In this document: positions 1 to 64,000 of the stretch, in pieces | Numbering within the stretch: position 1 is the first letter of the stretch | Layout: the number at the start of each line of letters is the position of its first letter | Source of the DNA: an uncultured PS1 clade bacterium | Lineage (GTDB): Bacteria > Pseudomonadota > Alphaproteobacteria > MED-G09 | Length of the DNA: 64,000 bases | Reading direction: 5' to 3' | NCBI GenBank assembly: GCA_902533755.1 | Contig: CACANC010000001.1 | Location: 3,668 to 67,667, forward strand | The notes under the pieces: generated by a model | The model's input: only the letters and a program-made list of their open reading frames with translations | Databases searched by the model: none | Told to the model about the DNA's origin: nothing | Program-made: the position numbers and the translations under genes

Positions 1-1
1 A

Positions 2-976
2 ATGCTTGGAATGCATGGAACCTATGAAGCTAATTTAGCGATGAATGAATGTGATCTTTTAATTAATATTGGCGCAAGGTTTGACGATAGGGTTACTGGA
101 AGATTAGATGCTTTTTCACCTAATTCAAAAAAGATACATATTGATATTGATCCTTCATCAATGAATAAGACTGTTCCAGTTGATGTTTCTATAGTTGGTG
201 ACTGCGCTCATGCAATAGAAGGTATTTTGTTAAAATGGAAATCAAAAGGCATAAGGGTAGATACTGATGCATGGATGAAACAAATAGAAAAATGGAGAAA
301 TAAAAAATCGCTGGATTATAAAAATTCTACTGAAGTGATAAAGCCGCAATTCGCAGTTGAAAGACTGTATGAGCTAACCAAAGATAATGACTCATATATA
401 ACTACTGAAGTAGGGCAACATCAAATGTGGGCTGCTCAATATTATAAATTTGATCAACCTAATAGGTGGATGACTTCGGGCGGTCTTGGGACAATGGGTT
501 ATGGTTTGCCTGCGGCAATTGGCGTGCAAGTAGCTCACCCAAGTAGTTTAGTTATTGATATTGCCGGCGAAGCATCGATATTAATGAATATTCAAGAGTT
601 ATCAACTGCTGTTCAACACAAGCTTCCTGTTAAGGTATTTATTTTAAATAATCAATACATGGGGATGGTAAGGCAATGGCAAGAATTACTGCATGGTGCG
701 AGATACTCTCATTCATATACAGACTCTTTACCTGATTTTGTTAAACTTGCTGAGGCTTATGGCTGCCTTGGTCTTAGAGCAATAAAACCTGATGAACTTG
801 ATCAAAAAATACAAGAAATGATTGATTATAAGGGTCCAGTTATTTTTGACTGTGTTGTTGACCAAGATGAGAATTGCTACCCTATGATTCCTTCTGGAGC
901 AGCGCATAATGAAATGCTTCTAGGGGAAAGTGATGATAACCCAGAGGTTTCTGATGAAGGAAAGGTATTAATTTAA
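2..976 (+). CDS. ilvB: Acetolactate synthase large subunit, C-terminal part (5' end outside window)
   Basis: ORF truncated at the window start. Thiamine-diphosphate-binding motif [14 protein letters not shown] and C-terminal ALS-like sequence. Directly followed by ilvN and ilvC. Confidence 0.9.
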
Positions 977-977
977 G

Positions 978-2535
<1,558 letters not shown>

Positions 2536-2589
2536 TTTCTCTTGAATAAATCAAAAATTTCATGCATTTATCTTTTTAAAGGTAATGAA

Positions 2590-2694
2590 ATGGAACAATT
2601 AGAAAATAATAATTTTTTTGAAAGCATCGATTCTTTCAACAATAATTCTTTGGTTGTTCTAGTTTTACTAGCATTACTCCTGATTTGCCTCTGA
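2590..2694 (+). CDS. Putative leader peptide, 34 aa, with nine Leu (seven within its last 14 residues); candidate leu attenuator
   Basis: Small ORF in the 219-bp ilvC-leuA spacer, translated by hand as MEQLENNNFFESIDSFNNNSLVVLVLLALLLICL*. Its stop codon lies inside the following hairpin. Confidence 0.5.
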   Translation: MEQLENNNFFESIDSFNNNSLVVLVLLALLLICL

Positions 2695-2721
2695 GGTTCA
2701 ATTTATTTTTGTTCTCAGAGG
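2688..2721 (+). promoter_or_regulatory. Stem-loop overlapping the leader-peptide stop codon; candidate attenuator element
   Basis: 8-bp perfect inverted repeat cctctgag...ctcagagg with a T-rich 18-nt loop. Lies between the leader ORF and the leuA ribosome-binding site (ggag). Confidence 0.4.
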
Positions 2722-2754
2722 TTAAAAACACATTCAATACAAATGGAGTAAGAA

Positions 2755-4302
2755 ATGAATAGTAAAGATAATTATATTAAAATTTTTGATACAACCTTAA
2801 GGGATGGTGAGCAGTCCCCTGGAGCTTCAATGTCTCTTGAGGAAAAAATACAAATCGCTGAAATTTTCGATGAAATGGGTGTAGACATTATTGAAGCCGG
2901 ATTTCCGATTGCATCAAATGGTGATTTTGAGTCAGTTAAAGAAGTCTCTAGATTAGTAAAAAATGTTCAAGTCTGTGGGCTATCTAGGGCAGGTCAAAAG
3001 GATATCGATAGAGCAGCCGAGGCATTAAAGTATGCAAAAAACCCTAGAATTCATACTTTTATTTCAACCAGCCCTGTTCACATGCAGTACAAATTACAAA
3101 TGAATGAGCAAGAAGTTCTTGATGCCATTAATTTCTCTGTATCAAGAGCAAGAAATTTAGTAGAAGATGTTCAATGGTCTGCTGAAGATGCCACAAGAAC
3201 AGATAGGGATTTTTTATTTAAATGTGTTGATATGGCTATATCATCCGGAGCTACCACAATTAATATTCCTGATACAGTAGGTTATACAACCCCAGATGAA
3301 TATTATGAAATAATTGACTCTTTAATAAAAAATATACCAGATTCAGATAAAGTTGTTTTCTCAACACATTGCCATAATGATTTAGGTTTAGCAGTTGCTA
3401 ATTCTTTATCTGGCGTCAGAGCGGGCGCAAGACAAATTGAGTGCACTATGAATGGAATTGGTGAGAGAGCTGGTAATGCTGCTCTTGAAGAAATTGTCAT
3501 GTCTATGAAAGTAAGAAATGATATATTAGATTATGACTCAGGAGTTGAGACAACACTTTTTACTCGTGCATCAAAACTTGTATCTTCAGTCACATCTTTT
3601 CCGGTTCAATTTAATAAGGCTATTGTAGGAAAAAATGCTTTTGCACATGAATCTGGGATTCATCAGGATGGAATGTTAAAGAATAATGAAACATATGAAA
3701 TCATGACTCCAGAAAGTATTGGTTTAAATGAATCCACTTTAGTGATGGGTAAGCATTCAGGAAGACATGCCTTTAAAGAAAAAGCTAAAGAACTTGGGTA
3801 TGTGTTAGCTGACAATCAATTAAATGATGCATTTTATAGGTTTAAGGATTTAGCTGATAAGAAAAAAGAAGTTTTTGATGATGATATTGTTGCGCTAATT
3901 GATGATGAATTTTCTAAAGGTTTAGATATTATAAAACTAATATCATTATCTATTTATGCTGGTACAGAAGGCCCACAATTTGCAGATCTTTCATTAGAGA
4001 TTGATGGAGAAGTAAAACAAAATAAATCTGAGGGTGATGGACCAGTTGATGCTTTATTTAATTCAATAAGGACTCTTATTCCACATACCGCTAGTTTACA
4101 GTTATATCAGGTCCATGCTGTCACAGAAGGAACTGATGCTCAAGCGGAAGTTAGTGTAAGATTGCACGAATCAGGTAAGACAGTTATAGGAAGAGGTGCA
4201 GATACTGATACTTTAGTAGCCTCTGCTCGGGCGTATATAAGTGCTTTAAATCGTCTTATGGTTAAAAGAGAGAAAAGTATTCCTGAGGAGATAGCTAATT
4301 AA
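2755..4302 (+). CDS. leuA: 2-isopropylmalate synthase
   Basis: 515 aa. N-terminal IFDTTLRDGEQSPG and HxH metal-site motifs (STHCHNDLGLAVAN). C-terminal LeuA dimerisation/regulatory domain. Confidence 0.92.
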   Translation: MNSKDNYIKIFDTTLRDGEQSPGASMSLEEKIQIAEIFDEMGVDIIEAGFPIASNGDFESVKEVSRLVKNVQVCGLSRAGQKDIDRAAEALKYAKNPRIHTFISTSPVHMQYKLQMNEQEVLDAINFSVSRARNLVEDVQWSAEDATRTDRDFLFKCVDMAISSGATTINIPDTVGYTTPDEYYEIIDSLIKNIPDSDKVVFSTHCHNDLGLAVANSLSGVRAGARQIECTMNGIGERAGNAALEEIVMSMKVRNDILDYDSGVETTLFTRASKLVSSVTSFPVQFNKAIVGKNAFAHESGIHQDGMLKNNETYEIMTPESIGLNESTLVMGKHSGRHAFKEKAKELGYVLADNQLNDAFYRFKDLADKKKEVFDDDIVALIDDEFSKGLDIIKLISLSIYAGTEGPQFADLSLEIDGEVKQNKSEGDGPVDALFNSIRTLIPHTASLQLYQVHAVTEGTDAQAEVSVRLHESGKTVIGRGADTDTLVASARAYISALNRLMVKREKSIPEEIAN

Positions 4303-4315
4303 TTAGGAGAATTTT

Positions 4316-5362
4316 TTGAAAAAATATTTGAATTTTCTTAGTTCTGATTTGGCTATAGATTTAGGTACAGTCAATACACTTATCCATCATCATGATAATG
4401 GAATAATTTTAAATGAACCGTCAATTTTGGCTGTGGATAAAGCAGATTTAAATATGGGTATAATTGCCATTGGGTCAAAAGCGAAAGAGATGCATGGCAG
4501 AACACCAGAAAACATTGAAACCATAAAACCAATGCGTGAAGGAATAATTGCTGATTATTTAGCTGCTGAAGAAATGCTAAAATATTTTATAAGCAAATCC
4601 TTATTAAATAAGAGCCTTTTTAGCCCTAGATTAATGATATGTGTTCCTGCAAGCTCTACTCCCGCTGAAAGAAAAGCTATTTTGGACTCTGGTTTAGCTA
4701 CTGGAGCTAGAAAAGTTTTTTTAATTGAAGAACCTATGGCTGCAGCTATAGGATCCGATCTCCCAGTTAATGAAGCAAAAGGCTCAATGATAATTGATAT
4801 AGGTGGGGGAACTACTGAAATTGCAATAATATCTCTTGGTGGAATAGTTTTTTCTAAGTCTATTAGAGTTGGTGGAAATGAATTTGATAAATCAATCATC
4901 TCTAATTTAAGAAGAAATGAAAATATCCAAATTGGTGAGATTACAGCAGAACAACTTAAAATACACATTGGTTCAGGGATTGTTCCCAAACATGGTGATG
5001 GAAGAAAGATGACAATAAAAGGTAAAGAGATAACAGAAGGAGTCCCAGTAGAGAAAGAAATTACTGAGAGACATATTTCCGAAAGCTTAGCCGAGGCATT
5101 ATTTGAAATTACAGAGACTATTAAGGAAGCATTTGAATCAGCTCCACCAGAATTAACTGGTGATATTTATGAGAATGGCATCCTTTTAACTGGTGGAGGT
5201 TCATTATTAGACAACATGGATGTAGTTATTGAGCGCGCAACAGGCCTGAAAGTAAAATATGCTGAAGAACCTTTATCAAGTGTAGCTTTAGGGTCAGGCA
5301 AAGTGATGAAAAATATAAAGACGATGAGAGATACATTAAGCACACCTTATGGCAGGCATTAA
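4316..5362 (+). CDS. mreB: Rod-shape-determining actin homolog MreB
   Basis: 348 aa. N-terminal DLAIDLGTVNTLI and actin-fold phosphate loops (IIDIGGGTTE). Confidence 0.9.
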   Translation: MKKYLNFLSSDLAIDLGTVNTLIHHHDNGIILNEPSILAVDKADLNMGIIAIGSKAKEMHGRTPENIETIKPMREGIIADYLAAEEMLKYFISKSLLNKSLFSPRLMICVPASSTPAERKAILDSGLATGARKVFLIEEPMAAAIGSDLPVNEAKGSMIIDIGGGTTEIAIISLGGIVFSKSIRVGGNEFDKSIISNLRRNENIQIGEITAEQLKIHIGSGIVPKHGDGRKMTIKGKEITEGVPVEKEITERHISESLAEALFEITETIKEAFESAPPELTGDIYENGILLTGGGSLLDNMDVVIERATGLKVKYAEEPLSSVALGSGKVMKNIKTMRDTLSTPYGRH

Positions 5363-5385
5363 AGGAATCAGTATAAAAATTAAAA

Positions 5386-7170
5386 ATGTATGAAAAAAAC
5401 AACGACATAAACCGTCGTGTATTTTTTGTTGGTGGAGGAATGATTATTCTTTCATCATTTCTTTTATCAAGGCTTTGGAAACTTCAAGTCAGTGAGCAAG
5501 ATAAATATTTACTATTATCTGATAAGAATCGCATAAGAATAACTCCATTATTTCCTAAAAGAGGCATCTTTTATGATCGAAATGGTAATGAATTAGCATT
5601 AAATTCTTCAAATTTTAAACTAACTTATTCCTCAGGGTCTGCTTTACCAGATCAAGTGCTTATAAAAAAAATTATGAATGAATTAAGTTTAGATAATGAT
5701 CAAATTGAGAAGATTAATAAGAGGATATTTAATAGAAAATTAAAAAAAATAGAAATAAAAGAAAATTTAACTATTGATGAAATATCTGCTTTAAATTTTT
5801 TAAATGATGATTTAGAGAGTTTTTTAATCGAAGATAACTCGAAAAGATCTTATATCAATTCGAAAAGCTTTTCTCATCTTATTGGATACACTGGCTTCAT
5901 AAATGATTCAAATTCAGAGAGTTTAAAAACTATTGGACTTTCTGGTTTAGAGTTAAAATTCGATCATATTTTATCAGGTCATTTAGGTTATGTGAAAACA
6001 GAAGTAAATTCTGAAGAAAAAAGCATACGTATTTTGGAGGAAAATAAAGCAATAAATGGTCAAGATGTAGTTTTAACAATTGATCAAGATCTTCAAAACG
6101 CCGTTCATAAAATAATGGGCAATAATGTTGGTGCAGCAACAGTAATGAATATCCAAAATGGCGAAATTTTGGCTATGTGTTCAACACCAAGTTTTGATAG
6201 CAATAAATTTATTGATGGCTTTAGTTACAATGAGTGGAATAAAATATCAGAAGATGAAAGAAAACCATTTTTGAACAAAGCTATTAATGGTGAATATCCT
6301 CCAGGCTCAACATTTAAAATCGTTACTGCTTTAGCTGGCCTAGAGGATGGGTTGCTTAACCCAGATGATAAGGTTTTTTGTAGCGGAAAAACAAAATATG
6401 GAAAAAGAAATTTTCATTGTTGGAAGGATAAGGGCCATGAAGAGGTCGATCTTAGAAAGGCAATAAAAGAATCTTGCGATGTCTATTTTTATGACCTTGC
6501 TAGAAGACTTGGTATTGAAAAGATTGCCAATATGGCTCTTCGATTAGGATTTGGTAGAAATTTCGATTTAATTAGCGACAAAGAGAGAAATGGGCTAGTA
6601 CCAACTAAAAATTGGATAGAAAATAATATTAATAATAATTGGAATTTAGGGGATACACTAGTTGCTGGTATCGGTCAGGGTTATATTTCTGCAACTCCTT
6701 TGCAATTAAATGTAATGATATCAATGATTGCAAACAAAGGGTTCTACATAGAACCTAAAATAATAAAATCACCAAATTTAAATAAAAAAAATAAAATAAG
6801 GCCTGCTGGATTTAATTTTTCTAACTTAGATTTGCTTAGAGATTTATTGGATATAGCTGTTAATGAAAAAGGCAGTAATGCTTATTCTAGCAGAATTGAA
6901 GCGGATAACTGGAGAATGGCTGGTAAGACTGGAACTTCACAAGTAAAAGAAATAACTGAAGAAGAAAGAAAAGAAGAAATAATTATTTCGAAAGTTTGGA
7001 ATGAAAGAGACCATGCTCTTTTTGTTGGTTATGCTCCAACAACACAACCAAAATATTCTGTTTCAATTGTTATCGAGCATGGAGGTTCAGGCAGCCAAAA
7101 AGCTGCGCCTCTAGGAAGGGATATTTTATTAGCATGTCAAAAAATTAAAACCCAGGGATCAAAAGCATAA
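5386..7170 (+). CDS. mrdA: Penicillin-binding protein 2 (elongasome transpeptidase)
   Basis: 594 aa. N-terminal TM segment, PBP dimerisation region, STFK active site (PPGSTFKIV) and KTG motif (GKTGTS). Confidence 0.88.
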   Translation: MYEKNNDINRRVFFVGGGMIILSSFLLSRLWKLQVSEQDKYLLLSDKNRIRITPLFPKRGIFYDRNGNELALNSSNFKLTYSSGSALPDQVLIKKIMNELSLDNDQIEKINKRIFNRKLKKIEIKENLTIDEISALNFLNDDLESFLIEDNSKRSYINSKSFSHLIGYTGFINDSNSESLKTIGLSGLELKFDHILSGHLGYVKTEVNSEEKSIRILEENKAINGQDVVLTIDQDLQNAVHKIMGNNVGAATVMNIQNGEILAMCSTPSFDSNKFIDGFSYNEWNKISEDERKPFLNKAINGEYPPGSTFKIVTALAGLEDGLLNPDDKVFCSGKTKYGKRNFHCWKDKGHEEVDLRKAIKESCDVYFYDLARRLGIEKIANMALRLGFGRNFDLISDKERNGLVPTKNWIENNINNNWNLGDTLVAGIGQGYISATPLQLNVMISMIANKGFYIEPKIIKSPNLNKKNKIRPAGFNFSNLDLLRDLLDIAVNEKGSNAYSSRIEADNWRMAGKTGTSQVKEITEEERKEEIIISKVWNERDHALFVGYAPTTQPKYSVSIVIEHGGSGSQKAAPLGRDILLACQKIKTQGSKA

Positions 7171-7172
7171 AA

Positions 7173-8315
7173 ATGTATAGAAAACAAAGAAAGAGCATTT
7201 TACATAAAAGAACTCTCTACTTTGATAAATTTAGAGGTATTAATTATGGCATACCACTTTGTTTACTTATGTTAGGTTCTACCGGATTATTGATGCTATT
7301 TTCCATTTCTGGTGGAGAATTTAATCAGACAGTAATGAATCATTTTCTTCGTTTAATAGTTGGATTCATATTTTTTATATTTTTTTCCTTTATTAGTTTT
7401 CGAATTCTGAGAGTTATTTCTTTTCCAATGTATTTTGTGATACTGGCTATGCTGGCTTGGCTATATGTATTTGAAACTTCAACAGTGTCTAGATGGATAA
7501 ATTTAGGCGGAACAAGTTTTCAGCCATCAGAGTTTTTAAAATTTATACTAATTTTAACATTAGCTTCCTATTATAGTTTTTTTGGAGAAAGCAAATCTAG
7601 GCAATTGAGATACAATGTATTACCAATAATACTAATTTTGGTTCCTTCTTTTTTAATTTTAAATCAACCTGATTTGGGGACAGCTGTTTTACTAATTCTA
7701 GCAGGGTTTTCAACTGTTTTCTTTTCTGGGCTTTATTTGAAATGGGTTGTATTGGGCTCATCATTTGTTTTTGTGACTATCCCGCTCATTATTGCTAGCT
7801 TAAAGCCTTACCAAATGAAAAGATTAGAAGTTTTTCTTGATCCTGATAAGGATCCTTTCGGATCAGGTTATCATATAATTCAATCAAAAATAGCAATTGG
7901 TTCTGGAGGTTTAATTGGAAAAGGTTTTATGTCAGGCACACAGAGTCAGCTTAATTTTCTTCCTGAAAAACATAATGATTTTATGTTAGCAGTGCTCCTT
8001 GAAGAAACAGGATTAGTAGGGGGAATATTTATTTTCTCAATTTTTTCCTACTTTATTATAATATCTATGCATACTTCAATCATAGCTAGAAGTCGATTTA
8101 GTTCAGTTGCATGTGGATCAATATCTGTGTTAATTTTTTTATATTTCTTTATTAATTGCGCGATGATAACTGGATTAATTCCAATAGTTGGTGTTCCAAT
8201 ACCTATGCTTTCATACGGTGGTTCAGCAATAATCTCTCTTTGTGCAGCGATGGGGTTTGTTCTTAATGCAAGAAGGCAAAGGGATATAAAGATTGAGAGT
8301 ATATTAGATGCATAG
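7173..8315 (+). CDS. rodA: Peptidoglycan glycosyltransferase RodA (SEDS family)
   Basis: 380 aa polytopic membrane protein with FtsW/RodA/SpoVE-like conserved C-terminal region. Immediately downstream of mrdA. Confidence 0.85.
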   Translation: MYRKQRKSILHKRTLYFDKFRGINYGIPLCLLMLGSTGLLMLFSISGGEFNQTVMNHFLRLIVGFIFFIFFSFISFRILRVISFPMYFVILAMLAWLYVFETSTVSRWINLGGTSFQPSEFLKFILILTLASYYSFFGESKSRQLRYNVLPIILILVPSFLILNQPDLGTAVLLILAGFSTVFFSGLYLKWVVLGSSFVFVTIPLIIASLKPYQMKRLEVFLDPDKDPFGSGYHIIQSKIAIGSGGLIGKGFMSGTQSQLNFLPEKHNDFMLAVLLEETGLVGGIFIFSIFSYFIIISMHTSIIARSRFSSVACGSISVLIFLYFFINCAMITGLIPIVGVPIPMLSYGGSAIISLCAAMGFVLNARRQRDIKIESILDA

Positions 8316-9135
8316 AATTCATCCAATTGATGAGATTATAGAAGAAAGATGTCCTAAATTGATGTCTAATAAGTTTTTGTGGTCGGTTATAAAGCCTACA
8401 ATTTTTAAAATATTTAAATATCAAACAGCAAAAAACATTACCGACGATATTTCTAATATATCTGGTTTTGAATGTTTTACTTATTTAACAAATCTGCTGA
8501 AATTTAATCTAGATATAAGAAATATTGAATTGGTACCAGAACATGGCCCAATCATATTAGCGGGAAATCATCCAACTGGTCTTACTGATGGAATAGTAAT
8601 GTTTGAAGTTATGAAAGATAGGCGCCCTGATTATACGCTTTATGCAAATGTTGACATGATTAAGTTATCTAGAGGTTTTGAAGATATTATTATTCCTGTC
8701 GATTGGAATGATGACAATAAAAACATTAGTAAAAGCAAAGAAATTCTGAAAAGAACGAAGGAGACTTTTACTGAAGGTAAGTGTTTATTGGTTTTTCCAT
8801 CATCTCGCCTTTCTAAAAGAAAAGGCTTCAAGTTGTTTGAAAGACCTTGGTTAAACACTATTGTTAAGTTGTCAAAGAAATATAATGCGCCAATTATACC
8901 TTTTCATATGGATGGACATAATTCACTTTTTTATTATTTTTTAGATATTTTTAATGAAGAATTAAAGAACATTAGTCTATTTAGCGAACTGGTAAATAAA
9001 GAGGAATTTAAGTATACAATTACTTTCGGTCGCCAAATTGATCCATTAGATATTAATGGCGATATTGATAAAGAAACCTCAAGAATCCAAAAGCATGTTG
9101 AATTTACACTTGGTAATCCACCCCTAATCCTATAG
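8308..9135 (+). CDS. Putative lysophospholipid/glycerolipid acyltransferase (LPLAT-like)
   Basis: 275 aa. Start overlaps the rodA stop by 8 nt. Contains AGNHPTGLTDG, resembling the acyltransferase HX4-5D catalytic block. No closer assignment possible by eye. Confidence 0.35.
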   Translation: MHRIHPIDEIIEERCPKLMSNKFLWSVIKPTIFKIFKYQTAKNITDDISNISGFECFTYLTNLLKFNLDIRNIELVPEHGPIILAGNHPTGLTDGIVMFEVMKDRRPDYTLYANVDMIKLSRGFEDIIIPVDWNDDNKNISKSKEILKRTKETFTEGKCLLVFPSSRLSKRKGFKLFERPWLNTIVKLSKKYNAPIIPFHMDGHNSLFYYFLDIFNEELKNISLFSELVNKEEFKYTITFGRQIDPLDINGDIDKETSRIQKHVEFTLGNPPLIL

Positions 9136-9155
9136 TTTATTTAGAAAGTTTTAAA

Positions 9156-10427
9156 ATGAATAAAAAAATAAAATCACCTGAAAATTATAATCTTTTAGAC
9201 CCCGATGTCATTGAAAGCCCCTATGAAGCCTATAAAGTTTATAGAGAAGAGGCCCCAGTTTATCATAGTAAAGATACGGGTTTTTATGTTGTCACTAAAT
9301 ATGATGATTTAAAAAGAGTATTAACGGATTACGATTACTTTTCACGTGATATAGCAGCCTATTGGGAAAAAGATTCAAAGCATAAAAAAAAGGGTTATTG
9401 GAAACACGGAGATAGTGTAGGAAGGGTTTTTCGAGAAAAGGGATGGCAGCAGATACCTTGTTTTGGTGCAGAGCCTCCATATCATACTAAATTTAGAAAG
9501 GCAGCAAACCCATCTTTTACTGCAAAAAGAGTAAAAAATATGGAACCATATATTGTGAATTTAATTAATGATTTAATTGATTCCTTTATAGATGATGGGG
9601 AGGTCGAGTTTGTTTCCCAATTTTGTATACCTTTACCAATGAATGTTATTCAAGATAGGTTAGGTTTTCCTAAAAAAGATCTTCCGAAACTTAAATCCTG
9701 GTCGCAAGATACTTCTGCAGGTTTAAGTCAAATGCTTAGCGAAGAAGAAGAAATATCTGTAGCTGAGAGGTTAGTAGAATTTCAACATTATATGGTTAAA
9801 ACATTTGAAGAAAAAAGATTAAATCCAAAAGATGATATAATTTCTGACCTTGTTAATTATATTGATGAAGATGGAAAGAAATTAGAAACTGAAGAACTTC
9901 TCTCAATTGTAAGTGACTTAAACATTGGTGGTAATGAGACAACTACTGATTCCTTAGGTAGTGGAATGTTGATGTTGATGCAACAAAGAGACAAGATGGA
10001 TGACCTTATCTCTGGAAAAGCAAAATATAAAAATTTCGTAGAGGAAATAATTAGACTAGAAACACCTGTGCAGAGTCTTTTTAGAAGAGTTAGAAAAGAT
10101 GTTTTGTTATCAGGGTTTGAAATACCAGAGGGTTCAATAATTGATATGCGTTTTGGATCAGCCAATAGAGATGAAGAACAATTTGAATGTCCTATGGATA
10201 TGATTTTGGATAGAAAAAACCCAGGTAAACATCTTGCGTATGGAACCTCTCATCATCATTGTATTGGCGCCCCTTTGGCAAGGCAAGAAATGAGATTAGC
10301 ATTTCAAATACTTCTAGAAAGACTAACTAATATCAATCTTGCTGAAAATAAAAATGACTTTCTTCATCGATCACATTTTGCTTTACGGGGTCTGAATAAA
10401 TTATATTTAACTTTTGAGAAAGCTTAG
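9156..10427 (+). CDS. Cytochrome P450 monooxygenase
   Basis: 423 aa. I-helix GGNETT, ExxR (ETPVQSLFRR) and heme-thiolate loop YGTSHHHCIGAPLA. Confidence 0.85.
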   Translation: MNKKIKSPENYNLLDPDVIESPYEAYKVYREEAPVYHSKDTGFYVVTKYDDLKRVLTDYDYFSRDIAAYWEKDSKHKKKGYWKHGDSVGRVFREKGWQQIPCFGAEPPYHTKFRKAANPSFTAKRVKNMEPYIVNLINDLIDSFIDDGEVEFVSQFCIPLPMNVIQDRLGFPKKDLPKLKSWSQDTSAGLSQMLSEEEEISVAERLVEFQHYMVKTFEEKRLNPKDDIISDLVNYIDEDGKKLETEELLSIVSDLNIGGNETTTDSLGSGMLMLMQQRDKMDDLISGKAKYKNFVEEIIRLETPVQSLFRRVRKDVLLSGFEIPEGSIIDMRFGSANRDEEQFECPMDMILDRKNPGKHLAYGTSHHHCIGAPLARQEMRLAFQILLERLTNINLAENKNDFLHRSHFALRGLNKLYLTFEKA

Positions 10428-10429
10428 AT

Positions 10430-11227
10430 ATGGCAGATAATTTTATTGGAAAAAATGCTCTTATTACAGGAGCTTCATCTGGGATAGGTAAAGATATAGC
10501 ATATATTATGGCTGAAAAGGGCATTAACCTGATCCTTTTAGCAAGGCGTGAAGATAACCTTATTAAGATAAAGGAAGATATACAGGATAAGTTTTCAATA
10601 AAAATAATGGTTATTGCAGCAGATTTAAGTCAGATACCTGAATATGAAAGAATTTATGATGAATGTAAAAGAAATGATCTTATGCCTGATTTTTTAGTCA
10701 ATAATGCAGGTTATGGAACTTTAGATAGCTTTCACAAGATTTCATATGAAGACCACATAAAGTTTATTAATGTTTTATCAACATCAGTTGTATCTTTAAC
10801 CCAGTTATTTATACAAAATATGATAAGTAATGGTTTTGGAAGAATTATTAATATTGCCTCACTTGCAGGATTTGCTCCAGCATCAAACTCTGGGGGTATG
10901 TATACTGCCGTTAAATCAATGGTAATTAAATTTTCAGAAGGCATTCATAAAGAATATAAAGATAATAATATTTATTGTTGTGCCGTTTGCCCAGGTTTTA
11001 CTCATACAGAATTTCACGATCAAATGGGCGAATTCAAAAGTTCTATACCGAGCTTTATGTGGATGAGCTCAAAAACCGTAGCCAAACAAGCTTTTGATGA
11101 GACAATGAAGGGTAAAGATTTATTTATTAACGGGGGAATAAATAAATTCCTAGCTTTTCTTATGTGGTTAACTCCAAAATGGTTAACAAATTTATATTAC
11201 AAACTAATTATGAGAAAGAGACCTTAA
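10430..11227 (+). CDS. Short-chain dehydrogenase/reductase (SDR)
   Basis: 265 aa. TGASSGIG cofactor motif, NNAG, and catalytic YxxxK (YTAVK). Start abuts the P450 stop, suggesting an operon. Confidence 0.8.
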   Translation: MADNFIGKNALITGASSGIGKDIAYIMAEKGINLILLARREDNLIKIKEDIQDKFSIKIMVIAADLSQIPEYERIYDECKRNDLMPDFLVNNAGYGTLDSFHKISYEDHIKFINVLSTSVVSLTQLFIQNMISNGFGRIINIASLAGFAPASNSGGMYTAVKSMVIKFSEGIHKEYKDNNIYCCAVCPGFTHTEFHDQMGEFKSSIPSFMWMSSKTVAKQAFDETMKGKDLFINGGINKFLAFLMWLTPKWLTNLYYKLIMRKRP

Positions 11228-11967
11228 AGGATTTTTGGAATAATTATTTTTCTTTCTTTTGGGTAATCTTCAAATTTTTCCTTGTACCATTTATGATGGC
11301 TTATAGCTCTTGGAAGTAAATTAAATATTGTCCAGAAAAAGAATACTAATCCAGATACGCTCCAAGTGAGAATAGCCCATCCAAGCCATTCTATAATTTC
11401 CCCCAAATAATTTGGGCTAGATACATATTTATACAATCCTTCTTGTGGAATTTTGTATCCATGCTCCGTATTTTTTGCTAATCGCATTAAGATATTGTCT
11501 GAATGAATATTAATGAAAGCACCTATAAGAAATATCAAAAAACCAATTATGAAGACTGGCTCTGTAAACCATGATATATCGTAATTAATATCAAGAAGAA
11601 AAAACCAATACCCGTGTAAGAAAGTGTTAACGGCATTGAATAAAAAGGCCATTAAGGCAACCAAAGCTGGCATTGTTCCATCTTTTTTTATTCTCATCGG
11701 CCATATAAAGCTTCTATTGAAATAATGTACTGACCATATAATCAAAAAGAAGATAAGAACAGGATTGCTAAATCCATCATAAAGAAAATAGTAGATCCAG
11801 AAAAGATATAATGCTGGGCTTTCCATTACTATCCAACCAAGTCTTTTGGGTATAGTTAATCCCCAGCCTGATCTTGAGTGTCTACCATAGGGAGCACTTA
11901 TTATAAGCAAAATGATAAAGGTAATAATACCAATAGTCATCCATATGTTTATCAGAATAGGGTACAT
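11224..11967 (-). CDS. Polytopic membrane protein, steroid 5-alpha-reductase / DUF1295 / ICMT-like family
   Basis: 247 aa with multiple TM helices. C-terminal block YKYVSSPNYLGEIIEWLGWA resembles the NADPH-binding region of 3-oxo-5α-steroid 4-dehydrogenase/DUF1295 proteins. Confidence 0.5.
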   Translation of the reverse strand: MYPILINIWMTIGIITFIILLIISAPYGRHSRSGWGLTIPKRLGWIVMESPALYLFWIYYFLYDGFSNPVLIFFLIIWSVHYFNRSFIWPMRIKKDGTMPALVALMAFLFNAVNTFLHGYWFFLLDINYDISWFTEPVFIIGFLIFLIGAFINIHSDNILMRLAKNTEHGYKIPQEGLYKYVSSPNYLGEIIEWLGWAILTWSVSGLVFFFWTIFNLLPRAISHHKWYKEKFEDYPKERKIIIPKIL

Positions 11968-12016
11968 AGCAATTTTAGGTTATCATAAAAAGTCTAAAGG
12001 TGATTCGTTAAATAAC

Positions 12017-12940
12017 ATGAAAAGAAAAATTTGGATAGATGGAGAATTTGTTGATTGGGATGATGCGTCAGTTCATATTCTTTCTCATTCCCATCAAAGG
12101 GGCTCATTGATTTTCGGTTTTATTCCTATTTTCGAAAATGAAAATGGAACATTTATTTTTAGGGTTGATAAACATATCGAGAGACTTCTCAAATCATGCC
12201 TTATGGCCGGAATTCCTATTGACTATATGGAGAATGAATTAATTAATGCAGTTTTTGATACGGTTAAAGAAAATCCCGGAAGTAAATTCATTAAAATCAG
12301 TGTTTATATTGCGTCCATAGAAATTGACGTAGTACCCCAGGATCCGTTTACCAAAGTTGCTATTGCTGCTTACGATCCTCAGAAGGATATTATCGAAAAG
12401 AATTCACAGCCATTTCATAGTTCCAAGCATTTAAGTGTGTGGATTGAGAAAGAGCGTCATCAGAGAAGACAAGATATCATTGAGCCGCAGATAAAAATAG
12501 CTGCCAATTATACTTCTCCAATGATGGCCAAGTGGGAAGCAAGAAAAAACGGATATGATGAAATCATCCTTACTGATAGTGAGGGCTATGTAACTGAGGC
12601 ACCAACATCGAATGTATTTATAGTTAATCGGGTTGGAGTCCTCAGGACGGCTCACGAGGACGAAGTTTTGCACGGCATTACCCGAATGAGCATTATCGAG
12701 ATAGCTGAAGACGAGGGCATAGAAATGGACATTGGACGCATCCCCCTTAGAGACCTCGAAGAGGCAAGGGAGGTTTTCATAACGTCATCTAGTCATCTTG
12801 TCTATCCAGTAAACAGTCTAGATGGAAAGCCTGTTGGAAATGGTGAAGCAGGAAAAACAACGATGATTCTGAAAAACCGATTTCTGAGAGTCACTGAAGG
12901 AAAAGACAATAAATTCAATAAATGGCTTTGCCCCGTATAG
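12017..12940 (+). CDS. Class IV (branched-chain / D-amino-acid) aminotransferase
   Basis: PLP fold-type IV features. Start placed at MKRKIWIDGEF (atg at 12017) rather than the ORF-track start at 11912, which would overlap the convergent upstream gene. Confidence 0.65.
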   Translation: MKRKIWIDGEFVDWDDASVHILSHSHQRGSLIFGFIPIFENENGTFIFRVDKHIERLLKSCLMAGIPIDYMENELINAVFDTVKENPGSKFIKISVYIASIEIDVVPQDPFTKVAIAAYDPQKDIIEKNSQPFHSSKHLSVWIEKERHQRRQDIIEPQIKIAANYTSPMMAKWEARKNGYDEIILTDSEGYVTEAPTSNVFIVNRVGVLRTAHEDEVLHGITRMSIIEIAEDEGIEMDIGRIPLRDLEEAREVFITSSSHLVYPVNSLDGKPVGNGEAGKTTMILKNRFLRVTEGKDNKFNKWLCPV

Positions 12941-12962
12941 GTTTATGAAACAATGAATAATT

Positions 12963-14333
12963 TCAAAATTGAGGAACCTTCTCTTTTCTGATCATAGTAT
13001 GAAGCCCTGATATTTTATTTAATCTTCTTGAAATAAGAGTTGCAAATATTGTCAAACCGACAATCATGCTGATCCACATTCCGCTTTCTCCCATGGGTTG
13101 GTTTATACCGTAATAAGTAAGATAGTAGCCAAAAGGTATAGCAAACACCCAATAGGCAATAATGATAAAAACCATTGTCATGAAAGTATCTTTATATCCT
13201 CTCAATGCCCCAAGACTTCCCATGCCAATACCATCGGGAATTTGGAAAATGGCAGCAAAAACAATTAAATGACTTGCAACGGAAAAAACCAGAACATCGG
13301 TTGTATAAAGTGATATAAGTTTGTCACCCATTGTGACTAGGAGTGTCATATTAAATAGGGCGCCAATTAAACATAGGTATACAGAAACCTTGGATGAGTA
13401 TCGTGCATCAATATATCTCTTTTCTCCCAGTAGATTACCGACCCTCGTTGATGCGGCAAGACCTATAGCCAGCGGTAACATAAATACAATGCTTGCAATG
13501 TTGAGTGCAACAGCATGACCCGAGACAACATTTTCTCCAAGCGGTGCTAGAATTATGGCAGCCCCTGAATACATGCTTAATTCAACAAATATTCCAAAAC
13601 CAATGGGGGTCCCAAGCTTGAAAACCTCCATGGAGGTTTTCAAAGATGGCCCATCAAATCTACTGAATAATTTATTTTTCTTATAGGATTTGGAAAATAA
13701 AACAATGCCAAGCATTGCAACAAACATTAGTGTTGAAACTATTGTTGTAGCATATCCACAACCAACACCTCCCATCTCTGGTAATCCGAAATATCCATAT
13801 ACAAATATTATATCCAGCGGGATATTTATTAATGCGCCCATGAAGACAACTATGAAAACTGGAATTGTAAGAGTTAAACCCTCGCTATATGAACTTAACA
13901 GTCTATACAATATATAGAAAAACATACCTATGGAAATTGCTTTGAGATAAGAAATAGATATTGAAGTAATTGTTTCATCAATAGGCAAAAAGATCAGTAA
14001 TTGGCTACCAAAATAGAAAATAATAACTAAAAGAAGGCCAAGTAAAACAGCCAACCAAAAGACTTCTCTTATTTTTTGACCTATTTCTAGATCTTTATTT
14101 GCACCATTAAGTTGCGCTACAATTGGAATGACAGAAAAAATTATCCCCGCCATAAACATGAAAATTGGATAAGTAAAGGAATTGGCTATTACAAGACCTG
14201 CGAGTTGGTCAGCTCCGGCTCTTCCAGCAACTATTGTATCCGTAGCTGACATAATCATAAATGATAATTGTGAACCAAGCATTGGAAAGCCAATACGAAA
14301 GAAATATTTGGATTCATTAAAGAATTTATTCAT
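12963..14333 (-). CDS. norM: MATE family multidrug/Na+ efflux transporter
   Basis: 456 aa, 12-TM profile, typical N-terminal MATE sequence (FRIGFPMLGSQLSFMIMSATDTIVAGR). Confidence 0.8.
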   Translation of the reverse strand: MNKFFNESKYFFRIGFPMLGSQLSFMIMSATDTIVAGRAGADQLAGLVIANSFTYPIFMFMAGIIFSVIPIVAQLNGANKDLEIGQKIREVFWLAVLLGLLLVIIFYFGSQLLIFLPIDETITSISISYLKAISIGMFFYILYRLLSSYSEGLTLTIPVFIVVFMGALINIPLDIIFVYGYFGLPEMGGVGCGYATTIVSTLMFVAMLGIVLFSKSYKKNKLFSRFDGPSLKTSMEVFKLGTPIGFGIFVELSMYSGAAIILAPLGENVVSGHAVALNIASIVFMLPLAIGLAASTRVGNLLGEKRYIDARYSSKVSVYLCLIGALFNMTLLVTMGDKLISLYTTDVLVFSVASHLIVFAAIFQIPDGIGMGSLGALRGYKDTFMTMVFIIIAYWVFAIPFGYYLTYYGINQPMGESGMWISMIVGLTIFATLISRRLNKISGLHTMIRKEKVPQF

Positions 14334-15162
14334 CTATGATATTTTTCCTAATAATTCTTGATGCTGTATCGATAATCGCAACCATTATAAGAATTAATAT
14401 TATGATAAATAGAGTTTGATCCCAGTATTGCGCCTTCATTCTCTCAGTTAGCTGTAAACCAATTCCTCCAGCACCAACAACACCAAGAATTACTGCTGAT
14501 CTTGTATTAGACTCAAAGAAATATAAGCTTTGCGAAATAAATATTGGAAAAATTTGCGGAATTAATCCGTAACGAATTACTGAAATCTTGCTGGCACCGG
14601 TTGATTGCATACCTTCAATTTGACGAGCATCAGCATTATCTGTTGCTTCTGAAAATAACTTTCCAAGTGTTCCTACATCAACTGTGAATATAGATAGTAA
14701 CCCAGCAAATGGTCCTAAACCGAATGCTCTTACATAAATAATTGCCCAGATTAATATATCAACTCCTCTAATAAAATCTAAAAAGCGTTTTATAAGAAAA
14801 CGTATTAAACCAAATTTGAAAATTTGACGCGAAGCAACAAAACTAATTGGTATACATACCAAAGTGGCTAAGAATGTACCTAAGAATGCCATACCAAGTG
14901 TTTGAGCTAGGCCAGTGAAGATAGAATTAAAATTCCAATTAAAAAAATCATTCCAGGTAAACATTGCAACTAAAATAGGTTTCATATTTGAAAGACCAGA
15001 AAGTATTTTTCCTAAGGAGAAATCAAAATAATATAAGCAAAATAGAAAATAGAAAATTACTAGTATGTAACCTGTAAAAACTATTGGTGAGCGTTTCCAT
15101 AAAGGGTAAAATGCTTTCGGACAGAGTGATATTATATCTTTTTCAGACACCCATCTCTCCAA
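14326..15162 (-). CDS. phnE: Phosphonate/phosphite-type ABC transporter permease
   Basis: 278 aa. PhnE/PtxC family permease with ABC TM domain. Overlaps the upstream paralog and the downstream MATE gene. Confidence 0.75.
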   Translation of the reverse strand: MERWVSEKDIISLCPKAFYPLWKRSPIVFTGYILVIFYFLFCLYYFDFSLGKILSGLSNMKPILVAMFTWNDFFNWNFNSIFTGLAQTLGMAFLGTFLATLVCIPISFVASRQIFKFGLIRFLIKRFLDFIRGVDILIWAIIYVRAFGLGPFAGLLSIFTVDVGTLGKLFSEATDNADARQIEGMQSTGASKISVIRYGLIPQIFPIFISQSLYFFESNTRSAVILGVVGAGGIGLQLTERMKAQYWDQTLFIIILILIMVAIIDTASRIIRKNIIDE

Positions 15163-16021
15163 TAATTTTTTGCCTAATTCTTCCTGATGAAATATCTATA
15201 GTTATAACGGTTAATATAATCAGAAGAATTATTGCGCTTACTTCTTCGTAATAATTGAAATTAATTACAAGATAAAGCTCTTGGCCGATTCCTCCAGCTC
15301 CAACAAATCCTATAACAGTTGACGCCCTTATGTTGATCTCAAATCTCAAAAGAGCATAAGATATTATATTCGGAAGAACTTTTGGGATTATTCCATAACG
15401 CATTTCAGAAACCCAATTACCTCCATGAGATCGAATAGCTTCGCATGTTTTCAAGTCTGCATTTTCATGAACTTCCGAAAATAACTTTCCTAATGCACCA
15501 GTTGTATGAATAGTTATTGCTATAATACCTGCTAGAGGACCGACACCTAGAGCCCAAACAAAAAGTATAGCAAATATAATTTCAGGAACCCCTCTGAGGA
15601 ATTCTAAGATTCTTTTTACGAGATGGTAGCTATAAATATTTGGAGTTATGTTTTTAGCTGACAAAAAACTTAAGATTAAAGCAAATATAAAACCCATTAA
15701 GGTCGCTAAAACCGCCATATTAAATGTTTCATAGAGAAGGGCGGCGTATTTTTTAAAATTAAAATACCAATATTGAATGGAGCCTTCAGTTTTTGAGTTT
15801 TCGAGAATTAGATTAATATCAAGATTAGGTAGTATTTTAACGATATAATCACTAAGTCTCGGAAAACCATCAATTATTTGAGATAAATTAAAGTCAATTA
15901 TTGAAGAACTCATAAAAAAAGATACAGCAAAAATAAGAATGATAAATATATTCCATAATCTTCTGCTTCTTAATTGCTCAGAATATATAGTTATATGCCT
16001 TTTAAGAAGAGAATCATTCAT
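15143..16021 (-). CDS. phnE: Phosphonate/phosphite-type ABC transporter permease (paralog)
   Basis: 292 aa. Homologous to the adjacent permease; EAIRSHG-containing conserved loop. Confidence 0.75.
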   Translation of the reverse strand: MNDSLLKRHITIYSEQLRSRRLWNIFIILIFAVSFFMSSSIIDFNLSQIIDGFPRLSDYIVKILPNLDINLILENSKTEGSIQYWYFNFKKYAALLYETFNMAVLATLMGFIFALILSFLSAKNITPNIYSYHLVKRILEFLRGVPEIIFAILFVWALGVGPLAGIIAITIHTTGALGKLFSEVHENADLKTCEAIRSHGGNWVSEMRYGIIPKVLPNIISYALLRFEINIRASTVIGFVGAGGIGQELYLVINFNYYEEVSAIILLIILTVITIDISSGRIRQKIIGEMGV

Positions 16022-16760
16022 TTTCTAAATCGTATAATTGTTCTGCTAATTCTTTAGTGAGAGAGGATGGATGGCCGTCAAAGACTATTTTTCCATCAGA
16101 TAAACCAATCAAACGATCACAATATTCTTTAGCTATTTCTAGGGAGTGAAGGTTACATATGACCATGATGCCATCTTGTTTATTAATCTTTTTTATGTCA
16201 TCCATAACAACCTTTGAGTTTTTTGGATCCAAAGAAGAAATAGGTTCATCTGCAAGTAAAATTGATGGATTCTGCATCATCGCTCTTGCGATAGCCACTC
16301 TCTGCTGTTGACCCCCAGAGAGCGTTCCAACTCTTTGCAGCGCTTTATCTGAAAGATCTAAATTATTTAAATATGTTAGCGCTTCAATTTTTTCTTTTTT
16401 ACTGTAAATCTTTAATAATTTCAGTAATTTAAAATTAATACCTAATGTTCCACTTAAGACATTTGTTAATACATCTAAGCGATCTATTAGATTGAATTGT
16501 TGAAAAATCATTGCACATTTCGACCGCCATTGTTTTAAGTTTTTACCTTTAAGAGAGGTAATTTCAATTCCATTATAAGCAATAGATCCGCTTGTCGGTT
16601 CGATTAATCGATTAATTAATCTCATGAGTGTAGATTTACCTGCACCTGACTTGCCTATAATACCTACCATTTCCCCATCTAATATTCTTATCGAAATATC
16701 ATTTATAGCTGTAGTTTCAGAAAATTTTTTAACTAGTGAATTAATCTCAAGAGAAGCCAT
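16014..16760 (-). CDS. phnC: Phosphonate-type ABC transporter ATP-binding protein
   Basis: 248 aa. Walker A GKSGAGKST, signature LSGGQQQRVAIARA, Walker B ILLADEP. PhnC-like N-terminal sequence. Confidence 0.8.
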   Translation of the reverse strand: MASLEINSLVKKFSETTAINDISIRILDGEMVGIIGKSGAGKSTLMRLINRLIEPTSGSIAYNGIEITSLKGKNLKQWRSKCAMIFQQFNLIDRLDVLTNVLSGTLGINFKLLKLLKIYSKKEKIEALTYLNNLDLSDKALQRVGTLSGGQQQRVAIARAMMQNPSILLADEPISSLDPKNSKVVMDDIKKINKQDGIMVICNLHSLEIAKEYCDRLIGLSDGKIVFDGHPSSLTKELAEQLYDLENE

Positions 16761-16845
16761 AATTATCCTAAAAAATCATTAAATTGTTTGTATTTAAATA
16801 TTTACCAAATAATATCCTATTTAATCTATAGGATTACTCAATTTT

Positions 16846-18336
16846 ATGAAAAGAAATTTATATAATATAATTTTATTAAATTTGATATCTTTTACTCCGA
16901 TAAAGGTTTTTGCAGGGATTGATGAAAGTATTAATAATTTTCTTGAGCCTGTTTCAAAAGTAGTCTCAAGTATAGTTTTTTATAGTTTACCTCTGGGCTC
17001 AACAAATGTTGAGTTGATTGTAATTTGGTTAATTTTAGGAGGACTTTTTTGTACATTTTACTTTAAATTTGTGAATTTTAGCGCTTTTAGGCATTCTATT
17101 GCCCTTGTTAGCGGTAAATACACAAGCAGTGATTCTTCTGGAGAGGTTTCGCATTTTAAGGCCCTTTCAACTGCATTATCTGGCACTGTAGGTTTAGGAA
17201 ATATTGGCGGTGTTGCAGTTGCAATATCTCTTGGAGGTCCTGGAGCAACATTTTGGATGATATTATCTGGTTTACTTGGGATGTCTCTTAAATTTTGTGA
17301 ATGTACGCTTGGAGTTAAATACAGAAACATAAATCCTGATGGGAGTGTATCTGGTGGTGCAATGTATTATCTTACAAAAGGCTTATCGGAAAAAGGGATG
17401 CCAATTTTAGGAAAATTTTTGGCTTACATGTTTGCTATTTTTTGTGTATTTGCCTCATTGGGCGGTGGAAATATGTTTCAGGTAAATCAATCTTTGGATT
17501 TGATTATCTATGTTTCTGGTGGCCAAGGTGGTTTTTTAGACCTTAATTCATGGGTTTATGGGGTAATTTTTGCATTTCTTTTAGGGGTAGTGATAATTGG
17601 AGGCATAAAAAGGATTGCTGCAGTGACATCAAAATTAGTCCCAAGCATGGCAATAATATATATTATTAGTGCGTTAGTTATATTAATTGTAAATATTGAT
17701 CAAATTCCAATTGCGCTTAAATCTATTTTTGTTGGCGCATTCTCTCCAGAAGGGGTTACAGGTGGATTTTTAGGTGTTTTGATATTGGGCTTTAGAAGGG
17801 CGGTATTCTCTAATGAAGCAGGTATAGGATCTGCACCAATTGCTCATTCAGCAGTTAAAACAAGTGAACCTGCGACAGAAGGTATTGTTTCCTTACTTGA
17901 ACCATTTATAGATACCGTTGTGATTTGCACCATCACAGCTCTTGTAATTATAACAACTGGCGTTTTTACTTCAGGCACTGGCATAGAAGGAGCAAGATTA
18001 ACATCTCAAGCGTTTGGATCAGTTCTACCTTGGTTCCCTTATGTATTAGCTATTGTTGCAATTCTTTTTGCGTTTTCAACAGCTATTTCTTGGTCATATT
18101 ATGGTGTAAAAGCAGTAACATTTATTTTTGGTGAAAAAAAATACATTGAACTCTTGTATAAATTAATTTTTTGTTCATTTGCAATAGTTGGAGCATCTTT
18201 GGACCTTACTAAGGTAATAGACCTATCTGACTCATCTTTATTTTTAATGGCTATACCTAATATTATTGGTGTCTATATTTTAGCCAGTATAGTTAAAAAA
18301 GAATTTTCAGATTATAAACAAAAATACATGAATTAA
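16846..18336 (+). CDS. Sodium:alanine (amino-acid) symporter, AGCS family
   Basis: 496 aa polytopic protein with AGCS family hallmarks (FKALSTALSGTVGLGNIGGVAVAI). Confidence 0.8.
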   Translation: MKRNLYNIILLNLISFTPIKVFAGIDESINNFLEPVSKVVSSIVFYSLPLGSTNVELIVIWLILGGLFCTFYFKFVNFSAFRHSIALVSGKYTSSDSSGEVSHFKALSTALSGTVGLGNIGGVAVAISLGGPGATFWMILSGLLGMSLKFCECTLGVKYRNINPDGSVSGGAMYYLTKGLSEKGMPILGKFLAYMFAIFCVFASLGGGNMFQVNQSLDLIIYVSGGQGGFLDLNSWVYGVIFAFLLGVVIIGGIKRIAAVTSKLVPSMAIIYIISALVILIVNIDQIPIALKSIFVGAFSPEGVTGGFLGVLILGFRRAVFSNEAGIGSAPIAHSAVKTSEPATEGIVSLLEPFIDTVVICTITALVIITTGVFTSGTGIEGARLTSQAFGSVLPWFPYVLAIVAILFAFSTAISWSYYGVKAVTFIFGEKKYIELLYKLIFCSFAIVGASLDLTKVIDLSDSSLFLMAIPNIIGVYILASIVKKEFSDYKQKYMN

Positions 18337-18971
18337 TGTCAAAGCAAAATAATACTCAAGAATTTCCTTCATATATTAATTCATTAAAGGGTTTTATGGA
18401 TCATGATGAAGGTAAATGTCTTAACAAATATGCAATTAAATCATCTGAGTACGGTCCTATTCTTGAAATAGGCTCTTACTGCGGAAAATCAACAATTTAT
18501 ATGGGTCTTGGAGTCAAAGGCAAGAATTGTTGCATTTATTCCATCGATCATCATATGGGATCAGAAGAAAATCAAGTTGGATGGGAATATCATGATTCTG
18601 ATCTTTTTGACGAAGAGACTGGAAAAATAAACTCTTTTCCTGAATTCATGCGTAATCTTCGTAAAGCTGATTTACTGGATACTGTGATACCAATAGTTTC
18701 AGACTCTTCATTGGTATCAAGAAATTGGAAAATACCTCTTTCAATGGTTTTTATAGATGGTGGCCATACAATGGAAACAGCTTTAAATGATTTCAATAAT
18801 TGGAAAGACAAAATTATTAAAGGAGGGATATTAGCAATCCATGATGTTTTTCCAAACCCTGATGATGGCGGTAGACCTCCATACGAAATTTACAAGAAAG
18901 CCTTATCAGAAGGAAATTTTAAAAAAGTTGAAGTTGTTAAATCAATGAGAATATTAGAAAAATTAAATTAG
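18336..18971 (+). CDS. Class I SAM-dependent methyltransferase (O-methyltransferase-like)
   Basis: 211 aa. Gly-rich SAM motif LEIGSYCGKST. ATG overlaps the AGCS stop (TAATG). Confidence 0.6.
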   Translation: MSKQNNTQEFPSYINSLKGFMDHDEGKCLNKYAIKSSEYGPILEIGSYCGKSTIYMGLGVKGKNCCIYSIDHHMGSEENQVGWEYHDSDLFDEETGKINSFPEFMRNLRKADLLDTVIPIVSDSSLVSRNWKIPLSMVFIDGGHTMETALNDFNNWKDKIIKGGILAIHDVFPNPDDGGRPPYEIYKKALSEGNFKKVEVVKSMRILEKLN

Positions 18972-20015
18972 ATTATCATCTAAAAAAATAGAAGAACCTT
19001 TTGAAAAATTATGAAGTGCATCGTAAGCTAAAATAACTGCAGCTGAGGTCCATCCAGGCTTTTCCATCGGCCAAAAAACTTTTTCAGTAACCTGCCTACC
19101 CATCCAATAAGCGCCATCACTATCAATGTAATCATTAATCCAAGACAATAATTCTTTAGCTTCATCTTTTTTTTGAATTTTAATTAAAGCAATAGCAAGT
19201 TCTGCTGTTTCAGCAATAGTAACCCATGGCTGATCCAAAACGCATAAACATCCTTTTTCATTTAGTACATATTTATTCCATTGAGAATTAATTCTTTCTT
19301 CCGCTTTTTTTCCAGCGATTGCTCCACAAAGAACAGGATAATACCAATCCATAGAGAATCTTTTTTTTGATTCCCATGTCTTATCAAAGCTCTCAGGTTT
19401 ATTTTTGATTGCATTTTCTAATTTTTCTAATGACTGAGTCCAATTAGGTCTTTCTTTATTTAATTGTGAGGCGCAATTAATTGCGCAAATGAGACTTTTG
19501 TATATTGAGCAACAACCAGTCAGAAGTGAATCATCTTTTGGTGCTTCAAGACTCTTTGCTGCCCATCTAATTGATCCATCCTTCATTTGATTTTCTATTA
19601 CAAAATTTATAGCTTTTTCTATCATCCCCCAATTATTAGTTAGGTTATCAACTGAATTGTTTATCAGAAAATCATGCCAGCAGGCTGTTGCAATATATGC
19701 CGCAAAATTTGTGTCTCTGAAAAATACTTTTGATTCTATATCTCTATTGATGAAAGTCCCTTTTTTTTCATCTATATCCAATGTGCTTCCAAGCTCTCCT
19801 AACCAAGAGCCATCATTTAATTGATTTTTTTTTAAATAAGAAAAACCTAAGTCAACTTCTTTTGAATATCCAAGAGCATTTAAAGCCATTACGCATTCAA
19901 GATGATTCCAAGCATCAAACACACCGTCTTCAGTCCAAGGTATGCAACCATCCTCTTTTTGCAATAAGATAATTCTTTTTATTGCCCCTTCTAAGTTTTT
20001 AGTTAATGAATTCAT
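18963..20015 (-). CDS. Prenyltransferase / squalene-oxidase-repeat (alpha/alpha-toroid) protein
   Basis: 350 aa with four Q-x-x-DG-(S/C)-W type repeats: QKEDGCIPW, QLNDGSW, QMKDGSIRW, DSDGAYW. These are characteristic of protein-prenyltransferase beta subunit and terpene-cyclase repeats. Confidence 0.5.
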   Translation of the reverse strand: MNSLTKNLEGAIKRIILLQKEDGCIPWTEDGVFDAWNHLECVMALNALGYSKEVDLGFSYLKKNQLNDGSWLGELGSTLDIDEKKGTFINRDIESKVFFRDTNFAAYIATACWHDFLINNSVDNLTNNWGMIEKAINFVIENQMKDGSIRWAAKSLEAPKDDSLLTGCCSIYKSLICAINCASQLNKERPNWTQSLEKLENAIKNKPESFDKTWESKKRFSMDWYYPVLCGAIAGKKAEERINSQWNKYVLNEKGCLCVLDQPWVTIAETAELAIALIKIQKKDEAKELLSWINDYIDSDGAYWMGRQVTEKVFWPMEKPGWTSAAVILAYDALHNFSKGSSIFLDDNLI

Positions 20016-20024
20016 TTGTTTTAA

Positions 20025-20738
20025 TTAATTATATTTTTTGAAGTAAAGAACTATAGATTTTCCCATTAATGGATCAAATAACTTTTCTAAGATACGAGTT
20101 AATAAAGGTCTTTTCATAATATCCCATTCAAGAAAGCTTTTATAAAAATTAACAAATGTATTATCTTCTCTCTTTACTCCAACAAAACATTTAAGCCACC
20201 AGTAAGGAGAATGTAATCCGTGTTTATGTTCTTTTCCTATGTAATTAAAACCATTTTCTAAAAATGCATTCTTTAATTCGGAGTATTTAAAAATTCTTAT
20301 ATGACCTCCAGGTTCATTGTGATAATCATCTGATAAAAGCCAACAAATTTTCTCTGGTAACCATCTTGGAACAGAAACGCCTATACTGGCCCCTGGTTTT
20401 GATATTCTATATATTTCATTAATAACATTCTCATAATCATATATATGTTCTAATACTTCCGAACATATTATGTGATCAAAAGTATTATCTTTAAACGGCA
20501 ATTGAAGTGCAGTTCCAGCCATTAAGCTAAATTTTCTATCACTTGATTCATTAATGTCAGGGTATTGTTGAAATCCTTGGTAAGTATGTTTCAATTCTTC
20601 TAATGAGAGATCTAAACCTATTACATGACATTTGCTATAATAATAAAGTTTATGTATGTGACGGCCTTTTCCGCAACCAAGGTCTAATATTTTTGAGCCA
20701 TCAACAATATTTAATTTATGAAGATCAATTGTTAGCAT
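20025..20738 (-). CDS. Class I SAM-dependent methyltransferase
   Basis: 237 aa. Motif I ILDLGCGKGRH and Methyltransf_11-like acidic post-I residue. Confidence 0.7.
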   Translation of the reverse strand: MLTIDLHKLNIVDGSKILDLGCGKGRHIHKLYYYSKCHVIGLDLSLEELKHTYQGFQQYPDINESSDRKFSLMAGTALQLPFKDNTFDHIICSEVLEHIYDYENVINEIYRISKPGASIGVSVPRWLPEKICWLLSDDYHNEPGGHIRIFKYSELKNAFLENGFNYIGKEHKHGLHSPYWWLKCFVGVKREDNTFVNFYKSFLEWDIMKRPLLTRILEKLFDPLMGKSIVLYFKKYN

Positions 20739-21990
20739 TAATTATAGCCTCTTTATAAACATCAACAAGCTCTCTTGCGGCTCTTTCCCATGTGAATTTA
20801 TCTAAAACTCTTTCTCTACCCATTTTTCCATATACTAATCTCTTTTCTTCATCATCAAGTAATTCTTTGATACCCTGATATAGAGAAAGGGGGTCCGAAT
20901 GATTTACAATTATTCCTGCATCGCCAACAACCTCAGGTAAAGACCCTCCATTAGTTGAAACTAAAGGTATTCCACAAGACATGGCTTCTCCTGCGGGAAA
21001 GCCAAAACCTTCATAAACGGAAGGTGAAACAGCTATTGTTGACTCTGCATAAAGTTGAGCAATTTCTTCACTTGTTAAATCGCTTACAAACTTTACTTTT
21101 TCTCTAATTCCTTTTTTGTCTAGCTCTTTTGATGTTGGGCCTTCTCTTAATTTTCCTATAACAACAAGTTGAAGTTCAGGAAAATCTTTTAATAGTAAAT
21201 CGTACGCACGAATTAAATATATTAATCCTTTCAAAGGAACATCAGCGCTTGCAGTGGTAATTAATTGATTGGGTTTCCTTTTGATTTTTTCGATAGGACA
21301 GAATGTAAGATGGTCAATTCCATGAAGAACCTTCCTTGTTTTGTTAATGTCAATTTTAAAATCTCTTGCTAGATCTTTTCTTGTATTTTCTGAAACTACA
21401 ATAATCGGGTCTAATTTTCTTGCGACCTTCATTTGCATATTTAAAAAGCTATACCATCTCCACTTTAGAATTTTTAATGATATTGTTTCAGCATGTTTTA
21501 TATCTATCTTTTTATCCATTGTAATAGGGTGATGAATCGTACCAACAACCGGTACACCCATTTTTTTTAGTTTTAAAAGACCATAAGCTAATGTTTGATT
21601 GTCATGGACAACATCAAAATTAGAGTAATTTAATTTTGCCCATTCTGCCATTCTTTCTCCAAATGTATATGGTTCAGAAAAACCACCAGTTAAGTGGCTA
21701 ACCCATTCGTGAAGGTCAATTTTATTTTTAAATAATCTTAAATTAAATGCTTTTATTGGATTGTCATAGGAATAGAGATCAAGTGAAGGAAGTTTAGTAA
21801 GTTTTACACCTTCATCCAAGATTGGGTAAGGTTGACCAGATACAACTTCTACTTTATGGCCAAGATCTCTCATTGCTTTTGTAACAAGCCTCATATAGAT
21901 ACCTTGTCCTCCAGTATAGGGGTGGCTTCTATAGCTGGGCATAAGTATGCTTAAAGGTCTATCATTCAGCCTATTTATCTTTTCATTCAT
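20725..21990 (-). CDS. Glycosyltransferase family 4 (GT-B, retaining)
   Basis: 421 aa. C-terminal EGFGFPAGEAMSCGIPLVSTNGGSLPEVV matches the GT4 EX7E region. Overlaps the downstream methyltransferase. Confidence 0.75.
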   Translation of the reverse strand: MNEKINRLNDRPLSILMPSYRSHPYTGGQGIYMRLVTKAMRDLGHKVEVVSGQPYPILDEGVKLTKLPSLDLYSYDNPIKAFNLRLFKNKIDLHEWVSHLTGGFSEPYTFGERMAEWAKLNYSNFDVVHDNQTLAYGLLKLKKMGVPVVGTIHHPITMDKKIDIKHAETISLKILKWRWYSFLNMQMKVARKLDPIIVVSENTRKDLARDFKIDINKTRKVLHGIDHLTFCPIEKIKRKPNQLITTASADVPLKGLIYLIRAYDLLLKDFPELQLVVIGKLREGPTSKELDKKGIREKVKFVSDLTSEEIAQLYAESTIAVSPSVYEGFGFPAGEAMSCGIPLVSTNGGSLPEVVGDAGIIVNHSDPLSLYQGIKELLDDEEKRLVYGKMGRERVLDKFTWERAARELVDVYKEAIINANN

Positions 21991-22119
21991 ATTTTATTTC
22001 TTTTATTCTTAAAATTCAGCAGTTCGAGGTTTTTAATTATTAAAATAATCCTTGTAAATAGATAGGTTTTTTCGCTAAAAGGCATAATAAAGAATCAATT
22101 TGTAGAGGTAAAATTATTA

Positions 22120-23724
<1,605 letters not shown>

Positions 23725-23727
23725 AAC

Positions 23728-24909
23728 CTACTTCTTCATACTAAGTTCTCTCATAGCGTTGTCAATACCGTCAAGCGTAAGCGGGAACATTCTTCCAGAT
23801 AAAATTTGATTTATGATTTGTGTTGATGGGGTAAATTCCCAATGTTTTTCTTCAACGGGATTTAACCAAATCACATTAGAATAAATATCACTTATCCTTT
23901 CTAACCACAAACCACCTGGTTCTTCATTCCAATGCTCTACACTACCACCTGAATAAGTGATTTCATATGGACTCATTGACGCATCACCAACAAAGATGAT
24001 TTTATAATCTGATGAATATTTATGAAGAATATCCCATGTATTTAATCTTTCTGCATGCCTTCTTCTGTTATCCTTCCAAACATACTCATATAGACAATTA
24101 TGGAAGTAGAAGTTTTCCATATTTTTAAATTCAGTTCTTGCAGCAGAAAATAGTTCCTCACATAATTTAACATGAGGATCCATAGATCCGCCAATATCAA
24201 AAAATAAAAGAACTTTTACTTTATTTCTTCTTTCTGGAACTAGAGATATATCGAGATATCCTTTATCCGCTGTATTTTTTATTGTTCCAGGTAGATCTAA
24301 GGTATCTGCAGCACCTTCTCTTGCAAATTTCCGTAAACGTCTTAGTGCAAGTTTAATGTTTCTAATTCCTATTTCTATATCATCATCAAGATTTTTAAAT
24401 TCTCTTTTATCCCAAACTTTGACCGCCTTGAAATTTCTATTATTTTTTTGTCCTATTCTAACGCCCTCAGGATTGTACCCTTCAGCACCATATGGAGAAG
24501 TTCCCGCTGTACCAATCCATTTAGATCCACCTTCATGTCTTTTTTCTTGCTCTTCTAAACGTTTTTTTAATTCTTCCATAAGCTTTTCCCATCCGCCCAT
24601 GGATTCGATTTGTTTTTTTTCTTCTTCAGTAAGGTATTTTTCATTAAGAAGCTGCAGCCATTCTTCTGGAATTTCTGCAGTCTCTAATTCTTCAATGTTC
24701 TCTAATCCCTTAAATACATTACCAAAGACTCTGTCAAATTTATCTAAGTTCTTTTCATCCTTAACCAAAGTAGATCTTGATAAATAATAAAAGTCTTCAA
24801 CCTTTCTTTGGGGAATATCGGCACTTAAGGCTTCAATAAGAGTTAGGTATTCTCTTAATGTGACTGGAATATTGGCTTGTTTGAGTTCTTGAAAAAAATT
24901 AATAAACAT
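23728..24909 (-). CDS. VWA-domain protein (CoxE/NorD-like partner of MoxR ATPase)
   Basis: 393 aa. C-terminal von Willebrand A-like region (LLFFDIGGSMD metal-ion-dependent adhesion site (MIDAS)-like motif). Adjacent to and co-oriented with the MoxR ATPase. Confidence 0.7.
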   Translation of the reverse strand: MFINFFQELKQANIPVTLREYLTLIEALSADIPQRKVEDFYYLSRSTLVKDEKNLDKFDRVFGNVFKGLENIEELETAEIPEEWLQLLNEKYLTEEEKKQIESMGGWEKLMEELKKRLEEQEKRHEGGSKWIGTAGTSPYGAEGYNPEGVRIGQKNNRNFKAVKVWDKREFKNLDDDIEIGIRNIKLALRRLRKFAREGAADTLDLPGTIKNTADKGYLDISLVPERRNKVKVLLFFDIGGSMDPHVKLCEELFSAARTEFKNMENFYFHNCLYEYVWKDNRRRHAERLNTWDILHKYSSDYKIIFVGDASMSPYEITYSGGSVEHWNEEPGGLWLERISDIYSNVIWLNPVEEKHWEFTPSTQIINQILSGRMFPLTLDGIDNAMRELSMKK

Positions 24910-24911
24910 CT

Positions 24912-25763
24912 TTAATTTTGGTTATCTTCTCTTCTAGCTAAGAAAGCCAATCTCTCGAATAAGTGAACATCTTGTTCATTTTTAAGAAGTGCACCATGTA
25001 AAGGTGGAATTATATTATTAGAGTTCTTTTCTCTTAACATTTCAGGGGTTATATCTTCATTCATAAGCAACTTTAGCCAATCTAACAACTCAGATGTAGA
25101 TGGTTTTTTCTTAAGACCAGGTATTTCCCTTAACTCATAAAAAACTTTCAAAGATTCAGAGACCAATTTTGATTTGATATCTGGATAATGAACATCAACA
25201 ATCTTTTGCATTGTATCATTATCAGGAAAACTTATGTAGTGAAAGAAGCATCTTCTTAGGAAAGCATCTGGTAATTCTTTTTCATTATTAGAAGTGATTA
25301 TAACAACAGGTCTTTTTTCAGCTGCGATTGTTTCCCCTGTTTCGTAAACATAGAATTCCATTCTATCTAATTCTTGAAGTAAATCATTAGGAAACTCGAT
25401 ATCAGCTTTATCAATTTCATCAATTAAAAGGATAGGGCGTTTCTCAGACTCAAAGGCTTCCCATAGTTTTCCTTTTTTTATGTAATTCTTAACATCTTTA
25501 ACTTTTTCATCTCCAAGTTGTGAATCCCTTAGCCTTGTTATAGCATCATACTCATACAGACCTTGTTGAGCTTTTGTTGTCGACTTTATATGCCATGTTA
25601 AAATTGGCATATCTAGAGCTCTTGCTATTTCTTCAGCAAGAACAGTTTTACCTGTTCCGGGCTCACCTTTTACAAGTAAAGGTCTCTCAAGACTTATTGA
25701 AGCATTTACTGCAATTCTTAAATCCTCAGTAGCAATGTAATCTTTAGTTCCCTCAAATTTCAT
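24912..25763 (-). CDS. MoxR-family AAA+ ATPase (CoxD/NorQ/CbbQ-like)
   Basis: 283 aa. Walker A GEPGTGKT, Walker B LLIDEIDKA, and the short MoxR architecture. Confidence 0.8.
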   Translation of the reverse strand: MKFEGTKDYIATEDLRIAVNASISLERPLLVKGEPGTGKTVLAEEIARALDMPILTWHIKSTTKAQQGLYEYDAITRLRDSQLGDEKVKDVKNYIKKGKLWEAFESEKRPILLIDEIDKADIEFPNDLLQELDRMEFYVYETGETIAAEKRPVVIITSNNEKELPDAFLRRCFFHYISFPDNDTMQKIVDVHYPDIKSKLVSESLKVFYELREIPGLKKKPSTSELLDWLKLLMNEDITPEMLREKNSNNIIPPLHGALLKNEQDVHLFERLAFLARREDNQN

Positions 25764-25904
25764 GATTCACCTATTTATAATTTTTAAAATATCACACAAC
25801 TTACTTACCAAAGTCATTAATTTCAACAAAGTTTATTTTTATTTATAAAACTATTGCGATTTTATTATTTATCATTTAAATACCGCGTTCAGATTGAGAA
25901 AAAA

Positions 25905-26321
25905 ATGGCTACTCGTTTACCAAAAAATTATTCACCTTCAGATAAAGAACCTTTTATGAATGCTAAACAAAAGGAGTTTTTTAGAAGGAAACTTAATGAT
26001 TGGCGTGATGAAATTATAAGTGAAACAAAAGAAACTTTGAATAATCTTCAATATGAATCTTCGAATTTTGCCGATCTTGCTGATAGAGCATCTTCTGAAA
26101 CTGACAGATCTCTTGAGTTAAGGTCTAGAGATAGGCAAAGAAAACTTATTGCAAAAATTGATGAAGCTTTGTCACGCATTGATGACGGTTCATATGGTTA
26201 CTGTGAAGAAACCGGAGAAGAAATAAGCTTAAAAAGATTAATTGCTAGACCTATTGCCACTTTATCTATAGATGCCCAAGAATCTCACGAGCGTAAAGAA
26301 AAAATATATAGAGATGATTAA
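25905..26321 (+). CDS. dksA: RNA-polymerase-binding transcription factor DksA
   Basis: Coiled-coil tip motif FADLADRAS (Asp-Asp tip). DksA-like C-terminus with an incomplete Zn finger. Start placed at MATRLPK. Confidence 0.75.
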   Translation: MATRLPKNYSPSDKEPFMNAKQKEFFRRKLNDWRDEIISETKETLNNLQYESSNFADLADRASSETDRSLELRSRDRQRKLIAKIDEALSRIDDGSYGYCEETGEEISLKRLIARPIATLSIDAQESHERKEKIYRDD

Positions 26322-26371
26322 TATTTAATTATCGATTCGTTTATTTTCCTCAATAATTTTCATCCAACTTA

Positions 26372-26452
26372 GATCATAACAAGAACAATATTAAAAAAAG
26401 TTATTTTTTTCAGTAACTTATTTTTATTGCAAAAAAGGAACAAAAGTAGTAC
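26372..26452 (+). promoter_or_regulatory. Two imperfect alphaproteobacterial-type LexA boxes (GATC-N7-GAAC, GAAC-N7-GTAC) upstream of recA
   Basis: The direct-repeat GAAC-N7-GAAC/GTTC-N7-GTTC consensus is known for alphaproteobacterial SOS boxes. Both sites here have one mismatch. Confidence 0.25.
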
Positions 26453-26490
26453 AAATAACTAGTTGACCAGTTAAGGAATGGAGTAGAAGA

Positions 26491-27591
26491 ATGAAGAAAT
26501 CATTGAAAGTTGTTGAAGACAAAAATATGGATAAATCAAAATCACTAGATGCAGCATTAAGTCAAATTGAAAAGCAATTTGGAAAGGGCTCAATTATGAA
26601 ATTAGGCTCTGATGGCGCTATTGCTGAAATTTCCTCAATACCAAGTGGTTCGCTCGGTTTAGATATTGGCTTAGGGATAGGAGGCTTTCCTAAAGGTAGG
26701 GTAATTGAAATTTATGGACCAGAAAGCTCTGGAAAAACAACCTTAGCACTCCATGCTTTGGCCGAAGCACAAAAGCAAGGTGGAGTTTGTGGATTTATTG
26801 ACGCAGAGCATGCGTTAGATCCTGTGTATGCAAGAAATTTAGGTGTTAATATTGAAGAACTATTAATCTCTCAGCCAGATCATGGAGAGCAGGCATTAGA
26901 GATAGCTGATACACTAGTGAGGTCGGCAGCTGTTGATGTCATTGTTATCGATTCAGTTGCGGCTTTGACACCAAAAGCAGAATTAGATGGAGATATGGGT
27001 GATAGTTTACCCGGTCTTCAAGCAAGATTAATGAGTCAAGCTTTAAGAAAGCTTACAGGATCAATATCAAAATCTAATTGTATGATAATTTTTATTAATC
27101 AAATTAGGATGAAGATTGGTGTTATGTTCGGGAGCCCTGAAACAACAACAGGCGGTAATGCATTGAAATTTTACTCATCAGTTAGAGTGGATATTAGAAG
27201 GATAGGTGCAATCAAAGAAAGAGAGCAGATAATAGGCAATCAAACAAGAGTTAAAATTGTTAAGAATAAAGTCGCACCACCTTTTAAAATAATTGAATTT
27301 GATATCATGTATGGAAAAGGAATTTCCAAAAAAGGTGAGATTATTGATTTAGGTGTTGAAGCAGGAATTGTTGAAAAATCTGGTACTTGGTATTCGTATG
27401 AAGGTGAGCGTATGGGGCAGGGTCGTGAAAATGCAAAAGTATTTCTTGAAGAAAACCCAGACATATCGAATCAAATTGAATTAGCAATACGTGAAAGTGC
27501 CGGACTTGTAAAAGATACAGAAAAAACATCTGATGTTTCTAATGTCTCTGAATCAGAGGAAAATGAAACAGAATCTGTAGCTTCAAAGTAA
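26491..27591 (+). CDS. recA: Recombinase RecA
   Basis: 366 aa. Walker [10 protein letters not shown] and canonical RecA core sequence. Confidence 0.95.
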
Positions 27592-27632
27592 ATTTACATA
27601 ATCATTGTGCCAATTCCTGAATTTCTGTTATT

Positions 27633-30209
27633 TTGGCAGCAATGAAAAGTACTGCTCACATAAGAAAAACATTTCTTAATTATTTTGAAAAAAATGATCA
27701 CAAAGTTGTTCATTCTAGCCCTCTAGTGCCAATCAATGATCCAACATTAATGTTTGTTAATGCAGGGATGGTGCCATTTAAGAATTATTTTGAAGGTAAA
27801 GAAGAACCTGATTTTTTCAAAGCTACAAGTTCTCAAAAATGTGTAAGAGCGGGCGGTAAGCATAATGATCTTGATAATGTAGGTCATACCACTAGACATT
27901 TAACTTTTTTTGAAATGTTAGGAAACTTTTCTTTTGGCGAATATTTTAAAGAAGAGGCAATAAAACTAGCCTGGGATTTATTAGTGAATGAGTTTGAAAT
28001 TCCATCTAATAGATTAATCCTAACTGTATTTAAAGAAGATACTGAGGCTGAAGAAATATGGAAAAAAGTCTCAGGATTTTCTGATAATAAAATTATTAAG
28101 ATTTCAACTGATGATAATTTTTGGTCAATGGGTGACGAAGGTCCTTGTGGGCCGTGTTCAGAAATCTTTTTTGACCATGGAGACTCTGTTGATGGTGGTC
28201 CCCCAGGTTCAAAAAAAGAAAATGGAGATAGATTTGTTGAAATATGGAATCTTGTTTTTATGCAGTATTTACAACTTTCAAATAAAAATAGAGAACCTCT
28301 ACCAAAGCCGTCAATTGATACTGGAATGGGCCTAGAGAGAATATCAACAGTTCTACAAGGTAAAACAAGTAATTTTGATACAGATCTATTCATTGCAATT
28401 ATAAATCACATTGAAGAAATAATTAAAGTTAATAAGACGGACGAAAATATTGCTAGTTTTAGAGTAATAGCGGATCATTTAAGATCTATAGCTTTTTTAA
28501 TTTCTGATGGAGTATTGCCTTCAAATGAAGGGAGAGGGTATGTTTTAAGAAGGATTATGCGAAGAGCTATGCGGCATTCATATTTGTTAAACATAAAGGA
28601 ACCTGTTCTCTATAATCTTATTCAGAAAATAGTCACACTAATGAGTGATGCTTATCCAGAATTATTACGAGCTGAAAAATTAATTGAGGTTACAGTATTT
28701 GAAGAGGAAGAAAGATTTATATCTACTTTATCTAAAGGGATAAAAATATTTAATGATGAATCAAAATTATTAAAGCCTGGAGATGTTTTTAGTGGATCAA
28801 CCGCATTTAAACTTTATGATACTTATGGTTTTCCGCTAGATCTAACTGAAGATTTAATCAGAGATAAAAATTTTAAACTTGATAAAGAAACCTTTGATTC
28901 AAAGATGAGAAAACAAAAAGAAGAAGCCAAAAAATCATGGCTTGGATCTGGAGAAAGTAAAACAGATGAAATATGGTTTGAAGTAGCGAACAAATGTGAA
29001 GCTACAGAATTTTTAGGTTATCAAAACAATAAATCAGCTGCTGAAATTTCTAAAATAATATACAAAAATAAAATATCTAATAAAATTAAGAATGGTGATG
29101 AGGCTATTTTAGTCTTTAATCAATCACCATTTTATGCAGAAAGTGGAGGACAAATGGGTGATGTCGGAGTTGCGAAGAATGATGGTTTTATTTTTAGAAT
29201 CTCTGACACACAAAAAAAAATAAATAATATTCATGCACATTATGGTGTAGTTGAAAAAGGATCTGTATCTGTAGGAGATACGGTTAATTTACAAATAGAA
29301 AATGATCATAGACGAATGATTATGTGTAATCACTCAGCCACCCATCTATTGCATGAAGCCCTTAGAAGAGTTTTGGGCGATCATGTAACGCAGAAGGGTT
29401 CTCAAGTATCGGCTGAAAAACTTCGATTTGATTTTAGTCATCAAAAATCTTTAGATTCCAATGAAATTACTAGGATTGAAGAAACTATAAATAATCTTAT
29501 AAAGGATGACTCAGAAGTAATGGTAGAAATTTTAACTTATGAAAAAGCTGTTGAGTCTGGGGCTTTAGCGTTATTTGGAGAAAAATATTCTAGTGAGGTT
29601 AGAGTGCTGACAATGGGACATGACTCATTTTCAAAAGAATTATGTGGTGGAACTCATGTAAAAAGTTTAGGTGAGATTGAAAATTTTAAAATAATATCTC
29701 AAAGTTCTGTTGCATCTGGCATTAGAAGAGTCGAAGCTGTAACAGGATTGATTGCTTTAAATTCTTTATCTTTAATTGATAAAATAAATGAAAAAGAGAG
29801 AGAACAAGAAGAAAAAAAACAAACTAAGACAAAAGAAAAAAGGATTTCAAAAGATATTCTTAATGGAAGGATTGAGGAATTTAATAAATCAAAATTTTTC
29901 TTTGATCAAATAAGTGGAGTAGATGCTAGAAACCTTAGACATCTAGTTGATGAATGCAAAAAAGACATAGGAACAGGCATTGTTTGTTTAATTTCAACTA
30001 ATGAAGGTAAATCGTCAATTGCCATTGGTGTTACTGATGATATTTTAGATGATTATGATGCAGTTGAACTAGTTAAAATTAGTTCTGAGATTATGGGCGG
30101 TAAAGGTGGCGGAGGTCGAAAAGATATGGCATTAGCCGGGGCTAAAGATACCTCAAAGTCTGATCTTGTATATGAACAATTAATAAAAAAACTTAAAGAA
30201 AATATTTAA
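27633..30209 (+). CDS. alaS: Alanine-tRNA ligase
   Basis: 858 aa. Class II aaRS N-terminal region (FTNAGM-like [11 protein letters not shown]), editing domain HxxxH/CxxxH (HSATHLLH ... CGGTH), and C-terminal DHHA1 domain. Confidence 0.93.
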
Positions 30210-31420
30210 GACATTTCAGATTGAAGGTTGGAGTCGATTTTATCAATAAAATCATGAGTATTTAACCATGATTGATTGGAGCCAACAAGTAAAGCCAGAT
30301 CTTTTGTCATAAATCCTTTTTCTACAGTTTTAATGCAAACTTTTTCAAGAAGATTAGAAAATGATTGTAATTCTTCACTGTCATCTAATTTCGCTCTATG
30401 AGCTAAACCCCTTGTCCAAGCAAAAATTGATGCAATTGAATTTGTAGAGGTTTCTTCACCTTTCTGATGTAAACGATAATGTCGAGTAACTGTTCCATGA
30501 GCAGCTTCGGCTTCTACAGTTTTACCATCTGGCGTCATAAGAGCGCTTGACATGAGGCCTAGTGAACCAAAGCCTTGCGCAACAGTATCAGACTGAACAT
30601 CACCATCATAATTTTTGCAAGCCCAAATAAACGCTCCAGACCATTTTAGAGCACATGCAACCATGTCATCAATAAGCCTATGTTCATATTCAATATTTAA
30701 TGCGTCCATTTTTTCTTTATATTCTTTTTCATATACTTCCTGAAAGAGATCTTTAAATCTACCATCATATTTCTTTAAAATTGTATTCTTTGTAGATAGA
30801 TAAACTGGCCATTTTCGATTTATGCCATAATTAAAGCAAGCTCTTGCAAAATCCTTAATAGATTTATCATGATTATACATTCCCATAGCAATACCACTTT
30901 CTTCAAAGTCATATACATCTTCTTCAATTTCTTGCGAACCATCTTCAGAGACCCATTTCATTGATAGTTTTCCTTTACCAGGAACTACAAAATCTGTAGC
31001 TCTATATTGATCACCAAAGGCATGTCTTCCAATTACAATTGGTTGTGTCCAACCTGGAACAAGTCTTGGAATATTAGAGCATATAATTGGCTCTCTAAAA
31101 ACTGTACCGCCAAGAATATTTCTTATAGTTCCGTTAGGAGATTTCCACATTTCTTTAAGATTGAATTCTTTTACTCTGTCTTCATCAGGAGTTATAGTAG
31201 CGCACTTTACTCCTACACCATGTTTTTGTATTGCTTCTGCAGCATCTATAGTAACTTGATCGTTTGTTTGATCTCGGTATTCAACACCTAAGTCATAATA
31301 ATGCAAATCGATATCTAAATATGGAAGAATAAGTTTCTTTTTAATAAGATCCCAAATAATTCTTGTCATCTCATCGCCGTCTAATTCAACAACCGGATTT
31401 TTTACTTTGATTTTAGTCAT
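30206..31420 (-). CDS. icd: NADP-dependent isocitrate dehydrogenase (eukaryote-like type, ~400 aa)
   Basis: 404 aa. MTKIKV...[16 protein letters not shown]-terminus is typical of IDH1/IDH2-like bacterial enzymes. Confidence 0.88.
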
Positions 31421-31511
31421 TTAATACCAATTTTATTCTCTCATGTATTGAATATCATATAGCGCATATATTTCAACAATATGTTAGGTATATATAAGGA
31501 TAAATGAATAA

Positions 31512-32327
31512 ATGCAAAAAATTGATAAAAATAATATAAAAATTATCTTAGTAGAGCCTCAACTTTCAGAAAATATAGGAACAGCAGCCCGTGCAATGCT
31601 TAATTTTGGATTAGAATCTTTATATATTGTTTCTCCCAAACAAAATCACTTATCATTAAAAGCAATTAGAGCATCCGCTGGAGCAAACACTGTCCTAGAA
31701 AATGCAACAATATATAATAGTGTTGAAGATGCTATCTCAAATACCTCTTATGTGTTTGCTTGCACTGTTAGAAAAAGAGATATGGTTAAACCATATTGTG
31801 GTCCATTAGAATTAAACAATTTATTCAATACTTTAAAAAGAAAAACTAATATTGGTATTATGTTTGGAAGAGAAAAATCAGGCTTAACAAATGAACAGGT
31901 CTCTTATGCCGATATGATTTTACAAATACCAACTAATCCAAAATTTTCATCATTAAATTTAGCCCAAGCCGTAGCAATTATAGCTTCAGAAATAAATAGA
32001 ATTGATAATAAATATGATGAAAGGAATTATTTTAAAAGTAATTCAGTTGCAGCTAAAAAAGAAGAGATTATAGGATTTTTCAATCATCTAGAGCGCGCGC
32101 TTGATGTATCTGGGTTCTTAAGGTCTGAAGAAAAAAAGGAAACCATGATGATAAATATAAGAAATATTTTTACAAGATCTAAGCTTAATAAACAGGATGT
32201 TCAAACATTAAGAGGAATTATAACATCTCTTTTAAGATGGCCAACAGGTCATAAAGATAGAAATATTATAAGAGAAACCAACAAAATTGCTGACGGGAAC
32301 AATAAAAACAAACAACAAAGAAATTGA
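31512..32327 (+). CDS. SpoU/TrmH-family RNA 2'-O-methyltransferase (TrmJ-like)
   Basis: 271 aa. SPOUT motifs (IILVEPQLSENIGTAARAM, IMFGREKSGLTNE). Confidence 0.7.
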   Translation: MQKIDKNNIKIILVEPQLSENIGTAARAMLNFGLESLYIVSPKQNHLSLKAIRASAGANTVLENATIYNSVEDAISNTSYVFACTVRKRDMVKPYCGPLELNNLFNTLKRKTNIGIMFGREKSGLTNEQVSYADMILQIPTNPKFSSLNLAQAVAIIASEINRIDNKYDERNYFKSNSVAAKKEEIIGFFNHLERALDVSGFLRSEEKKETMMINIRNIFTRSKLNKQDVQTLRGIITSLLRWPTGHKDRNIIRETNKIADGNNKNKQQRN

Positions 32328-32383
32328 CTTATTTGATTAAGAAATGTACTAAGCTCTGAAGCTTTTAAACAAGGTAAATATTA

Positions 32384-33004
32384 ATGACAAAAAGATTAAG
32401 GGCAAAATATAAAATTGATCGTAGAATGGGCGAAAACATTTGGGGAAGACCAAAAAGTCCTGTAAATATTCGTTCTTATGGCCCTGGCCAACATGGTCAA
32501 TTAAGAAAATCAAAGTTATCTGATTTTGGATTACAAATTCGAGCTAAACAAAAATTAAAAGGATATTATGCCAATATGAATGAGAGGCAATTTAAGAATA
32601 TCTTTAAAGAAGCTGTGAGAATAAAAGGAGATACATCTGAAAATATTATTGGCCTTTTAGAAAGTAGGCTAGATGCATTTATCTATAGGGCTAAATTTGT
32701 TCCTACTGTTTTTTCCGCAAGACAGTTTATTAACCATGGTCACATTAAGGTTAATGGTAAAAGAGTAAATATTCCATCCTACAAATTAAAAACTGGCGAT
32801 TTGGTTGAAATAAAAGATAAATCAAAAAGTCTTGATTTAGTTTTAAATGGTCAAGAATCTGCAGAAAGAGATGTGCCAGACTATATTGAGTGTGATCAAA
32901 AAAAGTTAACTGCAAAATTGACCAGAGTTCCTAAACTTGAAGAAGTACCATACCCCGTGCAAATGGAACCAAATTTAGTTGTTGAGTTTTATTCAAGAAA
33001 CTAA
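32384..33004 (+). CDS. rpsD: 30S ribosomal protein S4
   Basis: 206 aa. S4 domain [42 protein letters not shown]. Confidence 0.92.
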
Positions 33005-33324
33005 TTATTAATTATATCTTTAAGTTCTTCTTGGAGCTCACCAGCTTCGAACATTTCTTTGATAATATCGCAGCCCCCAATAAGCTCACCTTTATAATAT
33101 AATTGAGGTATAGTAGGCCAATCGGAAAATTCCTTTATGCCCTCTCTAATGTCTTCATCCTCTAGAACATTGGTAGAAGAAAAGGGTGCTTCAAGGTATG
33201 TCAAGATTTGAACAACAGTACTTGAAAATCCACATTGAGGAAATAGAGGAGTGCCTTTCATAAATAGATGAAGATCATCATTGTTAATCTTATTTTCTAT
33301 AGTTTCTTTTACTTTATTATCCAT
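33001..33324 (-). CDS. grxD: Monothiol glutaredoxin (Grx4 type)
   Basis: 107 aa with CGFS active site (PQCGFS). Confidence 0.9.
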
Positions 33325-33326
33325 AT

Positions 33327-33560
33327 CTATTCTTCATTCATTGTTTTAATTGATAGAGCATGGAGTTCACCACCCATTTTTCCATCTAAAGCATCATATA
33401 CCATTTTATGCTGTTTAATCCTAGATAAACCGTTAAATTTGCTTGATTTAATCTCTAATGAAAAATGATCGTCATCTCCCGCTAAATCAACAATATTAAT
33501 TGAAGCTTCAGGAAAAGATTTTTTTATAATTTCTTCTAATTTTTCTTTTTTAATTGCCAT
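33327..33560 (-). CDS. bolA: BolA-family protein
   Basis: 77 aa. BolA-like helix-turn-helix region (DGKMGGELHALSIKT). Adjacent to grxD, a known functional pair. Confidence 0.8.
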   Translation of the reverse strand: MAIKKEKLEEIIKKSFPEASINIVDLAGDDDHFSLEIKSSKFNGLSRIKQHKMVYDALDGKMGGELHALSIKTMNEE

Positions 33561-35749
33561 TATGATGCTTTTGATAAGTAATTATTAAACCAACTTTCAT
33601 ATATTTCCTTCAATTCAAGAATATTAATCTTTTTATTATTTATGATAATTTTATTCTTACAAGTTTGACCAATTTCTTCAAAAAAAACATTTTTTTTATT
33701 TAAAAGCAATCTAACATCTTCAATTTTATGTTTTTCAACAGCAACTGCATATCTTGCTTGATCTTCGCCAAATAAGTATGAATTAAGATTATCTTTTTCA
33801 ATATTAATATTAAAACCTATGAGATTCTTCATACTCATTTCAGTAAGCGCAATTAGTAATCCGCCATCAGAAATATCATGCGATGTATCAATAAATCTTT
33901 TATTTATTAATTCTTTTAAAGCTAAACCATTTTTTAGCTCTTCTTCAAGATTTACCTTTGGTGGCAAACCATTTTTATAATTCAGTAGTTCATTTGCGTA
34001 TATTGATTGAGTTAAATGTCCGGTTGTTTTTCCTATAATTAAAATGAAATCATCTTTTCTTTTAAGGTTTTGATCAGAGAAAATATCTAGATTTTCAACA
34101 ACTCCAACCCCACCAATCACTGGGGTAGGATTAATTCCTTTTCCATTAGTTTCATTATAAAGAGACACATTACCCGATACTACTGGGAAATTTAAAGTGT
34201 TACAGGCCTCAATCATTCCCTTAATAACTCCTGCAAATTGACCCATAATCTCTTTTTTCTCAGGATTACCAAAATTCATACAATCAGTTATTGCAATTGG
34301 AAGTGATCCTACGGAAATTAAATTCCTCCATGCTTCAGCTACAGCTTGTTTACCGCCCTCATATGGATCCGATGCGCAATATCTTGGAGTTGAGTCTGAT
34401 GTTACAGATAAACCTTTATTGGTTCCATGAACTCTAATGATAGCTGAATCACCTCCTGGTAAAAGTACAGTATCTGTCATAACCATATGATCATATTGTT
34501 CCCAAACCCATTTTCGACTACATAAATTTGGTGAAGAAATCATTTTTTTTAATATTGAAATGGGGCTCTCATTTATAAGTATATCTTCTTTTATATCTTC
34601 ATCATCAAAGATATTTATTTCGTATGGTCTTTTGTAGGAAGGCGCACCTTTTTCTAAAATATCCAATATGATATCAGCTTTTGTTTCTTTTTGATGATTG
34701 ATGATCAGTCTATTTGTATCTGTTAATTTTCCAATTACAGAAAAGTCTAACTCCCATTTTTCAAAAATTTCTTTGGCAATATTTTCTTTATCAGGCTCTA
34801 AAATCATAAGCATTCTTTCCTGACTTTCTGATAGCATTATTTCATAAGCTGACATTTTTTCTTCTCTACAAGGAACCTTATCTAAATCAAGTTCTATACC
34901 TAAATTACCTTTACCAGCCATCTCAACAGCAGATGATGTTAATCCCGCTGCACCCATATCTTGAATAGCAACAATTACATCCATTTTCATAAGCTCCATA
35001 CATGCTTCTAAAAGAAGTTTTTCTGAAAAAGGATCGCCTACCTGAACTGTTGGTCTCTTTTCTTCAGAGTTTTCATCAAATTCTGCTGAAGCCATTGTTG
35101 CTCCATGAATCCCGTCTCTACCTGTTTTTGATCCAACATAAACAACTGAATTACCAATTCCCGATGCCTTTGAATAAAAGATCTTATTTTTTTTAGCTAT
35201 TCCAACGCACATAGCGTTAACAAGTATATTGTCATTGTACGATGAATTAAATTCAACTTCACCACCAACTGTTGGAATTCCCATACAATTTCCATATCCA
35301 CCAATGCCCGAAACAACACCTGTTAGTAAATGTTTAGTTTTTTCATGAGAGGTTTCACCAAATCTAATTGAGTTTAAAAGCGCAACTGGCCTAGCCCCCA
35401 TCGTAAACACATCTCTAAGTATTCCTCCTACACCAGTTGCTGCACCTTGGTAAGGTTCAATAAAAGAAGGGTGATTATGGCTTTCCATTTTAAAAACGGC
35501 CGCATAACCATCACCAATATCAATTACTCCAGCATTCTCACCTGGTCCTTGGATAACGAATTCGTTTTTTGTAGGTAGTTGGCTTAACCAGTATTTTGAT
35601 GATTTATAAGAGCAATGCTCAGACCACATCGCAGAAAAAATACCGAGTTCTGTAATTGTAGGTTCTCTTCTCAATGATTTTAAAATAAAATCATATTCTT
35701 CTGAATTAATACCGTGTTCTTCGACAATTTCTTTCGTAATTTTAATCAC
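33560..35749 (-). CDS. purL: Phosphoribosylformylglycinamidine synthase subunit PurL
   Basis: 729 aa. Small PurL of the three-subunit PurLQS system, with AIRS-like domains. Followed by purQ and purS. Confidence 0.92.
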
Positions 35750-36435
35750 AATAAAAACTCCGATATAGATTTAAAAAGGTTTTCTCCATCTGTAAGTTTT
35801 GTAATTTCACATGTTGCTCTTTCAGGATGAGGCATCATACCTAAAACATTACCTTGCTCATTTGTTATACCAGCAATATTTTCAATTGAACCATTTGGAT
35901 TTGTTTCATTATTTACCTCTCCATTTTGATTACAATATTTAAAAGTTATTTGATTTGAGTCTTTAATTTTTTTTAATGTATCTTCATTAGCAAAAAAATT
36001 ACCTTCATTGTGAGCAATAGGTATATTGATTACTTCATTTTGCTTATATTTTTTAGAAAAATTTGTTTCATTATTCTCAACCTTTATTGAAACAGTCTTA
36101 CATAAAAAGGAAAGACAATCATTTTTAATGAGTGTTCCAGGTAGCAATCCCGATTCTGTAAGGATTTGAAAACCATTACATATTCCTAAAGTTGGTAATC
36201 CGTCTGTTGCTTTTTTAATGACATCATTCATAATTGGGCTATTTGCTGCGATAGAACCACATCTTAAATAATCTCCAAATGTAAATCCGCCTGGAATAAC
36301 TATTAAATCTGAATCTGGTATGGAGGTTTCTTTATGCCAGACCATTATTGGCTCTATATCTGTAAGTTTTTTAATAGATACAGCGATATCTCTATCGCAA
36401 TTTGATCCAGGAAAGACAATTATAGATGCCTTCAT
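35746..36435 (-). CDS. purQ: Phosphoribosylformylglycinamidine synthase glutaminase subunit PurQ
   Basis: 229 aa. Class I glutamine amidotransferase with catalytic Cys (GICNGFQ) and His (HPER). Confidence 0.9.
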
Positions 36436-36681
36436 TTATTTTTCTCTATCAAAAATAATTTCGTAATCTTCAATAATTAGATTAACTAATAATTTTTTAC
36501 ACATTTCATCGGCAATATTTATCGCTTGATCTTTATCTGCATCAATATCAATTTCGATAATTTTTCCTTGTCGAATTTCTGAGAACTTTTTGAAACCAAG
36601 TTGACTCAATGAATTTTCTATTGCTTTACCTTGAGGATCAAGAACTCCATTTTTAGGCATTATTTTTACATTTAATTTCAT
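36436..36681 (-). CDS. purS: Phosphoribosylformylglycinamidine synthase subunit PurS
   Basis: 81 aa. Position and size in purS-purQ-purL order. Confidence 0.85.
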   Translation of the reverse strand: MKLNVKIMPKNGVLDPQGKAIENSLSQLGFKKFSEIRQGKIIEIDIDADKDQAINIADEMCKKLLVNLIIEDYEIIFDREK

Positions 36682-36693
36682 AGCGTTAATTTA

Positions 36694-37410
36694 TTATTGA
36701 ATTTTTATTCCTAACCGAGTCGCTACTTCTTTGTAAGCATCAATTAATCCCCCAAGGTTTTTTCTGAATCTATCTTTATCTAGTTTTTCAGATGAGGATT
36801 TATCCCATAATCTACAAGAATCAGGACTGATTTCATCAGCCAAAATTACTTTTTTATCAATAATAAGACGACCAAATTCAATCTTAAAATCAACTAATTG
36901 AATATTTATAGAAGAAAAAAGTTGCAAAAGAAGCCTATTGATTATTAGGGCTTGGTCTTTAATATCGTTGATTTCGTCTTTTTCAGCGTATTCCAGAACA
37001 TCAATATGTTCCTCAGATACAATAGGGTCATCTAATTCATCGCTCTTAAGCGTAAACTCAATAAGGGGTTTTTTTAACTTTAATCCTTCTTGAATGCCCA
37101 GTCTTTTAGTTAGTGTTCCTGTTGCAATATTTCGAACAATAACTTCAACAGGAATTATATCTACTTTTTTTACAAGCTGCTCTCTATCATTCAATCGCTC
37201 TATAAAATGATTTTCTACTCCATTTTCACTTAAATATTTGAAAATAAACTCACTTATAAAATTATTAAGAATTCCTTTTTCATTAATAATTTCATGTTTC
37301 TTTTTATTAAATGCAGTAGCGTCATCCTTAAAGTATTGAATTATTTTATTATCATCATAAAAAAATAATGTCTTAGCCTTGCCTTCATAAATGAGTTCTT
37401 TTTTTGTCAT
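36694..37410 (-). CDS. purC: SAICAR synthetase
   Basis: 238 aa. N-terminal LIYEGKAKTLF is typical of PurC. Confidence 0.9.
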   Translation of the reverse strand: MTKKELIYEGKAKTLFFYDDNKIIQYFKDDATAFNKKKHEIINEKGILNNFISEFIFKYLSENGVENHFIERLNDREQLVKKVDIIPVEVIVRNIATGTLTKRLGIQEGLKLKKPLIEFTLKSDELDDPIVSEEHIDVLEYAEKDEINDIKDQALIINRLLLQLFSSINIQLVDFKIEFGRLIIDKKVILADEISPDSCRLWDKSSSEKLDKDRFRKNLGGLIDAYKEVATRLGIKIQ

Positions 37411-37425
37411 AGTATTAAAATTTAC

Positions 37426-38178
37426 TCATTTATATTTAATAGATTCTTTAGATAATTGTACCTTCAAATCATCAATAGCCTTAATTAGTGAATTATTGTC
37501 TAATGATGAAATTTCTATTTTTACTCCAAAATCATCTTTAGTATTATAAAATGGATAGCTACCAATACTAACATTTATGTTATTTTCGACTGTTTTTTCT
37601 AAAATTTTTGCTATTTCACCTTCTGGTGAATCAACCACTAATGTTGATTTATTAATTCTATCTTTTTTTTCTATTCCTTTAAGGGTTTCATCCAACATTG
37701 ATTTCATAACTTCTGGTATTCCTGCAAATACATAGACATTTTCAATATTAAACCCAGGAGCAGCAGAAATTTGATTTTTTATTAATTTAGCTCCTTTTGG
37801 AATTCTTGCCATTCGTTGACGTATATCATTAAATTCTGTTCCTAAATTATTATAATAATCCTCTAAAATTTTATAAGCTTCATTATTTACTTCTAATTTA
37901 ACATTAAATGCTTTTGCAATACTTTCTGCTGTTACATCATCATGAGTTGGTCCAATCCCTCCAGTGGTAAAAACATATTTGAATCTTTTTCTTAGTTCGT
38001 TTACTGCATTTATAATTTCTTCCTCGCTATCTGACACAGTTCTGCTTTCAGAAATTGAGATACCATGCTCATCCAATTTTGTTGCAATATAGTTGAAATT
38101 TTTATCTATAGTTCGACCCGATAATATTTCATTACCTATAATTAATACGGAAGCATTTTCATAAAATAAATTGTTCAT
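37426..38178 (-). CDS. CinA-like / MoaB-MogA-fold molybdopterin-binding domain protein
   Basis: 250 aa. VLIIGNEILSGRTIDKN ... TTGGIGPTHDD is the MoCF-biosynthesis-domain signature of CinA N-terminal domains. Confidence 0.7.
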   Translation of the reverse strand: MNNLFYENASVLIIGNEILSGRTIDKNFNYIATKLDEHGISISESRTVSDSEEEIINAVNELRKRFKYVFTTGGIGPTHDDVTAESIAKAFNVKLEVNNEAYKILEDYYNNLGTEFNDIRQRMARIPKGAKLIKNQISAAPGFNIENVYVFAGIPEVMKSMLDETLKGIEKKDRINKSTLVVDSPEGEIAKILEKTVENNINVSIGSYPFYNTKDDFGVKIEISSLDNNSLIKAIDDLKVQLSKESIKYK

Positions 38179-38258
38179 AACATCTTTTAACAGTTTCGTT
38201 TAAAGCGGACAACATACAGATACTAGATGTATACTAAATTTTAATATATAACTTTCCT

Positions 38259-39080
38259 ATGGATTATATTGAAGAAAAATATGCTTCTGGAAGAATTACT
38301 GGACAAATAAAAATTCACCAGAAAGAAGATTTTCAGGGAATGAGAAAAGTCGGAAAACTTGCTGCAGAATTATTAGATTTATTTGTAAAAAAAGTAGAAC
38401 CCGGCGTAACGACTGAAAGCCTTGATAAATTTGCTTTAGAATTTATTCTTGATAATAATGCAACGCCTGCTCCTTTAAATTATAGAGGATTTAAGAAATC
38501 AATTTGCACATCTGTTAACCATGTTGTTTGCCATGGAATACCTGGAGAAAAAATTCTTAATAATGGAGATGTTGTAAACATTGATGTCACACTTATTCTT
38601 GATGGATGGCATGGCGATACATCTAGGATGTATAGTGCAGGGGAACCATCAGTAAAATCCAAAAACCTAATTAATACTACCTATGAAAGTTTGATGTTAT
38701 CTCTTGATATGATTAAGCCAGGTTTATTGCTAGGAGATCTTGGAAACTTTATACAAAATTATGCAGAGGATAGAAACTTCTCAGTTGTTAGAGAATTTTG
38801 TGGTCATGGTATTGGAAGGGTTTTTCACGATGAGCCAAATATCCTTCATTATGGGGTAGAGGGCTCAGGTATAGAAATAAGAGAAGGTATGTTTTTTACT
38901 GTTGAACCAATGGTTAATGCAGGTAAGCCAGGCACAAAGATGCTGCCCGATGGATGGACTGCTGTCACTAGAGATCGTTCTTTATCAGCGCAATTTGAAC
39001 ATTCTATTGGCGTTACTAAAGATGGAATAGAAATTTTTACGAAATCGCTTAATAATACGGGCAATCCAATAGCGACATGA
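38259..39080 (+). CDS. map: Type I methionine aminopeptidase
   Basis: 273 aa. Pita-bread metal ligands in conserved context (DGWHGD, FCGHGIG, FTVEPM). Confidence 0.9.
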   Translation: MDYIEEKYASGRITGQIKIHQKEDFQGMRKVGKLAAELLDLFVKKVEPGVTTESLDKFALEFILDNNATPAPLNYRGFKKSICTSVNHVVCHGIPGEKILNNGDVVNIDVTLILDGWHGDTSRMYSAGEPSVKSKNLINTTYESLMLSLDMIKPGLLLGDLGNFIQNYAEDRNFSVVREFCGHGIGRVFHDEPNILHYGVEGSGIEIREGMFFTVEPMVNAGKPGTKMLPDGWTAVTRDRSLSAQFEHSIGVTKDGIEIFTKSLNNTGNPIAT

Positions 39081-39103
39081 AACTTAATAGAAAGTAATAA
39101 AAA

Positions 39104-40414
39104 ATGATCCCTAGATATTCTCGAAAACAAATGACTGACATTTGGGAAGAACAAAATAGATTTGAAATATGGGTAAAGATTGAAATTGCTGCCTTGGAAG
39201 CAATGGAACAAATAAATATAGTGCCTAAAGGAACATCCGTAAAAGTAGAAAAAAAAGCTAGCTTTGATATCGATAGAATAAATGAAATTGAAAAAGAAAT
39301 TAAACATGATGTCTTAGCATTTTTAACAAATTTATCTGAAAATGTTGGTCCAGATTCAAGATTTATTCATCAAGGGATGACATCTTCAGATGTCATAGAT
39401 ACTTGTTTAAATATTCAGTTAAAACAGGCAGGAAATATTCTTTTAACTGGCTTAGATGATTTGATTGTTTCTTTAAAGAAAAAGTCCATAGAAAATAAAA
39501 ATACAATTTGCATGGGTAGAAGTCATGGTATCCATGCTGAACCAACAACTTTTGGATTAAAAATGCTTCAAGCTTATGAGGAGTTCTGTCGAAATAAAAT
39601 TAGGCTTGAAAGTGCAATTGAAGAAATCAATACATGTGCAATCTCAGGCTCTGTTGGAACCTTTGCTAACATTGATCCTTTTGTTGAAGAATATGTTGCT
39701 AAAAAGTTGGGTTTAAATATTGAACCTATTTCTACTCAGGTGATTCCAAGGGATAGGCATGCTGCCTTCTTTTCTGCATTAGCAATTATAGCCAGTTCAA
39801 TTGAAAGATTGGCAACTGAAATTAGACACCTACAGCGCTCAGAGGTAATGGAGGTAGCTGAATATTTTTCAGAAAACCAGAAAGGATCTTCTTCTATGCC
39901 ACATAAAAGAAATCCTATACTCACAGAAAATTTAACTGGTTTAGCTAGAATAGTTAGGAGCTCGGTGATACCAGCTTTAGAAAATGTTTCTTTGTGGCAT
40001 GAAAGAGACATATCACATTCAAGCGTTGAAAGAATGATAGGGCCAGACGCTACTATTACTCTTGATTTTGCGCTTAATAGGCTGATTAATGTTATAGATG
40101 AGCTTGTTGTATACCCCGATCAAATGCTTAGAAACTTAAATCAATTTGGCGGTCTGGTCTTTTCTCAAAGACTATTATTAGTTTTAACTCAAAAAGAAGT
40201 AAGCAGAGAGGAGTCATATAAAGTTGTTCAAAAAAATGCAATGTTGGCATGGGAAAGTTATGGCAGTGAAGATCCATTAATGTTTGAAGAATTAGTAAAA
40301 AAAGATGAATTCATTACTTCCACTTTAACTAAGAAAGAGATAGAAGATATTTTTGATTTAAAATATCATATTAAAAATATTGATAATATCTTTAAAAGAG
40401 TTCTGGAGAAGTAA
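39104..40414 (+). CDS. purB: Adenylosuccinate lyase
   Basis: 436 aa. Fumarate-lyase signature (GSSSMPHKRNP). Confidence 0.92.
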   Translation: MIPRYSRKQMTDIWEEQNRFEIWVKIEIAALEAMEQINIVPKGTSVKVEKKASFDIDRINEIEKEIKHDVLAFLTNLSENVGPDSRFIHQGMTSSDVIDTCLNIQLKQAGNILLTGLDDLIVSLKKKSIENKNTICMGRSHGIHAEPTTFGLKMLQAYEEFCRNKIRLESAIEEINTCAISGSVGTFANIDPFVEEYVAKKLGLNIEPISTQVIPRDRHAAFFSALAIIASSIERLATEIRHLQRSEVMEVAEYFSENQKGSSSMPHKRNPILTENLTGLARIVRSSVIPALENVSLWHERDISHSSVERMIGPDATITLDFALNRLINVIDELVVYPDQMLRNLNQFGGLVFSQRLLLVLTQKEVSREESYKVVQKNAMLAWESYGSEDPLMFEELVKKDEFITSTLTKKEIEDIFDLKYHIKNIDNIFKRVLEK

Positions 40415-40416
40415 AT

Positions 40417-40504
40417 GCGGACATGGTGGAATTGGTAGACACATCAGACTTAAAATCTGAAGGAGATTATCTCCGTCCCGGTTCGAGTCCGGGTGTCCGC
40501 ACCA
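40417..40504 (+). tRNA. tRNA-Leu (anticodon UAA), class II with long variable arm
   Basis: Folded by hand. 7-bp acceptor stem gcggaca/tgtccgc, 3-bp D stem, anticodon stem tcaga/tctga with loop cuUAAaa, variable arm ggaga-ttat-ctcc, T arm cccgg-ttcgagt-ccggg, and encoded CCA. Confidence 0.85.
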
Positions 40505-40514
40505 TTAAAAATTA

Positions 40515-40727
40515 CTATTCTTTTAAATCATCTAAATAATCAATTGCATCAACTAGGTTATAAATAGTACCGCAATATGGACAAATAATTTGTTTATTTT
40601 TTCCCATTTCTAGAGAAACATGAGGATGGTCGTGTGGTTGTGAAGCCCCTATGCATATGAATTTGGTGAATGTAATTTGAATTTCCTTTTTTCCATCATC
40701 ATTAGCAATTTTAGGTAATTCGCTCAT
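40515..40727 (-). CDS. Small zinc-ribbon protein (zf-CHCC / NDUFS6-like)
   Basis: 70 aa. HDHPHV...CPYCG Cys/His cluster is typical of the short zinc-finger proteins of alphaproteobacteria. Confidence 0.5.
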   Translation of the reverse strand: MSELPKIANDDGKKEIQITFTKFICIGASQPHDHPHVSLEMGKNKQIICPYCGTIYNLVDAIDYLDDLKE

Positions 40728-40730
40728 TTT

Positions 40731-41510
40731 TTAACCTTTAGGTAAATTTAGATGCATTCCTGCATCAGAGATTAAGGTTTCTCCAGTTATATGTTCTGCG
40801 CCTTCAAGGCAAAAGAATACAGCGCTATCGGCAATATCATCTGGAGTACCAGCTTTATTTAATGGGGTTATGCTCTCTTGATCTTTTTTTATTCTGTCAA
40901 AAGTTTCTTTGCCAAACCTATTTTCAAACCAGCCTGTTCCAATGAATCCTGGACATACGGTGTTTACCCTTATTTCGGGTCCAAGAGCCTTTGCTAAAGA
41001 CAATGTCATTGTGTTAAGAGCTCCTTTAGAAGCAGCATAAGCAATAGAAGATCCTATGCCCGTTTTTCCAGCAATAGATGATATATTTACTACTGACCCA
41101 AATCCATTTTTTTTCATAATGGGTTCAACAGCCCTAATCATTTGATAGGGCCCAATAACATTAACCTTATAGATATTGATAAAATCTTCACCACTAAGTT
41201 TGTCTAATTTAGAATGATCAGCAAATTTTGTTGTTCCTGCATTGTTAACAAGAATATCTACCTTTCCAAAAGCATCTATAGTTTCTTGAACAAGTTTTTT
41301 ACAATCATCATCGCTTGAAACATCTGCTTGCACAATTATAGCTTTAACACCATTATTAATACATTCGTCTTTAATTTTTAAAGCCATATCTTTATTGTTT
41401 GAATAATTTATTACTAAATTAATATTTCTTTGAGATAATTTGATTGCAATTGAAGCACCCAATCCTTGAGATGAACCAGTAATTATAGCTACTTTTCTAT
41501 CTTCAGACAT
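40731..41510 (-). CDS. SDR-family oxidoreductase (3-oxoacyl-ACP-reductase-like)
   Basis: 259 aa. TGSSQGLG, NNAG and YAASK catalytic motif. Confidence 0.75.
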   Translation of the reverse strand: MSEDRKVAIITGSSQGLGASIAIKLSQRNINLVINYSNNKDMALKIKDECINNGVKAIIVQADVSSDDDCKKLVQETIDAFGKVDILVNNAGTTKFADHSKLDKLSGEDFINIYKVNVIGPYQMIRAVEPIMKKNGFGSVVNISSIAGKTGIGSSIAYAASKGALNTMTLSLAKALGPEIRVNTVCPGFIGTGWFENRFGKETFDRIKKDQESITPLNKAGTPDDIADSAVFFCLEGAEHITGETLISDAGMHLNLPKG

Positions 41511-41589
41511 ATTTTACTCTTCCATTTATTATTGCAATGTAGTTATAAGTTATAAATAAAGTAAATAAAGTTATTTTTAGAGGAATGTT

Positions 41590-42321
41590 ATGAAAAAACT
41601 TTATCAAGAAGATCTTTGGAATAAAATTTTAGAAGAAGCTGAATTATTTTCTAATGATAAAACTATGGAATATTATTTTAAGAGTAATATTTTAAATTTT
41701 AATAATTTATCTGACGCATTATCTTTATTAGTAAGTAAAAATTTAAAATCACAGGAAATTCTTAAAGAAAACATTGCTCATGATGTTGGAGTAGCTTTTA
41801 CAAGTAAAGATATTATTGATGCAATTGAGGAGGATATAAATGAAATTTATCATAAAGATCCTGCATGTAATTATCTTTTTCAGCCATTACTTTTTTATAA
41901 AGGTTTTCAAGCATTACAGGCATATAGAGTGGCTAATTATTGGATTGAAGAAAAATTAGGTTTTTCAATGTACATCCAATCAATTGTTTCAGAAAAATTT
42001 AATGTTGATATACACCCTAATGCTGAGATAGGTAAAGGCATTATGATTGATCATGCATCAGGAGTTGTTATAGGTGAAACTTCTAAAGTTGGAGATTATT
42101 GTTCTATATTCCATGGAGTAACTTTAGGTGGAGTCGGTGCAGAAAAAGGTCAAAGACATCCTCAAGTAGGAAAGAATGTTTTGTTATCGGCAAATTCCAC
42201 TATAGTTGGAAATATAAAAATAGGTGACAATACAAAAATCGGGGCAGGGTCAGTGGTATTGAATGATATTCCAAAAGATTGCACAGCTGTTGGCGTACCA
42301 GCAAAGGTTATAAATAACTAA
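41590..42321 (+). CDS. cysE: Serine O-acetyltransferase
   Basis: 243 aa. SATase N-terminal helical domain plus left-handed β-helix hexapeptide repeats (IHPNAEIGKGIMIDHASGVVIGE). Confidence 0.85.
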   Translation: MKKLYQEDLWNKILEEAELFSNDKTMEYYFKSNILNFNNLSDALSLLVSKNLKSQEILKENIAHDVGVAFTSKDIIDAIEEDINEIYHKDPACNYLFQPLLFYKGFQALQAYRVANYWIEEKLGFSMYIQSIVSEKFNVDIHPNAEIGKGIMIDHASGVVIGETSKVGDYCSIFHGVTLGGVGAEKGQRHPQVGKNVLLSANSTIVGNIKIGDNTKIGAGSVVLNDIPKDCTAVGVPAKVINN

Positions 42322-42331
42322 AGGCTTAATT

Positions 42332-42742
42332 ATGAATAATGATGAGATTCTAATAATTCAAAACTATTTAAGAGATATATTTGATAATGAAGATATATCG
42401 GTAAGAAAAGATCAAGATATACCACCAACCGCATCTATTTTTATTTCTTCAGAAGCTATTGGAAGTTTACAAAAAGATGATGACCCCGATGAAGAGGATA
42501 TTTCTTATTCATTAACCATTCCAATAGATCACTCAATTGCCGATAAAGAAAACTTAGAAACAAATATTCAGTCTTTATCTAAAAAAAAGAAAATTATTAT
42601 CTCTGATAGGGGATCAATTGAGGATTCTAAGGAGGTGTTAATATTAAATGAAAATGCTGAGGAAGAATTTATAGGTGTTGTTTTTAGAGATAATGACGCC
42701 TCATGTACATTTTCGATGTCAATTTTAGATTTTGATTTATAA
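42332..42742 (+). CDS. Acidic hypothetical protein, DUF3126-like with internal insertion
   Basis: 136 aa. N-terminal [20 protein letters not shown] and C-terminal [25 protein letters not shown] resemble the ~70-aa alphaproteobacterial DUF3126 family (recollection). An acidic insert lies between them. Confidence 0.4.
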
Positions 42743-43277
42743 TGCACTGATGCCCATTTTTAAACTTAACGATAAAGAGCCAATATTACCCGATGATGAG
42801 AGATATTGGATTGCTCCTGATGCTAACATTATTGGTGATGTAAAAATGGAAGTAAATTCAAGTGTTTGGTTTTCAGCTACTCTAAGGGGTGACTGTGAGG
42901 AAATACTTATCGGAGAAAATAGCAATGTTCAAGATGGTAGTGTTTTACATACTGACTATGGTTTTCCTTTAAAAATAGGAAAGAATGTAACAATTGGTCA
43001 TCAAGTTATGCTTCATGGTTGTAGCATTGGAGATAATTCACTTATTGGTATTGGAACAGTCATTTTAAATGGAGCAAAAATTGGAAAAAATTGCCTTATT
43101 GGATCTAAAACACTTATTCCTGAAAAAAAAGAAATTCCAGATAATTCAATGGTTGTTGGGGTACCAGGTAAAGTTATAAGAGCGATTGATAAAGATATGG
43201 AAGATTTTCTAATTGCCTCAGCAGATCATTATTGTGAGAATTGGAAAAATTATAAAGAAAATTTAAAATTATTGTGA
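42732..43277 (+). CDS. Gamma-class carbonic anhydrase family protein (left-handed beta-helix)
   Basis: 181 aa. [11 protein letters not shown] and hexapeptide repeats with metal-binding His residues. A start at MPIFK (42750) would remove the overlap with the upstream gene. Confidence 0.75.
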
Positions 43278-43288
43278 CAGGAGGAATT

Positions 43289-44065
43289 ATGGCTTACGAA
43301 TTTGCTATTATAGAAAAAAAAGAACATTTATGGATTATAACCCTTAATAGACCAGAAAGAATGAATGCTTTGCATTCACCTGCACATAAAGAACTAGATG
43401 AAATTTTTAATAATTTTCAAAAAGATAATGATGCTTGGGTTGCAATTATAACCGGATCTGGTGATCGAGCCTTTTCAGCAGGTAATGATTTAAAATATCA
43501 AGCTGAAGGCGGTAAAATGGAGATTGTCCCATCTGGATTTGCTGGTCTTACATCAAGATATAATCTTAACAAGCCAATAATTGCAGCAGTTAATGGAGTG
43601 GCTATGGGAGGAGGCTTTGAAATTGCATTAGCATGTGATCTGATTATAGCCTCTGATAATGCAACATTTGCTCTTCCTGAACCAAAAGTTGGCTTAGCCG
43701 CTCTTGCAGGAGGTATGCACCGACTTCCAAGACAGATAGGTTTAAAAAGGGCAATGGGAATGATGTTAACAGGTAGAACAGTAAAGGCTTCAGAAGGTAA
43801 AGATCTTGGTTTTGTAAATGATGTTGTATCTCAAGAAGAATTATTAATAAGGGCTCAGGAATGGGCTAATATGATTATGGAATGTTCACCAGTTTCTATC
43901 AGAACAACTAAAAATGTTGCTTTAGATGGCTTAAATTTTTCGTCAATTGAAGAAGCAATGAATCAAAAATATGATTCAGTTAAGTCATTATTTAATAGTG
44001 AAGATTTTGTGGAAGGCCCGCTTGCTTTTTCTCAAAAAAGAAAACCTGATTGGAAAGGAAAGTAA
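43289..44065 (+). CDS. Enoyl-CoA hydratase/isomerase (crotonase fold)
   Basis: Start at MAYEF, preceded by a strong ribosome-binding site (aggagg). LNRPERMNAL and oxyanion-hole motifs (FSAGNDL, GVAMGGGFEIALACD). Confidence 0.8.
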   Translation: MAYEFAIIEKKEHLWIITLNRPERMNALHSPAHKELDEIFNNFQKDNDAWVAIITGSGDRAFSAGNDLKYQAEGGKMEIVPSGFAGLTSRYNLNKPIIAAVNGVAMGGGFEIALACDLIIASDNATFALPEPKVGLAALAGGMHRLPRQIGLKRAMGMMLTGRTVKASEGKDLGFVNDVVSQEELLIRAQEWANMIMECSPVSIRTTKNVALDGLNFSSIEEAMNQKYDSVKSLFNSEDFVEGPLAFSQKRKPDWKGK

Positions 44066-44070
44066 CTTGA

Positions 44071-44685
44071 ATGGTTAAATTTGAGTTTTTTTTTGATTGC
44101 TCCTCTCCATGGACTTATTTAGCTTTTTCAAGAATTCATTTAATTTTAGATAAATACAATGTTAAGCCGATTTGGAAGCCAATATTAGTTGGAGGTGTTT
44201 TCAATGAAGTTAATAAAGATATATATACTCAAAGAGAAAACCCAAATCCAAGAAAATTTAAATATTCAAGAAAAGATATGCAAGATTGGGCTGAGTTATC
44301 GAAAATTAAGATAAAGTGGCCATCAATATTTCCTGTAAATGCCGTTAAAATGATGCGAATAGCTATTATTGCTGAAGAAGAAAATAAATTGGTAAAATTT
44401 GCAAGTCTCTGCTTTAAGTCTTATTGGGAAGATGATCTAGATGTTGGAAATAACGATATTTTAGAAATAATAGTAAAAAATTGTGGTATGGATCCTTCAA
44501 AAACTTTTCACTCACTGCAAAAAGAAACGGTTAAAAATAAACTTAGAAATAATACTGAAAATCTTATCGAAAGGGGTGGTTTTGGGTCGCCTACGATATT
44601 TATTAATGATAATGATATGTATTTTGGTAATGATAGAATTGAGCTTATTGATTATAAATTGAATAAATTAACAAAGAATTCTTAA
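44071..44685 (+). CDS. 2-hydroxychromene-2-carboxylate isomerase-family / DsbA-like thioredoxin-fold protein
   Basis: 204 aa. N-terminal FFFDCSSPWTYLAF is typical of the HCCA isomerase/DsbA-like family. Confidence 0.6.
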   Translation: MVKFEFFFDCSSPWTYLAFSRIHLILDKYNVKPIWKPILVGGVFNEVNKDIYTQRENPNPRKFKYSRKDMQDWAELSKIKIKWPSIFPVNAVKMMRIAIIAEEENKLVKFASLCFKSYWEDDLDVGNNDILEIIVKNCGMDPSKTFHSLQKETVKNKLRNNTENLIERGGFGSPTIFINDNDMYFGNDRIELIDYKLNKLTKNS

Positions 44686-44729
44686 TTTTTTTGTTGATAT
44701 AGAAAATTTATTATGAAAGATATGTATTC

Positions 44730-45104
44730 ATGAATGAAGATAATAAAGATATTAATGAAGAATTAGAGAATTCAGATAACTCAATGAATAATCAATCTGA
44801 TGACGAAATAACTAGTCAGCCTTCAGAGACAAAATCTGCAGATGATCAAATTGCTTTAAAAGTTTTTAAATATTTTAAAGAATTTATATTCTGTGTTGCT
44901 TTTCTTATTTTAGCTTATATGTCTTTTTGGGTCATTGTAGTTTTATCTATTTTATCTTTTATTGTGAAAGTAGTTGATTCTGGACAGCTTTCTGAATTAA
45001 ATGAGTTTTCTCGAAGATTATCTTTATATTTGAAGGAATGTCTTTTGTTTTCAACAGGTAATAACGATCAAAAACCATTTCCTTTTGAAAAATTTCCAGA
45101 TTAA
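44730..45104 (+). CDS. Hypothetical membrane-anchored protein (acidic N-terminus, one TM helix)
   Basis: 124 aa. No recognisable family. Confidence 0.35.
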   Translation: MNEDNKDINEELENSDNSMNNQSDDEITSQPSETKSADDQIALKVFKYFKEFIFCVAFLILAYMSFWVIVVLSILSFIVKVVDSGQLSELNEFSRRLSLYLKECLLFSTGNNDQKPFPFEKFPD

Positions 45105-45593
45105 CTATAACTTTGTTGGGTTTGGAAGACCTTTATATACTTCATCAGGATCAAAAAGTTTTTCTTCATCACTCATTATAAGTTCAATGTTTTCATTAAC
45201 CTTAGACTTCAAAGGAATTGATCGGTAAAAACATGATTTATATCCAACGTGACAACTAGCACCTGTTCCAGATACATCAACTGATATCCAAATAGAATCT
45301 TGGTCATCATCAATCCTCATTTCAACAATTTTTTGGGTTAAACCCGAAACAGAACCTTTATGCCAAATTTTTTTCTGTGAACGACTAAAATAATAAGCCT
45401 CACCATTTTCAATTGTTTTAGTTAATGCCTCAGCGTTCATATAGCCAACCATTAATAATTCACCAGTATTATTATCTGTGGTTATACAGGGCATTAAACC
45501 ATTTTCGTCAAATTTAGGGCTTAAAGAAAGACCTTCTTCAACCTCTTCGACTGATAATCTTTGTTTGAAATTTTTTTCGTAATTTTGTGACAA
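45105..45593 (-). CDS. hisI: Phosphoribosyl-AMP cyclohydrolase
   Basis: 162 aa. Metal-binding pattern (CHVGYKSCF) and conserved acidic motif (DDDQD). Confidence 0.8.
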   Translation of the reverse strand: MSQNYEKNFKQRLSVEEVEEGLSLSPKFDENGLMPCITTDNNTGELLMVGYMNAEALTKTIENGEAYYFSRSQKKIWHKGSVSGLTQKIVEMRIDDDQDSIWISVDVSGTGASCHVGYKSCFYRSIPLKSKVNENIELIMSDEEKLFDPDEVYKGLPNPTKL

Positions 45594-45595
45594 AA

Positions 45596-46210
45596 TTAAC
45601 CTTTTGCTTGCGTTAGACTCATAAATCTCTGTCTTAACTCACTATCTTCAGCAAATAATCCTGAAAACTTGGTAGTAACTGTTGATACATTAGGCTTACT
45701 AATACCTCTTGTTGTCATACATTGATGCTTCGCATCAATCATTATAGCTGTACCAAGTGGATTTAGAGCTTGGTCAATAGTTTCAAGAATTTGCATTGTC
45801 ATTGTCTCTTGAGTTTGAAGCCTCTTTGCAAAAATATCAATTACTCTTGCTAATTTTGAGATACCAACCACCTTATCTTTTGGTAAATAGGCTACATGTG
45901 CAACACCTAAAATTGGTACCATATGGTGTTCACAATGAGTTTCTATATTAATATCTCTTAGAAAGACAATATCGTCATAACCCTGAACATCCTCAAATGT
46001 TTTACTTAGAGTTGATAAAGGATCTTGATTATAGCCCGCAAAAAATTCTTCATAAGCTTTCACAACTCTTTTAGGGGTGTCTACCAAACCTTCGCGATAT
46101 GGGTTATCACCAGCCCATGATATAAGGGTTTTAACTGCATCCATAGCTTCTTCCCTCGTTGGTTTACCTTGATCTAAATCGACTTGATTTTTATCAACTT
46201 TCATATCCAT
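45596..46210 (-). CDS. folE: GTP cyclohydrolase I
   Basis: 204 aa. CEHHMVP zinc site and C-terminal signature. Confidence 0.9.
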   Translation of the reverse strand: MDMKVDKNQVDLDQGKPTREEAMDAVKTLISWAGDNPYREGLVDTPKRVVKAYEEFFAGYNQDPLSTLSKTFEDVQGYDDIVFLRDINIETHCEHHMVPILGVAHVAYLPKDKVVGISKLARVIDIFAKRLQTQETMTMQILETIDQALNPLGTAIMIDAKHQCMTTRGISKPNVSTVTTKFSGLFAEDSELRQRFMSLTQAKG

Positions 46211-46326
46211 GATAATCTCCTGACATAAAAGACAAAAATTGTGACTTTTACTTTGATTAATTTTCTAATATAGCAATGTATATGATATTAATATAAGAAA
46301 ATACAAGTATTTTATAGATTTTTGCT

Positions 46327-47694
46327 ATGGAAATTCGATTATATAACTCAAAAAGTAAGAAAAAAGAGATATTTCATCCTCTTGATGATGAAAATGTGAC
46401 TATGTATGTATGTGGCCCGACAGTTTATGGGTCACATCATATTGGCAATGCAAGACCAGCGGTAGTTTTTGATGTATTGGCAAAATTACTAAGAAATAAA
46501 TATAAAAATGTGACATATGCAAGAAACATAACTGATATTGATGATAAAATAATAAATGCTGCTTTAGAGCAAAATGTTGAAATATCTGAAATTACTAAGA
46601 AATCTACAAATCAATATCATTCAGATATGAAAATTTTGAATGTTGAAGAACCTAATAGGGAGCCTTATGCAACACAATTTATTTCTGAGATGATTTTATT
46701 TATTGAGGATCTAATAAAAAAAGATAATGCATACCTTTCTGAAGGACATGTGTTATTTAATATTGATTCTTATAAATCATATGGTGATTTATCTAGCAGA
46801 GATCCTAAAGATATGATTGCAGGCTCAAGAGTTGAAGTTCAAGATTACAAAAAAAATCCTTTAGATTTTGTTTTGTGGAAACCTTCTAATGAAAATGAGA
46901 TTGGCTGGAACAGTCCTTGGGGAAGAGGGCGACCAGGATGGCACCTAGAATGCTCAACTATGATTCTAGAGATATTTGGAAAAACTATAGATATTCATGG
47001 TGGAGGTGAAGATTTAAGGTTTCCTCATCATGAAAATGAGTGCGCGCAGTCATTTTGTAGAAATGATGGTAAGCAATTAGCAAATTTTTGGTTACATAAT
47101 GGAATGGTTCAAATGGCAGACTCCAAAATGTCTAAATCTCTTGGAAATATTATTTTAATTAAAGATTTAATTAACGATATGCCCGGAGAAGTAATAAGGT
47201 TATCTTTAATGAGTTCTCATTATAGACAGCCTTTAAAGTGGTCAGATGAATTAGTTAATCAATCAAAAAAAACATTAGATACTTTTTATTCATTCTTAGA
47301 ACAGTATGAGGATGTTGATATTATCGATGCTAAAATTAATGAAGAAATTCTTACTTCTTTATCTGATGACATTAATACACCAAAAGCAATATCAGTTCTG
47401 CATTCAATATTTAAAGATCTAAAAAAAGATTCTGACAATATTGAGTTAAGGAGCTCATTTATTAAATCTGCCAACTTTATGGGGCTTTTATTTTCAAAGC
47501 CAAGTAATTGGTTATTAAAAGAAGATAATAATGTTGATACAAAAGTAATTGATGGGCTAATTAAAGAAAGAAATCAAGCAAGGCAATCTAAAGATTTTTC
47601 AGCTGCGGATAAAATAAGAAATAAACTTTTAGATATGGGTGTAGTGCTTGAAGATAAGAATGATATTACTACTTGGAAGAAAAAAAATGATTAA
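46327..47694 (+). CDS. cysS: Cysteine-tRNA ligase
   Basis: 455 aa. HIGH (HIGNAR) and KMSKS motifs, plus Zn-binding Cys. Confidence 0.92.
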   Translation: MEIRLYNSKSKKKEIFHPLDDENVTMYVCGPTVYGSHHIGNARPAVVFDVLAKLLRNKYKNVTYARNITDIDDKIINAALEQNVEISEITKKSTNQYHSDMKILNVEEPNREPYATQFISEMILFIEDLIKKDNAYLSEGHVLFNIDSYKSYGDLSSRDPKDMIAGSRVEVQDYKKNPLDFVLWKPSNENEIGWNSPWGRGRPGWHLECSTMILEIFGKTIDIHGGGEDLRFPHHENECAQSFCRNDGKQLANFWLHNGMVQMADSKMSKSLGNIILIKDLINDMPGEVIRLSLMSSHYRQPLKWSDELVNQSKKTLDTFYSFLEQYEDVDIIDAKINEEILTSLSDDINTPKAISVLHSIFKDLKKDSDNIELRSSFIKSANFMGLLFSKPSNWLLKEDNNVDTKVIDGLIKERNQARQSKDFSAADKIRNKLLDMGVVLEDKNDITTWKKKND

Positions 47695-48109
47695 GGATTT
47701 ATACAATACAAATATTTTAAGGTTATCATCAGATATCCCTAGATTAGGAAAGCTTGATAAACCACATTCTTCCTCTACGGTAGTAAGTAAATTATGTGGT
47801 TCTAAAATTACCGTTTATTTAAATATGGAAGATAATATTGTAAATGATTTTACCCATGAAATTAAAGCTTGTTCTCTTGGTAAGGCAGCATCCTCAGTTA
47901 TGGCAAGAAATATAATAGGATCAGGTTCAAAAGAGCTCTTAGAAATAAAAAAAGAAATGTACAATATGCTAAAGGAAAATGGTGCCCCTCCATCTGGAAA
48001 ATGGGAAGATTTGAAATATTTTGAACCAGTTAAGGACTTTAAAGGAAGGCATGCATCTGTTTTATTGGTTTTCGATGCTGTTGAAAATTGTATAAATGAG
48101 TTAAAATAA
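47687..48109 (+). CDS. NifU/IscU-like Fe-S cluster scaffold-domain protein
   Basis: Start placed at MIKDLYN, overlapping the cysS 3' end. Conserved Cys contexts LCGS, KACSLGKAASS and ENC resemble the NifU N-terminal scaffold fold. Confidence 0.55.
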   Translation: MIKDLYNTNILRLSSDIPRLGKLDKPHSSSTVVSKLCGSKITVYLNMEDNIVNDFTHEIKACSLGKAASSVMARNIIGSGSKELLEIKKEMYNMLKENGAPPSGKWEDLKYFEPVKDFKGRHASVLLVFDAVENCINELK

Positions 48110-48349
48110 AAAAAGGGAGCTTTCATCAAGCTCCCTTTAGTTTGACTTAACCGCCCCCGATTAAACCATGATCTTCCGCTACCTTTCTTCAGTGCTCCTT
48201 CTTTTTCAAGACCAGCTTCCTGTTTCTGGCTGGTTTCTATCCAGATATTTCTATCTTTCTTTTCACCATGGATCTTATACCATTCGATCCTCACTGCGGC
48301 TTCTCACCCGCCCATCGGTCATTGGTCATTGCGACCGACAATTAGATTA
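48104..48349 (-). ncRNA. Candidate small RNA, copy A of a paralogous pair (~245 nt, unknown family)
   Basis: Minus-strand σ70-like promoter: -35 TTGATT (48379-48384), -10 TTTAAT (48356-48361), 17-bp spacer. Conserved core gtcggtcgcaatgaccaatg.... Ends in the hairpin gggagctt-gatg-aagctccc plus a U-tract. About 78% identical to copy B on the opposite strand. Confidence 0.5.
48112..48138. terminator. Bidirectional intrinsic terminator (GC hairpin; strong U-tract on the minus strand)
   Basis: Hairpin aaagggagc-tttcatcaa-gctcccttt. On the minus strand it is followed by UUUUUAUUUU. It also sits 3 nt after the NifU-like gene stop on the plus strand. Confidence 0.65.
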
Positions 48350-48383
48350 AAACATAATTATGGATCACAATCAATTATCAAAA

Positions 48384-48412
48384 GTCATTTAGTTGTGGAT
48401 AACTTCATTTTT
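48384..48412 (-). promoter_or_regulatory. Two perfect DnaA boxes (TTATCCACA), direct repeats 20 bp apart
   Basis: tgtggataa at 48384-48392 and 48404-48412 on the plus strand, so TTATCCACA on the minus strand. Located between the thrS stop and the copy-A promoter. Confidence 0.55.
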
Positions 48413-48432
48413 CTGTGGATAAAATAAATTGA

Positions 48433-50343
48433 TCAACTATCTGGTGCAGCAGTTTCTTTAAGAATCAAATCTATACTATCTTGTATGCTAAGTATTTCTT
48501 GTTTTTCTGAGCCAAGTTTTCTGATTGCGACAGTTCCATCATTCATCTCATTAACTCCAACAACAAAAATAAAAGGTATTTTATTTACCGAATGTTCTCG
48601 AACTTTATAATTAATTTTTTCGTTTCGAGAATCTAAAATAACCCTTATTCCTTTTTCTATAAATTTTTCTTCTATCTTATGAGCATATTTATCTGCTTTA
48701 GATGTTATAGTAGCAACCACCACTTGGATTGGAGCTAACCAAACAGGGAACCTTCCTTCATAATGCTCAATTAAAATACCTGTAAATCTCTCTAAACTTC
48801 CTAAAATAGCACGATGAAGCATAACGGGCGTATGTTTTTCATTATCTTCTCCAATATAATTTGCCCTCAATCTTCCTGGCATATTAAAATCAACCTGTAA
48901 TGTTCCACATTGCCATTTTCTACCAATAGCATCGTGAAGATAAAAATCTAACTTCGGTCCATAAAAAGCGCCATCTCCATTATTTATATCAAAGGGTATG
49001 CCTGTTGCTTTAGACGCATTCAAAAGTGCATTTTCAGCTTTATCCCAGATCTCATCTTTACCTACCCTTTGGTCTGGCCTATCAGCATACATTATTGAAA
49101 CCTCTTCAAAACCCAATTCACTATATACATCCTGAAGCAGTTTACAAAAACTTATAGTTTCACTCTCTATTTGATCTTCGGTGCAGAAAATATGCGCATC
49201 ATCTTGAACAAAATTCCTAACCCTCATTAAACCATGCAGTGCACCAGATGGCTCATTACGATGGCATGAACCAAATTCTGCCATTCTCAGTGGAAGATCT
49301 TTATAGCTTTTTATACCTTGATTATATATTTGAACATGGCCTGGGCAGTTCATAGGTTTAATCATCAATTCTCTATCATCAATAATTGTTTTATACATAT
49401 TATCTTTGTATTTATCCCAATGACCTGACTCAACCCATAAATCTTTATCTAAAATTTGCGGTGTTTTGATTTCTTTATATCCTTCTTTTGAAATTTTTCT
49501 TCGAATATAGTCTTCCAACTCTTTATAAATTGACCAACCATTTGCATGCCAAAAAACCATACCAGGTGCAATGTCTTGAAAGTGGAAAAGGTCTAACTCT
49601 TTTCCAATTTTTCTGTGATCTCTTTTCTCTGCTTCCTCAAGAAGAATAAGATGTTTTTTTAACTCTTTTTCAGATGCCCACGCGGTTCCATATACTCTTT
49701 GAAGCATTTTATTATCAGAGCTACCCCTCCAATATGCTCCAGCAATTTTTGTTAATTTAAAAGCTTTTAAGTGCCTAACTGATGTAACATGAGGGCCTCT
49801 ACACATATCAATATATTCATTATGATGATATAGGGCTATAATCTCATCATTGGGAATTTCATTAATTATTTCAACTTTATAAGGTTCATTTCTTTTCTCA
49901 AATGTATCAAGCGCCTTTTTTCTTGTTACAACTTCTCTAACAACACCATAATTTGTTTGAGCTAATTCTTTCATTCTTAACTCAATTTTTTCTAAATCAT
50001 TCTCACTTAATGACTCCTCAAGATCAATATCGTAATAGAAACCATTTTCTATAGTTGGTCCTATAGCCATTTTTGCTTTAGGATATAATTGTTTTAAAGC
50101 ATGGCCAAACAAATGGGCACATGAATGCCTAATTATCTCTATTCCATCTTCATCACTATTTGTGATTAAAACTACATCAGAATCTGCTTCAATTAGCTCT
50201 GATGCATCTACAATTTTTCCATTAAGCATACCAGCAACAGTTGCTTTAGCTAATCCCGATCCAATTGAAGATGCAAGTTCATCAAAATTAATTGGCTTAT
50301 CGAATTCTTTTACTGATCCATCTGGTAATTTTATTTTTGGCAT
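48433..50343 (-). CDS. thrS: Threonine-tRNA ligase
   Basis: 636 aa. TGS domain, class II aaRS core, Zn-binding editing motifs and anticodon-binding domain. Confidence 0.93.
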
Positions 50344-50345
50344 AA

Positions 50346-50591
50346 CTAATTATTTATCTTCTTTTTAATAGGAACTGGATCATATCCATAACCACCCCAA
50401 GGATTACATTTTATAATACGAATAAAGGATAATTTAAAACCATGAAAAAATCCATGTTTTGAAAAAGCTTCCATTGCATAAGATGAACATGAAGGCTCAA
50501 ATCTACAAGACTTACCTAAAAAAGGTGATATTAAATATTTGTACCCCCTGATTAATATAATACATATTTTACTTGCTATACCCATAACCAT
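50346..50591 (-). CDS. yidD: Membrane protein insertion efficiency factor YidD
   Basis: 81 aa. [28 protein letters not shown] is the canonical YidD sequence. Confidence 0.85.
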
Positions 50592-50624
50592 AAAATTAAT
50601 AAGTTATTTATATGCTATAAATTA

Positions 50625-50653
50625 ATTTGTTATTTTATCCACAGAAAAATTGA
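50625..50653 (+). promoter_or_regulatory. Two perfect DnaA boxes (TTATCCACA), direct repeats 20 bp apart
   Basis: ttatccaca at 50625-50633 and 50645-50653. Located 34-62 bp upstream of the yidD start and upstream of the copy-B promoter. Confidence 0.55.
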
Positions 50654-50708
50654 GTTATCCACAAAAAAATAATGCAGCTGAATTGACCAACACTATTTGC
50701 TATGTCTT

Positions 50709-50950
50709 AATAATTGTGACGGTCGTAATGACCAATGGCCGTTGGGCGGGTGATATGCCGCTGTGAGGGTCGGATGGTCTCCGATCCATGGTGAAAGTAA
50801 AGGTAGCAATATCTTGAGGATAGCCAGCCAAAAGACAGAAAGCTGGTCTGTAAAAGGAAGAAGCGCTGGATTAGGGTAGCGAGATATCAGTCTTAATCGG
50901 GGGCGATTAAGTCACACTAAAAGGGAGCTCGATGTGGGTTCCCTTTTTTT
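50709..50950 (+). ncRNA. Candidate small RNA, copy B of the paralogous pair (~240 nt, unknown family)
   Basis: -35 TTGACC (50673-50678), 17-bp spacer, -10 CTTAAT/TAATAAT. Conserved core gacggtcgtaatgaccaatgg.... Conserved internal stem ccagc...gctgg with a variable loop in both copies. Ends in a 10-bp hairpin plus U9. Confidence 0.5.
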
Positions 50951-50954
50951 TTAA
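50921..50954 (+). terminator. Intrinsic terminator (10-bp stem with two G·U pairs, followed by T9)
   Basis: aagggagctc-gatgt-gggttccctt then ttttttttt. Relative to copy A, a t→c change is paired with an a→g change in the stem, which is compensatory. Confidence 0.7.
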
Positions 50955-50956
50955 AA

Positions 50957-52171
50957 TTAACATTTTCCAATTATTCCATTTTCTTCTAATTTATTAATTT
51001 CTTCTGTTGAGTAACCCATTTCACTTAATATTTCTTTGTTATGTTCACCGAGTAGAGGTGCCGGTCCTTTTGGTCCTACATCACTATCATGGAATTTAAC
51101 CGGAGAAGCTAAAGAAAGGTATTTTTCTTCACATTCTGGGTCTTCAATTTCAACAAATGATCCTGCTTCAATAGCTTGTTTGTCATTTGCAACTTCGCTT
51201 AAATTTTGTACAGGCGCCCAAATTAGATCTTCTTTGTCTAATCTTTCACCCCATTCTTCAAGAGTTAATTGACTAAAAGCTTCATCCATAGCTTTTACAA
51301 AGTCTGTAGAGTTAGACCTTCTACCATGATGATTATTAAATCTCTCATCTTCCAACCATTCTTCTCTCCCGATAGCTCTTGCTACTTGAGGTAAATCCCA
51401 ATCACCTCCTGCTCTTGGACTAAGGCATATCCATCTATCATCTTTGGTTTTAAAAAAATTAGCTATTGGATTTATTTGTTCATCTCTTTTTTTTGTTGAT
51501 GGAACTCTTCCAAACCTTAATTGAAGGGCCATATCTGAGCCTATGGAATAAATTCCTGTCCTTAAGAGAGAGCTCTCAACAACTTTACCTTTACCTGTTT
51601 TTTGTCTTTCATAAACTGCAGCTAATATTCCACTAACTGTTGATATTGAGGTGATATGATCTCCAACAGCAACTCTGATAGGTAAGGGCTCTTCACCTTT
51701 TCTCTGAGTTAAATGTGCCATTCCAGATCTTGACCAAAATGCAGCAATATCAAAACCAGGTCGATCTCTTTCTTCCCCGTCAAGACCGTAACCTGACAAA
51801 GAGCAATATATTAGCTTAGGATTAATTTCCAAAAGCGTTTCATGATCAAGTTTTGATTTTTCTAATGATGTAGGTCTAACATTTGTCAAAAAGATATCTG
51901 CATCTTTAATTAATTGTCTAACAATATCAGCACCTTTTTCATTGCTAGTATTTATTGTCATCCCTTTTTTACCTCTATTATCGAGACTAAAGATAGGGTT
52001 ACCTACGATTTCTAATTTTGATTTTGTTCCTTCAAAAAATGATCTCATTGGACAACCTGTCAATGGTTCAACTTTAATAACCTCTGCTCCCCAATCTCGA
52101 AGCATACCACCTGCTCCAGGAGCGGCTACATACGTTGACATCTCAATAACTCTTAATCCTTCTAACATCAT
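50957..52171 (-). CDS. Family III CoA-transferase (CaiB/BaiF family)
   Basis: 404 aa. N-terminal LEGLRVIEMSTYVAAPGAGGMLRDWGAEVIKVEP is typical of CoA-transferase family III. Confidence 0.8.
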   Translation of the reverse strand: MMLEGLRVIEMSTYVAAPGAGGMLRDWGAEVIKVEPLTGCPMRSFFEGTKSKLEIVGNPIFSLDNRGKKGMTINTSNEKGADIVRQLIKDADIFLTNVRPTSLEKSKLDHETLLEINPKLIYCSLSGYGLDGEERDRPGFDIAAFWSRSGMAHLTQRKGEEPLPIRVAVGDHITSISTVSGILAAVYERQKTGKGKVVESSLLRTGIYSIGSDMALQLRFGRVPSTKKRDEQINPIANFFKTKDDRWICLSPRAGGDWDLPQVARAIGREEWLEDERFNNHHGRRSNSTDFVKAMDEAFSQLTLEEWGERLDKEDLIWAPVQNLSEVANDKQAIEAGSFVEIEDPECEEKYLSLASPVKFHDSDVGPKGPAPLLGEHNKEILSEMGYSTEEINKLEENGIIGKC

Positions 52172-52233
52172 CTCTCCTCATCTTAACAAAAATAAATGAT
52201 TAAATATTTTGAACTATGCTATAGCATTATATT

Positions 52234-53025
52234 ATGGAAAATTCTTCTAATAAATTAATACCTGCTTCTACTGTCTTAGTTATTAGAGACGGTGTTGATG
52301 ATATAGAAGTCTTTATGGTTGTAAGGCATCACCAAATAGATTTTGCATCAGGTGCTTTAGTCTTTCCGGGTGGAAAAGTTGACGAAAGTGATCTTAATCC
52401 AGAATTAAGAAGATATGTATTTGCCGAAAAAGAAATTAGTGATCAAGAGTTAAGTTATAAAATTGCAGGAATAAGAGAGTGTTATGAAGAAGCAGATGTA
52501 TTATTTGCATACGAGCAAAATAAGAAAGAAATAATATCAAGTGAAAAATTGGAGAAATTAGCTCAGTGGCGAGATAAATTTAATAACAAAAAGGGATCAA
52601 TGTTTGATTTTGCTGTTAAAGAAAACATTAAATTTAATTTAGACAATTTAATTCCATTTGCACATTGGGTAACCCCAAAAATGATGCCAAAGAGGTTTGA
52701 TACTTATTTTTATCTTGCTGAAGCCCCAAGAGATCATATAGGCAAGCATGATGGAAAAGAGTCTATAGATTCAATTTGGATTTCTCCAAAACAGGCATTA
52801 GAAGACTGTATAGCTGAAAAACGAACTATAATTTTTCCGACAAGAATGAATTTAGAAAAATTATCAAAATTTAGAACTGTTAAAGAAGCCCTTGATGAAG
52901 TTAAAAAAGAAACAGTTATCACTGTTGAACCCAAGATAGAAAAGAATGAAGATGGAGTATTTTTAACAATACCTGAGAAGGCTGGATATGGTCTAATTAA
53001 AGAGCCTATAGAGAATTTAAAATAA
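52234..53025 (+). CDS. NUDIX hydrolase
   Basis: 263 aa. Nudix box (GGKVDE...REcYEEADV). Confidence 0.65.
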   Translation: MENSSNKLIPASTVLVIRDGVDDIEVFMVVRHHQIDFASGALVFPGGKVDESDLNPELRRYVFAEKEISDQELSYKIAGIRECYEEADVLFAYEQNKKEIISSEKLEKLAQWRDKFNNKKGSMFDFAVKENIKFNLDNLIPFAHWVTPKMMPKRFDTYFYLAEAPRDHIGKHDGKESIDSIWISPKQALEDCIAEKRTIIFPTRMNLEKLSKFRTVKEALDEVKKETVITVEPKIEKNEDGVFLTIPEKAGYGLIKEPIENLK

Positions 53026-53026
53026 A

Positions 53027-53794
53027 TTAAGAGTAAGTAAATTGTTCTTCTAAAATTTTTTCTTCTAGATTTGTTTCAGGATCAAAGAGCATAAACAATT
53101 CCGTTTTTCTATCCTCTGTTATTTTAACGCTTTCTATGTCTCTTATTTCAAGATTATCTGCAACTGCACTTACTGGTCTCTTATTTTTTTCTAATATTTC
53201 AATTTCAACTATTGAATCATGAGGCAGTAGTGCACCTTTCCATCGTCTTGGTCTAAATGCTGATATAGGAGTTAATGCTAATAAATTTGAAGTAATTGGA
53301 AGTATTGGTCCATGAGCAGATAAATTATAGGCTGTGCTCCCTGCAGGTGTTGCAAGTAAAATACCATCACATATTAATTCTTCTAATCTAATTTTATCAT
53401 CTATCTTAATTTTTATTTTTGCTGCTTGATATGTTTGTCTCAAAAGAGAAACCTCATTAATAGCTTTTGCTGATATTTCATCATGTTCAGTTATAACTGT
53501 CATTTGAAGAGGGTAAACTTTTGTTAAAGTGGCAGATTCAATTCTTTCTAACAGGTCGTCATCGTTATAATCGTTCATTAAGAAACCAACAGATCCTTTG
53601 TTAATACCAAAAATAGGCTTTGCCTCTTCAATATTATCATGAAGCGTTTTTAACATAAGTCCATCACCTCCAAGCGCAACAATTACATCAGCTTCAGAAG
53701 CAGAATAATCCTTGTATTTTTCTACTAGATTATCTTTTGCATCTTTTGCAGCCTTATTATCACTTGAAACAAAATGTATTTTTTTATCAGACAT
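53027..53794 (-). CDS. nadK: NAD+ kinase
   Basis: 255 aa. GGDGLML motif and NAD-kinase C-terminal β-sandwich sequence. Confidence 0.85.
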
Positions 53795-53879
53795 TTTTTT
53801 TAAATATCACTTCCTCTTGATAATTCATACCTAAATTACTAAAGTTTTATCTTTGGTTTTTATCTATTTAGGTGAATAA

Positions 53880-55046
53880 ATGAATTCAGACAACAGTAAG
53901 GTTGATTTAGTGAGTCAGGATGAGATGTATGATCCATCTATATCGGCTTCAAAATTATTAAATGGAAATAGAGTCTACCATTATGATTTATATGATCCTC
54001 CATTTTATATATTATCTAGATATGAAGATATTAGCTATGCTTTAAGAGAGCCTGATATCTTTATCGAAGGACATGGAAATGGACCTAATTTTATTGATTC
54101 TTCCAATGGTGTGCTCTCTGATGGAGAGCACCACACATTGATCAGAAGGATTGTGCAGCCGAATTTTTTAATGGGCTCAATTGCAAAATTAGAAGAAAGA
54201 TTGGAAAAGATTGCAGAAGAGCTTCTTGATGATGTGATAGAAAAAGATACCTGGGATATCCATGATAATTTATCATTCCCGCTACCAGTAATAATTATAT
54301 GTGAGATATTAGGTATTCCTATTGATGACATTCATAAATTTAAGCGTTGGGCAGATGCTACAGTAGAACAAATGTGTAGCGAGGAACCTCAAAAATTTGA
54401 AAAAGAATTAAGTCAAATGAGAGATTATTTATTAGACCTCATACTTAAAAAAAGAAAACAAGACGAAGATAGCACCCTTTTATCAAGGATTGCTCATTCA
54501 AAAATTGATTCAAGTTATTTATCAGATGATGAGGCTGTGAATTTGACTGTGCAAATATTTGTTGCAGGAAATGAGACAACAACCTCTTTAATTTCGAATT
54601 TAGTTTGGAGATTAATGACTATCGATAATTTGTGGGAAGATTTTGTAAATAACAAAATTGATATTAATAACGCTATAAACGAGAGTCTTCGTTATGATCC
54701 TCCTCTCTTAGGGTTATTTAAAACTACATCTAAAGAAGTGAATATTGAAGGAAATATCATACCGAAAAATTCGAAAGTAATGATGCATTATGGTGCGGCA
54801 AATAGAGATCCTGTGATTTTTAAAAATCCAAACACATTTGATTTAACTCGAGATGGGAGCAAAGTAATTTCTTTTAGTGTAGGAGTTCATATTTGTTTGG
54901 GAAGAGAGCTTGCGCGGTTAGAGACTAAGGTTACACTTAATGCATTAAAAAAGAGATTTCCTAATCTAAGATTAATTAATGAAGGAGAGAGAGTGGGCCC
55001 CTTTCTTTTTTGGGGTAGAAAAAAACTTCCTGTTTCTCACAAATAA
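53880..55046 (+). CDS. Cytochrome P450 monooxygenase
   Basis: 388 aa. AGNETT I-helix, ExxR (ESLRYDPP), heme loop FSVGVHICLGRELA. Confidence 0.85.
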   Translation: MNSDNSKVDLVSQDEMYDPSISASKLLNGNRVYHYDLYDPPFYILSRYEDISYALREPDIFIEGHGNGPNFIDSSNGVLSDGEHHTLIRRIVQPNFLMGSIAKLEERLEKIAEELLDDVIEKDTWDIHDNLSFPLPVIIICEILGIPIDDIHKFKRWADATVEQMCSEEPQKFEKELSQMRDYLLDLILKKRKQDEDSTLLSRIAHSKIDSSYLSDDEAVNLTVQIFVAGNETTTSLISNLVWRLMTIDNLWEDFVNNKIDINNAINESLRYDPPLLGLFKTTSKEVNIEGNIIPKNSKVMMHYGAANRDPVIFKNPNTFDLTRDGSKVISFSVGVHICLGRELARLETKVTLNALKKRFPNLRLINEGERVGPFLFWGRKKLPVSHK

Positions 55047-55049
55047 AAA

Positions 55050-56525
55050 ATGTTTTTAATTATTGATCAAGGCACCACATCCACAAAAGTAATGCTTTTT
55101 GATTTAAGCGGTAAAAAGGTTGATTCCAGTCAAAAATCTTTTGAGCAAATTTTTCCCAATAATGGTTGGGTCGAGCACAACCCTGAAGAGATTATCAAAA
55201 CTGTAATAAGTTGTTGTAATGAGGTGATAGAAAATAATTTTGATAAAAATATTTGTTCAATTGGTATCACCAATCAGAGAGAAACAATAGTTTTATGGGA
55301 TAAAATAACTGGTAAGTCTTTATACAATGCAATTGTATGGCAAGACAGAAGAACAGAAAGCTTATGCAAGGATTTAAAAGAAGAGGGCTATGAAGAATTA
55401 ATTATTAATAAAACAGGGTTATTATTAGACCCATATTTTTCATCAACAAAAATATCCTGGATTATAAATAATATTGATGGTGTTAAAGAGGCCATAAATG
55501 AAGATAAAGTATGTGCAGGAACTATAGACTCATGGATCATTTGGCATCTTACAAAAGGTAAGGTTTTTGCTACTGATATAACTAATGCAGCAAGAACAAA
55601 CCTTTTTAATATTAAAGATTTGAAATGGGATGATGATTTATTAAATCTTTTTCAAGTAAACGAATCGATCCTTCCAGAAGTGTTGGAATCTGATGCTTTT
55701 TATGGACAGTCAGAGGCGCTTATAAAGGAATTACCAATTTATGGTGTTATAGGAGATCAGCAGTCTGCTGCAATTGGACAAAAATGCTTTAATTTTGGAG
55801 ATATTAAGTCAACTTACGGAACAGGATGCTTTATATTATTAAATACAGGTAAAAAAATTGCATATTCAAAGAATGGCCTTTTATCTACTATAGCCTATAA
55901 AATTAATGGTGAAATAACTTATGCTTTAGAGGGTTCAATTTTTATGGCTGGTGCTATAATAGATTGGTTAAAGAATAATCTACAAGTATTTGATAATTAT
56001 AATGAATTGCAAGATATACTTAATAATAATTCTATCAATACCGAAATTGTAATGGTCCCTGCTTTTACTGGTTTAGGGGCACCGCACTGGAAACCAAATA
56101 GTCGAGCATCTATTTCAGGTTTAACACGAGATTCAAACAGAAATGATATAATAACTTCATCCGTTCAATCTATTTCTTTACAAACACACGATCTTATAAA
56201 AGCTATAAATGAGGATACTAGTAACTTATTTGAAGATCCAATTAGCAACATCAAAGTTGATGGAGGCTTGACCGAAAATGACTGGTTTATTCAGAATCTT
56301 TCAGATATTTGTGATATAAAAATAAGTAAATCAAATGAACAAGAAGCGACTGCTGTTGGTGCCGCTTCATTATCAGCGCTAGGCTCAAAAGAAATTAAAA
56401 ACTTGAGTGAATTTAATGTTAATATACATGAAAATATTGAATTTCAGCCAAAAATAGAAAAACAAACAAGAAAAGAAATAATAGATAATTGGAATTTGGC
56501 TATAAATAAAGCTGTCAGTCTCTAA
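55050..56525 (+). CDS. glpK: Glycerol kinase (FGGY family)
   Basis: 491 aa. IDQGTTSTK and FEQIFPNNGWVEHNPEEI closely match GlpK N-terminal signatures. Start 4 nt after the P450 stop. Confidence 0.8.
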   Translation: MFLIIDQGTTSTKVMLFDLSGKKVDSSQKSFEQIFPNNGWVEHNPEEIIKTVISCCNEVIENNFDKNICSIGITNQRETIVLWDKITGKSLYNAIVWQDRRTESLCKDLKEEGYEELIINKTGLLLDPYFSSTKISWIINNIDGVKEAINEDKVCAGTIDSWIIWHLTKGKVFATDITNAARTNLFNIKDLKWDDDLLNLFQVNESILPEVLESDAFYGQSEALIKELPIYGVIGDQQSAAIGQKCFNFGDIKSTYGTGCFILLNTGKKIAYSKNGLLSTIAYKINGEITYALEGSIFMAGAIIDWLKNNLQVFDNYNELQDILNNNSINTEIVMVPAFTGLGAPHWKPNSRASISGLTRDSNRNDIITSSVQSISLQTHDLIKAINEDTSNLFEDPISNIKVDGGLTENDWFIQNLSDICDIKISKSNEQEATAVGAASLSALGSKEIKNLSEFNVNIHENIEFQPKIEKQTRKEIIDNWNLAINKAVSL

Positions 56526-56572
56526 TTCTAATAATGCTGGTTTTATACTTACAAAGATTGTAATATTGGATC

Positions 56573-57328
56573 ATGAATAAAAAAATTAAAGAATCAGTTA
56601 GCGAAGAGGAATGGAATGCAAGGGTAGAGCTTGCAGCTTTATATAGGTTAGTTGCTTTATATGGTTGGGATGATCTTGTTTTTACTCATATCTCTGCGCG
56701 CGTTCCATCAGAACCTGAGCACTTCTTACTTAATCCATATGGTTTATTGTTCGATGAAATTTGTGCTTCTGATTTGGTTAAAATAGATCTTGAGGGAAAT
56801 AAGGTTTCTGAAACAAATTATAATGTTAATGCAGCTGGCTTTACAATTCATTCAGCAGTTCATTCTTCAGGTTCAAATAATCACGCTGTAATTCATACAC
56901 ATTCAAATGATGGAGTTGCTGTAGCAGCTCAAGAAGATGGTCTAATGCCAATAAGTCAGCACGCTATGGTTATTAGAAATGATTGCGCATATCATGACTA
57001 TGAAGGAATTGCTCTTAATTTAGATGAAAGAGAGAGATTAATTGACGATCTCGGTGATAAGCATTGCTTAATTTTAAAAAATCACGGTCTGTTAACAACC
57101 GGTGCTACTTGTGGAGATGCTTGGCTTCGTTTATTTTTTCTTGAAAGGGCATGCACCATGCAAATTAAAGCTTTAACAGGTGGTTTGAAACTCAATCAAG
57201 TTCCGACAGATGTTGTTGAGCTAGTTACCGAACAAGGTCAAATGGCATCCGATGATGGAATAGGCCAGCTTGCATGGCCTGGCCTTTTAAGAAAATTGGA
57301 TAAAATTGACCCCAGTTATAAGAATTAA
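56573..57328 (+). CDS. Class II aldolase/adducin-family protein
   Basis: 251 aa. His-rich Zn site (HTHSNDG...H) of the fuculose-phosphate-aldolase-like fold. Confidence 0.7.
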   Translation: MNKKIKESVSEEEWNARVELAALYRLVALYGWDDLVFTHISARVPSEPEHFLLNPYGLLFDEICASDLVKIDLEGNKVSETNYNVNAAGFTIHSAVHSSGSNNHAVIHTHSNDGVAVAAQEDGLMPISQHAMVIRNDCAYHDYEGIALNLDERERLIDDLGDKHCLILKNHGLLTTGATCGDAWLRLFFLERACTMQIKALTGGLKLNQVPTDVVELVTEQGQMASDDGIGQLAWPGLLRKLDKIDPSYKN

Positions 57329-57340
57329 AGAGGAGAAACA

Positions 57341-59653
57341 ATGAAATTTGCTGTAGGACAGCCTGTAACAAGGATTGAAGATACCCGTTTAATTACAGGA
57401 GAGGGTAATTATACGGATGATATCAAATTTAAAGATATGTGCCATGGTGTGTTTGTCAGATCACCTTATTCTCATGCAAAAATTTTAAATATTGATGTTG
57501 AAAGCGCTCGTAATATGCCAGGTGTAATTGATATCTTTACAAATAATACTTTCTCTGAAGCAGGTATAACTCATATGTCTGTTATTGATTTCCTTCAAAA
57601 TAAAGATGGCTCTCCTATGAATGCAAGTAAAAGACCTATACTAGCCTCAGATAGAGTAAGACATGTTGGGGATCCGGTTGTTTTTATTCTTGCTGAAACT
57701 GTTAATTTAGCTCTCGATGCTGCTGATAATGTAATAGTTGAATATGAAGAGTTACCGTGTAATTCAGATACCGCCAAAGCACTTAAAGATGAATCACCAA
57801 AACTTTTCGATGAATTTGAAACTAATTGTGCAGTTGACTGGGGTTTGGGTTCGGATGAAGGATGGAAAAAAGTTGAATCAAATGCGCATCATGTTTCTCA
57901 TGTTCATCTTATTAATAATAGAATTGTTGTTAACCCCATTGAACCAAGGTCTGCAGTATCAATCTTCAATAAAACCGATGGAAAATTTAAAATGCATGTT
58001 GAAAGCCAAGGTCCTCACGCCATGAGAGAAAGGCTTGCTAATACGCTTAATATTAAAGAAGAAGACATTCAAGTTATAACTAAAGATGTTGGCGGAGGAT
58101 TTGGTTTAAAGATGATGTGTTTTCCAGAATACATTGCTGTAATGCACGCTAGTAAAATTTTATCAAGACCTGTTAAATGGACCGCAACAAGATCAGAGTC
58201 TTTTTTAAGTGATGCACAGGGCAGAGACCATGTTACCGATGCATATTTAGCTATGGATAAAGAAGGAAAATTTCTTGGTGTAAAGGTTGAGACCACAGCT
58301 TCTGTTGGGGCTTATTTATCTCAATATGGCATTTTTATTCCTACTCTCGCAGCAGCTGGAATGCATGTAGGTGTATATAATATTCCTGTCATGGTTAATA
58401 ATGTTAAAGTTGTATATACAAACACTGTCCCTATTGATGCGTATAGAGGAGCAGGTAGACCAGAAGCAAGTTATGTTATTGAGAGATTAGTTGATCAAGC
58501 CGCCCGTGATATGTCACTGGGTCAAATAGAGATTAGAAAATTGAATTATGTCCAACCTTCTGATTTAGGTAATACTGAGGACCCCGTTATTCCTTTTGAT
58601 AGTTGTGATTTTGACAAAACAACCAACATGACTTTATTAAACTCATCTTTTGAGGATTTCGAAAAAAGACAGAAAAAATCTTTAGATGAAAATAAACTTC
58701 GCGGTATCGGTGTATCTTATTATGTTGAAAGAACTCAGGGAGAGGGGTCTGAAGATTCAAGAATAATTGTCTCAAGTGATGGCAAGGTAAATGTTTATAC
58801 GGGTACAATGGCAACAGGTCAAGGACATGAAACTGCATGGACACAGATTGTTGTTGAGAAATTAGGCGTTAACCCTGAAGATGTATCTATTCATTTTGGT
58901 GATAGTGAAGATCTGCCAAGCGGAGGTGGAACGGGCGGATCAAAATCATTGTATTTTGCTGCTGGCGCAATTAATGAGGCATCCGATGATGTTTTAAAAA
59001 AGGGAATTGAAATCGCTGCTGCAGAACTAGAGGCTTCTCTTGATGAAATAGAATATTCAACTGAATCTGGCCCTCTTTTTCAAGTACAAGGCACCAATAG
59101 AAATATTGATTTATTTACCGTAGCTAAAATTGCTGAAAACCAATCTAATACTCAAATGTTGGATGGAGCTAGTTCATATGAGCATAAAGACCCAACCTAT
59201 CCGAATGGTTGTCATATTTGTGAAGTGGAGGTAGATAAAGATACAGGAAATATAGAAATCATAAATTATCACGCCACAGATGATTTTGGAAAAATTATTA
59301 ATCCTCTTTTAGTTGCAGGCCAAGTTCATGGAGGTATTGTTCAGGGCTTAGGACAGGCAATGTGTGAGCATGCTATATATGAAGAGGAAACTGGGCAACT
59401 TTTAAACGGTTCATATATGGACTATCAAATGCCAAGAGCTGATGATTTTCCTGACTTTAATATTGATTTTAATGAAGAGGCAGAATGTACAACAAATTTA
59501 TTGGGAGCTAAAGGTTGTGGTGAAGCTGGAACTGTTGCCTCAACAACAGCTTATGTTAATGCAATCATAAACGCTTTAGAAGGTTTTGATACAAAGAAAC
59601 TTAATATGCCAATTACAGCGCAAAAAGTATGGGGGATTATAAATAATGCTTAA
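57341..59653 (+). CDS. Xanthine-dehydrogenase-family molybdopterin-binding large subunit (aldehyde oxidoreductase / CoxL-like)
   Basis: 770 aa. N-terminal QPVTRIEDTRLITGEGNYTDD and Mo-cofactor-binding region (GGGFG). No adjacent [2Fe-2S] or FAD subunit genes. Confidence 0.8.
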   Translation: MKFAVGQPVTRIEDTRLITGEGNYTDDIKFKDMCHGVFVRSPYSHAKILNIDVESARNMPGVIDIFTNNTFSEAGITHMSVIDFLQNKDGSPMNASKRPILASDRVRHVGDPVVFILAETVNLALDAADNVIVEYEELPCNSDTAKALKDESPKLFDEFETNCAVDWGLGSDEGWKKVESNAHHVSHVHLINNRIVVNPIEPRSAVSIFNKTDGKFKMHVESQGPHAMRERLANTLNIKEEDIQVITKDVGGGFGLKMMCFPEYIAVMHASKILSRPVKWTATRSESFLSDAQGRDHVTDAYLAMDKEGKFLGVKVETTASVGAYLSQYGIFIPTLAAAGMHVGVYNIPVMVNNVKVVYTNTVPIDAYRGAGRPEASYVIERLVDQAARDMSLGQIEIRKLNYVQPSDLGNTEDPVIPFDSCDFDKTTNMTLLNSSFEDFEKRQKKSLDENKLRGIGVSYYVERTQGEGSEDSRIIVSSDGKVNVYTGTMATGQGHETAWTQIVVEKLGVNPEDVSIHFGDSEDLPSGGGTGGSKSLYFAAGAINEASDDVLKKGIEIAAAELEASLDEIEYSTESGPLFQVQGTNRNIDLFTVAKIAENQSNTQMLDGASSYEHKDPTYPNGCHICEVEVDKDTGNIEIINYHATDDFGKIINPLLVAGQVHGGIVQGLGQAMCEHAIYEEETGQLLNGSYMDYQMPRADDFPDFNIDFNEEAECTTNLLGAKGCGEAGTVASTTAYVNAIINALEGFDTKKLNMPITAQKVWGIINNA

Positions 59654-60905
59654 AGAACTTCTTCGTCCAGATGTTTGGAGCCCAGAAATGGATCCTTATT
59701 CAATACCTATAGAAAAAATTGATATGGCAAATGCTGATATCTTTATGTACGGAGATGCAATTTTTCCATTATTTGAAAGATTAAGAAATGAAGACCCAGT
59801 TCATTATTGCGCTGAATCATGTGTTGAGGATGTTGGACCTTATTGGTCAATAACTAAATACAAGGATATAATGAGTGTTGATACTAACCATAAAGTTTTT
59901 TCATCAGAAGGAGCTATAACTATATTTGATCCTCAAGAAGATTTTACTACCCCAATGTTTATTGCAATGGATCCACCTAAACATGATATTCAAAGAAAAG
60001 CTGTTAACCCGGTTGTTGCTCCAAATAATCTTGCTAATATGGAAGATCTTATTAGAGAGAGAACCGCTGAGGTTTTAGATGGTCTTCCAAGAAATAAAGA
60101 ATTTAATTGGGTAGAGGACGTTTCTATTGAGTTAACAACAAGAATGTTAGCTACTTTATTTGATTTTCCTTTTGAAGACAGGATGAAACTCACAAGATGG
60201 TCTGATGTTTCTACTGCTAGGCCAGGTGATGGAATAGTTGAAACAGAAGAACAAAGAAAAGAAGAATTATTTGAGTGTCTTCAATATTTTACTAAATTAT
60301 GGAATGAAAGAGTTAATTCTGAGCCTAAAACTGACTTAATTTCTATGCTAGCGCATAATCCAAGTACGCGTGATATGGATCCTATGGAGTATTTAGGTAA
60401 TTTGATACTTTTAATTGTTGGGGGCAATGATACAACAAGAAACTCTATGACAGGTGGTATTTTGGTTTTAAATCAAAATCCTGATCAATATGATAAATTA
60501 AGAAAAGATCATTCTTTAATTAAAACTATGGTTCCTGAGATAATTAGATGGCAGACACCCCTTGCTTATATGAGGCGAACAGCCCTTGAAGATTATGAGT
60601 TGGGAGGAAAATTAATTAAAAAAGGTGACAAAGTTGTGATGTGGTATGTATCAGGAAACAGAGATGAGGATGTAATTGAAAATCCTGACAGCTTTATAAT
60701 TGATAGGGAAAGACCAAGAAACCATCTCTCATATGGTTTTGGAATTCACAGATGTGTTGGTAATAGATTAGCTGATATGCAGTTAGAAATTTTGTGGGAA
60801 GAAATAATGAAAAGATTTGAAAATATTGAAGTTGTTGGTGAACCAACTAGAATTAGATCAAGTTTTGTGAAAGGTTTTTCTCACCTTCCTGTTATTATTA
60901 GATAA
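59646..60905 (+). CDS. Cytochrome P450, CYP153-like (putative terminal alkane/alkyl hydroxylase)
   Basis: 419 aa. I-helix LLIVGGNDTTRNSM and heme loop FGFGIHRCVGNRLADMQLEILWEEI match my recollection of CYP153 signature motifs. Start overlaps the upstream gene by 8 nt. Confidence 0.75.
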   Translation: MLKELLRPDVWSPEMDPYSIPIEKIDMANADIFMYGDAIFPLFERLRNEDPVHYCAESCVEDVGPYWSITKYKDIMSVDTNHKVFSSEGAITIFDPQEDFTTPMFIAMDPPKHDIQRKAVNPVVAPNNLANMEDLIRERTAEVLDGLPRNKEFNWVEDVSIELTTRMLATLFDFPFEDRMKLTRWSDVSTARPGDGIVETEEQRKEELFECLQYFTKLWNERVNSEPKTDLISMLAHNPSTRDMDPMEYLGNLILLIVGGNDTTRNSMTGGILVLNQNPDQYDKLRKDHSLIKTMVPEIIRWQTPLAYMRRTALEDYELGGKLIKKGDKVVMWYVSGNRDEDVIENPDSFIIDRERPRNHLSYGFGIHRCVGNRLADMQLEILWEEIMKRFENIEVVGEPTRIRSSFVKGFSHLPVIIR

Positions 60906-60909
60906 TTTT

Positions 60910-61386
60910 ATGCTTGATAAAGCAAATAAAAACCTCAGAAGTATTTTTAGTAAGTTTGTTACTGGTGTAACAGCAGTTACTTTTAAAAGTTCCAATGGCT
61001 TAAATCTCGGTATCACAGTAAATTCATATACTTCATTATCTCTCGATCCACCTTTGATTTTATGGTGCCTAGATAAAAACTCTGATTTGTATGAAGAAAT
61101 AATTAACTTAGATGATTATATAATTAATTTTTTATCTGAAGAGCAAAGAGATTTAGCAAATTCTCTTGCACAAAAAAATGATCACATACTAAATGAGAAC
61201 CAATTTACTTCTATTGATAAGGGTTTGGTTATAAAGGACTCTATAGGTTGGTTATCTTGCTCGAAAAACCAAATAATTGATTCTGGTGACCACTCAATTT
61301 TGATAGCTGATGTCAATGAATCAGAAATAAGTGATGGTTACCCCCTTGTATTTTGGGGAAGTGGCTATAGATCTCTTGTAAGGTAA
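60910..61386 (+). CDS. Flavin reductase-like (HpaC-type split-barrel) protein
   Basis: 158 aa. FSKFVTGVTAVTF...LILWCL is typical of NAD(P)H-flavin reductase domains. Confidence 0.65.
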   Translation: MLDKANKNLRSIFSKFVTGVTAVTFKSSNGLNLGITVNSYTSLSLDPPLILWCLDKNSDLYEEIINLDDYIINFLSEEQRDLANSLAQKNDHILNENQFTSIDKGLVIKDSIGWLSCSKNQIIDSGDHSILIADVNESEISDGYPLVFWGSGYRSLVR

Positions 61387-61391
61387 ATCTA

Positions 61392-61850
61392 GTGTTGTTT
61401 TTACAATCTCATGTTAACAGAATAGTAAAAGTACCAAAAGAATATTTTTGGAAGCGATTAAGGGCCTTTGATAAGATTCAAACACTTTTACCTAGAACAA
61501 TTAAAGAGGTAAAAATTCCAGATAATTTTTCTAATTCTCCAGGTGATGTAAGGTATGTTTATCTTGAGAAAGTTTATCAAGGTGAAGTTATAGAAAGATT
61601 AGATGGAATTATAAAAGAAAAGTATATGTCTTATTCAGTTATTGATAAATCATGTCTACCAGTTGAAAATTATGTTTCTAATGTAAATATAAAACAAGCA
61701 AGTCAAAATTGTACTGAAGTTAATTGGTACGGTCATTTTAAAGCGGAAAAAAAGCATAAAGATGAAACAGTAAACATGTTTAAATTTAATTATAATCTTA
61801 TTTGTGACAACATGGAAAAACAATTTAATGAAGAGAAATCAGAAGTATAA
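61392..61850 (+). CDS. SRPBCC (Bet v1/START-like) ligand-binding protein, copy 1
   Basis: 152 aa. Paralogous (~45% identity) to the next ORF over the full length. Confidence 0.5.
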   Translation: MLFLQSHVNRIVKVPKEYFWKRLRAFDKIQTLLPRTIKEVKIPDNFSNSPGDVRYVYLEKVYQGEVIERLDGIIKEKYMSYSVIDKSCLPVENYVSNVNIKQASQNCTEVNWYGHFKAEKKHKDETVNMFKFNYNLICDNMEKQFNEEKSEV

Positions 61851-61859
61851 TTTAATAAT

Positions 61860-62321
61860 TTGGGTAGGGCTATATTTAAAGAAACAAAAGTAGAGAGGGT
61901 GGTCAATGTTCCTAAGAATTATTTTTGGGATAGGATTAGAGCATTTGGAGAAATTAAAACACTCTTACCTGAAAATCTTCTTGAGGTAAAACTTCCTGAG
62001 GATTTTTCTAACACTATTGGAGATTTAAGATCAGTTTATTTAGGCGATCCTTATCCAGGTGAGGTTATTGAAAGACTTGATGGTGTTGAAGAGGGATTGT
62101 CACTTACATACTCAATCATTGATGAATCATGTTTACCTGTTTCAAATTATGTAGCATGCGTAAACTTAAAAGATTTTTCATCAACCGAGACTGCTGTTTC
62201 ATGGTGTGGTCATTTTGTTGGTGATGGAAAGACAGAAGATGAAATCGCAGATTTATTGGAAGCTTTATACAACTTAATTCTCAATAATATTGAGGATCAA
62301 TATAAGAAATCTCAAAGTTAG
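61860..62321 (+). CDS. SRPBCC (Bet v1/START-like) ligand-binding protein, copy 2
   Basis: 153 aa. Tandem paralog of the previous ORF (shared VPKxYFWxRxRAF, GEVIERLDG, SCLPV motifs). Confidence 0.5.
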   Translation: MGRAIFKETKVERVVNVPKNYFWDRIRAFGEIKTLLPENLLEVKLPEDFSNTIGDLRSVYLGDPYPGEVIERLDGVEEGLSLTYSIIDESCLPVSNYVACVNLKDFSSTETAVSWCGHFVGDGKTEDEIADLLEALYNLILNNIEDQYKKSQS

Positions 62322-62326
62322 TTAAT

Positions 62327-63355
62327 ATGGCAATCGATAATTATGAATTTCAAAATATAAAATCTTTTTTAAAAAAAAATAATTTTATCTTATCTAATGA
62401 TTTACCAAGAAAAGTTGGCAATGGTCAGTCAAATCCAACTTATATATTGACAGATAATGAAAATAAAAAATTTATTTTACGAACTCAACCTAAAGGTGAT
62501 CTAGTGAGAGGCGCTCATAGGTTAGATCGTGAATTTCATGTTTTAAGAGGTCTTAGTAATCAGAAATTTAGCGTACCAAAACCAATATTAATTTGTGACG
62601 ATAAATCAACAATCGGTAGAGATTTTTATATAATGGACTTTATTGATGGAGATATTTACGAAGATCCTTTCCTTCCTGATAATAAGCCTAAAGAAAGAAA
62701 AAAAATTTACGAAAGCTTAGCAAATACTCTTGGCCAACTTCATAGTTATAATATTAATGAGTTAGATATACCCTTTAAAAAGAATAATGGCTTTATGATA
62801 AGAAATTTAAATATTTGGTATAACCAAATTTTTCATGATGGCTACCAAGATAAAGATATTTCAAAGATATATGATTTTATAATTAAAAATACTCCTGAAA
62901 ATAATAATTTATGCTTAATTCATGGAGATTATAAATTAGATAATTTAGTAATAGGCAGTAATTCAAAATGTTTGGCTGTTCTAGATTGGGAGTTATCTGC
63001 ATTTGGAGAACCTGAGGTTGATTTAAGTTTTCAAATGATCAATTGGTTAATTCCTAGGGGTGTTTTATATGGTATTGGATTAGAGTGGGAATCTTATCAT
63101 ATACCTTCTGCTGAAGATTTTCTTAATTCTTATGAGAAAACTTATGGAAAAATGGTTAATATAGAGCTCCTTAATATTTATTGTTTGTTCTCCTTAATAA
63201 AGCTCTACTGCATTCTCAAAGGTATAGAAAATAGAATAAAAGCTGGAAATGCTGCATCGGCAGAGGCTAGCGATAAAGTAAAAGATGCATTAGGTATTAA
63301 AGATGTGCTTATGTTGGCCTATCAAGATTATCCAAACAATATGATAGTTAGTTAA
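62327..63355 (+). CDS. Aminoglycoside-phosphotransferase-family (APH-like) small-molecule kinase
   Basis: 342 aa. Brenner motif LIHGDYKLDNLV and DWE catalytic Asp. Confidence 0.65.
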   Translation: MAIDNYEFQNIKSFLKKNNFILSNDLPRKVGNGQSNPTYILTDNENKKFILRTQPKGDLVRGAHRLDREFHVLRGLSNQKFSVPKPILICDDKSTIGRDFYIMDFIDGDIYEDPFLPDNKPKERKKIYESLANTLGQLHSYNINELDIPFKKNNGFMIRNLNIWYNQIFHDGYQDKDISKIYDFIIKNTPENNNLCLIHGDYKLDNLVIGSNSKCLAVLDWELSAFGEPEVDLSFQMINWLIPRGVLYGIGLEWESYHIPSAEDFLNSYEKTYGKMVNIELLNIYCLFSLIKLYCILKGIENRIKAGNAASAEASDKVKDALGIKDVLMLAYQDYPNNMIVS

Positions 63356-63365
63356 CCTTGATTAT

Positions 63366-64000
63366 TTAGCTAAAAGATAGTTCAGGAAAATCATTATCTA
63401 CAGACTCTCTTAAACGGTCATAATATACCCCAGCTCCACCAAAATATATTAGTACTCTGGAGTTTCTATTTTCGATATTTGCGCCCATCATCCATGAATT
63501 TACCTCGTCACCAACATTCATGAGTGTTTGTTCATGAACCTCTTTGACATGGGCTGACCATTCTCTCTCAGCTTCTAAAAGGGGATTACAGAGTTTGTAT
63601 CCTTCTTTTTCCATTTTATTGATACAATCAGATATCCATAAACAATTTTGTTCAATTGAAGTAGGAAGATTTGCAAAAGGAGCTTGCGGCCCAGTAATTG
63701 TAAATAAATTTGGAAAATCAGAAATGCATACGCCCATTATAGATTTTGACTCATTCTCCCATTTTTCTCTTATAGACTCACCGCTTTGACCAATAATATC
63801 GAATGCCTCAAGTGCACCTGTATAAGCTTGAAAACCTGTAGCTAAAATAATGATATCAAATTCATATTCATTTATATTTGTTTTAATACCATTTTCTGTA
63901 AAATGAGATATTGGCTCTCTATCTTTAATATCTACTAGATGAACATTATCTCTATTAAAGGCTTCATAAAATCCATGATCAAGTGGAGGTCTTTTAGCGA
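63366..64000 (-). CDS. Flavin-dependent (Baeyer-Villiger-type) monooxygenase, C-terminal part (N-terminus beyond window)
   Basis: ORF-track segment plus hand translation of 63738-64000 (...DIIILATGFQAYTGALEAFDIIGQSGESIREKWENESKSIMGVCISDFPNLFTITGPQAP...). Matches BVMO/FMO C-terminal ATGF and FPNLF regions. Confidence 0.7.
   Translation of the reverse strand, partial: AKRPPLDHGFYEAFNRDNVHLVDIKDREPISHFTENGIKTNINEYEFDIIILATGFQAYTGALEAFDIIGQSGESIREKWENESKSIMGVCISDFPNLFTITGPQAPFANLPTSIEQNCLWISDCINKMEKEGYKLCNPLLEAEREWSAHVKEVHEQTLMNVGDEVNSWMMGANIENRNSRVLIYFGGAGVYYDRLRESVDNDFPELSFS

Follow-up and report, generated by a model that had tools for sequence, protein, structure and literature searches.

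That leader peptides control leucine biosynthesis in enterobacteria, by way of transcription termination, is textbook knowledge. The trp attenuator of Sinorhizobium meliloti uses an intrinsic terminator, and attenuators of ilvIH were reportedly predicted in Alphaproteobacteria by Vitreschak and colleagues in 2004. In the leaders of ermC, cat and cmlA, an antibiotic together with the nascent peptide causes the ribosome to stall, and the switch is a rearrangement from 1:2/3:4 to 2:3 pairing. Actinobacteria carry a LEU element upstream of leuA, in which a base stem pairs the run of Leu codons with the leuA Shine-Dalgarno (SD) sequence (Seliverstov et al. 2005, PMC1262725). Since mutations of the Leu codons in Streptomyces had little effect, the authors favoured protein binding for this element (PMC1262725). 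No description of an alphaproteobacterial leuA leader was found in the open-access literature.

The leader presented here lies between ilvC and leuA in a 64-kb stretch of DNA from a PS1-clade bacterium, hereafter called the window. Both gene identities were confirmed by NCBIfam equivalogs, with ilvC ending at position 2535 and leuA starting at 2755:

2755 to 4302, plus strand: leuA (2-isopropylmalate synthase), the presumed regulated gene (NCBIfam NF002087, 838 bits, cut-off 729)

The LeuA regulatory domain PF08502 is among the precomputed Pfam domains of the protein. At 219 nt, the ilvC-leuA spacer is the fifth longest of 40 same-strand spacers with a median of 9 nt, in agreement with the initial annotation, which had called it long for this genome. 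A very compact marine genome thus spends 219 nt on a putative leucine leader. The mreB gene starts 13 nt after leuA with no terminator in between. Consequently, the genes for cell shape, mreB, mrdA and rodA, would be silenced along with leuA by a transcriptional off-switch but not by a translational one. The layout had been described as unusual, which is wrong for the class, as ilvH-ilvC-leuA-mreB is the common gene order among the alphaproteobacterial loci fetched. No ILV leader was found upstream of ilvI in the PS1 clade. The earlier proposal that a Leu-rich leader ORF and a hairpin would control leuA separately from ilvIHC is, on the sequence comparisons given below, supported.

The spacer contains a small upstream ORF (uORF), preceded by a putative ribosome-binding site (RBS) of its own:

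2578 to 2583, plus strand: SD-like AAAGGU of the uORF, 7 nt before the AUG at 2590
2590 to 2694, plus strand: leader uORF, 34 codons and UGA, peptide MEQLENNNFFESIDSFNNNSLVVLVLLALLLICL, identified from sequence and ORF conservation
2591 to 2661, plus strand: predicted 5' domain hairpin inside the uORF, from MFE structures
2659 to 2682, plus strand: Leu codon cluster CUA GUU UUA CUA GCA UUA CUC CUG, the presumed stalling window, indicated by concentrated rare CUN codons and constrained folding

The uORF runs from the ATG at 2590 to the TGA at 2692-2694 and encodes 34 residues with nine Leu, as originally noted; eight of these, and not seven, are in the last 14 residues. A density of at least seven Leu per 14 residues was found in 1 of 17187 windows of the real proteins encoded in the 64 kb, and in 3 of 322 small ATG-ORFs. 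Three Leu codons stand in succession (UUA CUC CUG), and for its last Leu residues the uORF uses the synonymous codons that this genome employs least (CUC 3.4%, CUG 3.2%, CUA 9%). Leu codons are also present early in the uORF (codon 4), where a stalled ribosome would leave the leuA initiation site closed. A long hairpin comparable to that at 2591 to 2661 is also predicted in lineages L004 and L006.

Conservation within the PS1 clade was assessed by applying a degenerate DNA pattern of the leuA 5' end to metagenome contigs, which yielded 41 stretches with 26 distinct spacers (222-227 nt). A LeuA protein search was of no use for diversity, as the 120 proteins returned were all 99-100% identical. 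The uORF, together with the hairpin around its stop codon (P1, described below), was present in all 26 distinct spacers. It comprises 33-36 codons in every variant, with a variable N-terminal half and a conserved C-terminal ..LL.LLL[I/V][C/S]L*. The AAAGGU upstream of the uORF is conserved in PS1 lineage A and absent from lineages B and C. Across Alphaproteobacteria, uORF homologues are found that end in LLL[S/I/M/T][R/N]P* or GLRL..P*. Their Leu codons are placed 4-6 codons ahead of the stop, as CUN-CNN-CUU-A in most lineages and as UUA-CUC-CUG-A in the window, which has U instead of C and G instead of U at two positions that do not vary in the other leaders. The CUU-A is situated 8 nt ahead of the hairpin arm and is invariant in 26 non-PS1 leaders.

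The C-terminal half of the peptide, LVVLVLLALLLICL, resembles half a transmembrane helix, and the ORF could in principle encode a small hydrophobic membrane peptide with its own function, unrelated to leucine sensing. This is extremely unlikely in our judgement. The N-terminal half is unconserved even inside the PS1 clade, and the homologues are not hydrophobic helices (..RARLLLLSRP, ..GLGLRLRSP), their common features being Leu codons and nucleotide context. Moreover, Pfam and NCBIfam scans of the leader peptides gave no family match, and an exact look-up of ten leader peptides in the protein collection found only one on record, which carries no name. The uORFs of leuA leaders are essentially unannotated in public protein collections.

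The stop codon of the uORF is enclosed in a hairpin:

2687 to 2722, plus strand: hairpin P1, arms 2687-2696 and 2713-2722, 16-nt loop, with the uORF UGA (2692-2694) in the 5' arm, from folding and covariation

The 8-bp perfect hairpin reported around the stop codon, CCTCTGAG (2688-2695) with CTCAGAGG (2714-2721), was seen and extends to 10 bp, GCCUCUGAGG with UCUCAGAGGU (2687-2696 / 2713-2722), when two G-U pairs are counted. It is located upstream of the leuA ribosome-binding site as described, though not immediately, the distance from its 3' end to the GGAG at 2745-2748 being 22-23 nt. The 64 kb contain this hairpin pattern a single time, whereas chance alone would give 0.11 occurrences. The 3' domain of 91 nt (2670-2760) has a fold z of -3.24, and its MFE structure equals the centroid. 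Among 35 distinct alphaproteobacterial sequences, 6 of the 10 pairs in P1 change on both sides (36 cells), a level reached by none of 500 shuffles. For the stop variants UGA, UAA and UAG, and likewise for a stem pair that has gone from C-G to U-A, the 3' arm carries the compensating changes.

P1 belongs to a hairpin family defined by a uORF stop fixed in the 5' arm, C(C/U)CU-stop, and paired with its complement AG(G/A)GG. By this strict rule, the leader was found at 36 of 44 alphaproteobacterial leuA loci, with another 6 as relaxed variants, and positions 2687-2722 of the window fit the rule. Conservation of the small ORF and its Leu run, a point the initial annotation had put forward for checking, is therefore strong both in the PS1 clade and in the class. 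Upstream of leuA, the motif of the hairpin shows an enrichment of about 100-fold (36 matches in 13.2 kb compared with 21 in 763 kb). A covariance model built without PS1 sequences (R1; rough calibration, training loops trimmed to 16 nt) gave three hits, the best being 2666-2727 of the window on the plus strand (13.5 bits, E about 0.036-0.04) and the next having an E of 3.6. Like the other family members, the window's leader is positioned directly upstream of leuA with no terminator; a member of the family precedes leuA in almost every alphaproteobacterium sampled, and none of them has a terminator. The same hairpin upstream of leuA in Tharpella and 'Deltaproteobacteria' loci, CCCCUGA...UCAGGGG, was rejected. 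It is accompanied by U-tracts and lacks a Leu uORF, which identifies these cases as ordinary terminators unrelated to the leader.

Across the sampled class, P1 is conserved in sequence as well as in structure (CCCCUGAG/CUCAGGGG or CCUCUGAG/CUCAGAGG). Conservation of sequence, and not of structure alone, would suit an intercistronic element for RNA stability or processing, or a protein-binding site, with the Leu-rich ORF being secondary. If an ilvIHC-leuA transcript were cleaved, P1 could for instance stabilise the 5' end of the resulting leuA mRNA, and a binding protein has been proposed for the analogous actinobacterial element (PMC1262725). The position of the uORF argues otherwise, and we consider this explanation quite improbable. 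In nearly all lineages, the stop occupies the same position within the 5' arm of P1, and the CUU-A holds its fixed distance of 8 nt from the arm in 26 non-PS1 leaders; these fixed positions tie P1 to translation of the uORF. In lineage L041, where the stop has moved, the uORF and its Leu codons remain.

The initial annotation likened the locus to the enterobacterial leu and ivbL leaders and suggested transcription attenuation of the classical, ribosome-mediated type, based on an intrinsic terminator and an antiterminator. In line with this view, a stable hairpin and leuA directly follow the reading frame of a Leu-rich peptide that uses rare Leu codons, and reviews cited in PMC6123439 and PMC5314783 describe the general principle as widespread among Proteobacteria. 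However, P1 is followed by UUAAAAACAC and not by a U-tract. None of 37 homologous leaders, searched from the uORF end to leuA+30, contained a hairpin with a U-tract, and a consensus scan detected no terminator-like site in 2536-2754. The distance from P1 to the leuA AUG is mostly only 33-66 nt across the leaders. MFE, centroid, constrained and consensus folds contained no structure competing with P1 that could form a terminator/antiterminator pair, and the lack of such mutually exclusive hairpins had been named beforehand as evidence against attenuation of this type. No relevant Rfam match was obtained for the whole window at the gathering threshold, for 2400-2900 at E<=10 or for 15 related loci; this includes the Leu_leader family (RF00512), which was not matched even at E<=10, and the T-box, for which both thresholds likewise gave nothing. 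A weak minus-strand match to SpR18 (21.6 bits, gathering score 60) was dismissed as chance. Transcription attenuation of the classical kind is thus very unlikely, and the resemblance to the enterobacterial architecture does not extend to the terminator. In this respect, the PS1 leuA leader also differs from the trp attenuator of S. meliloti.

Several features of the locus may point to the initiation of leuA translation as the regulated step. Two segments of the uORF are complementary to the SD region of leuA:

2744 to 2751, plus strand: leuA SD region UGGAGUAA, 3' strand of helix P0, from folding and consensus structure
2654 to 2661, plus strand: anti-SD segment 1 UUGUUCUA, spanning codons 22-24 and forming the 5' strand of the outer helix P0, predicted to pair with 2744-2751, from the RNAalifold consensus of 26 PS1-clade spacers
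2674 to 2680, plus strand: anti-SD segment 2 UUACUCC, Leu codons 29-31, predicted to pair with GGAGUAA at 2745-2751, from the MFE structure, equal to the centroid

In the PS1 clade, 93% of the cells in P0 are paired, as opposed to 45-58% when the partner is slid, and three pairs have changed on both sides; one of these is a UGGAG to AGGAG change in the SD matched by A to U in the partner. Although the lineage-A variants diverge elsewhere, the synonymous sites of segment 2 are identical in all of them. Complementarity between the uORF and the SD falls in the PS1 lineage blocks A, B and C, and long lineage-specific complementarity was also found in L014 (-32 kcal/mol), L019, L026/L030, L029, L032, L035, L036 and L073. 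As an all-lineage permutation test is confounded by G+C content, it was rerun within the high-GC lineages only; among these 22 lineages, cognate uORF-RBS pairs beat non-cognate ones, with 137 of 20000 permutations reaching the observed value.

The pairing is less distinct when the window is regarded by itself. Its uORF-SD duplex is only about 1 sd better than duplexes with random leuA-internal segments, and composition favours chance pairing, since any purine-rich SD will find partners in pyrimidine-rich codons for Leu, Val and Ser. The SD partner is ambiguous in the window, where two segments qualify, and PS1 lineages A, B and C differ in the register of the strongest partner; in L098 and L102 this partner carries an uncompensated U to C change. 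Predicted accessibility of the leuA RBS is no outlier, many genes of the window being equally low when folded with 180 nt upstream, and generic accessibility was accordingly dropped as evidence for masking.

The effect of a ribosome on the uORF was modelled by constrained folding. With the A site on codons 27-31, the leuA SD was predicted to be unpaired with a probability of 0.8-0.9, compared with 0.14 in the free RNA and about 0.4 with the ribosome on the stop codon. In L003, L004 and L006, the SD opened much less cleanly (0.3-0.5 unpaired). The rare codons CUC, CUG and CUA at the critical positions further speak for translational attenuation.

We propose that the leader senses leucine and acts on the initiation of leuA translation, a reading to which we give an even chance. 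Transcription of the leader would start at a promoter within the spacer and/or read through from ilvC. In this RNA, the pyrimidine-rich 3' half of the uORF (2654-2661 and 2674-2680) would pair with the leuA SD at 2744-2751, while the stable P1 (2687-2722), holding the uORF stop, would close the intervening RNA and bring both strands together. When charged Leu-tRNA is plentiful, ribosomes would traverse the uORF, open P1, terminate at the UGA and leave, after which the masking helix could re-form and little LeuA would be made. When Leu-tRNA is scarce, a ribosome would dwell on the rare Leu codons (24-31) and cover both anti-SD segments while P1 stays folded, so that the leuA RBS would be free and more LeuA could be synthesised. 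The supply of leucine is probably sensed via such ribosome stalling, and unmasking of the RBS is the most likely outcome in the model, rather than a transcription switch as in E. coli.

No lineage-specific uORF-RBS complementarity was found in the high-GC lineages L008, L010, L017, L018, L022, L023 and L033. Translational attenuation does not fully explain the Leu codons and the stop inside the hairpin, which are universal features. Such lineages would be accounted for by the main rival, a Rho-dependent attenuation that is linked to the leader peptide as in tnaC, mgtL or speFL. Termination at the stop in P1 would leave untranslated RNA on which Rho could act before or inside leuA, while a ribosome stalled on the Leu codons would alter the RNA fold or block Rho loading. 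A conserved leader that has no intrinsic terminator fits this scheme. The RNA separating P1 from leuA contains little U and much C, with C exceeding G, in many of the high-GC relatives (C/G fractions 0.40/0.29 in L008, 0.43/0.23 in L026 and 0.41/0.31 in L033), some of these stretches are 85-156 nt long, and most high-GC uORFs end in Pro-UGA, as does TnaC. The window itself, however, offers a gap of only 32-33 nt between P1 and the leuA AUG (55% A, 12% C), which is too short and C-poor for a typical rut site, and polarity would also strike mreB, mrdA and rodA, beginning 13 nt after leuA. Furthermore, the PS1 uORFs end in Leu-stop and not Pro-stop, and the corresponding C to U change is matched by a compensating one in the hairpin, which indicates that the RNA is under constraint rather than a C-terminal proline. 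We therefore regard Rho-dependent attenuation as unlikely, although it deserves to be taken seriously; Rho action could also be a secondary consequence of translational masking.

The window's leader shares with enterobacterial leuL (RF00512) and ivbL a short Leu-rich peptide with rare Leu codons immediately upstream of leuA, and the presumed signal, a ribosome stalled at scarce Leu-tRNA, is the same. It differs from these in having neither an intrinsic terminator nor an alternative structure and in its stop inside a conserved hairpin, as well as in the missing RF00512 match. It precedes leuA alone and not leuABCD as leuL does, and its likely output is translation initiation rather than transcription read-through. 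With the actinobacterial LEU element, compared here by description only, it has in common a Leu-codon uORF and the absence of a terminator, and a compact structure with a base stem between the Leu-codon region and the leuA SD is predicted here as well, although the partner of the SD is ambiguous; it is found in another phylum, and its conserved core is a simple stop-holding hairpin instead of a pseudoknot. The proposed exposure of a sequestered downstream RBS by a ribosome stalled in a leader ORF is analogous to the ermC, cat and cmlA type. The presumed trigger here would be uncharged tRNA-Leu, and the stalled ribosome would mask the anti-SD directly. Provided that it acts on translation initiation, the leader would be an amino-acid-sensing counterpart of the antibiotic-sensing erm/cat attenuators and a proteobacterial parallel to the unexplained LEU element.

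The invariant core of the family consists of CUU-A, 4 nt and then CCCCUGAG ... CUCAGGGG. This geometry would place the hairpin at the leading edge of a ribosome that has the last Leu codon in its A site, with the stop inside the hairpin. We tentatively suggest, as a possibility rather than an expectation, that the leuA leader represents an undescribed class-wide RNA family of Alphaproteobacteria, absent from Rfam, in which a uORF serves as leucine sensor with no terminator, by a mode of attenuation uncharacterised so far. If so, the stalled ribosome itself would mask or unmask the RBS, possibly in addition to hairpin-dependent slowing or slow termination at Pro-UGA, and the streamlined marine PS1 genomes would have kept the leader among few cis-regulators. 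Culturable carriers such as Ancylobacter novellus (L022), Methylopila jiangsuensis (L033), Prosthecomicrobium hirschii (L036) and rhizobia like L023 and L025 make this a testable case, and occupancy of the leuA leader could report leucine limitation in marine metatranscriptome or Ribo-seq data.

Two other arrangements of the leader were considered and rejected. A three-element switch, pairing the 3' arm of P1 with a downstream UCCC, is absent from the window and inconsistent among lineages. A +1 frameshift at CUU-A or CUU-AGG would meet a UGA at once in the +1 frame of the window. A possible pseudoknot, formed by complementarity of the loop CUUUUGGC with GCCAAAA, is seen only in PS1 lineages B and C.

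The 5' part of the spacer contains a possible promoter for the leader:

2542 to 2570, plus strand: possible leader promoter, TTGAAT (2542-2547), 17 nt, CATTTA (2565-2570), putative

The candidate -10-like box is without the usual final T, and the promoter was not called by a consensus scan. In all 26 distinct PS1-clade spacers, CTTGA and GCAT(T)TA boxes are invariant or nearly so at a fixed spacing, and the sequence between them varies. The AUG of the uORF in PS1 lineages B and C is only 7-8 nt past the second promoter-like box. This fits a leaderless uORF, and the uORF of these two lineages may thus be leaderless. The trpL mRNA of S. meliloti, which belongs to the same class and likewise has a regulatory leader peptide (trpL/rnTrpL), is leaderless too (PMC10117765).

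The window comes from a marine PS1-clade alphaproteobacterium with a highly compact genome (32% G+C), and its LeuA is 99% identical to that of an ‘uncultured PS1 clade bacterium’ SAG and of a Rhodobiaceae MAG. The 219-nt ilvC-leuA spacer is the fifth longest among 40 same-strand spacers (median 9 nt). A Leu-rich uORF and a hairpin holding its stop codon had been noted in this spacer by the initial annotation, and both were confirmed in the sequence. The layout had also been called unusual; the gene order ilvH-ilvC-leuA-mreB is in fact common in Alphaproteobacteria. The features of the locus are:

ilvI (partial), ilvH, then ilvC at 1513-2535
uORF, ATG2590 to TGA2694, encoding MEQLENNNFFESIDSFNNNSLVVLVLLALLLICL
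Hairpin P1, GCCUCUGAGG (2687-2696) with UCUCAGAGGU (2713-2722), stop codon inside the 5' arm
leuA, 2755-4302
mreB, mrdA and rodA, 3' of leuA

The uORF peptide contains nine Leu, eight of them within the last 14 residues (seven in the earlier count). A Leu density this high was found in 1 of 17187 14-residue windows of the proteins encoded in the window and in 3 of 322 small ORFs. The final Leu codons are the rarest Leu codons of the genome (CUC 3.4%, CUG 3.2%, CUA 9%), and the P1 pattern occurs only once in the 64 kb. The single tRNA gene of the window, tRNA-Leu(UAA) at 40417-40504, reads the common UUA/UUG and does not read the rare CUN codons that end the leader.

The uORF, hairpin and Shine-Dalgarno (SD) sequence are kept in seven PS1/OCS116-clade genomes (LeuA 83-99% identical), and a degenerate pattern for the start of leuA, run against metagenomes, raised the total to 26 distinct PS1-clade spacers. 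All 26 are 222-227 nt long and carry a uORF of 33-36 codons, so the proposed small leader ORF is conserved in relatives. The N-terminal halves of the peptides are divergent, with the ends kept as ..LL.LLL[I/V][C/S]L*. The stop codon varies between UGA, UAA and UAG, compensated by changes in the 3' arm.

Related leaders were found across the class. In 36 of 44 alphaproteobacterial leuA loci (46-70% G+C), the uORF ends ...CUU CUC CUU AGC CGC CCC UGA or ...CUU CGA CUU AGG UGC CCC UGA, with the stop codon at a constant position within a CCCCUGAG ... CUCAGGGG hairpin. Relaxed variants were present in six further loci, and the element was absent only from one, L024. The hairpin motif is ~100-fold enriched 5' of leuA. 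The first seven P1 pairs had served to select the loci, and therefore covariation alone, not the percentage paired, is informative: 6 of 10 pairs change on both sides (36 cells), which was matched by 0 of 500 shuffles (35 distinct sequences). A C-G to U-A change is seen in the PS1 clade and in three other leaders (L018, L029, L032). A covariance model trained on 26 non-PS1 leaders only, with loops trimmed, gave window positions 2666-2727 as its best match (13.5 bits, E ~0.04), placing the window element in a family that spans the sampled Alphaproteobacteria. In the alignment of these 26 leaders, CU.C..CUUA (columns 9-18) is invariant in nucleotides, 4 nt 5' of the hairpin. A conserved membrane peptide was considered and rejected, as what the leaders of the class have in common is limited to the Leu codons and their nucleotide context. 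One class of the alignment reads CUU/CUG-CGA-CUU-AGG, codons expected to be rare in high-G+C genomes; speculatively, CUU-AGG resembles the Ty1 +1 frameshift site.

Among the variant leaders, five (L016, L020, L027, L034, L061) have the 5' arm GCGCCUGA or UCCCUUGA, and another (L041, ~3880-3950) retains the hairpin (CCCCGGAC/GUCCGGGG) with the uORF stop shifted into the loop. A CCCCUGA-N14/15-UCAGGGG hairpin 58-144 nt 5' of leuA in Tharpella and ‘Deltaproteobacteria’ was rejected as a look-alike rather than a relative. None of these five loci (L055, L057, L059, L060, L062) has a Leu uORF, and the hairpin seems to terminate transcription of the upstream gene; the tail was read in L060 only, where a U-tract follows (GGGGGAUUUUUUU).

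The initial annotation had proposed transcription attenuation by alternative terminator and antiterminator structures. Rfam searches gave no match to Leu_leader, T-box or any other family, and the uORF peptides matched no Pfam or NCBIfam family. A hairpin with a U-tract was found in 0 of 37 leaders between the uORF end and leuA+30; P1 is followed by UUAAAAACAC in the window and lies mostly 33-66 nt from the leuA AUG across the 37 leaders. No structure competing with P1 was predicted. Together, these results leave the classical mechanism unsupported.

Folding of the 91-nt 3' domain of the window (MFE = centroid, z = -3.2) instead predicted pairing of Leu codons 29-31 (2674-2680) with the leuA SD (2745-2751), enclosing the stop hairpin. 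Consensus folding of the 26 PS1-clade spacers gave an outer helix at a conserved position, formed by UUGUUCUA (2654-2661) and UGGAGUAA (2744-2751). It is paired in 93% of cells, versus 45-58% with the partner slid, and both sides change at three pairs. For example, a change of UGGAG into AGGAG is offset by A to U on the other side, with two leaders (L081, L098) as unmatched intermediates. In L098 and L102 the strongest uORF partner of the SD carries an uncompensated change. The window SD has two candidate partners, and the strongest uORF partner shifts in register between PS1 lineages, with block-diagonal duplex energies:

Lineage A (window): UUACUCC with GGAGUAA
Lineage B: UUUAUCACU with AGUGAUGAG, start codon included
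Lineage C: UUUUAUCUCU with GGAGAUARAA

In many high-GC lineages, unrelated sequences likewise give long stretches of uORF complementary to the ribosome-binding site (for example L014 at -32 kcal/mol, L019, L026, L029, L032, L035, L036, L073). Cognate pairs outperformed permuted pairs among 22 high-GC lineages, the observed value being reached by 137 of 20000 permutations. In seven high-GC lineages such lineage-specific complementarity is absent, although any universal CUCCUU/AAGGA pairing would be invisible to this test. Predicted masking of the ribosome-binding site is common for any gene folded with its upstream RNA, purine-rich SDs are easily paired by the pyrimidine-rich codons for Leu, Val and Ser, and the window duplex alone exceeds random leuA segments by only ~1 sd.

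Folding also predicts a long imperfect hairpin at 2591-2661, within the 5' two thirds of the uORF, and the 3' strand of this hairpin overlaps the anti-SD segment at 2654-2661; similar hairpins are predicted in two other PS1-clade leaders (L004, L006). In lineages B and C (L004, L005, L006, L039, L082-L117), the P1 loop CUUUUGGC has its complement in GCCAAAA(A), located 12-16 nt beyond the 3' end of the hairpin. Neither segment varies among 15 distinct sequences, and the two may form a pseudoknot that recalls the actinobacterial LEU element. Lineage A lacks such complementarity, with no equivalent at 2697-2743 of the window.

When the leader was folded with a ribosome footprint kept single-stranded, the probability of an unpaired SD rose from 0.14 in free RNA to 0.8-0.9 with the A site on codons 27-31, and was about 0.4 with the ribosome at the stop codon. 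In three PS1-clade leaders (L003, L004, L006) the stall model only partly opens the SD. From the SD pairing, its covariation, these folds and the rare Leu codons, we infer, from sequence throughout, that the leader probably acts by translational attenuation. By stalling on the Leu cluster, a ribosome would cover the anti-SD segments and free the leuA ribosome-binding site, and normal termination would let the mask re-form. Rho-dependent attenuation is a serious rival for those relatives whose spacers are long and C-rich, but is unlikely in the window, where ~33 A-rich nt separate hairpin and AUG.

The gene context seems to fit translational attenuation as well. Only 13 nt (4303-4315) separate the leuA stop from mreB (UUG start, AGGAG SD), with no terminator in this gap, and a transcriptional off-switch would therefore be expected to silence the cell-shape genes too. 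The leuA-mreB adjacency is kept in most alphaproteobacterial loci fetched; given this, the short gap and the missing terminator, leuA, mreB, mrdA and rodA may be co-transcribed.

Among described designs, the actinobacterial LEU element comes closest: in its base stem a Leu-codon run pairs with the leuA SD (PMC1262725). The principle of an amino-acid-sensing leader peptide is known. The present element is a terminator-less leucine leader that holds its stop codon in a conserved hairpin and probably acts on translation. The family is absent from Rfam and its peptides are unannotated. We found no open-access description of an alphaproteobacterial leuA leader, and a 2004 comparative study of proteobacterial attenuators may already list it.

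ilvIH attenuators have been predicted for other Alphaproteobacteria, unlike PS1-clade ilvI: upstream of the latter (L001-L006, L039; ~380-475) there is no Ile/Leu/Val-rich leader ORF, and the region holds a miaA-like gene end and a conserved promoter-like TTGACC-N17-TAATTT. Directly 3' of rodA lie an OlsF/GlsA-like lipid N-acyltransferase gene (8308-9135) and a cytochrome P450 gene (9156-10427). Further unusually long spacers occur at 23508-23727 (220 nt), 33325-33559 (235 nt), 36436-36693 (258 nt), 47695-48432 (738 nt) and 50344-50956 (613 nt). Rfam gave no match over 47600-51000 when scanned by E-value, and ~150-aa ORFs overlap on both strands inside the spacer at 47695-48432.

Follow-up and report, generated by a model that had tools for sequence, protein, structure and literature searches.

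Among the closest described systems is the isoalloLCA gene cluster of gut Bacteroidetes, which comprises a 5α-reductase, a 5β-reductase and a 3β-HSDH (Li et al., 10.1101/2021.01.08.425963). A second precedent is the three-step route from polyprenol to dolichol that involves DHRSX and SRD5A3 (PMC11250103), and a third, at the level of the single enzyme, is PbSRD5A, which shows in vitro the NADPH-dependent reduction of the Δ4 bond of 3-oxo-Δ4 steroids, with progesterone as substrate (PMC7815742). The DNA considered here (the window, 64,000 nucleotides, which matches the OCS116 cluster SAG AG-435-F03) carries a P450 gene (P450a) and an SDR gene that converge with the gene of an SRD5A homolog (Table 1), an arrangement described in the original prediction and borne out by coordinates, Pfam families and overlapping stop codons. 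Our leading explanation, which we hold tentatively and somewhat short of probable, is that this segment is a trimmed form of a fixed, vertically inherited OCS116 oxidoreductase cassette, whose three enzymes would act in sequence on a hydrophobic, steroid-like compound of alicyclic or isoprenoid type, either an alcohol or a ketone.

Table 1. Genes of the cassette, its flanks and the P450-related loci of the window
Feature	Coordinates	Strand	Basis and remarks
PlsC-type acyltransferase	8308..9135	+	Pfam Acyltransferase E=3e-10; upstream frame of the cassette
P450a, intact soluble class-I-type cytochrome P450	9156..10427	+	423 aa; Pfam p450 E=8e-23
Classical SDR, predicted NADP(H)-type	10430..11227	+	265 aa; adh_short E=3e-42
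Putative SRD5A1/2-type membrane NADPH enone reductase (3-oxo-5α-steroid 4-dehydrogenase family)	11224..11967	-	247 aa; Steroid_dh 174 bits
Class IV (IlvE-like) aminotransferase	12017..12940	+	Aminotran_4 E=2.5e-37; divergent from the SRD5A homolog
[2Fe-2S] ferredoxin, FdVI/PuxB (putidaredoxin/adrenodoxin) type	22120..22440	+	106 aa; Fer2
Thioredoxin-reductase-type ferredoxin-NADP+ reductase (FNR)	22437..23468	-	PDB 5YGQ (R. palustris FNR) 479 bits
P450b, intact, no named family	53880..55046	+	tblastn, motifs; best PDB match 168 bits
P450c, CYP153A-subfamily (alkane / terminal hydroxylase type)	59646..60905	+	PDB matches

An ORF scan of the window recovered the P450a, SDR, SRD5A-homolog, ferredoxin (Fdx) and FNR genes at the positions originally predicted. 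The SDR starts 2 nt past the P450a stop and is translationally coupled to P450a, and in relatives the P450 and SDR genes overlap. The SRD5A homolog lies tail-to-tail with the SDR, both stop codons falling within a common TTAA. Upstream, the mreB-mrdA-rodA genes are followed with zero intergenic space by the acyltransferase-P450-SDR string, with an 8-nt overlap between the acyltransferase and the rodA stop and a 20-nt gap before P450a. On the other side, the aminotransferase matches NCBIfam IlvE models at 223 and 207 bits, slightly below cutoff, and its ATG at 12017 gives a protein of 307 aa, the length found in relatives; it is not regarded as a pathway member and serves as a positional frame gene. 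Every part of the cassette falls in a known enzyme family, and the window lacks regulators, transporters and genes of steroid catabolism such as KstD or Ksh.

The membrane reductase, originally labelled steroid-5α-reductase/DUF1295-like, proved to be a stronger steroid 5α-reductase homolog than the DUF1295-like part of that label implies: the Pfam Steroid_dh model (PF02544) scored 174 bits, against just 31 for DUF1295 and 26 for PEMT. Among solved structures, it matched PbSRD5A (PDB 7C83) at 236 bits with 44% identity and human SRD5A2 (7BW1) at 157 bits with 36% identity, as against 43 bits for art-1, the sole TECR-type enoyl reductase there. Full-length homology to solved SRD5A thus lies far above that to DUF1295, PEMT/ICMT and TECR and places the protein in the family; by sequence it is assigned to the SRD5A1/2 branch, in a comparison with PbSRD5A, human SRD5A2 and the TECR type. 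Its hydrophobic profile is consistent with a multi-pass membrane protein, and conserved residues include Glu49, Tyr82, N153, D157, N186, E190, R220, H224 and Y228. Glu49 and Tyr82 align with the catalytic E57 and Y91, which bind and activate the 3-oxo group, and are invariant in 28 homologs. Seven of eight NADPH-contact residues (N160, D164, R171, N193, E197, R227, H231 and Y235) are kept, the exception being R171, replaced by Ala164; this position is Ala or Ser in all OCS116-lineage orthologs and only in these, Arg being retained in other phyla. The QEY signature reads MEY, with Met48 in place of Q56, the residue whose replacement (Q56A/L) inactivates the human enzyme (PMC7815742). Met occupies this position in every aligned environmental bacterial or archaeal homolog, and Gln is, in that alignment, confined to PbSRD5A and the human enzyme. 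Both substitutions count against a role in a shared pathway of the kind proposed here.

The SDR carries TGASSGIG at 13 (the TGxxxGxG cofactor motif), NNAG at 91 and YTAVK at 158, has the catalytic Asn-Ser-Tyr-Lys residues of a classical SDR, and ends in a hydrophobic C-terminal tail (...FLAFLMWLTPKWLTNLYYKLIMRKRP). Under the standard classification of SDRs, Arg-Arg after β2 signals a preference for NADP(H), and the ARR at 38, which places Arg-Arg after strand β2, predicts this preference here. Its best NCBIfam model was mycolate reductase (the lipid ketoreductase CmrA; 148 bits, below cutoff), and its orthologs, at 55–99% identity, are without exception located in this cassette. P450a shows the heme-thiolate loop (YGTSHHHCIG, residue 362), the ExxR motif (EIIR, 297) and the I-helix acid-alcohol pair (GGNETT, 258) of the P450 fold (PF00067). 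Its top matches among solved structures reached only ~181 bits and were spread over CYP107, CYP109, CYP125, CYP142 and others, and NCBIfam yielded no equivalog, only generic matches below cutoff. Named CYP families are by convention delimited at 40% identity or more to a member, and no family at that level was found for P450a among the solved structures and NCBIfam models compared. Orthologs at 74–100% identity lie in the same cassette; family members at 40–63% identity occur without SRD5A, adjoining MAPEG genes or sitting in CoA-ligase/enoyl-CoA hydratase/acyl-CoA dehydrogenase clusters, and the SDRs of these varied catabolic clusters are not orthologous to the cassette SDR. With no characterised close relative and with distant kin in such varied clusters, P450a is uninformative as to substrate. 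The earlier gene calls and family assignments are sound, as is the idea of an enzyme set that oxidises, dehydrogenates and reduces.

The P450a-SDR-SRD5A trio was syntenic in every OCS116-lineage contig recovered, save two partial exceptions each missing one gene: L008, with the P450 and SRD5A and no SDR, and L010, with the SDR, an NmrA-like gene and SRD5A and no P450. The identical trio was present in a same-species SAG (L007) and in Tara contigs (L001–L006), as well as in L096–L100 at 83–87% SDR identity. An extended form was found in deeper relatives (L009, L093–L095 and L101–L102; 57–59% SDR identity), in which one or two PQQ dehydrogenase genes precede the P450, an NmrA-like gene follows the SDR, and SRD5A is again convergent. 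Every OCS116-lineage locus has an acyltransferase immediately 5' of the cassette; in the deeper relatives it comes after leuA, and the periplasmic PQQ dehydrogenases lie between it and the P450. Because the synteny extends across relatives, including those with the longer form, the cassette is lineage-core, compact and conserved rather than accessory, and since the GC content of the segment (0.31–0.32) equals the window average, there is no sign of its being an island. The ancestral order would have been acyltransferase, PQQ dehydrogenase (one or two, where present), P450, SDR, NmrA-like reductase (likewise variable) and convergent SRD5A, with the PQQ dehydrogenase and NmrA-like genes presumably lost in the sublineage of the window. 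In that sublineage it is precisely the P450, SDR and SRD5A genes that have stayed adjacent. Adjacency of the SRD5A homolog to ilvE is kept in the OCS116 lineage and absent elsewhere, and DUF1295-like homologs with an established unrelated role in synteny with ilvE, a finding that had been named in advance as contrary, did not turn up.

Since synteny in the lineage spans the entire ilvBHC-leuA...ilvE-MATE-ABC region, adjacency within the cassette is by itself no proof of functional coupling. The three genes may instead be positional neighbours, an explanation that we consider doubtful but worth serious weight: P450a and the SDR (with the PQQ dehydrogenases in relatives) would be self-contained, hydroxylating a hydrophobic growth substrate and oxidising the resulting alcohol, and the SRD5A homolog would do a separate job, held in place by frozen gene order. 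Besides the regional synteny, this fits the position of SRD5A on the strand opposite P450-SDR, with separate transcription, the occurrence of distant P450a-family members away from SRD5A, and the two partial loci, in which SRD5A is kept without the SDR or without the P450, so that the parts are separable. It fits less well with the abutment and stop-codon overlap that the remaining genes kept once the PQQ dehydrogenase and NmrA-like genes had gone.

Evidence on both sides also comes from SRD5A homologs elsewhere, for which we compared 76 non-OCS116 genomes from many phyla, 68 of them with adequate flanks. The SRD5A homolog adjoins a 3β-HSD-like extended SDR in 45 of the 76 genomes (41 of those with adequate flanks); this partner matches Pfam 3Beta_HSD and HpnA/SdmB-like NCBIfam models and either runs in the same direction or converges with a 3–7 nt overlap, the geometry of the window. 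Because an SDR-superfamily gene is paired with SRD5A in this geometry in most other phyla, an adjacent SDR-type partner is the rule and not a coincidence, which argues against mere positional neighbourhood. In favour of the latter, no P450 lay within 10 kb of an SRD5A homolog in any of the 76 genomes, so that a P450 linked to SRD5A is peculiar to the OCS116 lineage. A further point against a shared pathway is that the SDR partner in the window is classical, not extended.

That the P450, SDR and SRD5A homolog serve one pathway is nevertheless our preferred reading, for which the 2 nt spacing of P450 and SDR, the TTAA overlap of SDR and SRD5A, the continued adjacency of the trio after gene loss and the SRD5A-SDR pairing in other phyla all speak, with the Bacteroidetes cluster and DHRSX/SRD5A3 as precedents for the chemistry; the lack of a regulator, transporter or steroid-catabolic gene in the window weighs on the other side. 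The set probably acts on some greasy compound, isoprenoid or built on a ring, and, by analogy with the gut Bacteroidetes 5AR-3β-HSDH cluster, is best read as an oxidise/saturate/reduce cassette for a hydrophobic, enone-forming substrate. We infer the following order of steps. The substrate, a hydrophobic alcohol or ketone of alicyclic or isoprenoid (steroid-like) structure, would be imported, and the membrane-tethered NADP(H)-type SDR would interconvert its hydroxyl and keto groups, a step in which relatives may draw on their periplasmic PQQ dehydrogenases and on the NmrA-like protein as well. The seven-helix SRD5A homolog would then saturate a C=C bond conjugated to the SDR's keto group, with NAD(P)H donating a hydride to the β carbon and with Tyr82 and Glu49 acting to polarise the enone and protonate it. 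P450a, a soluble enzyme, would add a hydroxyl elsewhere on the molecule, with electrons possibly drawn from the unlinked FdVI/PuxB-type ferredoxin, a candidate suggested by its 47–54% identity to ferredoxins that adjoin CYP153 genes in other taxa.

The gene upstream of P450a invites a different account, in which the cell modifies its own lipids: the acyltransferase, P450 and SDR would tailor an aminolipid or another acyl lipid of the membrane, and the SRD5A homolog would saturate an endogenous isoprenoid, e.g., polyprenal, in the manner of SRD5A3. We judge this unlikely, although several features are in keeping with it. The acyltransferase is always directly upstream and co-directional and resembles lyso-aminolipid O-acyltransferases (its top NCBIfam matches were to the OlsF N-terminal domain, at 120 bits, and the GlsA lyso-aminolipid O-acyltransferase, at 93 bits, both below cutoff), the string follows the envelope genes mreB-mrdA-rodA, the SDR has a lipid ketoreductase as its best model, regulators and transporters are lacking, the cassette genes are core to the lineage, and DHRSX/SRD5A3 provides a precedent for an SDR and SRD5A-family pair acting on isoprenoid alcohols. 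Nonetheless, the NCBIfam scores are all far below family cutoffs, no OlsB/GlsB-type N-acyltransferase lies nearby, and the separation of acyltransferase and P450 by PQQ dehydrogenases in relatives is a better fit to catabolism. The reductase is, moreover, far closer to SRD5A1/2 and PbSRD5A than to the TECR type, in a comparison without SRD5A3-type structures.

The presence of three P450s in the window was corroborated by tblastn, with signature motifs in all three. P450b, located between NAD kinase and FGGY kinase genes, is 86–95% identical in close relatives, whereas L108 and L114–L116 lack it at this position; it is a recent, sublineage-specific insertion, the only such one of the three. P450c matched PDB 7ANT at 612 bits (67% identity) and CYP153A7 (3RWL) at 593 bits (66% identity), which assigns it to CYP153A under a threshold of at least 55% identity to a member, and its synteny is retained in relatives down to 75% identity. 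A named family was thus assigned to P450c and found for neither P450a nor P450b in the comparisons made, and the proposal that the P450s are accessory fits the insertion of P450b but largely fails for P450a and P450c, both syntenic across the lineage. P450c resembles the CYP153 gene of CYP153A operons (Fdx-CYP153-FdR) in its identity to CYP153A7; CYP153 loci of other taxa have an adjacent Fdx, whereas P450c is flanked by the genes of a flavin reductase and of a Mo-hydroxylase large subunit, with neither Fdx nor FdR beside it, and OCS116-lineage CYP153 loci have no adjacent Fdx.

The ferredoxin, with Cys ligands Cys40/46/49/86, matched 3HUI at 139 bits, FdVI (1E9M) at 134 bits, terpredoxin and putidaredoxin at 90–103 bits, and also adrenodoxin, and it is the window's only candidate for donating electrons to a P450. 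Besides 5YGQ, the top PDB matches of the FNR carry the names ferredoxin-NADP reductase or thioredoxin reductase; the protein has no CxxC motif, carries HRRKDFR at 198 and comprises 343 aa from the ATG at 23468, the longest ORF starting from a TTG at 23507. The two genes converge with a 4-nt overlap and therefore do not form an operon, each P450 is at least 10 kb away from them, and no PdR-like gene was present among the window ORFs scanned. Although the ferredoxin type and the TrxR-like character of the FNR had been correctly predicted, their designation as a classic class I chain was rejected, since the FNR is of TrxR rather than PdR/AdR type and the genes are convergent and at least 10 kb from the P450s. 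Fdx and FNR genes are likewise near each other in Rhodopseudomonas palustris (RPA3956, which we take to be PuxB, and RPA3954), to which the 5YGQ and 3HUI matches refer. There, the reductase (RpFNR, RPA3954) reportedly has low reactivity with the [2Fe-2S] ferredoxin RPA3956 (PMC9137726). It is very improbable that the window reflects an accessory, unusually P450-rich metabolism with a dedicated adrenodoxin-type Fdx/FNR chain and the trio as an acquired module. The three intact P450s, the insertion of P450b and a putidaredoxin/adrenodoxin-type ferredoxin resembling CYP153-linked ones agree with that account; the lineage-wide synteny of P450a and CYP153A largely refutes it for two of the three P450s, and the absence of a compositional anomaly, the type, orientation and location of the FNR, and the like neighbourhood in R. 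palustris with its poorly reacting pair are further points against it.

Compared with known systems, the window reductase shares with PbSRD5A and human SRD5A1/2 full-length homology, the catalytic Glu and Tyr, most NADPH contacts and the multi-pass profile, and differs from them in the Met for Gln and Ala for Arg171 replacements and in its host, as far as can be told a sterol-free planktonic bacterium. With DHRSX and SRD5A3, the locus has in common an SDR and an SRD5A-family reductase that saturates there, and would saturate here, a C=C bond beside an alcohol via a carbonyl intermediate; the window reductase, however, scores on the SRD5A1/2 branch (157–236 bits), and no link to glycosylation genes was seen at its cassette. 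In the Bacteroidetes isoalloLCA cluster, an SRD5A homolog is clustered with an SDR-type ketoreductase, as may be the case here, and the chemical logic proposed for the window, from enone to saturated ketone to alcohol, is the same. The window SDR, a possible counterpart of the Bacteroidetes 3β-HSDH, is classical, membrane-tailed and translationally coupled with a P450, and no BaiCD-like flavin 5β-reductase or old-yellow-enzyme gene was found among the cassette neighbours (acyltransferase, P450, SDR, aminotransferase and MATE transporter). OCS116 relatives in turn add PQQ dehydrogenases and an NmrA-like protein, and because these bacteria are marine and free-living, bile acids are not the expected substrate. 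The extended-SDR and SRD5A module of SAR86, Bacteroidota, Marinimicrobia and Marine Group II archaea is similar in that SRD5A directly abuts an SDR-superfamily gene, in SAR86 convergently and with overlapping stops just as in the window, whereas OCS116 has a classical SDR (with an NmrA-like gene in deeper branches) and alone adds a P450.

A cytochrome P450 (P450a), a classical SDR, and a steroid 5α-reductase (SRD5A) homolog form a compact cassette in the window, where open reading frames and Pfam matches bear out all three genes as originally predicted. P450a carries an I-helix GGNETT motif, an ExxR motif (EIIR), and a heme-thiolate loop (YGTSHHHCIG). The SDR gene starts two bases 3' of the P450a stop codon, and its product contains TGASSGIG, NNAG, and YTAVK motifs, plus Arg-Arg past strand β2. 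Arg-Arg following β2 denotes NADP(H) preference in the standard SDR classification, which indicates that this enzyme would favor NADP(H), and its hydrophobic C-terminal tail suggests membrane association. The SDR and SRD5A homolog genes lie tail to tail, with a TTAA tetranucleotide common to both stop codons. No equivalog-level NCBIfam match was obtained for P450a, SDR, SRD5A homolog, the acyltransferase encoded upstream, or a second P450 (P450b). Counts of promoter-like sites (29 versus 30.2 expected) and terminator-like sites (1 versus 3.5 expected) at 7000-13200 were near or below expectation and hence uninformative, and an Rfam scan of the window returned one tRNA only, neither a riboswitch nor any other regulatory RNA being detected close to the cassette.

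Cassette, redox, and other P450 features of the window
Feature	Position	Strand	Remarks
P450a, cytochrome P450	9156-10427	+	423 aa; Pfam E=8e-23
Classical SDR	10430-11227	+	265 aa; adh_short E=3e-42
SRD5A homolog	11224-11967	-	247 aa; Pfam Steroid_dh 174 bits vs DUF1295 31 bits
Fdx, [2Fe-2S] ferredoxin	22120-22440	+	106 aa; convergent with FNR
FNR, thioredoxin-reductase-like flavoprotein	22437-23468/23507	-	
P450b	53880-55046	+	
P450c	59646-60905	+	
Gene string including P450b and P450c	53880-63355		P450b, FGGY kinase, class II aldolase, Mo-hydroxylase large subunit, CYP153A (P450c), flavin reductase, two weak SRPBCC/Polyketide_cyc2-like proteins, APH-type kinase

The third cassette protein had been described as steroid-5α-reductase/DUF1295-like, of which the first part stands and the DUF1295 label does not. 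Its Steroid_dh score and its end-to-end alignments with PbSRD5A, the solved bacterial steroid 5α-reductase (PDB 7C83; 236 bits, 44% identity), and human SRD5A2 (157 bits, 36% identity) identify it as a true SRD5A1/2-type protein more than a DUF1295-like one. Assignment to DUF1295/isoprenylcysteine methyltransferases ('Ste14' in the source annotations of some homologs) was ruled out by the score gap to Steroid_dh and to the solved SRD5A structures. In human SRD5A2 numbering, catalytic Glu57/Tyr91 correspond to Glu49/Tyr82, and of the eight residues that contact NADPH, seven are kept. The exception is the Arg171 equivalent (residue 164), where every OCS116-lineage reductase has Ala or Ser and other phyla have Arg; R171S is a human cofactor-binding mutation. 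The Gln56 equivalent (residue 48) is Met in the window protein and in all environmental homologs aligned, with Gln found only in PbSRD5A and the human enzyme, in which Q56A/L mutants are inactive (PMC7815742). Because of these two departures, substrate or cofactor handling may differ from that of the mammalian enzymes.

The window reductase is 98% identical to that of OCS116 cluster bacterium SAG AG-435-F03 (locus L007), a member of an alphaproteobacterial clade of uncertain placement, and exact P450a copies occur on Tara Oceans contigs in the same gene order. We compared 80 genome loci with SRD5A homologs, plus contigs carrying P450a and SDR orthologs. Across the OCS116 lineage, the frame is stable, running from the acyltransferase gene to SRD5A-ilvE with a variable slot between. 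In the long form of this slot, genes are separated by 0-45 nt, the end of the NmrA-like gene abuts that of the convergent reductase, and the PQQ dehydrogenases belong to the membrane glucose/quinate-dehydrogenase family. NmrA-like, PQQ dehydrogenase, MAPEG, and extended SDR genes, which accompany orthologs of the cassette or P450a elsewhere, were searched for in the window and none was found.

Contents of the variable slot between the acyltransferase and SRD5A-ilvE genes in OCS116-lineage loci
Slot content	Loci	SDR identity to window
P450-SDR	window, L007, L001-L006	99-100%
P450-SDR	L096-L100	83-87%
One or two PQQ dehydrogenases, P450, SDR, NmrA-like reductase	L009, L093-L095, L101-L102	57-59%
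P450 only, no SDR	L008	
PQQ dehydrogenase, SDR, NmrA-like, no P450	L010	55%

A single cassette-SDR cluster accounts for 295 indexed assembly blocks, and the SDR overall for several hundred. Taken with the conserved frame, these counts show the cassette to be old, vertically inherited, and abundant, and the window carries its trimmed form. The accessory origin first proposed for it is thus contradicted by lineage-wide synteny in relatives, the original prediction having itself named P450s that are core genes in relatives as telling against it. A horizontally acquired island is likewise ruled out by this synteny and by the absence of a compositional shift (GC around the cassette is uniform at 0.31-0.33).

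The remainder of the window is mostly housekeeping, including ilvBHC, leuA, mreB-mrdA-rodA, recA, alaS, icd, rpsD, purLQCB, cysS, and thrS. The genes mreB, mrdA (PBP2), and rodA follow one another at 4316-8315, spaced by 23 and 2 nt, and neither mreC nor mreD intervenes. The position of this block varies among sublineages, since in the deeper relatives L093, L009, and L010 the acyltransferase gene directly follows leuA. In deeper OCS116 relatives (L093 15241-18354), genes for a TonB-dependent receptor and an FA_hydroxylase protein (sterol desaturase/C4-methyl oxidase superfamily) follow ilvE; in the window, a MATE transporter gene takes that place. A 350-aa open reading frame at 18963-20015 (-), flanked by two methyltransferase genes and a GT4 glycosyltransferase gene, matched no Pfam family beyond a faint SQHop_cyclase_C match (E=0.002).

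P450a itself says little about its substrate. The solved structures nearest to it reach about 181 bits and are spread over many CYP families. Of the three P450s, only P450c resolved to a named family (CYP153A, 66% identical to CYP153A7). P450a orthologs at 60-63% identity, from bacteria with large genomes (L087, L089), directly follow a gene for a MAPEG-family membrane protein (7444-7908 and 7487-7906, respectively). A relative at 49% (L090) is clustered with genes for luciferase-like monooxygenases, CoA-transferases, a MAPEG protein, an SDR, and a squalene-hopene-cyclase-like protein, and those at about 41-43%, one from an Erythrobacteraceae genome, sit in lipid or terpenoid-type catabolic clusters. 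The SDRs beside these distant family members (L090-L092) share 21-29% identity with the window SDR and are not orthologs; the P450-SDR pairing therefore cannot be shown to predate the OCS116 lineage, and an older pairing is unsupported.

SRD5A homologs sharing about 50% identity have a very wide distribution, with 4214 database clusters matching at E<1e-20. They are present in SAR86, Bacteroidota, Marinimicrobia, Myxococcota, Actinomycetota, and Marine Group II archaea. None of 76 non-OCS116 loci had a P450 within 10 kb of the SRD5A homolog. Neighbor clustering of these loci (L011-L086) placed an extended SDR (~330 aa) within 250 nt of the reductase in 45 of the 76, or 41 of 68 when only loci with adequate flanks are counted. 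In 27 cases it immediately precedes the reductase on the same strand; in 14, mostly SAR86, it is convergent with a 3-7 nt overlap, a geometry like that of the window. These partners scored above Pfam thresholds for Epimerase and 3Beta_HSD, and their best NCBIfam models, HpnA and the sterol C4-demethylation reductase SdmB, were both below cutoff. In SAR86 (L020-L085; for example, L066 8225-9904), the reductase is flanked on its other side by a divergent choline-dehydrogenase-like GMC oxidoreductase gene; a patatin-like gene and a rhodanese gene are also found nearby. As a general rule, an SRD5A homolog is paired with an SDR-superfamily protein, and an alcohol oxidase or dehydrogenase is often encoded close by. 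In the OCS116 lineage, these roles fall to other subfamilies (classical SDR, NmrA-like, and PQQ dehydrogenase proteins), and this lineage alone adds a P450.

As the best-supported reading, we tentatively propose, as quite possible, that P450a, SDR, and SRD5A homolog share a single hydrophobic substrate, one that bears or acquires a keto group conjugated to C=C. The SDR would set the hydroxyl/keto state, the SRD5A homolog would saturate the C=C, and P450a would hydroxylate elsewhere on the molecule. That the adjacency is frozen synteny only is the main alternative, though somewhat doubtful, favored by the opposite strands of P450-SDR and SRD5A, by two lineages each having lost one component, and by the lack of P450 linkage among SRD5A homologs elsewhere. 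Tailoring of the cell's own lipids, tied to the upstream acyltransferase, is weaker than frozen synteny and unlikely. The streamlined genome keeps P450-SDR-SRD5A packed and has shed the neighboring dehydrogenases, and so the cassette probably serves something routine in the open ocean. OCS116 and relatives are common in surface-ocean metagenomes, and processing of lipophilic compounds released by phytoplankton is the likeliest use.

The three P450s reported for the window were recovered by tblastn, and the view of them as accessory holds for P450b only, P450a and CYP153A being syntenic in relatives. P450b, situated between NAD kinase and FGGY kinase genes, occurs only in close relatives (L103, L105, L107; 86-95% identity), and the same slot lacks it in L108 and L114-L116; by this distribution it is evidently a sublineage-specific insertion and the sole recent addition. 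It opens a string of nine co-directional, tightly spaced genes, an unusual context for CYP153, in which the Mo-hydroxylase large subunit gene has no adjacent FAD or FeS subunit genes. All of the string except P450b persists in relatives whose CYP153 is as little as 75% identical. The presence of CYP153A is in keeping with the suggestion that alkanes, too, are consumed by such bacteria.

The ferredoxin (Fdx) and thioredoxin-reductase-like FNR genes were likewise confirmed as open reading frames, but their interpretation as a classic class I chain did not hold. Fdx belongs to the FdVI type, 3HUI and 1E9M being its best matches, and FNR, which lacks CxxC and has an HRRxxxR motif, is thioredoxin-reductase-type like that of R. 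palustris (5YGQ, 479 bits). The homologous R. palustris genes RPA3954/RPA3956 are, by locus tag, close neighbors as in the window, and low reactivity of RpFNR with ferredoxin RPA3956 has been reported (PMC9137726). The pair, invariant within the population, is therefore a conserved alphaproteobacterial neighborhood rather than a dedicated classic class I chain. An 84-aa open reading frame with a lipoprotein-like N-terminus overlaps the TTG-extended FNR start, making ATG 23468 the more likely start; genes for a CoxE-like VWA protein and a MoxR-type AAA ATPase lie upstream (23470-25763, -). CYP153 loci of other taxa (L142-L178; 63-68% identity) often have an adjacent ferredoxin 47-54% identical to Fdx, which OCS116-lineage CYP153 loci lack, having lost it or never had it. 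Fdx acting in trans is thus a reasonable candidate electron donor; the flavin reductase encoded downstream of CYP153A was also considered, as a purely hypothetical redox partner.

Stanol/stenol ratios serve geochemists as a proxy for bacterial degradation, and to our knowledge no enzymes of marine sterol hydrogenation have been assigned so far. It is a long shot that the SRD5A-plus-SDR modules of abundant marine plankton account for the microbial hydrogenation, observed for a long time, of algal sterols to the 5α-stanols of sea water and sinking particles, or for that of further allylic isoprenoid alcohols (phytol, for example). The alcohol would be oxidized to an enone, saturated by the SRD5A homolog, and re-reduced to an alcohol, and in OCS116, P450 hydroxylation would divert the product into catabolism. 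The SDR partner is 3β-HSD-like in SAR86, Bacteroidota, Marinimicrobia, and Marine Group II archaea and P450-coupled in OCS116. Stanols are treated in marine geochemistry as widespread products of bacterial sterol hydrogenation (PMC8704379), and the SDR/SRD5A pairing across planktonic phyla, including archaea, provides concrete, testable candidates for marine sterol or isoprenoid hydrogenation.

Among the papers searched, a single one mentions OCS116 together with P450, and its subject is marine Actinobacteriota, not OCS116. Two things appear to be undescribed: a P450-coupled cassette with a classical SDR that is fixed in a streamlined marine alphaproteobacterium, and how widely SDR and SRD5A are paired in marine plankton. 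These results do not overturn current knowledge, and their value is in pointing to a defined experiment. All components belong to known families, and an SRD5A-plus-SDR cluster is already characterized in gut bacteria, relative to which the extended SDR and SRD5A module seems far wider spread. The logic proposed for the cassette is the same as that experimentally established for the gut Bacteroidetes 5α-reductase/3β-HSDH cluster and for DHRSX/SRD5A3 in dolichol synthesis.

What the first reader, a model, noticed from the sequence alone, without database searches (positions are those of the whole stretch)
18336..21990. GT4 glycosyltransferase, methyltransferase and prenyltransferase-repeat protein operon, convergent with a second methyltransferase
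The minus-strand genes overlap (GT4/MT by 14 nt), indicating co-transcription. The 350-aa protein carries four Q-x-x-D-G-(S/C)-W repeats of the prenyltransferase/squalene-cyclase α/α-toroid type. It is too short for a class II terpene cyclase and unexpected as a protein prenyltransferase β-subunit in a free-living bacterium. Together with a GT4 and two SAM methyltransferases, this suggests an undescribed envelope glycolipid or isoprenoid-linked modification, or a peptide-modification system.
Basis: partly seen in the sequence, partly recalled or inferred. Interest (0 to 1): 0.6.

Follow-up and report, generated by a model that had tools for sequence, protein, structure and literature searches.

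The report
Mycobacterial-type methylmannose polysaccharide genes in marine bacterium
These four genes are full-length counterparts of the mycobacterial gene set that makes and recycles an intracellular methylated mannose polymer (MMP); the 'prenyltransferase-like' protein is really the polymer-cutting enzyme, and the same set turns up in many marine and soil Proteobacteria, where I found no report of it.

Summary
They are homologues of the mycobacterial 3-O-methylmannose polysaccharide (MMP) cluster:
- GT4 = ManT, the alpha-(1->4)-mannosyltransferase (PDB 7QSG, E 2.6e-88).
- The 237-aa methyltransferase = putative MeT3 (44% identity to the Mycolicibacterium protein).
- The 350-aa protein = MmpH, the MMP endo-mannosidase (7QSJ, E 2.5e-66; predicted structure TM 0.88-0.90).
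- The convergent methyltransferase = MeT1, the 1-O-methyltransferase (6G7D, E 1e-58).

Gene order and orientation match a Mycolicibacterium genome, down to the convergent MeT1 whose 3' end overlaps mmpH. Of 80 proteobacterial loci, 70 carry all four genes and 62 keep the same arrangement. These include OCS116 (the window's lineage), other Parvibaculales, Caulobacterales, Sphingomonadales, Halieaceae and SAR86. MmpH residues D47 and E262 and five ManT catalytic or donor-binding residues are invariant. dN/dS is 0.05-0.13.

The prenyl, isoprenoid, envelope and peptide ideas are not supported.

The system is known. Its occurrence outside Actinobacteria is not reported in the searchable literature and is unexpected, because MMP function has been tied to mycobacterial fatty-acid metabolism. 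No product has been shown in any proteobacterium. Two residues, MmpH D50 (Asn here) and ManT D293 (Ser here), differ from the mycobacterial enzymes.

The parts
20725..21990 (-). ManT-like GT4 glycosyltransferase (421 aa), homologue of the MMP alpha-(1->4)-mannosyltransferase
   Evidence: PDB 7QSG (M. hassiacum ManT) E 2.6e-88 over residues 13-417; the next GT4 structure scores 2e-16. 42% identity, E 3.8e-101 to the Mycolicibacterium ManT in L081. G27, H153, K254, E327, G328, F329 and E335 correspond to ManT G15, H142, K240, E313, G314, F315 and E321 and are invariant in the proteobacterial homologues aligned at each column, 75-78 sequences. S307 replaces D293.
20025..20738 (-). MeT3-like class I SAM methyltransferase (237 aa), homologue of the putative MMP 3-O-methyltransferase
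   Evidence: Methyltransf_11/23/31/25. 44% identity over 236 aa, E 1.7e-80, to the gene between manT and mmpH in Mycolicibacterium L081. Present in 79 of 80 proteobacterial loci directly upstream of mmpH. Occurs fused to MmpH in P0267 and P0299. Its start overlaps the manT stop by 14 nt.
18963..20015 (-).
   Evidence: PDB 7QSJ E 2.5e-66; squalene-hopene cyclase scores only E 0.87. AlphaFold model pLDDT 90.4; Foldseek top hit 7QSJ with TM 0.88-0.90, E 1.6e-30. D34, W36, N103, F104, T166, M222, Y226, E269, E272 and W322 correspond to MmpH D47, W49, N101, F102, T163, M215, Y219, E262, E265 and W315. N37 replaces D50.
18336..18971 (+). MeT1-like Methyltransf_24 methyltransferase (211 aa), homologue of the MMP 1-O-methyltransferase; convergent, with its 3' end overlapping mmpH by 9 nt
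   Evidence: PDB 6G7D/6G80/6H40 (M. hassiacum MeT1) E 1e-58 over residues 14-209; the next PDB hit scores 2.6e-4. 46% identity, E 1e-70 to Mycolicibacterium MeT1. Convergent and immediately downstream of mmpH in 62 of 80 loci and in Mycolicibacterium.
21991..22119 (.). Intergenic region between manT and the divergent 2Fe-2S ferredoxin gene; probable promoter region of the manT-meT3-mmpH operon (inferred only)
   Evidence: It is the only non-coding stretch upstream of the three tightly packed minus-strand genes. One weak sigma-70-like match lies at 22112-22084 (-), but the scan found fewer sites than in shuffled sequence, so this is not evidence of function.

Best explanation
The locus is the proteobacterial counterpart of the mycobacterial MMP biosynthesis and recycling cluster. 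By homology, ManT extends short alpha-(1->4)-oligomannosides with mannose from a nucleotide sugar (GDP-mannose in mycobacteria). MeT3 methylates the 3-OH of the added mannoses with SAM. MeT1 caps the reducing-end 1-OH with a methyl group. MmpH, an inverting (alpha/alpha)6 endo-mannosidase, cuts mature chains into defined oligomers that prime new chains; the mycobacterial work calls this 'partially conservative replication'. The product would be a soluble cytoplasmic polymethylated polysaccharide that can wrap hydrophobic chains.

Shown here: homology of all four proteins, identical gene architecture, conserved catalytic residues, purifying selection, and wide conserved synteny in Proteobacteria. 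Inferred: the enzyme activities, the sugar donor, the chemical identity of the product, and its physiological role. That role cannot be modulation of a type I fatty-acid synthase, which is mycobacterial, if (from general knowledge, not tested here) OCS116 uses only dissociated FAS-II. Binding of acyl chains or other lipids, or cold adaptation, are the leading guesses.
For: Specific hits to the three solved MMP enzymes, with very large gaps to the next structures: 7QSJ 2.5e-66 against 0.87; 6G7D 1e-58 against 2.6e-4; 7QSG 2.6e-88 against 2e-16. All four proteins align full-length with the four genes of a Mycolicibacterium locus (37-46% identity, E 1e-70 to 4e-101), and that locus has the same order, the same orientation and the same convergent overlapping MeT1. 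The structure model matches MmpH at TM 0.88-0.90. The mutationally validated residues MmpH D47 and E262 and ManT K240, E313 and E321, plus ManT G15 and H142, are invariant across the proteobacterial homologues aligned at each column, 75-81 sequences (residues taken from PMC9883506). Synteny: 70 of 80 loci have all four genes and 62 of 80 are canonical. No fifth gene is universally linked. Natural MeT3-MmpH fusion proteins exist. dN/dS is 0.05-0.13 against the nearest OCS116 genome. There are no transmembrane segments, and the flanking genes are unrelated.
Against: No MMP or similar polymer has been reported from any proteobacterium in the searchable literature. ManT D293, proposed to contact the guanine of GDP-mannose, is Ser here and varies across Proteobacteria (T 34, D 11, S 7, G 7, R 5), so the donor is not certain. 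MmpH D50, whose Ala variant loses most activity, is Asn here and in all 36 alphaproteobacterial homologues, which also carry a loop 10-15 residues longer next to the substrate-binding Asn-Phe. The 3-O-methyltransferase activity of pMeT3 is still only putative even in mycobacteria (PMC9883506). No GDP-mannose pyrophosphorylase motif was found in the 64-kb window, and the rest of the genome could not be searched. The proposed mycobacterial role (sequestering FAS-I products) has no obvious counterpart here.
Confidence: 0.75

Rival explanations
1. The cluster makes a related but chemically different methylated oligo- or polysaccharide (a different sugar, linkage, chain length or methylation pattern), using the same four-enzyme logic of polymerise, methylate, cap and recycle.
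For: The guanine-contacting ManT D293 is not conserved. The alphaproteobacterial MmpH subtype has Asn for D50 and a 25-29-residue loop, against 14 in the Mycolicibacterium protein (L081), adjacent to the subsite residues Asn-Phe. Identity to the mycobacterial enzymes is only 37-46%. In many Halieaceae loci, rmlB- and rmlD-like genes lie about 5 kb from the cluster. Streptomyces griseus already makes an acetylated variant (PMC9883506).
Against: All other mapped sugar- and substrate-binding residues of MmpH and ManT are invariant or nearly so. [quoted passage not shown] The rml genes are lineage-specific neighbours, not adjacent to the cluster, and absent from the window.
Confidence: 0.2
2. One reading: the 350-aa protein is a prenyltransferase or terpene-cyclase-type enzyme and the quartet builds an isoprenoid-linked envelope glycolipid or modifies a peptide.
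For: Sub-threshold Pfam and NCBIfam hits to squalene-hopene cyclase (17.5 bits against a 26.1 cut-off). NCBI names homologues 'prenyltransferase'. The protein shares the alpha/alpha-barrel architecture; drimenyl diphosphate synthase appears at rank 12 of the fold search.
Against: The best sequence and structure match is a characterised glycoside hydrolase. The terpene synthase matches are weak (TM about 0.55, E about 1e-6). There is no DxDD or DDxxD motif. The MmpH acid and base residues are conserved. No precursor peptide, polyprenol-phosphate transferase, flippase or exporter is linked in 80 loci.
Confidence: 0.02
3. The genes form a catabolic or salvage system for methylated mannans taken up from the environment, rather than a biosynthetic system.
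For: MmpH is a hydrolase. [quoted passage not shown]
Against: The hydrolase is always coupled to a GT4 polymerase and two SAM methyltransferases, which are anabolic enzymes. All four proteins are cytoplasmic, and no linked sugar transporter or demethylase is conserved. In mycobacteria, loss of MmpH abolishes MMP synthesis (PMC9883506).
Confidence: 0.03

Closest known systems
Mycobacterial MMP (3-O-methylmannose polysaccharide) gene cluster manT-pmeT3-mmpH-meT1 (Ripoll-Rozada et al. 2019 PNAS; Maranha et al. 2023 Commun Biol, PMC9883506)
   Same: All four proteins are full-length homologues (37-46% identity). Gene order, orientation and overlaps are identical, including the convergent MeT1. The validated MmpH residues (D47, E262) and ManT residues (K240, E313, E321), plus ManT G15 and H142, are conserved. 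The proteins are soluble and cytoplasmic.
   Different: The host is a low-GC marine alphaproteobacterium (OCS116) rather than an actinobacterium. MmpH D50 is Asn and a loop is 15 residues longer. ManT D293 is Ser. The meT1 start overlaps the stop of a Na+/alanine symporter gene. The product has not been demonstrated.
GH15 / GH125 (clan GH-L) (alpha/alpha)6 inverting glycoside hydrolases, e.g. Arthrobacter glucodextranase 1ULV
   Same: Same (alpha/alpha)6 barrel. The catalytic base position (E262 equivalent) is conserved. Weak NCBIfam hit to 'oligosaccharide amylase', and JGI labels some homologues GH15.
   Different: Sequence similarity is negligible (28.6 bits against a cut-off of 820.7). The fold matches are much weaker than to MmpH (E about 1e-7, TM 0.6-0.7). 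According to PMC9883506, MmpH lacks the -1 subsite Arg/Asp pair of GH15 and GH125 and acts in endo fashion.
Prenyltransferase / squalene-hopene cyclase repeat proteins (PF00432, PF13243, PF13249)
   Same: Alpha/alpha-barrel architecture, and DG(S/C/A)-x(0-2)-W motifs that resemble QW repeats.
   Different: Below the Pfam threshold. No DxDD or DDxxD motif. Structurally far closer to glycoside hydrolases.
Mycobacterial MGLP (6-O-methylglucose lipopolysaccharide) system, from general knowledge of the field and the introduction of PMC9883506
   Same: The same concept: a cytoplasmic polymethylated polysaccharide.
   Different: The sugar differs (alpha-1,4-glucan rather than mannan). The genes are unrelated apart from generic enzyme classes. 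No homology was tested here.

Membership tests
MMP biosynthesis gene cluster | Four contiguous genes encoding ManT, pMeT3, MmpH and MeT1 homologues | tested here: met
   E 2.6e-88 (ManT), 1.7e-80 (MeT3 against Mycolicibacterium), 2.5e-66 (MmpH), 1e-58 (MeT1).
MMP biosynthesis gene cluster | Conserved arrangement manT>meT3>mmpH with meT1 convergent | tested here: met
   The window is identical to Mycolicibacterium L081. The same arrangement is found in 62 of 80 proteobacterial loci.
MMP biosynthesis gene cluster | MmpH catalytic base E262 and candidate acid D47 | tested here: met
   E269 and D34 in the window; invariant in 81 of 81 proteobacterial sequences.
MMP biosynthesis gene cluster | MmpH D50 (second candidate acid or sugar-recognition residue; the D50A variant is nearly inactive) | tested here: not met
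   N37 in the window. Asn in 36 of 36 alpha-type sequences and Asp in 39 of 44 gamma/other sequences. A conservative, lineage-wide substitution, so its functional consequence is unknown.
MMP biosynthesis gene cluster | MmpH subsite residues W49, N101, F102, T163, M215, Y219, E265, W315 | tested here: met
   All are identical in the window protein (W36, N103, F104, T166, M222, Y226, E272, W322). In the family they are invariant or nearly so.
MMP biosynthesis gene cluster | ManT GT-B catalytic and donor residues G15, H142, K240, E313, E321 | tested here: met
   G27, H153, K254, E327 and E335 in the window; invariant in the family.
MMP biosynthesis gene cluster | ManT guanine-recognising D293 (GDP-mannose specificity, inferred from PimA D253) | tested here: not met
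   S307 in the window. The column is variable in Proteobacteria (T 34, D 11, S 7, G 7, R 5). Donor specificity is therefore unresolved.
MMP biosynthesis gene cluster | MeT1 active-site and metal-binding residues | not testable with these tools
   The 2019 PNAS paper that defines them is not held. Only overall conservation could be shown: 46% identity, and 40 positions at least 97% conserved, including the DHHxGSEE, IDGGH and IHD motifs.
MMP biosynthesis gene cluster | Product is alpha-(1->4)-linked 3-O-methylmannose, 11-14 units, with a methyl aglycon | not testable with these tools
   This requires chemistry on cells or on recombinant enzymes.
MMP biosynthesis gene cluster | Host can supply GDP-mannose | tested here: inconclusive
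   No ManC-type GGxGxRLWP motif occurs in the 64-kb window.
Prenyltransferase / squalene cyclase repeat family | Pfam PF00432, PF13243 or PF13249 above the gathering score | tested here: not met
   PF13243 scores 17.5 bits against 26.1; PF00432 and PF13249 are not reported.
Prenyltransferase / squalene cyclase repeat family | Catalytic DxDD (class II cyclase) or DDxxD motif | tested here: not met
   Neither motif is present.
Prenyltransferase / squalene cyclase repeat family | Closest structures are terpene cyclases or prenyltransferase beta subunits | tested here: not met
   The top hit is MmpH, followed by glycoside hydrolases. The first terpene synthase is at rank 12 with TM 0.56.
GH15 glucoamylase family | Sequence membership (NCBIfam TIGR01577 or the GH15 profile) | tested here: not met
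   28.6 bits against a cut-off of 820.7. Only the fold is shared.

The most novel reading that the evidence does not exclude
Polymethylated mannose polysaccharides are not an actinobacterial speciality. They would be a widespread cytoplasmic polymer of marine and soil Proteobacteria (OCS116, Parvibaculales, Halieaceae/OM60, SAR86, Teredinibacter) and of some Desulfobacterota. Their primary role would be independent of type I fatty-acid synthase, for example a general chaperone for hydrophobic ligands or a cold-adaptation factor. Alphaproteobacteria would use a distinct MmpH subtype (Asn for Asp50 plus a longer loop) that may set a different fragment or chain length. Such polymers could also contribute to the methyl-sugar fraction of marine dissolved organic matter.
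Probability: 0.35. Interest if true: 0.65.

Novelty: new member of a known kind. Interest (0 to 1): 0.5.

Why it matters
MMP is treated in the literature as a peculiarity of nontuberculous mycobacteria, with a variant in Streptomyces. Its proposed function, sequestering long acyl-CoAs made by FAS-I, is tied to mycobacterial lipid metabolism. The published genomic survey looked only at Actinobacteria (PMC9883506).

A complete, selectively maintained MMP cluster with identical architecture, found in at least several hundred proteobacterial species genomes including abundant marine clades, has four consequences:
- The question 'what is MMP for?' can be tested in simpler organisms that do not depend on FAS-I, some of which are cultured (Teredinibacter turnerae, Congregibacter, Halioglobus).
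- It corrects a systematic 'prenyltransferase' misannotation.
- Natural D/N variation at MmpH position 50, with D47 invariant, argues that D47 is the catalytic acid, which the structural paper left open.
- It identifies a possible bacterial source of methylated sugars in the ocean.

Tried and rejected
- Pfam and NCBIfam on the 350-aa protein gave only sub-threshold squalene-cyclase and 'oligosaccharide amylase' hits, which do not decide the question.
- The PNAS 2019 MeT1 paper could not be retrieved by DOI or by two PMC ids, so MeT1 active-site residues could not be mapped.
- The promoter and terminator scan was uninformative: fewer promoter-like sites than in shuffles, and no terminator between the genes.
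- A motif scan for GDP-mannose pyrophosphorylase in the window found nothing.
- Neighbour clustering across 80 loci found no fifth universally linked gene. Several large 'families' were antisense shadow ORFs in high-GC genomes. The Halieaceae neighbours (rmlB/D-like, KdtA-like, TolC-like) are lineage-specific.
- P0290, a 740-aa protein with a C-terminal MmpH domain, was tested as a possible ManT fusion and is not one.
- tRNA and Rfam scans of the window showed only one tRNA-Leu, unrelated to the finding.
- Horizontal transfer into this genome was considered and rejected as a recent event. The cluster's GC content equals the window's (0.323 against 0.325), and the flanks are syntenic with other OCS116 and Parvibaculales genomes.

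Full report
OBSERVATION. The GT4 gene and the methyltransferase gene overlap by 14 nt. The methyltransferase gene and the 350-aa gene are 9 nt apart. The two convergent genes overlap by 9 nt at their 3' ends. Pfam confirms a GT4 glycosyltransferase and two class I SAM methyltransferases of different subfamilies, Methyltransf_11-like and Methyltransf_24. The 'four QxxDG(S/C)W repeats' are only loosely there: one exact copy, two with a two-residue insertion and one lacking the Gln. The only Pfam hit of the 350-aa protein is a sub-threshold match to the squalene-hopene cyclase C-terminal domain, 17.5 bits against a cut-off of 26.1.

WHAT IT IS. Comparison with all PDB sequences identified three of the four proteins, each with a very large gap to the next hit.
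- The 350-aa protein matches 7QSJ, 'methylmannose polysaccharide hydrolase MmpH', at E 2.5e-66. Squalene-hopene cyclase scores E 0.87.
- The plus-strand methyltransferase matches 6G7D/6G80/6H40, the M. hassiacum 1-O-methyltransferase MeT1, at E 1e-58. The next hit scores 2.6e-4.
- The GT4 matches 7QSG, M. hassiacum ManT, at E 2.6e-88. The next GT4 scores 2e-16.
- The 237-aa methyltransferase has only generic hits, as expected, because the putative MMP 3-O-methyltransferase has no solved structure.

To test that fourth protein, I retrieved a Mycolicibacterium locus through a mycobacterial MmpH orthologue. It encodes ManT (+), a 241-aa methyltransferase (+, overlapping), MmpH (+, overlapping) and a convergent Methyltransf_24 gene whose 3' end overlaps mmpH. 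This is the same architecture as the window. BLASTP of window against Mycolicibacterium proteins gives ManT 42% (E 4e-101), MeT3 44% over 236 aa (E 2e-80), MmpH 37% (E 3e-77) and MeT1 46% (E 1e-70), with no cross-hits. These four genes are the published MMP cluster (Maranha et al. 2023, PMC9883506). An AlphaFold2 model of the 350-aa protein (pLDDT 90.4, pTM 0.91) superposes on 7QSJ with TM 0.88-0.90 (E 1.6e-30). All following hits are (alpha/alpha)6 glycoside hydrolases at E about 1e-7. The first terpene synthase is at rank 12 with TM 0.56.

CATALYTIC RESIDUES. I used the residues that PMC9883506 defined by structure and mutagenesis. In MmpH, E262 (the catalytic base; E262A is dead) and D47 (a candidate acid) correspond to E269 and D34. 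Both are invariant in 81 proteobacterial sequences. The subsite residues W49, N101, F102, T163, M215, Y219, E265 and W315 are all identical in the window protein. The exception is D50. It is Asn (N37) here and in all 36 alpha-type sequences, but Asp in 39 of 44 gamma/other sequences. The alpha-type proteins also have a 25-29-residue loop where the Mycolicibacterium (L081) sequence has 14 and the gammaproteobacterial sequences 14-16. This loop lies directly before the Asn-Phe subsite pair. In ManT, G15, H142, K240, E313, G314, F315 and E321 are invariant. D293, proposed by analogy with PimA to read the guanine of GDP-mannose, is Ser here and variable in Proteobacteria. MeT1 and MeT3 each have 40 or more positions that are at least 97% conserved from Mycolicibacterium to Proteobacteria. 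The paper defining MeT1's active site was not retrievable.

DISTRIBUTION AND SYNTENY.
- The closest genomes are two OCS116-cluster single-cell genomes (88% and 62% amino-acid identity). The window is about 90% nucleotide-identical to AG-430-B22 with the same flanking genes, so the window comes from an OCS116 (Parvibaculales) marine alphaproteobacterium.
- The other 78 best loci come from these groups:
  - Parvibaculales: Parvibaculum, Parvibaculaceae, Rhodobiaceae and Tepidicaulis.
  - Other Alphaproteobacteria: Phenylobacterium, Henriciella, Sphingomonas and Novosphingobium.
  - Gammaproteobacteria: many Halieaceae (Halioglobus, Haliea, Congregibacter, Luminiphilus, Pseudohalioglobus, Seongchinamella) and SAR86.
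- Searching these loci with all four window proteins shows that 70 of 80 carry all four genes. In 62 of 80 the order is ManT > MeT3 > MmpH with MeT1 convergent within 700 nt. In 8 loci MeT1 is displaced by 1-5 kb. Most of the remaining loci are cut by contig ends, and three (L027, L029, L036) lack MeT1 within the flank.
- Clustering of all flanking ORFs found no fifth universally linked gene.
- An exhaustive profile search of 1.84 billion representative proteins gives 474 clusters (at 50% identity) with E <= 1e-30. Named members include Teredinibacter turnerae T7901, Desulfovermiculus, a Thermodesulfobacteriota MAG, Acidimicrobiales and Phycicoccus.
- Two representatives, P0267 and P0299, are natural MeT3-MmpH fusions. 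The P0299 N-terminal half is 41% identical to the window MeT3 over its full length. This is independent evidence that these activities work together.
- Identities among Mycolicibacterium, Alpha- and Gammaproteobacteria are all about 42-47% for each of the four proteins. The cluster therefore behaves as one co-evolving unit in three roughly equidistant lineages.
- In this genome it is not a recent arrival. Its GC content equals the window's (0.323 against 0.325), its flanks are syntenic within Parvibaculales, and all four genes are under purifying selection (dN/dS 0.05-0.13 against L001).

MECHANISM. Shown: the homology, architecture, residue conservation, selection and synteny described above. 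Inferred by homology to the biochemically characterised mycobacterial enzymes (PMC9883506):
- ManT elongates alpha-(1->4)-oligomannosides from a nucleotide sugar.
- MeT3 3-O-methylates the chain.
- MeT1 methylates the reducing-end 1-OH.
- MmpH cleaves mature chains internally into oligomers that serve as primers for new chains.

None of the four proteins has a transmembrane segment or a signal-peptide-like N-terminus. The flanking genes are unrelated: a MatE transporter, an ABC importer, a Na+/alanine symporter, a 2Fe-2S ferredoxin, a flavoprotein reductase, VWA and AAA proteins, and DksA. The product is therefore expected to be cytoplasmic, as in mycobacteria. In mycobacteria MMP is proposed to bind acyl-CoAs and modulate fatty-acid synthesis, and an MMP-negative mutant grows more slowly at 15 degrees C. 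From general knowledge, Proteobacteria use dissociated FAS-II, so the FAS-I-linked rationale should not apply, and the role here is open.

RIVALS. The main rival is a chemically different methylated glycan. This is possible because ManT D293 and MmpH D50 differ and the alpha-type loop is longer; I give it about 0.2. A purely catabolic role is unlikely, given the obligatory coupling to a polymerase and two methyltransferases.

COMPARISON AND NOVELTY. The system is a member of a known kind, the MMP cluster, with two lineage-specific residue differences that leave donor specificity and cleavage pattern open. The published survey of the cluster was restricted to Actinobacteria. Five full-text searches found no paper reporting it, or MMP itself, in Proteobacteria. 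This shows absence from the searchable library, not proof of absence. NCBI labels the proteobacterial homologues 'prenyltransferase' or 'hypothetical' and labels the mycobacterial orthologues 'prenyltransferase'. JGI labels proteobacterial homologues 'GH15' or 'hypothetical' and some of the closest matches to the mycobacterial enzyme 'MMP endo-(1,4)-3-O-methyl-alpha-D-mannosidase'.

One by-product concerns the catalytic acid. D47 is invariant, while position 50 alternates between Asp and Asn across lineages under purifying selection. This favours D47 as the catalytic acid, a point the structural paper left open.

VERDICT. The locus is an MMP-type polymethylated polysaccharide biosynthesis and recycling cluster in an OCS116 marine alphaproteobacterium. 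Interest is moderate (0.5): this is not a new kind of system, but it extends one thought to be specific to actinobacteria into abundant Proteobacteria, and cultured carriers make it directly testable.

Noticed in passing
window 18334-18338 (stop of the gene at 16846-18336 and start of meT1 at 18336): The MeT1 start codon overlaps the stop codon of the upstream Na+/alanine symporter gene (TAATG). The symporter-meT1 adjacency is conserved in both OCS116 genomes (L001, L002). In this lineage meT1 is therefore probably co-transcribed with an amino-acid transporter rather than having its own promoter.
   Followed up: partly
P0267 (590 aa) and P0299 (606 aa), from the representative search: These are natural fusion proteins with an N-terminal MeT3-like methyltransferase and a C-terminal MmpH domain. 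Their source organisms are unknown. P0280 (519 aa) and P0290 (740 aa) carry N-terminal extensions with no Pfam hit, and the P0290 extension is not ManT-like.
   Followed up: partly
window 19713-19802 (MmpH residues about 72-100) and codon N37 (19905-19907); L001-L029, L037, L040, L044, L045, L058, L064, L078: Alphaproteobacterial MmpH forms a distinct subtype. It has Asn instead of Asp50 (36 of 36) and a 25-29-residue loop, against 14-16, directly before the substrate-binding Asn-Phe. Gammaproteobacterial proteins resemble the mycobacterial form. Model confidence in the loop is lower (pLDDT 70-77).
   Followed up: partly
L030-L080 (Halieaceae and relatives), about 3-6 kb either side of the cluster: Many gammaproteobacterial loci carry rmlB-like and rmlD-like (dTDP-rhamnose pathway) genes upstream, and KdtA-like and TolC-like genes downstream of the cluster, in 22-32 loci each. 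This is probably lineage-specific synteny with an LPS region, but it could bear on which sugar is used.
   Followed up: partly
L027, L029, L036: Three proteobacterial loci have ManT, MeT3 and MmpH but no MeT1 within the 8-kb downstream flank. Either meT1 lies elsewhere in those genomes or they make an uncapped polymer.
   Followed up: no
database annotations: NCBI and UniRef name MmpH orthologues 'prenyltransferase' or 'prenyltransferase/squalene oxidase repeat-containing protein', even in Mycolicibacterium where the function is experimentally known. One entry reads 'phenyltransferase domain-containing protein'. The label is propagating as a misannotation.
   Followed up: yes
window 1-64000: The window is compact, housekeeping-rich chromosome at about 32% GC, carrying RecA-like and probable AlaS genes, DksA, and a single tRNA-Leu(TAA) at 40417-40504. 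There are no Rfam hits other than the tRNA, and no compositional island around the cluster.
   Followed up: partly

Follow-up and report, generated by a model that had tools for sequence, protein, structure and literature searches.

A probable structured non-coding RNA gene, duplicated in inverted orientation around yidD-thrS, in marine PS1/OCS116-type alphaproteobacteria

Duplicated small RNA genes of alphaproteobacteria are exemplified by AbcR1 and AbcR2, which are arranged in tandem, measure about 100 to 120 nt and act by Hfq-dependent pairing via C/U-rich seeds. Large or ornate structured RNAs such as IMES-1 to IMES-4, raiA and OLE have come from comparative and metagenomic analysis, and the E. 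coli thrS operator and T-box leaders serve as tRNA-Thr recognition elements of thrS genes. The closest described case in concept is CcnA of Caulobacter crescentus, a 182-nt cell-cycle non-coding RNA whose gene lies inside the origin and is tied to DnaA boxes and a CtrA box, and whose hairpin-loop CCCC base-pairs with a GGGG in the leaders of ctrA and gcrA (PMC8959179). Here we describe two inverted arms in a 64-kb stretch (64,000 nt, hereafter the window) from an uncultured PS1 clade bacterium, each of which we consider, with a probability of about 0.75, to be a complete gene for a structured non-coding RNA of ~235 nt that lies outside the catalogued families and is conserved in marine PS1/OCS116-type alphaproteobacteria (hereafter the PS1 RNA).

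Like CcnA, the PS1 RNA is an alphaproteobacterial non-coding RNA of similar size with a gene tied to replication-regulator sites and a homopolymeric tetranucleotide loop; however, it has no origin context, two strong boxes stand upstream of its -35 element, its loop reads GGGG instead of CCCC, and no TTAA-N7-TTAA motif was noted in its promoter. Judged by description, the resemblance is one of concept and not of family. The AbcR genes are similar in being duplicated small RNA genes with their own promoters and terminators whose diverged paralogs retain the fold, but the PS1 copies are inverted around an essential operon, are twice as long, and specify a purine-rich RNA with six helices and a GNRA tetraloop; no match to the AbcR Rfam families was found. 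Like IMES-1 to IMES-4, raiA and OLE, the PS1 RNA stands out by its GC content from an AT-rich genome, comes from uncultured marine bacteria and combines several covarying helices with invariant loops and a GNRA tetraloop; it differs in having no Rfam match, in being confined to one alphaproteobacterial group and in its putative DnaA-box promoter. As with the thrS operator and T-box leaders, it adjoins thrS and displays a U-GGU loop like the tRNA-Thr anticodon loop on a covarying stem as well as an ACC/ACCA loop, whereas it lies outside the thrS mRNA, would be transcribed away from the operon to its own terminator, has no T-box match and, in one homolog (L031), is unlinked to thrS. It is finally reminiscent of 6S RNA as a housekeeping-type, clade-wide, stand-alone RNA of ~200 nt, but forms a row of hairpins in place of the 6S rod with its central bubble.

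The two arms, at 48108-48432 (RNA on the minus strand) and 50592-50952 (plus strand), are inverted paralogs with 78-83% identity that bracket the yidD-thrS operon on the minus strand (yidD, 50346-50591, NCBIfam TIGR00278; thrS, 48433-50343, TIGR00418), which is itself inverted relative to single-copy relatives. An earlier note on this DNA had recognized a diverged inverted-repeat pair here, and this is borne out by five repeat blocks (I1-I5) joining 48108-48427 to 50630-50950 with complementarity of 76-91%, by a pairwise alignment with a mean column identity of 83%, and by BLAST of one copy type against the other (E about 1e-65). The GC enrichment that it reported is equally apparent, at 44-50% in the arms versus a 32% background, or 0.41-0.46 (left arm) and 0.45-0.50 (right arm) in 150-nt windows against ~0.27-0.35 around both. 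Both arms are indeed long spacers, but they are not the only ones as had been stated, since a third, containing tRNA-Leu, is found at 40415-40730. As described earlier, the elements follow a common order of boxes, promoter, core and terminator, facing outward from thrS-yidD, and both RNAs face a convergent coding sequence, sufU (ending at 48109) and a CoA-transferase gene (ending at 50957), respectively. The predicted RNA of the right arm (copy R, ~236 nt, 50717-50952, plus strand) has a covariance-model score of 276.6 bits and a fold z-score of -4.74, and its diverged paralog in the left arm (copy L, ~233 nt, 48108-48340, minus strand) has values of 240.2 bits and -3.74.

A homolog search along the lines of the earlier note recovered 25 distinct sequences, drawn from metagenome contigs and from single-cell and metagenome-assembled genomes, all of marine PS1/OCS116/"Rhodobiaceae" affiliation and none from SAR11, which that note had named for comparison. 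Their presence in related marine alphaproteobacteria is contrary to a lineage-specific degenerate remnant. Most relatives have one copy in the order sufU> <RNA yidD> thrS> <CoA-transferase, and the RNA holds this locus in every syntenic contig examined (~25 contigs, including clades with proteins only 61-75% identical), adjoining yidD-thrS in more than 20 loci. The divergent homolog L031 instead has tRNA-Arg on one side and a ybgC-like thioesterase gene on the other, thrS being absent, and loci with the same ybgC-like neighbor in which that side is present contain no RNA. An inverted yidD-thrS together with a second RNA copy was seen only in the lineage of the window, left-type copies being found only in the two-copy arrangement of independent assemblies (L002, L003 and L025). 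All matches in a thrS homolog search had at least 93% identity.

An RNAalifold consensus of the 25 homologs comprises nine helices and 54 pairs, 19 of which have compensatory changes spread over five helices, counts that are inflated by shared ancestry because the homologs represent only about five clades. Pairing holds in 98.3% of the cells of the 54 consensus pairs; the observed values were attained by none of 500 shuffled controls, and moving the 3' partner by 1 to 3 columns reduced pairing to 34-51%, in line with the covariation that the earlier note had suggested looking for. By its compensatory substitutions the core is a structured non-coding RNA. The alignment contains 186 G-U cells that become C-A mismatches if read on the other strand, where only 85% of cells would pair, and therefore the transcribed strand is fixed; the comparative data identify it as the purine-rich strand. 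The earlier proposal of two divergently transcribed paralogous small RNAs is in this way supported comparatively in its structured core, and transcription itself is predicted.

Helices follow in the order P1-P2-P3-P4/P4a-P5-P6 and then the terminator. In copy R (plus strand) these correspond to P1 at 50718-50743 with the invariant loop AAUGACCAAU, P2 at 50746-50761, P3 at 50767-50787 with the loop UGGUC, P4/P4a at 50789-50826 with the GNRA tetraloop GCAA, the variable hairpin P5 at 50827-50877, P6 at 50892-50911 (CUUAAUCG-GGGG-CGAUUAAG) and the terminator at 50920-50952. The equivalents in copy L (minus strand) are P1 at 48339-48314, P2 at 48311-48296, P3 at 48290-48270 with the loop UGGUA, P4/P4a at 48268-48231, P5 at 48230-48181, P6 at 48165-48146 and the terminator at 48138-48108. 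Loops L1 (AAUGACCAAU), L3 (UGGUC) and that of P6 (GGGG) are invariant, and P4a is capped by a GNRA tetraloop in every homolog. The complete invariance of L1, L3, P2 and P6 puts their pairings, and a contact between L1 and L3 if there is one, beyond the reach of covariation, and a covariation scan for extra or tertiary helices yielded only invariant candidates and no supported pseudoknot. Hairpin terminators noticed previously were located at 48138-48112 (minus strand) and 50919-50947 (plus strand), and the compensatory changes reported for their stem were recovered at column pairs 291-303, 293-301 and 294-300. A ccagc/gctgg stem, likewise described before, is present within the variable domain, and homologs lend stronger support to pairing elsewhere.

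The absence of resemblance to known RNAs, previously judged by eye, was confirmed with Rfam 15 (4227 models), for which only tRNA-Leu attains the gathering score in the window; at E<=10 nothing beyond terminator-hairpin noise was obtained on either arm, and the divergent homologs L031, L037 and L038 had no match. We rejected a tmRNA, including the two-piece alphaproteobacterial form, as ARAGORN reported only the tRNA-Leu in the window and there was no alpha_tmRNA match, and a T-box riboswitch, having no model match at E<=10 for an RNA that points away from yidD-thrS and toward a convergent gene. Also discarded were 6S RNA, given the consensus fold as a series of hairpins and no match to the Rfam 6S models, and a CsrB/RsmZ-type protein sponge, as alignment inspection placed the GGA triplets in a purine-rich variable region where neither position nor loop is conserved. 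Viral contigs, plasmids and phages returned no match to the RNA. The invariant loop L1 and the GGGG loop are candidate seeds; sequences complementary to either are no more frequent in the 64-kb window than expected by chance, and RNA duplex scans directed at start regions predicted nothing but long-range duplexes of an implausible kind. In the literature, no paper was found that ties the PS1 clade to small RNAs or contains the conserved sequence strings. The locus fits the pattern expected of a stand-alone small RNA gene in sequence, having a predicted terminator, a positionally conserved -35 element, convergent flanking coding sequences and no co-oriented downstream gene.

Each arm carries two DnaA boxes, as had been noted. 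Those of the right arm are direct exact copies of TTATCCACA at 50635-50643 and 50655-50663 (plus strand, 20 nt start to start), and those of the left arm, also exact, are at 48414-48422 and 48394-48402 (minus strand), directly after the thrS stop codon; together they make up four of the five copies of this consensus 9-mer in the window. Over 341 kb of retrieved loci the exact 9-mer is almost confined to the region upstream of the RNA, where the boxes are unchanging across homologs despite variable flanks. Box 2 is separated from the -35 element by 27-28 nt, or, in one clade, by 37 nt, which displaces it by approximately one helical turn. The divergent homolog retains one box at an unchanged distance in a different genomic context, and copy L keeps both although the left side has no divergent gene. 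An imperfect third DnaA-like box at 47604-47612 was judged to be a chance occurrence, not being conserved in relatives. The right-arm putative sigma-70 promoter consists of TTGACC (50683-50688), a 17-nt spacer and CTTAAT (50706-50711) with a predicted start at ~50717 on the plus strand, its -35 at a fixed distance from P1, and the left-arm counterpart of TTGATT (48374-48369), a 17-nt spacer and TTTAAT (48351-48346) with a predicted start at ~48340 on the minus strand, an arrangement shared with the right arm and with the orthologs. We base the promoter call on TTGAC, whose position at -34/-35 is conserved in all homologs; the σ70-like promoters of the earlier note stand in this respect, but the -10 hexamers CTTAAT and TTTAAT of the window copies are weak and below the threshold of a consensus scan.

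Taken at sequence level, consensus DnaA boxes are suitably placed relative to the putative promoter for a DnaA-regulated promoter, and the PS1 RNA is probably a clade-specific structured RNA that DnaA controls at the level of transcription and that acts in trans. From the TTGAC-N16-17-(-10) promoter, which lies 6-7 nt upstream of P1, transcription would run to the U-tract, the two perfect boxes, centered near -58 and -78, would bind DnaA and activate the promoter, and the folded RNA would use its invariant loops to act on a partner, either a protein or another RNA. If DnaA activates the promoter in this way, the amount of RNA would track DnaA and the state of replication. Binding of DnaA at the boxes, like the start site, length and abundance of the transcript, is what we infer from these motifs. 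The boxes could also serve the divergent yidD-thrS promoter, promoter-like hexamers facing yidD (TGGATA-18-TAAAAT) overlapping them.

That last arrangement enters into one of several other explanations of the locus. Its position beside yidD-thrS in so many loci, with both copies flanking thrS in the window, invites the view that the RNA is a tRNA-Thr mimic or sensor tied to thrS, binding ThrRS as the E. coli thrS operator does, though in trans, or tRNA-Thr in T-box fashion. The 7-nt U-GGU loop of P3 resembles the tRNA-Thr(GGU) anticodon loop, L1 contains ACC/ACCA, corresponding to a Thr codon and the tRNA 3' end, neither UGGU of L3 nor GACCA of L1 varies, and covariation of the L3 stem means that the loop is displayed on a real hairpin; L3 and L1 presumably recall anticodon loops and T-box UGGN/NCCA pairing. 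We nevertheless consider this unlikely, since the Rfam T-box model gave no match even at E<=10, the RNA lies outside the thrS leader, divergent from the operon and with its own terminator, L031 has no thrS nearby, and the whole neighborhood is collinear so that linkage to thrS may be passive; furthermore, loop position 37 is C and not a purine, and L1 and L3 may merely pair together. About as unlikely is a riboswitch-like element whose terminator gates antisense read-through into the convergent gene (sufU-cysS ancestrally, the CoA-transferase gene for copy R). A complex architecture with a GNRA tetraloop and a possible loop-loop contact, an unusually conserved terminator loop, an invariant alternative pairing (AUCGGG of P6 with CUCGAU of the terminator, and GGGGGC with GUUCCC) and a convergent downstream gene in three of three contexts would agree with it, but the downstream gene varies (sufU, CoA-transferase, tRNA-Arg) and so offers no consistent antisense target, three convergent contexts arise by chance about once in eight, the alternative pairing shows no covariation and no riboswitch family was matched.

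Should the boxes act as DNA sites, by datA- or DARS-like titration or reactivation or by bidirectional control of yidD-thrS, the neighboring segment need be no functional RNA. No feature is more conserved than the boxes, which are perfect in consensus, and the overlapping hexamers toward yidD would suit such a role, but it cannot account for compensatory changes in five helices and strand-specific G-U pairs, for a GC-enriched, terminator-bounded core of 235 nt, or for a duplicated unit spanning that entire core, and with only two boxes, no AT-rich unwinding element, no GC-skew switch and ordinary metabolic genes as neighbors we regard it as improbable. A replication origin or datA/DARS-type cluster was rejected, there being two boxes per arm, a GC skew that follows gene strand with no switch, and metabolic neighbors. 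More improbable still is a protein-coding or toxin-antitoxin locus, for which a sense 12-codon frame (AUGACCAAU...UGA), a 38-aa GUG frame or an antisense hydrophobic peptide could be proposed. Only one homolog lacks an open 12-codon frame, a GUG/UUG-start frame of 27-52 aa is open in most, and copy L has a 60-aa antisense ORF; yet variable sites counted by column modulo 3 (23/20/21) lack 3-nt periodicity, no ORF is conserved as ends, length and frame change between homologs, a 2-nt deletion in L031 shifts the 12-codon frame, neither sense frame is preceded by a Shine-Dalgarno sequence on inspection, seemingly synonymous changes are compensatory partners in stem P1, and the antisense ORFs are unconserved. 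The candidate of a small protein or type I toxin gene was set aside on the same periodicity and ORF grounds. Least probable of all is a decaying, functionless scar of an inversion or mobile element. The arms do flank a segment that is truly inverted versus relatives, but the same sequence is conserved as a single copy at the same locus across lineages as distant as those above, both copies keep nearly all of their pairs, no transposase or recombinase is present, and plasmid, phage and viral collections had no match. Terminal inverted repeats of a transposon or IS were rejected, only thrS and yidD lying between the arms and relatives having a single copy at a fixed syntenic site.

We therefore return to the structured RNA gene as the preferred reading. 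Being present in every syntenic contig and among the very few non-coding islands of a compact genome, the RNA is probably important to the cell. To our knowledge, PS1/OCS116-type alphaproteobacteria are widespread in the surface ocean with almost nothing known of their regulation, and a stand-alone structured RNA gene behind a perfect, phase-conserved pair of DnaA boxes is unusual. The arrangement provides a connection between the control of replication and regulation by RNA that can be put to a direct test, and the alignment and covariance model would suffice to seed an Rfam family. A bolder and doubtful extension is that this compactly folded RNA, built on a GNRA tetraloop and on contact between L1 and L3, represents a new class within the DnaA regulon of marine alphaproteobacteria with streamlined genomes; its transcription would be switched on by DnaA, and it would bind a translation component, most attractively ThrRS or tRNA-Thr via the U-GGU and ACCA loops. 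If this were true, replication initiation would be coupled directly to aminoacylation or translation capacity, and the second copy, confined to one lineage, would represent subfunctionalization at an early stage.

Judging from synteny, a single copy is the ancestral state and the pair arose together with the yidD-thrS inversion in one lineage. The ancestral locus would have been sufU> <RNA [boxes] yidD> thrS> <CoA-transferase; a ~330-bp unit comprising boxes, promoter, RNA and terminator would have been duplicated in inverted orientation in the lineage of the window, and the yidD-thrS segment would then have flipped, probably through recombination between the copies. The locus presents a clean natural case of an inverted gene duplication flipping an essential operon, with paralogs evolving at different rates. 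On sequence comparison copy R is the ortholog, having 92-95% identity to the single-copy orthologs, and copy L is the faster-evolving paralog with its structure intact. Both copies keep 52-54 of the 54 pairs; copy L retains 52 of 54 and has substitutions in 14% of paired versus 31% of unpaired columns, indicating that both are under constraint. The terminator of copy L also stands after the sufU stop codon.

The two spacers that bracket thrS-yidD are inverted paralogs, as the earlier note had proposed: in a repeat search five collinear inverted blocks, 31-133 nt long and 76-91% complementary, connect 48108-48427 with 50630-50950, and the two arms align pairwise with a mean column identity of 83%. 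Their claimed GC enrichment is also borne out (0.41-0.50 within the arms versus about 0.27-0.35 in the surroundings). They had been described as the only long spacers, and they are the two longest of the 64-kb window, but 40415-40730 comes next and contains a tRNA-Leu. In this 316-nt spacer, tRNA-Leu(TAA) occupies 40417-40504 (+) and is followed by ~225 nt without assignment. Gene order at the locus is folE (-), cysS (+), sufU (+, ending at 48109), the left arm (48108-48432), thrS (48433-50343, -), yidD (50346-50591, -), the right arm (50592-50952) and a family-III CoA-transferase gene (50957-52171, -). The layout ascribed to both arms was recovered in each: two exact TTATCCACA 9-mers 20 nt apart, the hexamer TTGACC or TTGATT followed 17 nt on by CTTAAT or TTTAAT, and a terminator-like hairpin with a U-tract. 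The RNAs are oriented outward from thrS-yidD and, given the gene positions and strands, the left one (RNA_L, copy L) reads leftward into the sufU end and the right one (RNA_R, copy R) rightward into that of the CoA-transferase gene, in keeping with the claim that neither has a co-oriented gene downstream.

Homologs were collected by scanning species-representative genomes with the motif of helix P6 as an exact pattern (ten true homologs) and metagenome contigs with a pattern spanning the P1 loop (L1) to P2 (nine further homologs), and near-identical copies were taken from contigs encoding an identical YidD protein, giving 25 distinct RNA sequences in alignment A2. The ten homologs of the first scan come from records named "PS1 clade", "OCS116 cluster", "Rhodobiaceae bacterium" or generic Alphaproteobacteria/Pseudomonadota metagenome-assembled genomes; SAR11, one of the groups that the earlier note had suggested for comparison, contributes none. 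Viral contigs, plasmids and phages contained nothing similar to the RNA. Because the scans relied on exact motifs, they underestimate how far the family extends across the phylogeny. The RNA gene was found at every syntenic locus examined. The most divergent homolog, L031 (322-627, -; 153.7 bits), one of the nine from the metagenome contigs, lies instead between tRNA-Arg(TCT) and a ybgC-like thioesterase gene, which replace sufU and yidD, and has an expanded P5 containing GAAAGCCCUUAGGGGAAAG twice.

An RNAalifold consensus has nine helices and 54 pairs, 19 of which show changes on both sides that keep pairing, although covariation counts of this kind are inflated because the homologs share ancestry in about five clades. 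With the structure held fixed, standard pairs fill 98.3% of cells; none of 500 column shuffles matched the observed pairing, compensatory-pair count or covariation score, and when the 3' partners were moved by 1-3 columns, pairing fell to 34-51% of cells and only 1-7 compensatory pairs were left. Folds of the single sequences exceed those of shuffles in stability (z-scores -4.7 and -3.7). G-U pairs account for 186 cells that read C-A on the opposite strand, where pairing holds in only 85% of cells; this makes the purine-rich strand the RNA, in agreement with promoter and terminator orientation. We assign a probability of about 0.85-0.9 to a genuine family of structured RNA genes.

In copy R (+ strand), P1 (50718-50743) carries an invariant 10-nt loop, AAUGACCAAU, and is followed by the invariant GCGG/CCGC helix P2 (50746-50761), P3 (50767-50787) with the loop UGGUC, the covarying P4/P4a stem (50789-50826), the long variable hairpin P5 (50827-50877), the nearly invariant P6 (50892-50911; CUUAAUCG-GGGG-CGAUUAAG) and the terminator hairpin with its U-tract (50920-50952). 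P4a (50800-50815; 48242-48257 in copy L; A2 columns 95-110) always ends in a GNRA tetraloop, be it GCAA, GAAA, GUAA or GCGA, and the constancy of this loop on a covarying stem is a hint that the tetraloop may dock into a receptor within a compact tertiary fold. L1 could also contact the P3 loop (L3), its GACCA being complementary to UGGUC over 5 nt (50727-50736 with 50775-50779); in copy L (48322-48331 with about 48278-48282) L3 reads UGGUA, which leaves 4 bp. Such a contact lies beyond the reach of covariation because both loops are invariant, and a scan for additional covarying helices found none.

A protein-coding reading was rejected, since the variable columns divide 23/20/21 without 3-nt periodicity and the ORFs of both strands vary among homologs in length and end point. 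In L031 a 2-nt deletion interrupts a 12-codon frame that lies within P1-P2; no Shine-Dalgarno sequence precedes this frame on inspection by eye, and its "synonymous" changes are compensatory partners of the P1 stem. The earlier note had been unable to place the RNA by eye, and the Rfam scan likewise returned no family: Rfam 15 at gathering thresholds found only the tRNA in the window, at E<=10 it gave only noise at the terminator hairpins of both arms, three divergent homologs had no Rfam match, and ARAGORN detected no tmRNA. Judged against Rfam 15, the RNA is outside the catalogued families.

Every homolog has a -35 TTGAC 34-35 nt ahead of P1 and a -10-like hexamer (TAGAAT, TAAAAT, TTTAAT and others) 6-7 nt ahead of it; this spacing puts the probable start of the RNA at the base of P1, and the predicted transcripts of ~235 nt span 48108-48340 (-) and 50717-50952 (+). 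The TTATCCACA boxes, which have the textbook DnaA-box consensus, stay constant among homologs while the flanking sequence changes. The exact 9-mer is present five times in the window, four of them in the arms, and in the 341 kb of loci that were fetched it is almost confined to positions upstream of the RNA. The distance from the start of box 2, the second box, to the -35 is 27-28 nt in most sequences but 37 nt in the clade of homologs L014, L021 and L026 through a 9-10-nt T-run. T-runs of this length between box 2 and the -35 were seen in L014, L021, L026, L027 and L037, and set both boxes about one helical turn away from their place in every other homolog. Two observations link the boxes with the RNA gene and not with yidD: copy L retains them with no divergent gene on its side, and L031, in its other context, retains a single box, not two, at the same distance. 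DnaA would bind these predicted boxes and activate the promoter from about -58 and -78; we regard such control as a tentative proposal, with odds slightly below even. A promoter-like TGGATA-18-TAAAAT overlaps the boxes facing away from the RNA (48396-48425, +; 50661-50632, -); that of the right arm could serve yidD-thrS, and that of the left arm would yield an antisense transcript into the thrS 3' end. A replication origin was rejected, as GC skew follows gene strand and the surrounding genes have metabolic roles.

More than 15 independent contigs, whose proteins are 61-75% identical to those of the window, all have a single copy in the order folE, cysS> sufU> <RNA yidD> thrS> <CoA-transferase. 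The two-copy order, sufU> <RNA_L <thrS <yidD RNA_R> <CoA-transferase, is confined to four sources (the window; near-identical contigs L001-L010; full contigs L002 and L003; and the single-cell genome AG-430-B22, L025) and is not an assembly artefact, because independent assemblies show it. Copy R has its yidD-side flank in common with the single-copy orthologs and matches them at 92-95% identity. Copy L reaches 76-79% identity with every one of these orthologs and 78% with copy R, and forms a sister branch to the whole R-type clade. In the simplest scenario, a ~330-bp unit reaching from ~14 nt upstream of box 1 to the terminator would have been duplicated in inverted orientation downstream of thrS, after which recombination between the two copies would have flipped yidD-thrS. 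The depth of copy L would then stem from an old duplication followed by losses or from faster change after duplication. Comparing L002 and L003 with the window, copy L differs at 8 and 3 positions versus 1 and 1 for copy R; copy L is still evolving the faster of the two, and its extra differences suggest weaker constraint or functional divergence. Copy L nevertheless retains 52 of the 54 pairs, and substitutions between the window copies affect 14% of paired versus 31% of unpaired columns, so that both copies look functional.

We favour a structured RNA of the DnaA regulon that acts in trans. The presence of invariant loops on stems that covary, together with the GNRA tetraloop, suggests a compact fold with specific partners, and the DnaA-box element dedicated to the gene is strongly conserved. 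A tempting partner is tRNA-Thr or ThrRS, given the adjoining thrS, the ACC/ACCA of L1 and the U-GGU loop of P3, which resembles the tRNA-Thr anticodon loop; however, the T-box model has no match, the RNA lies outside the thrS leader, and L031 has no thrS linkage. The RNA could alternatively act as a switch, as P6 AUCGGG (50896-50901) can pair with terminator CUCGAU (50928-50933; columns 281-286/313-318 of alignment A3) and P6/loop GGGGGC (50899-50904) with terminator GUUCCC (50938-50943; columns 284-289/323-328). Both pairings are invariant, and the terminator loop is conserved to a degree unusual for a terminator, but this invariance comes without covariation support and no downstream target is consistent. 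Complements of candidate seeds occur in the window at chance level only, and confidence in any particular partner is low.

Conceptually, Caulobacter CcnA comes closest, an ncRNA of 182 nt that acts via a CCCC loop and is encoded at the origin amid DnaA boxes and CtrA boxes (PMC8959179); compared by description, the present RNA differs in location, box arrangement and loop sequence. Further points of resemblance are with paralogous sRNA pairs, AbcR1/2 among them, and with the "ornate" RNAs of comparative genomics, whose models gave no match. We file it as a clade-specific bacterial structured sRNA, notable for a promoter with DnaA boxes and for an inverted duplication that brackets an essential operon.

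The neighbouring genes gave some further observations. A DnaA-like box with one mismatch, TTATCCGCA, lies in the cysS 3' end (47604-47612, -) inside a 30-nt stretch resembling the right arm (repeat I6), and is probably due to chance because relatives do not keep it. An ORF of 263 aa at 52234-53025 (+) has no Pfam or NCBIfam match and is present in all syntenic relatives at 61-100% identity. The mechanical ORF of the SufU/NifU-like gene (47648-48109, +) starts with TTG at 47648 and overlaps cysS by 47 nt; the product in relatives is 140 aa, matching an ATG at about 47687, and the overlap is then 8 nt.
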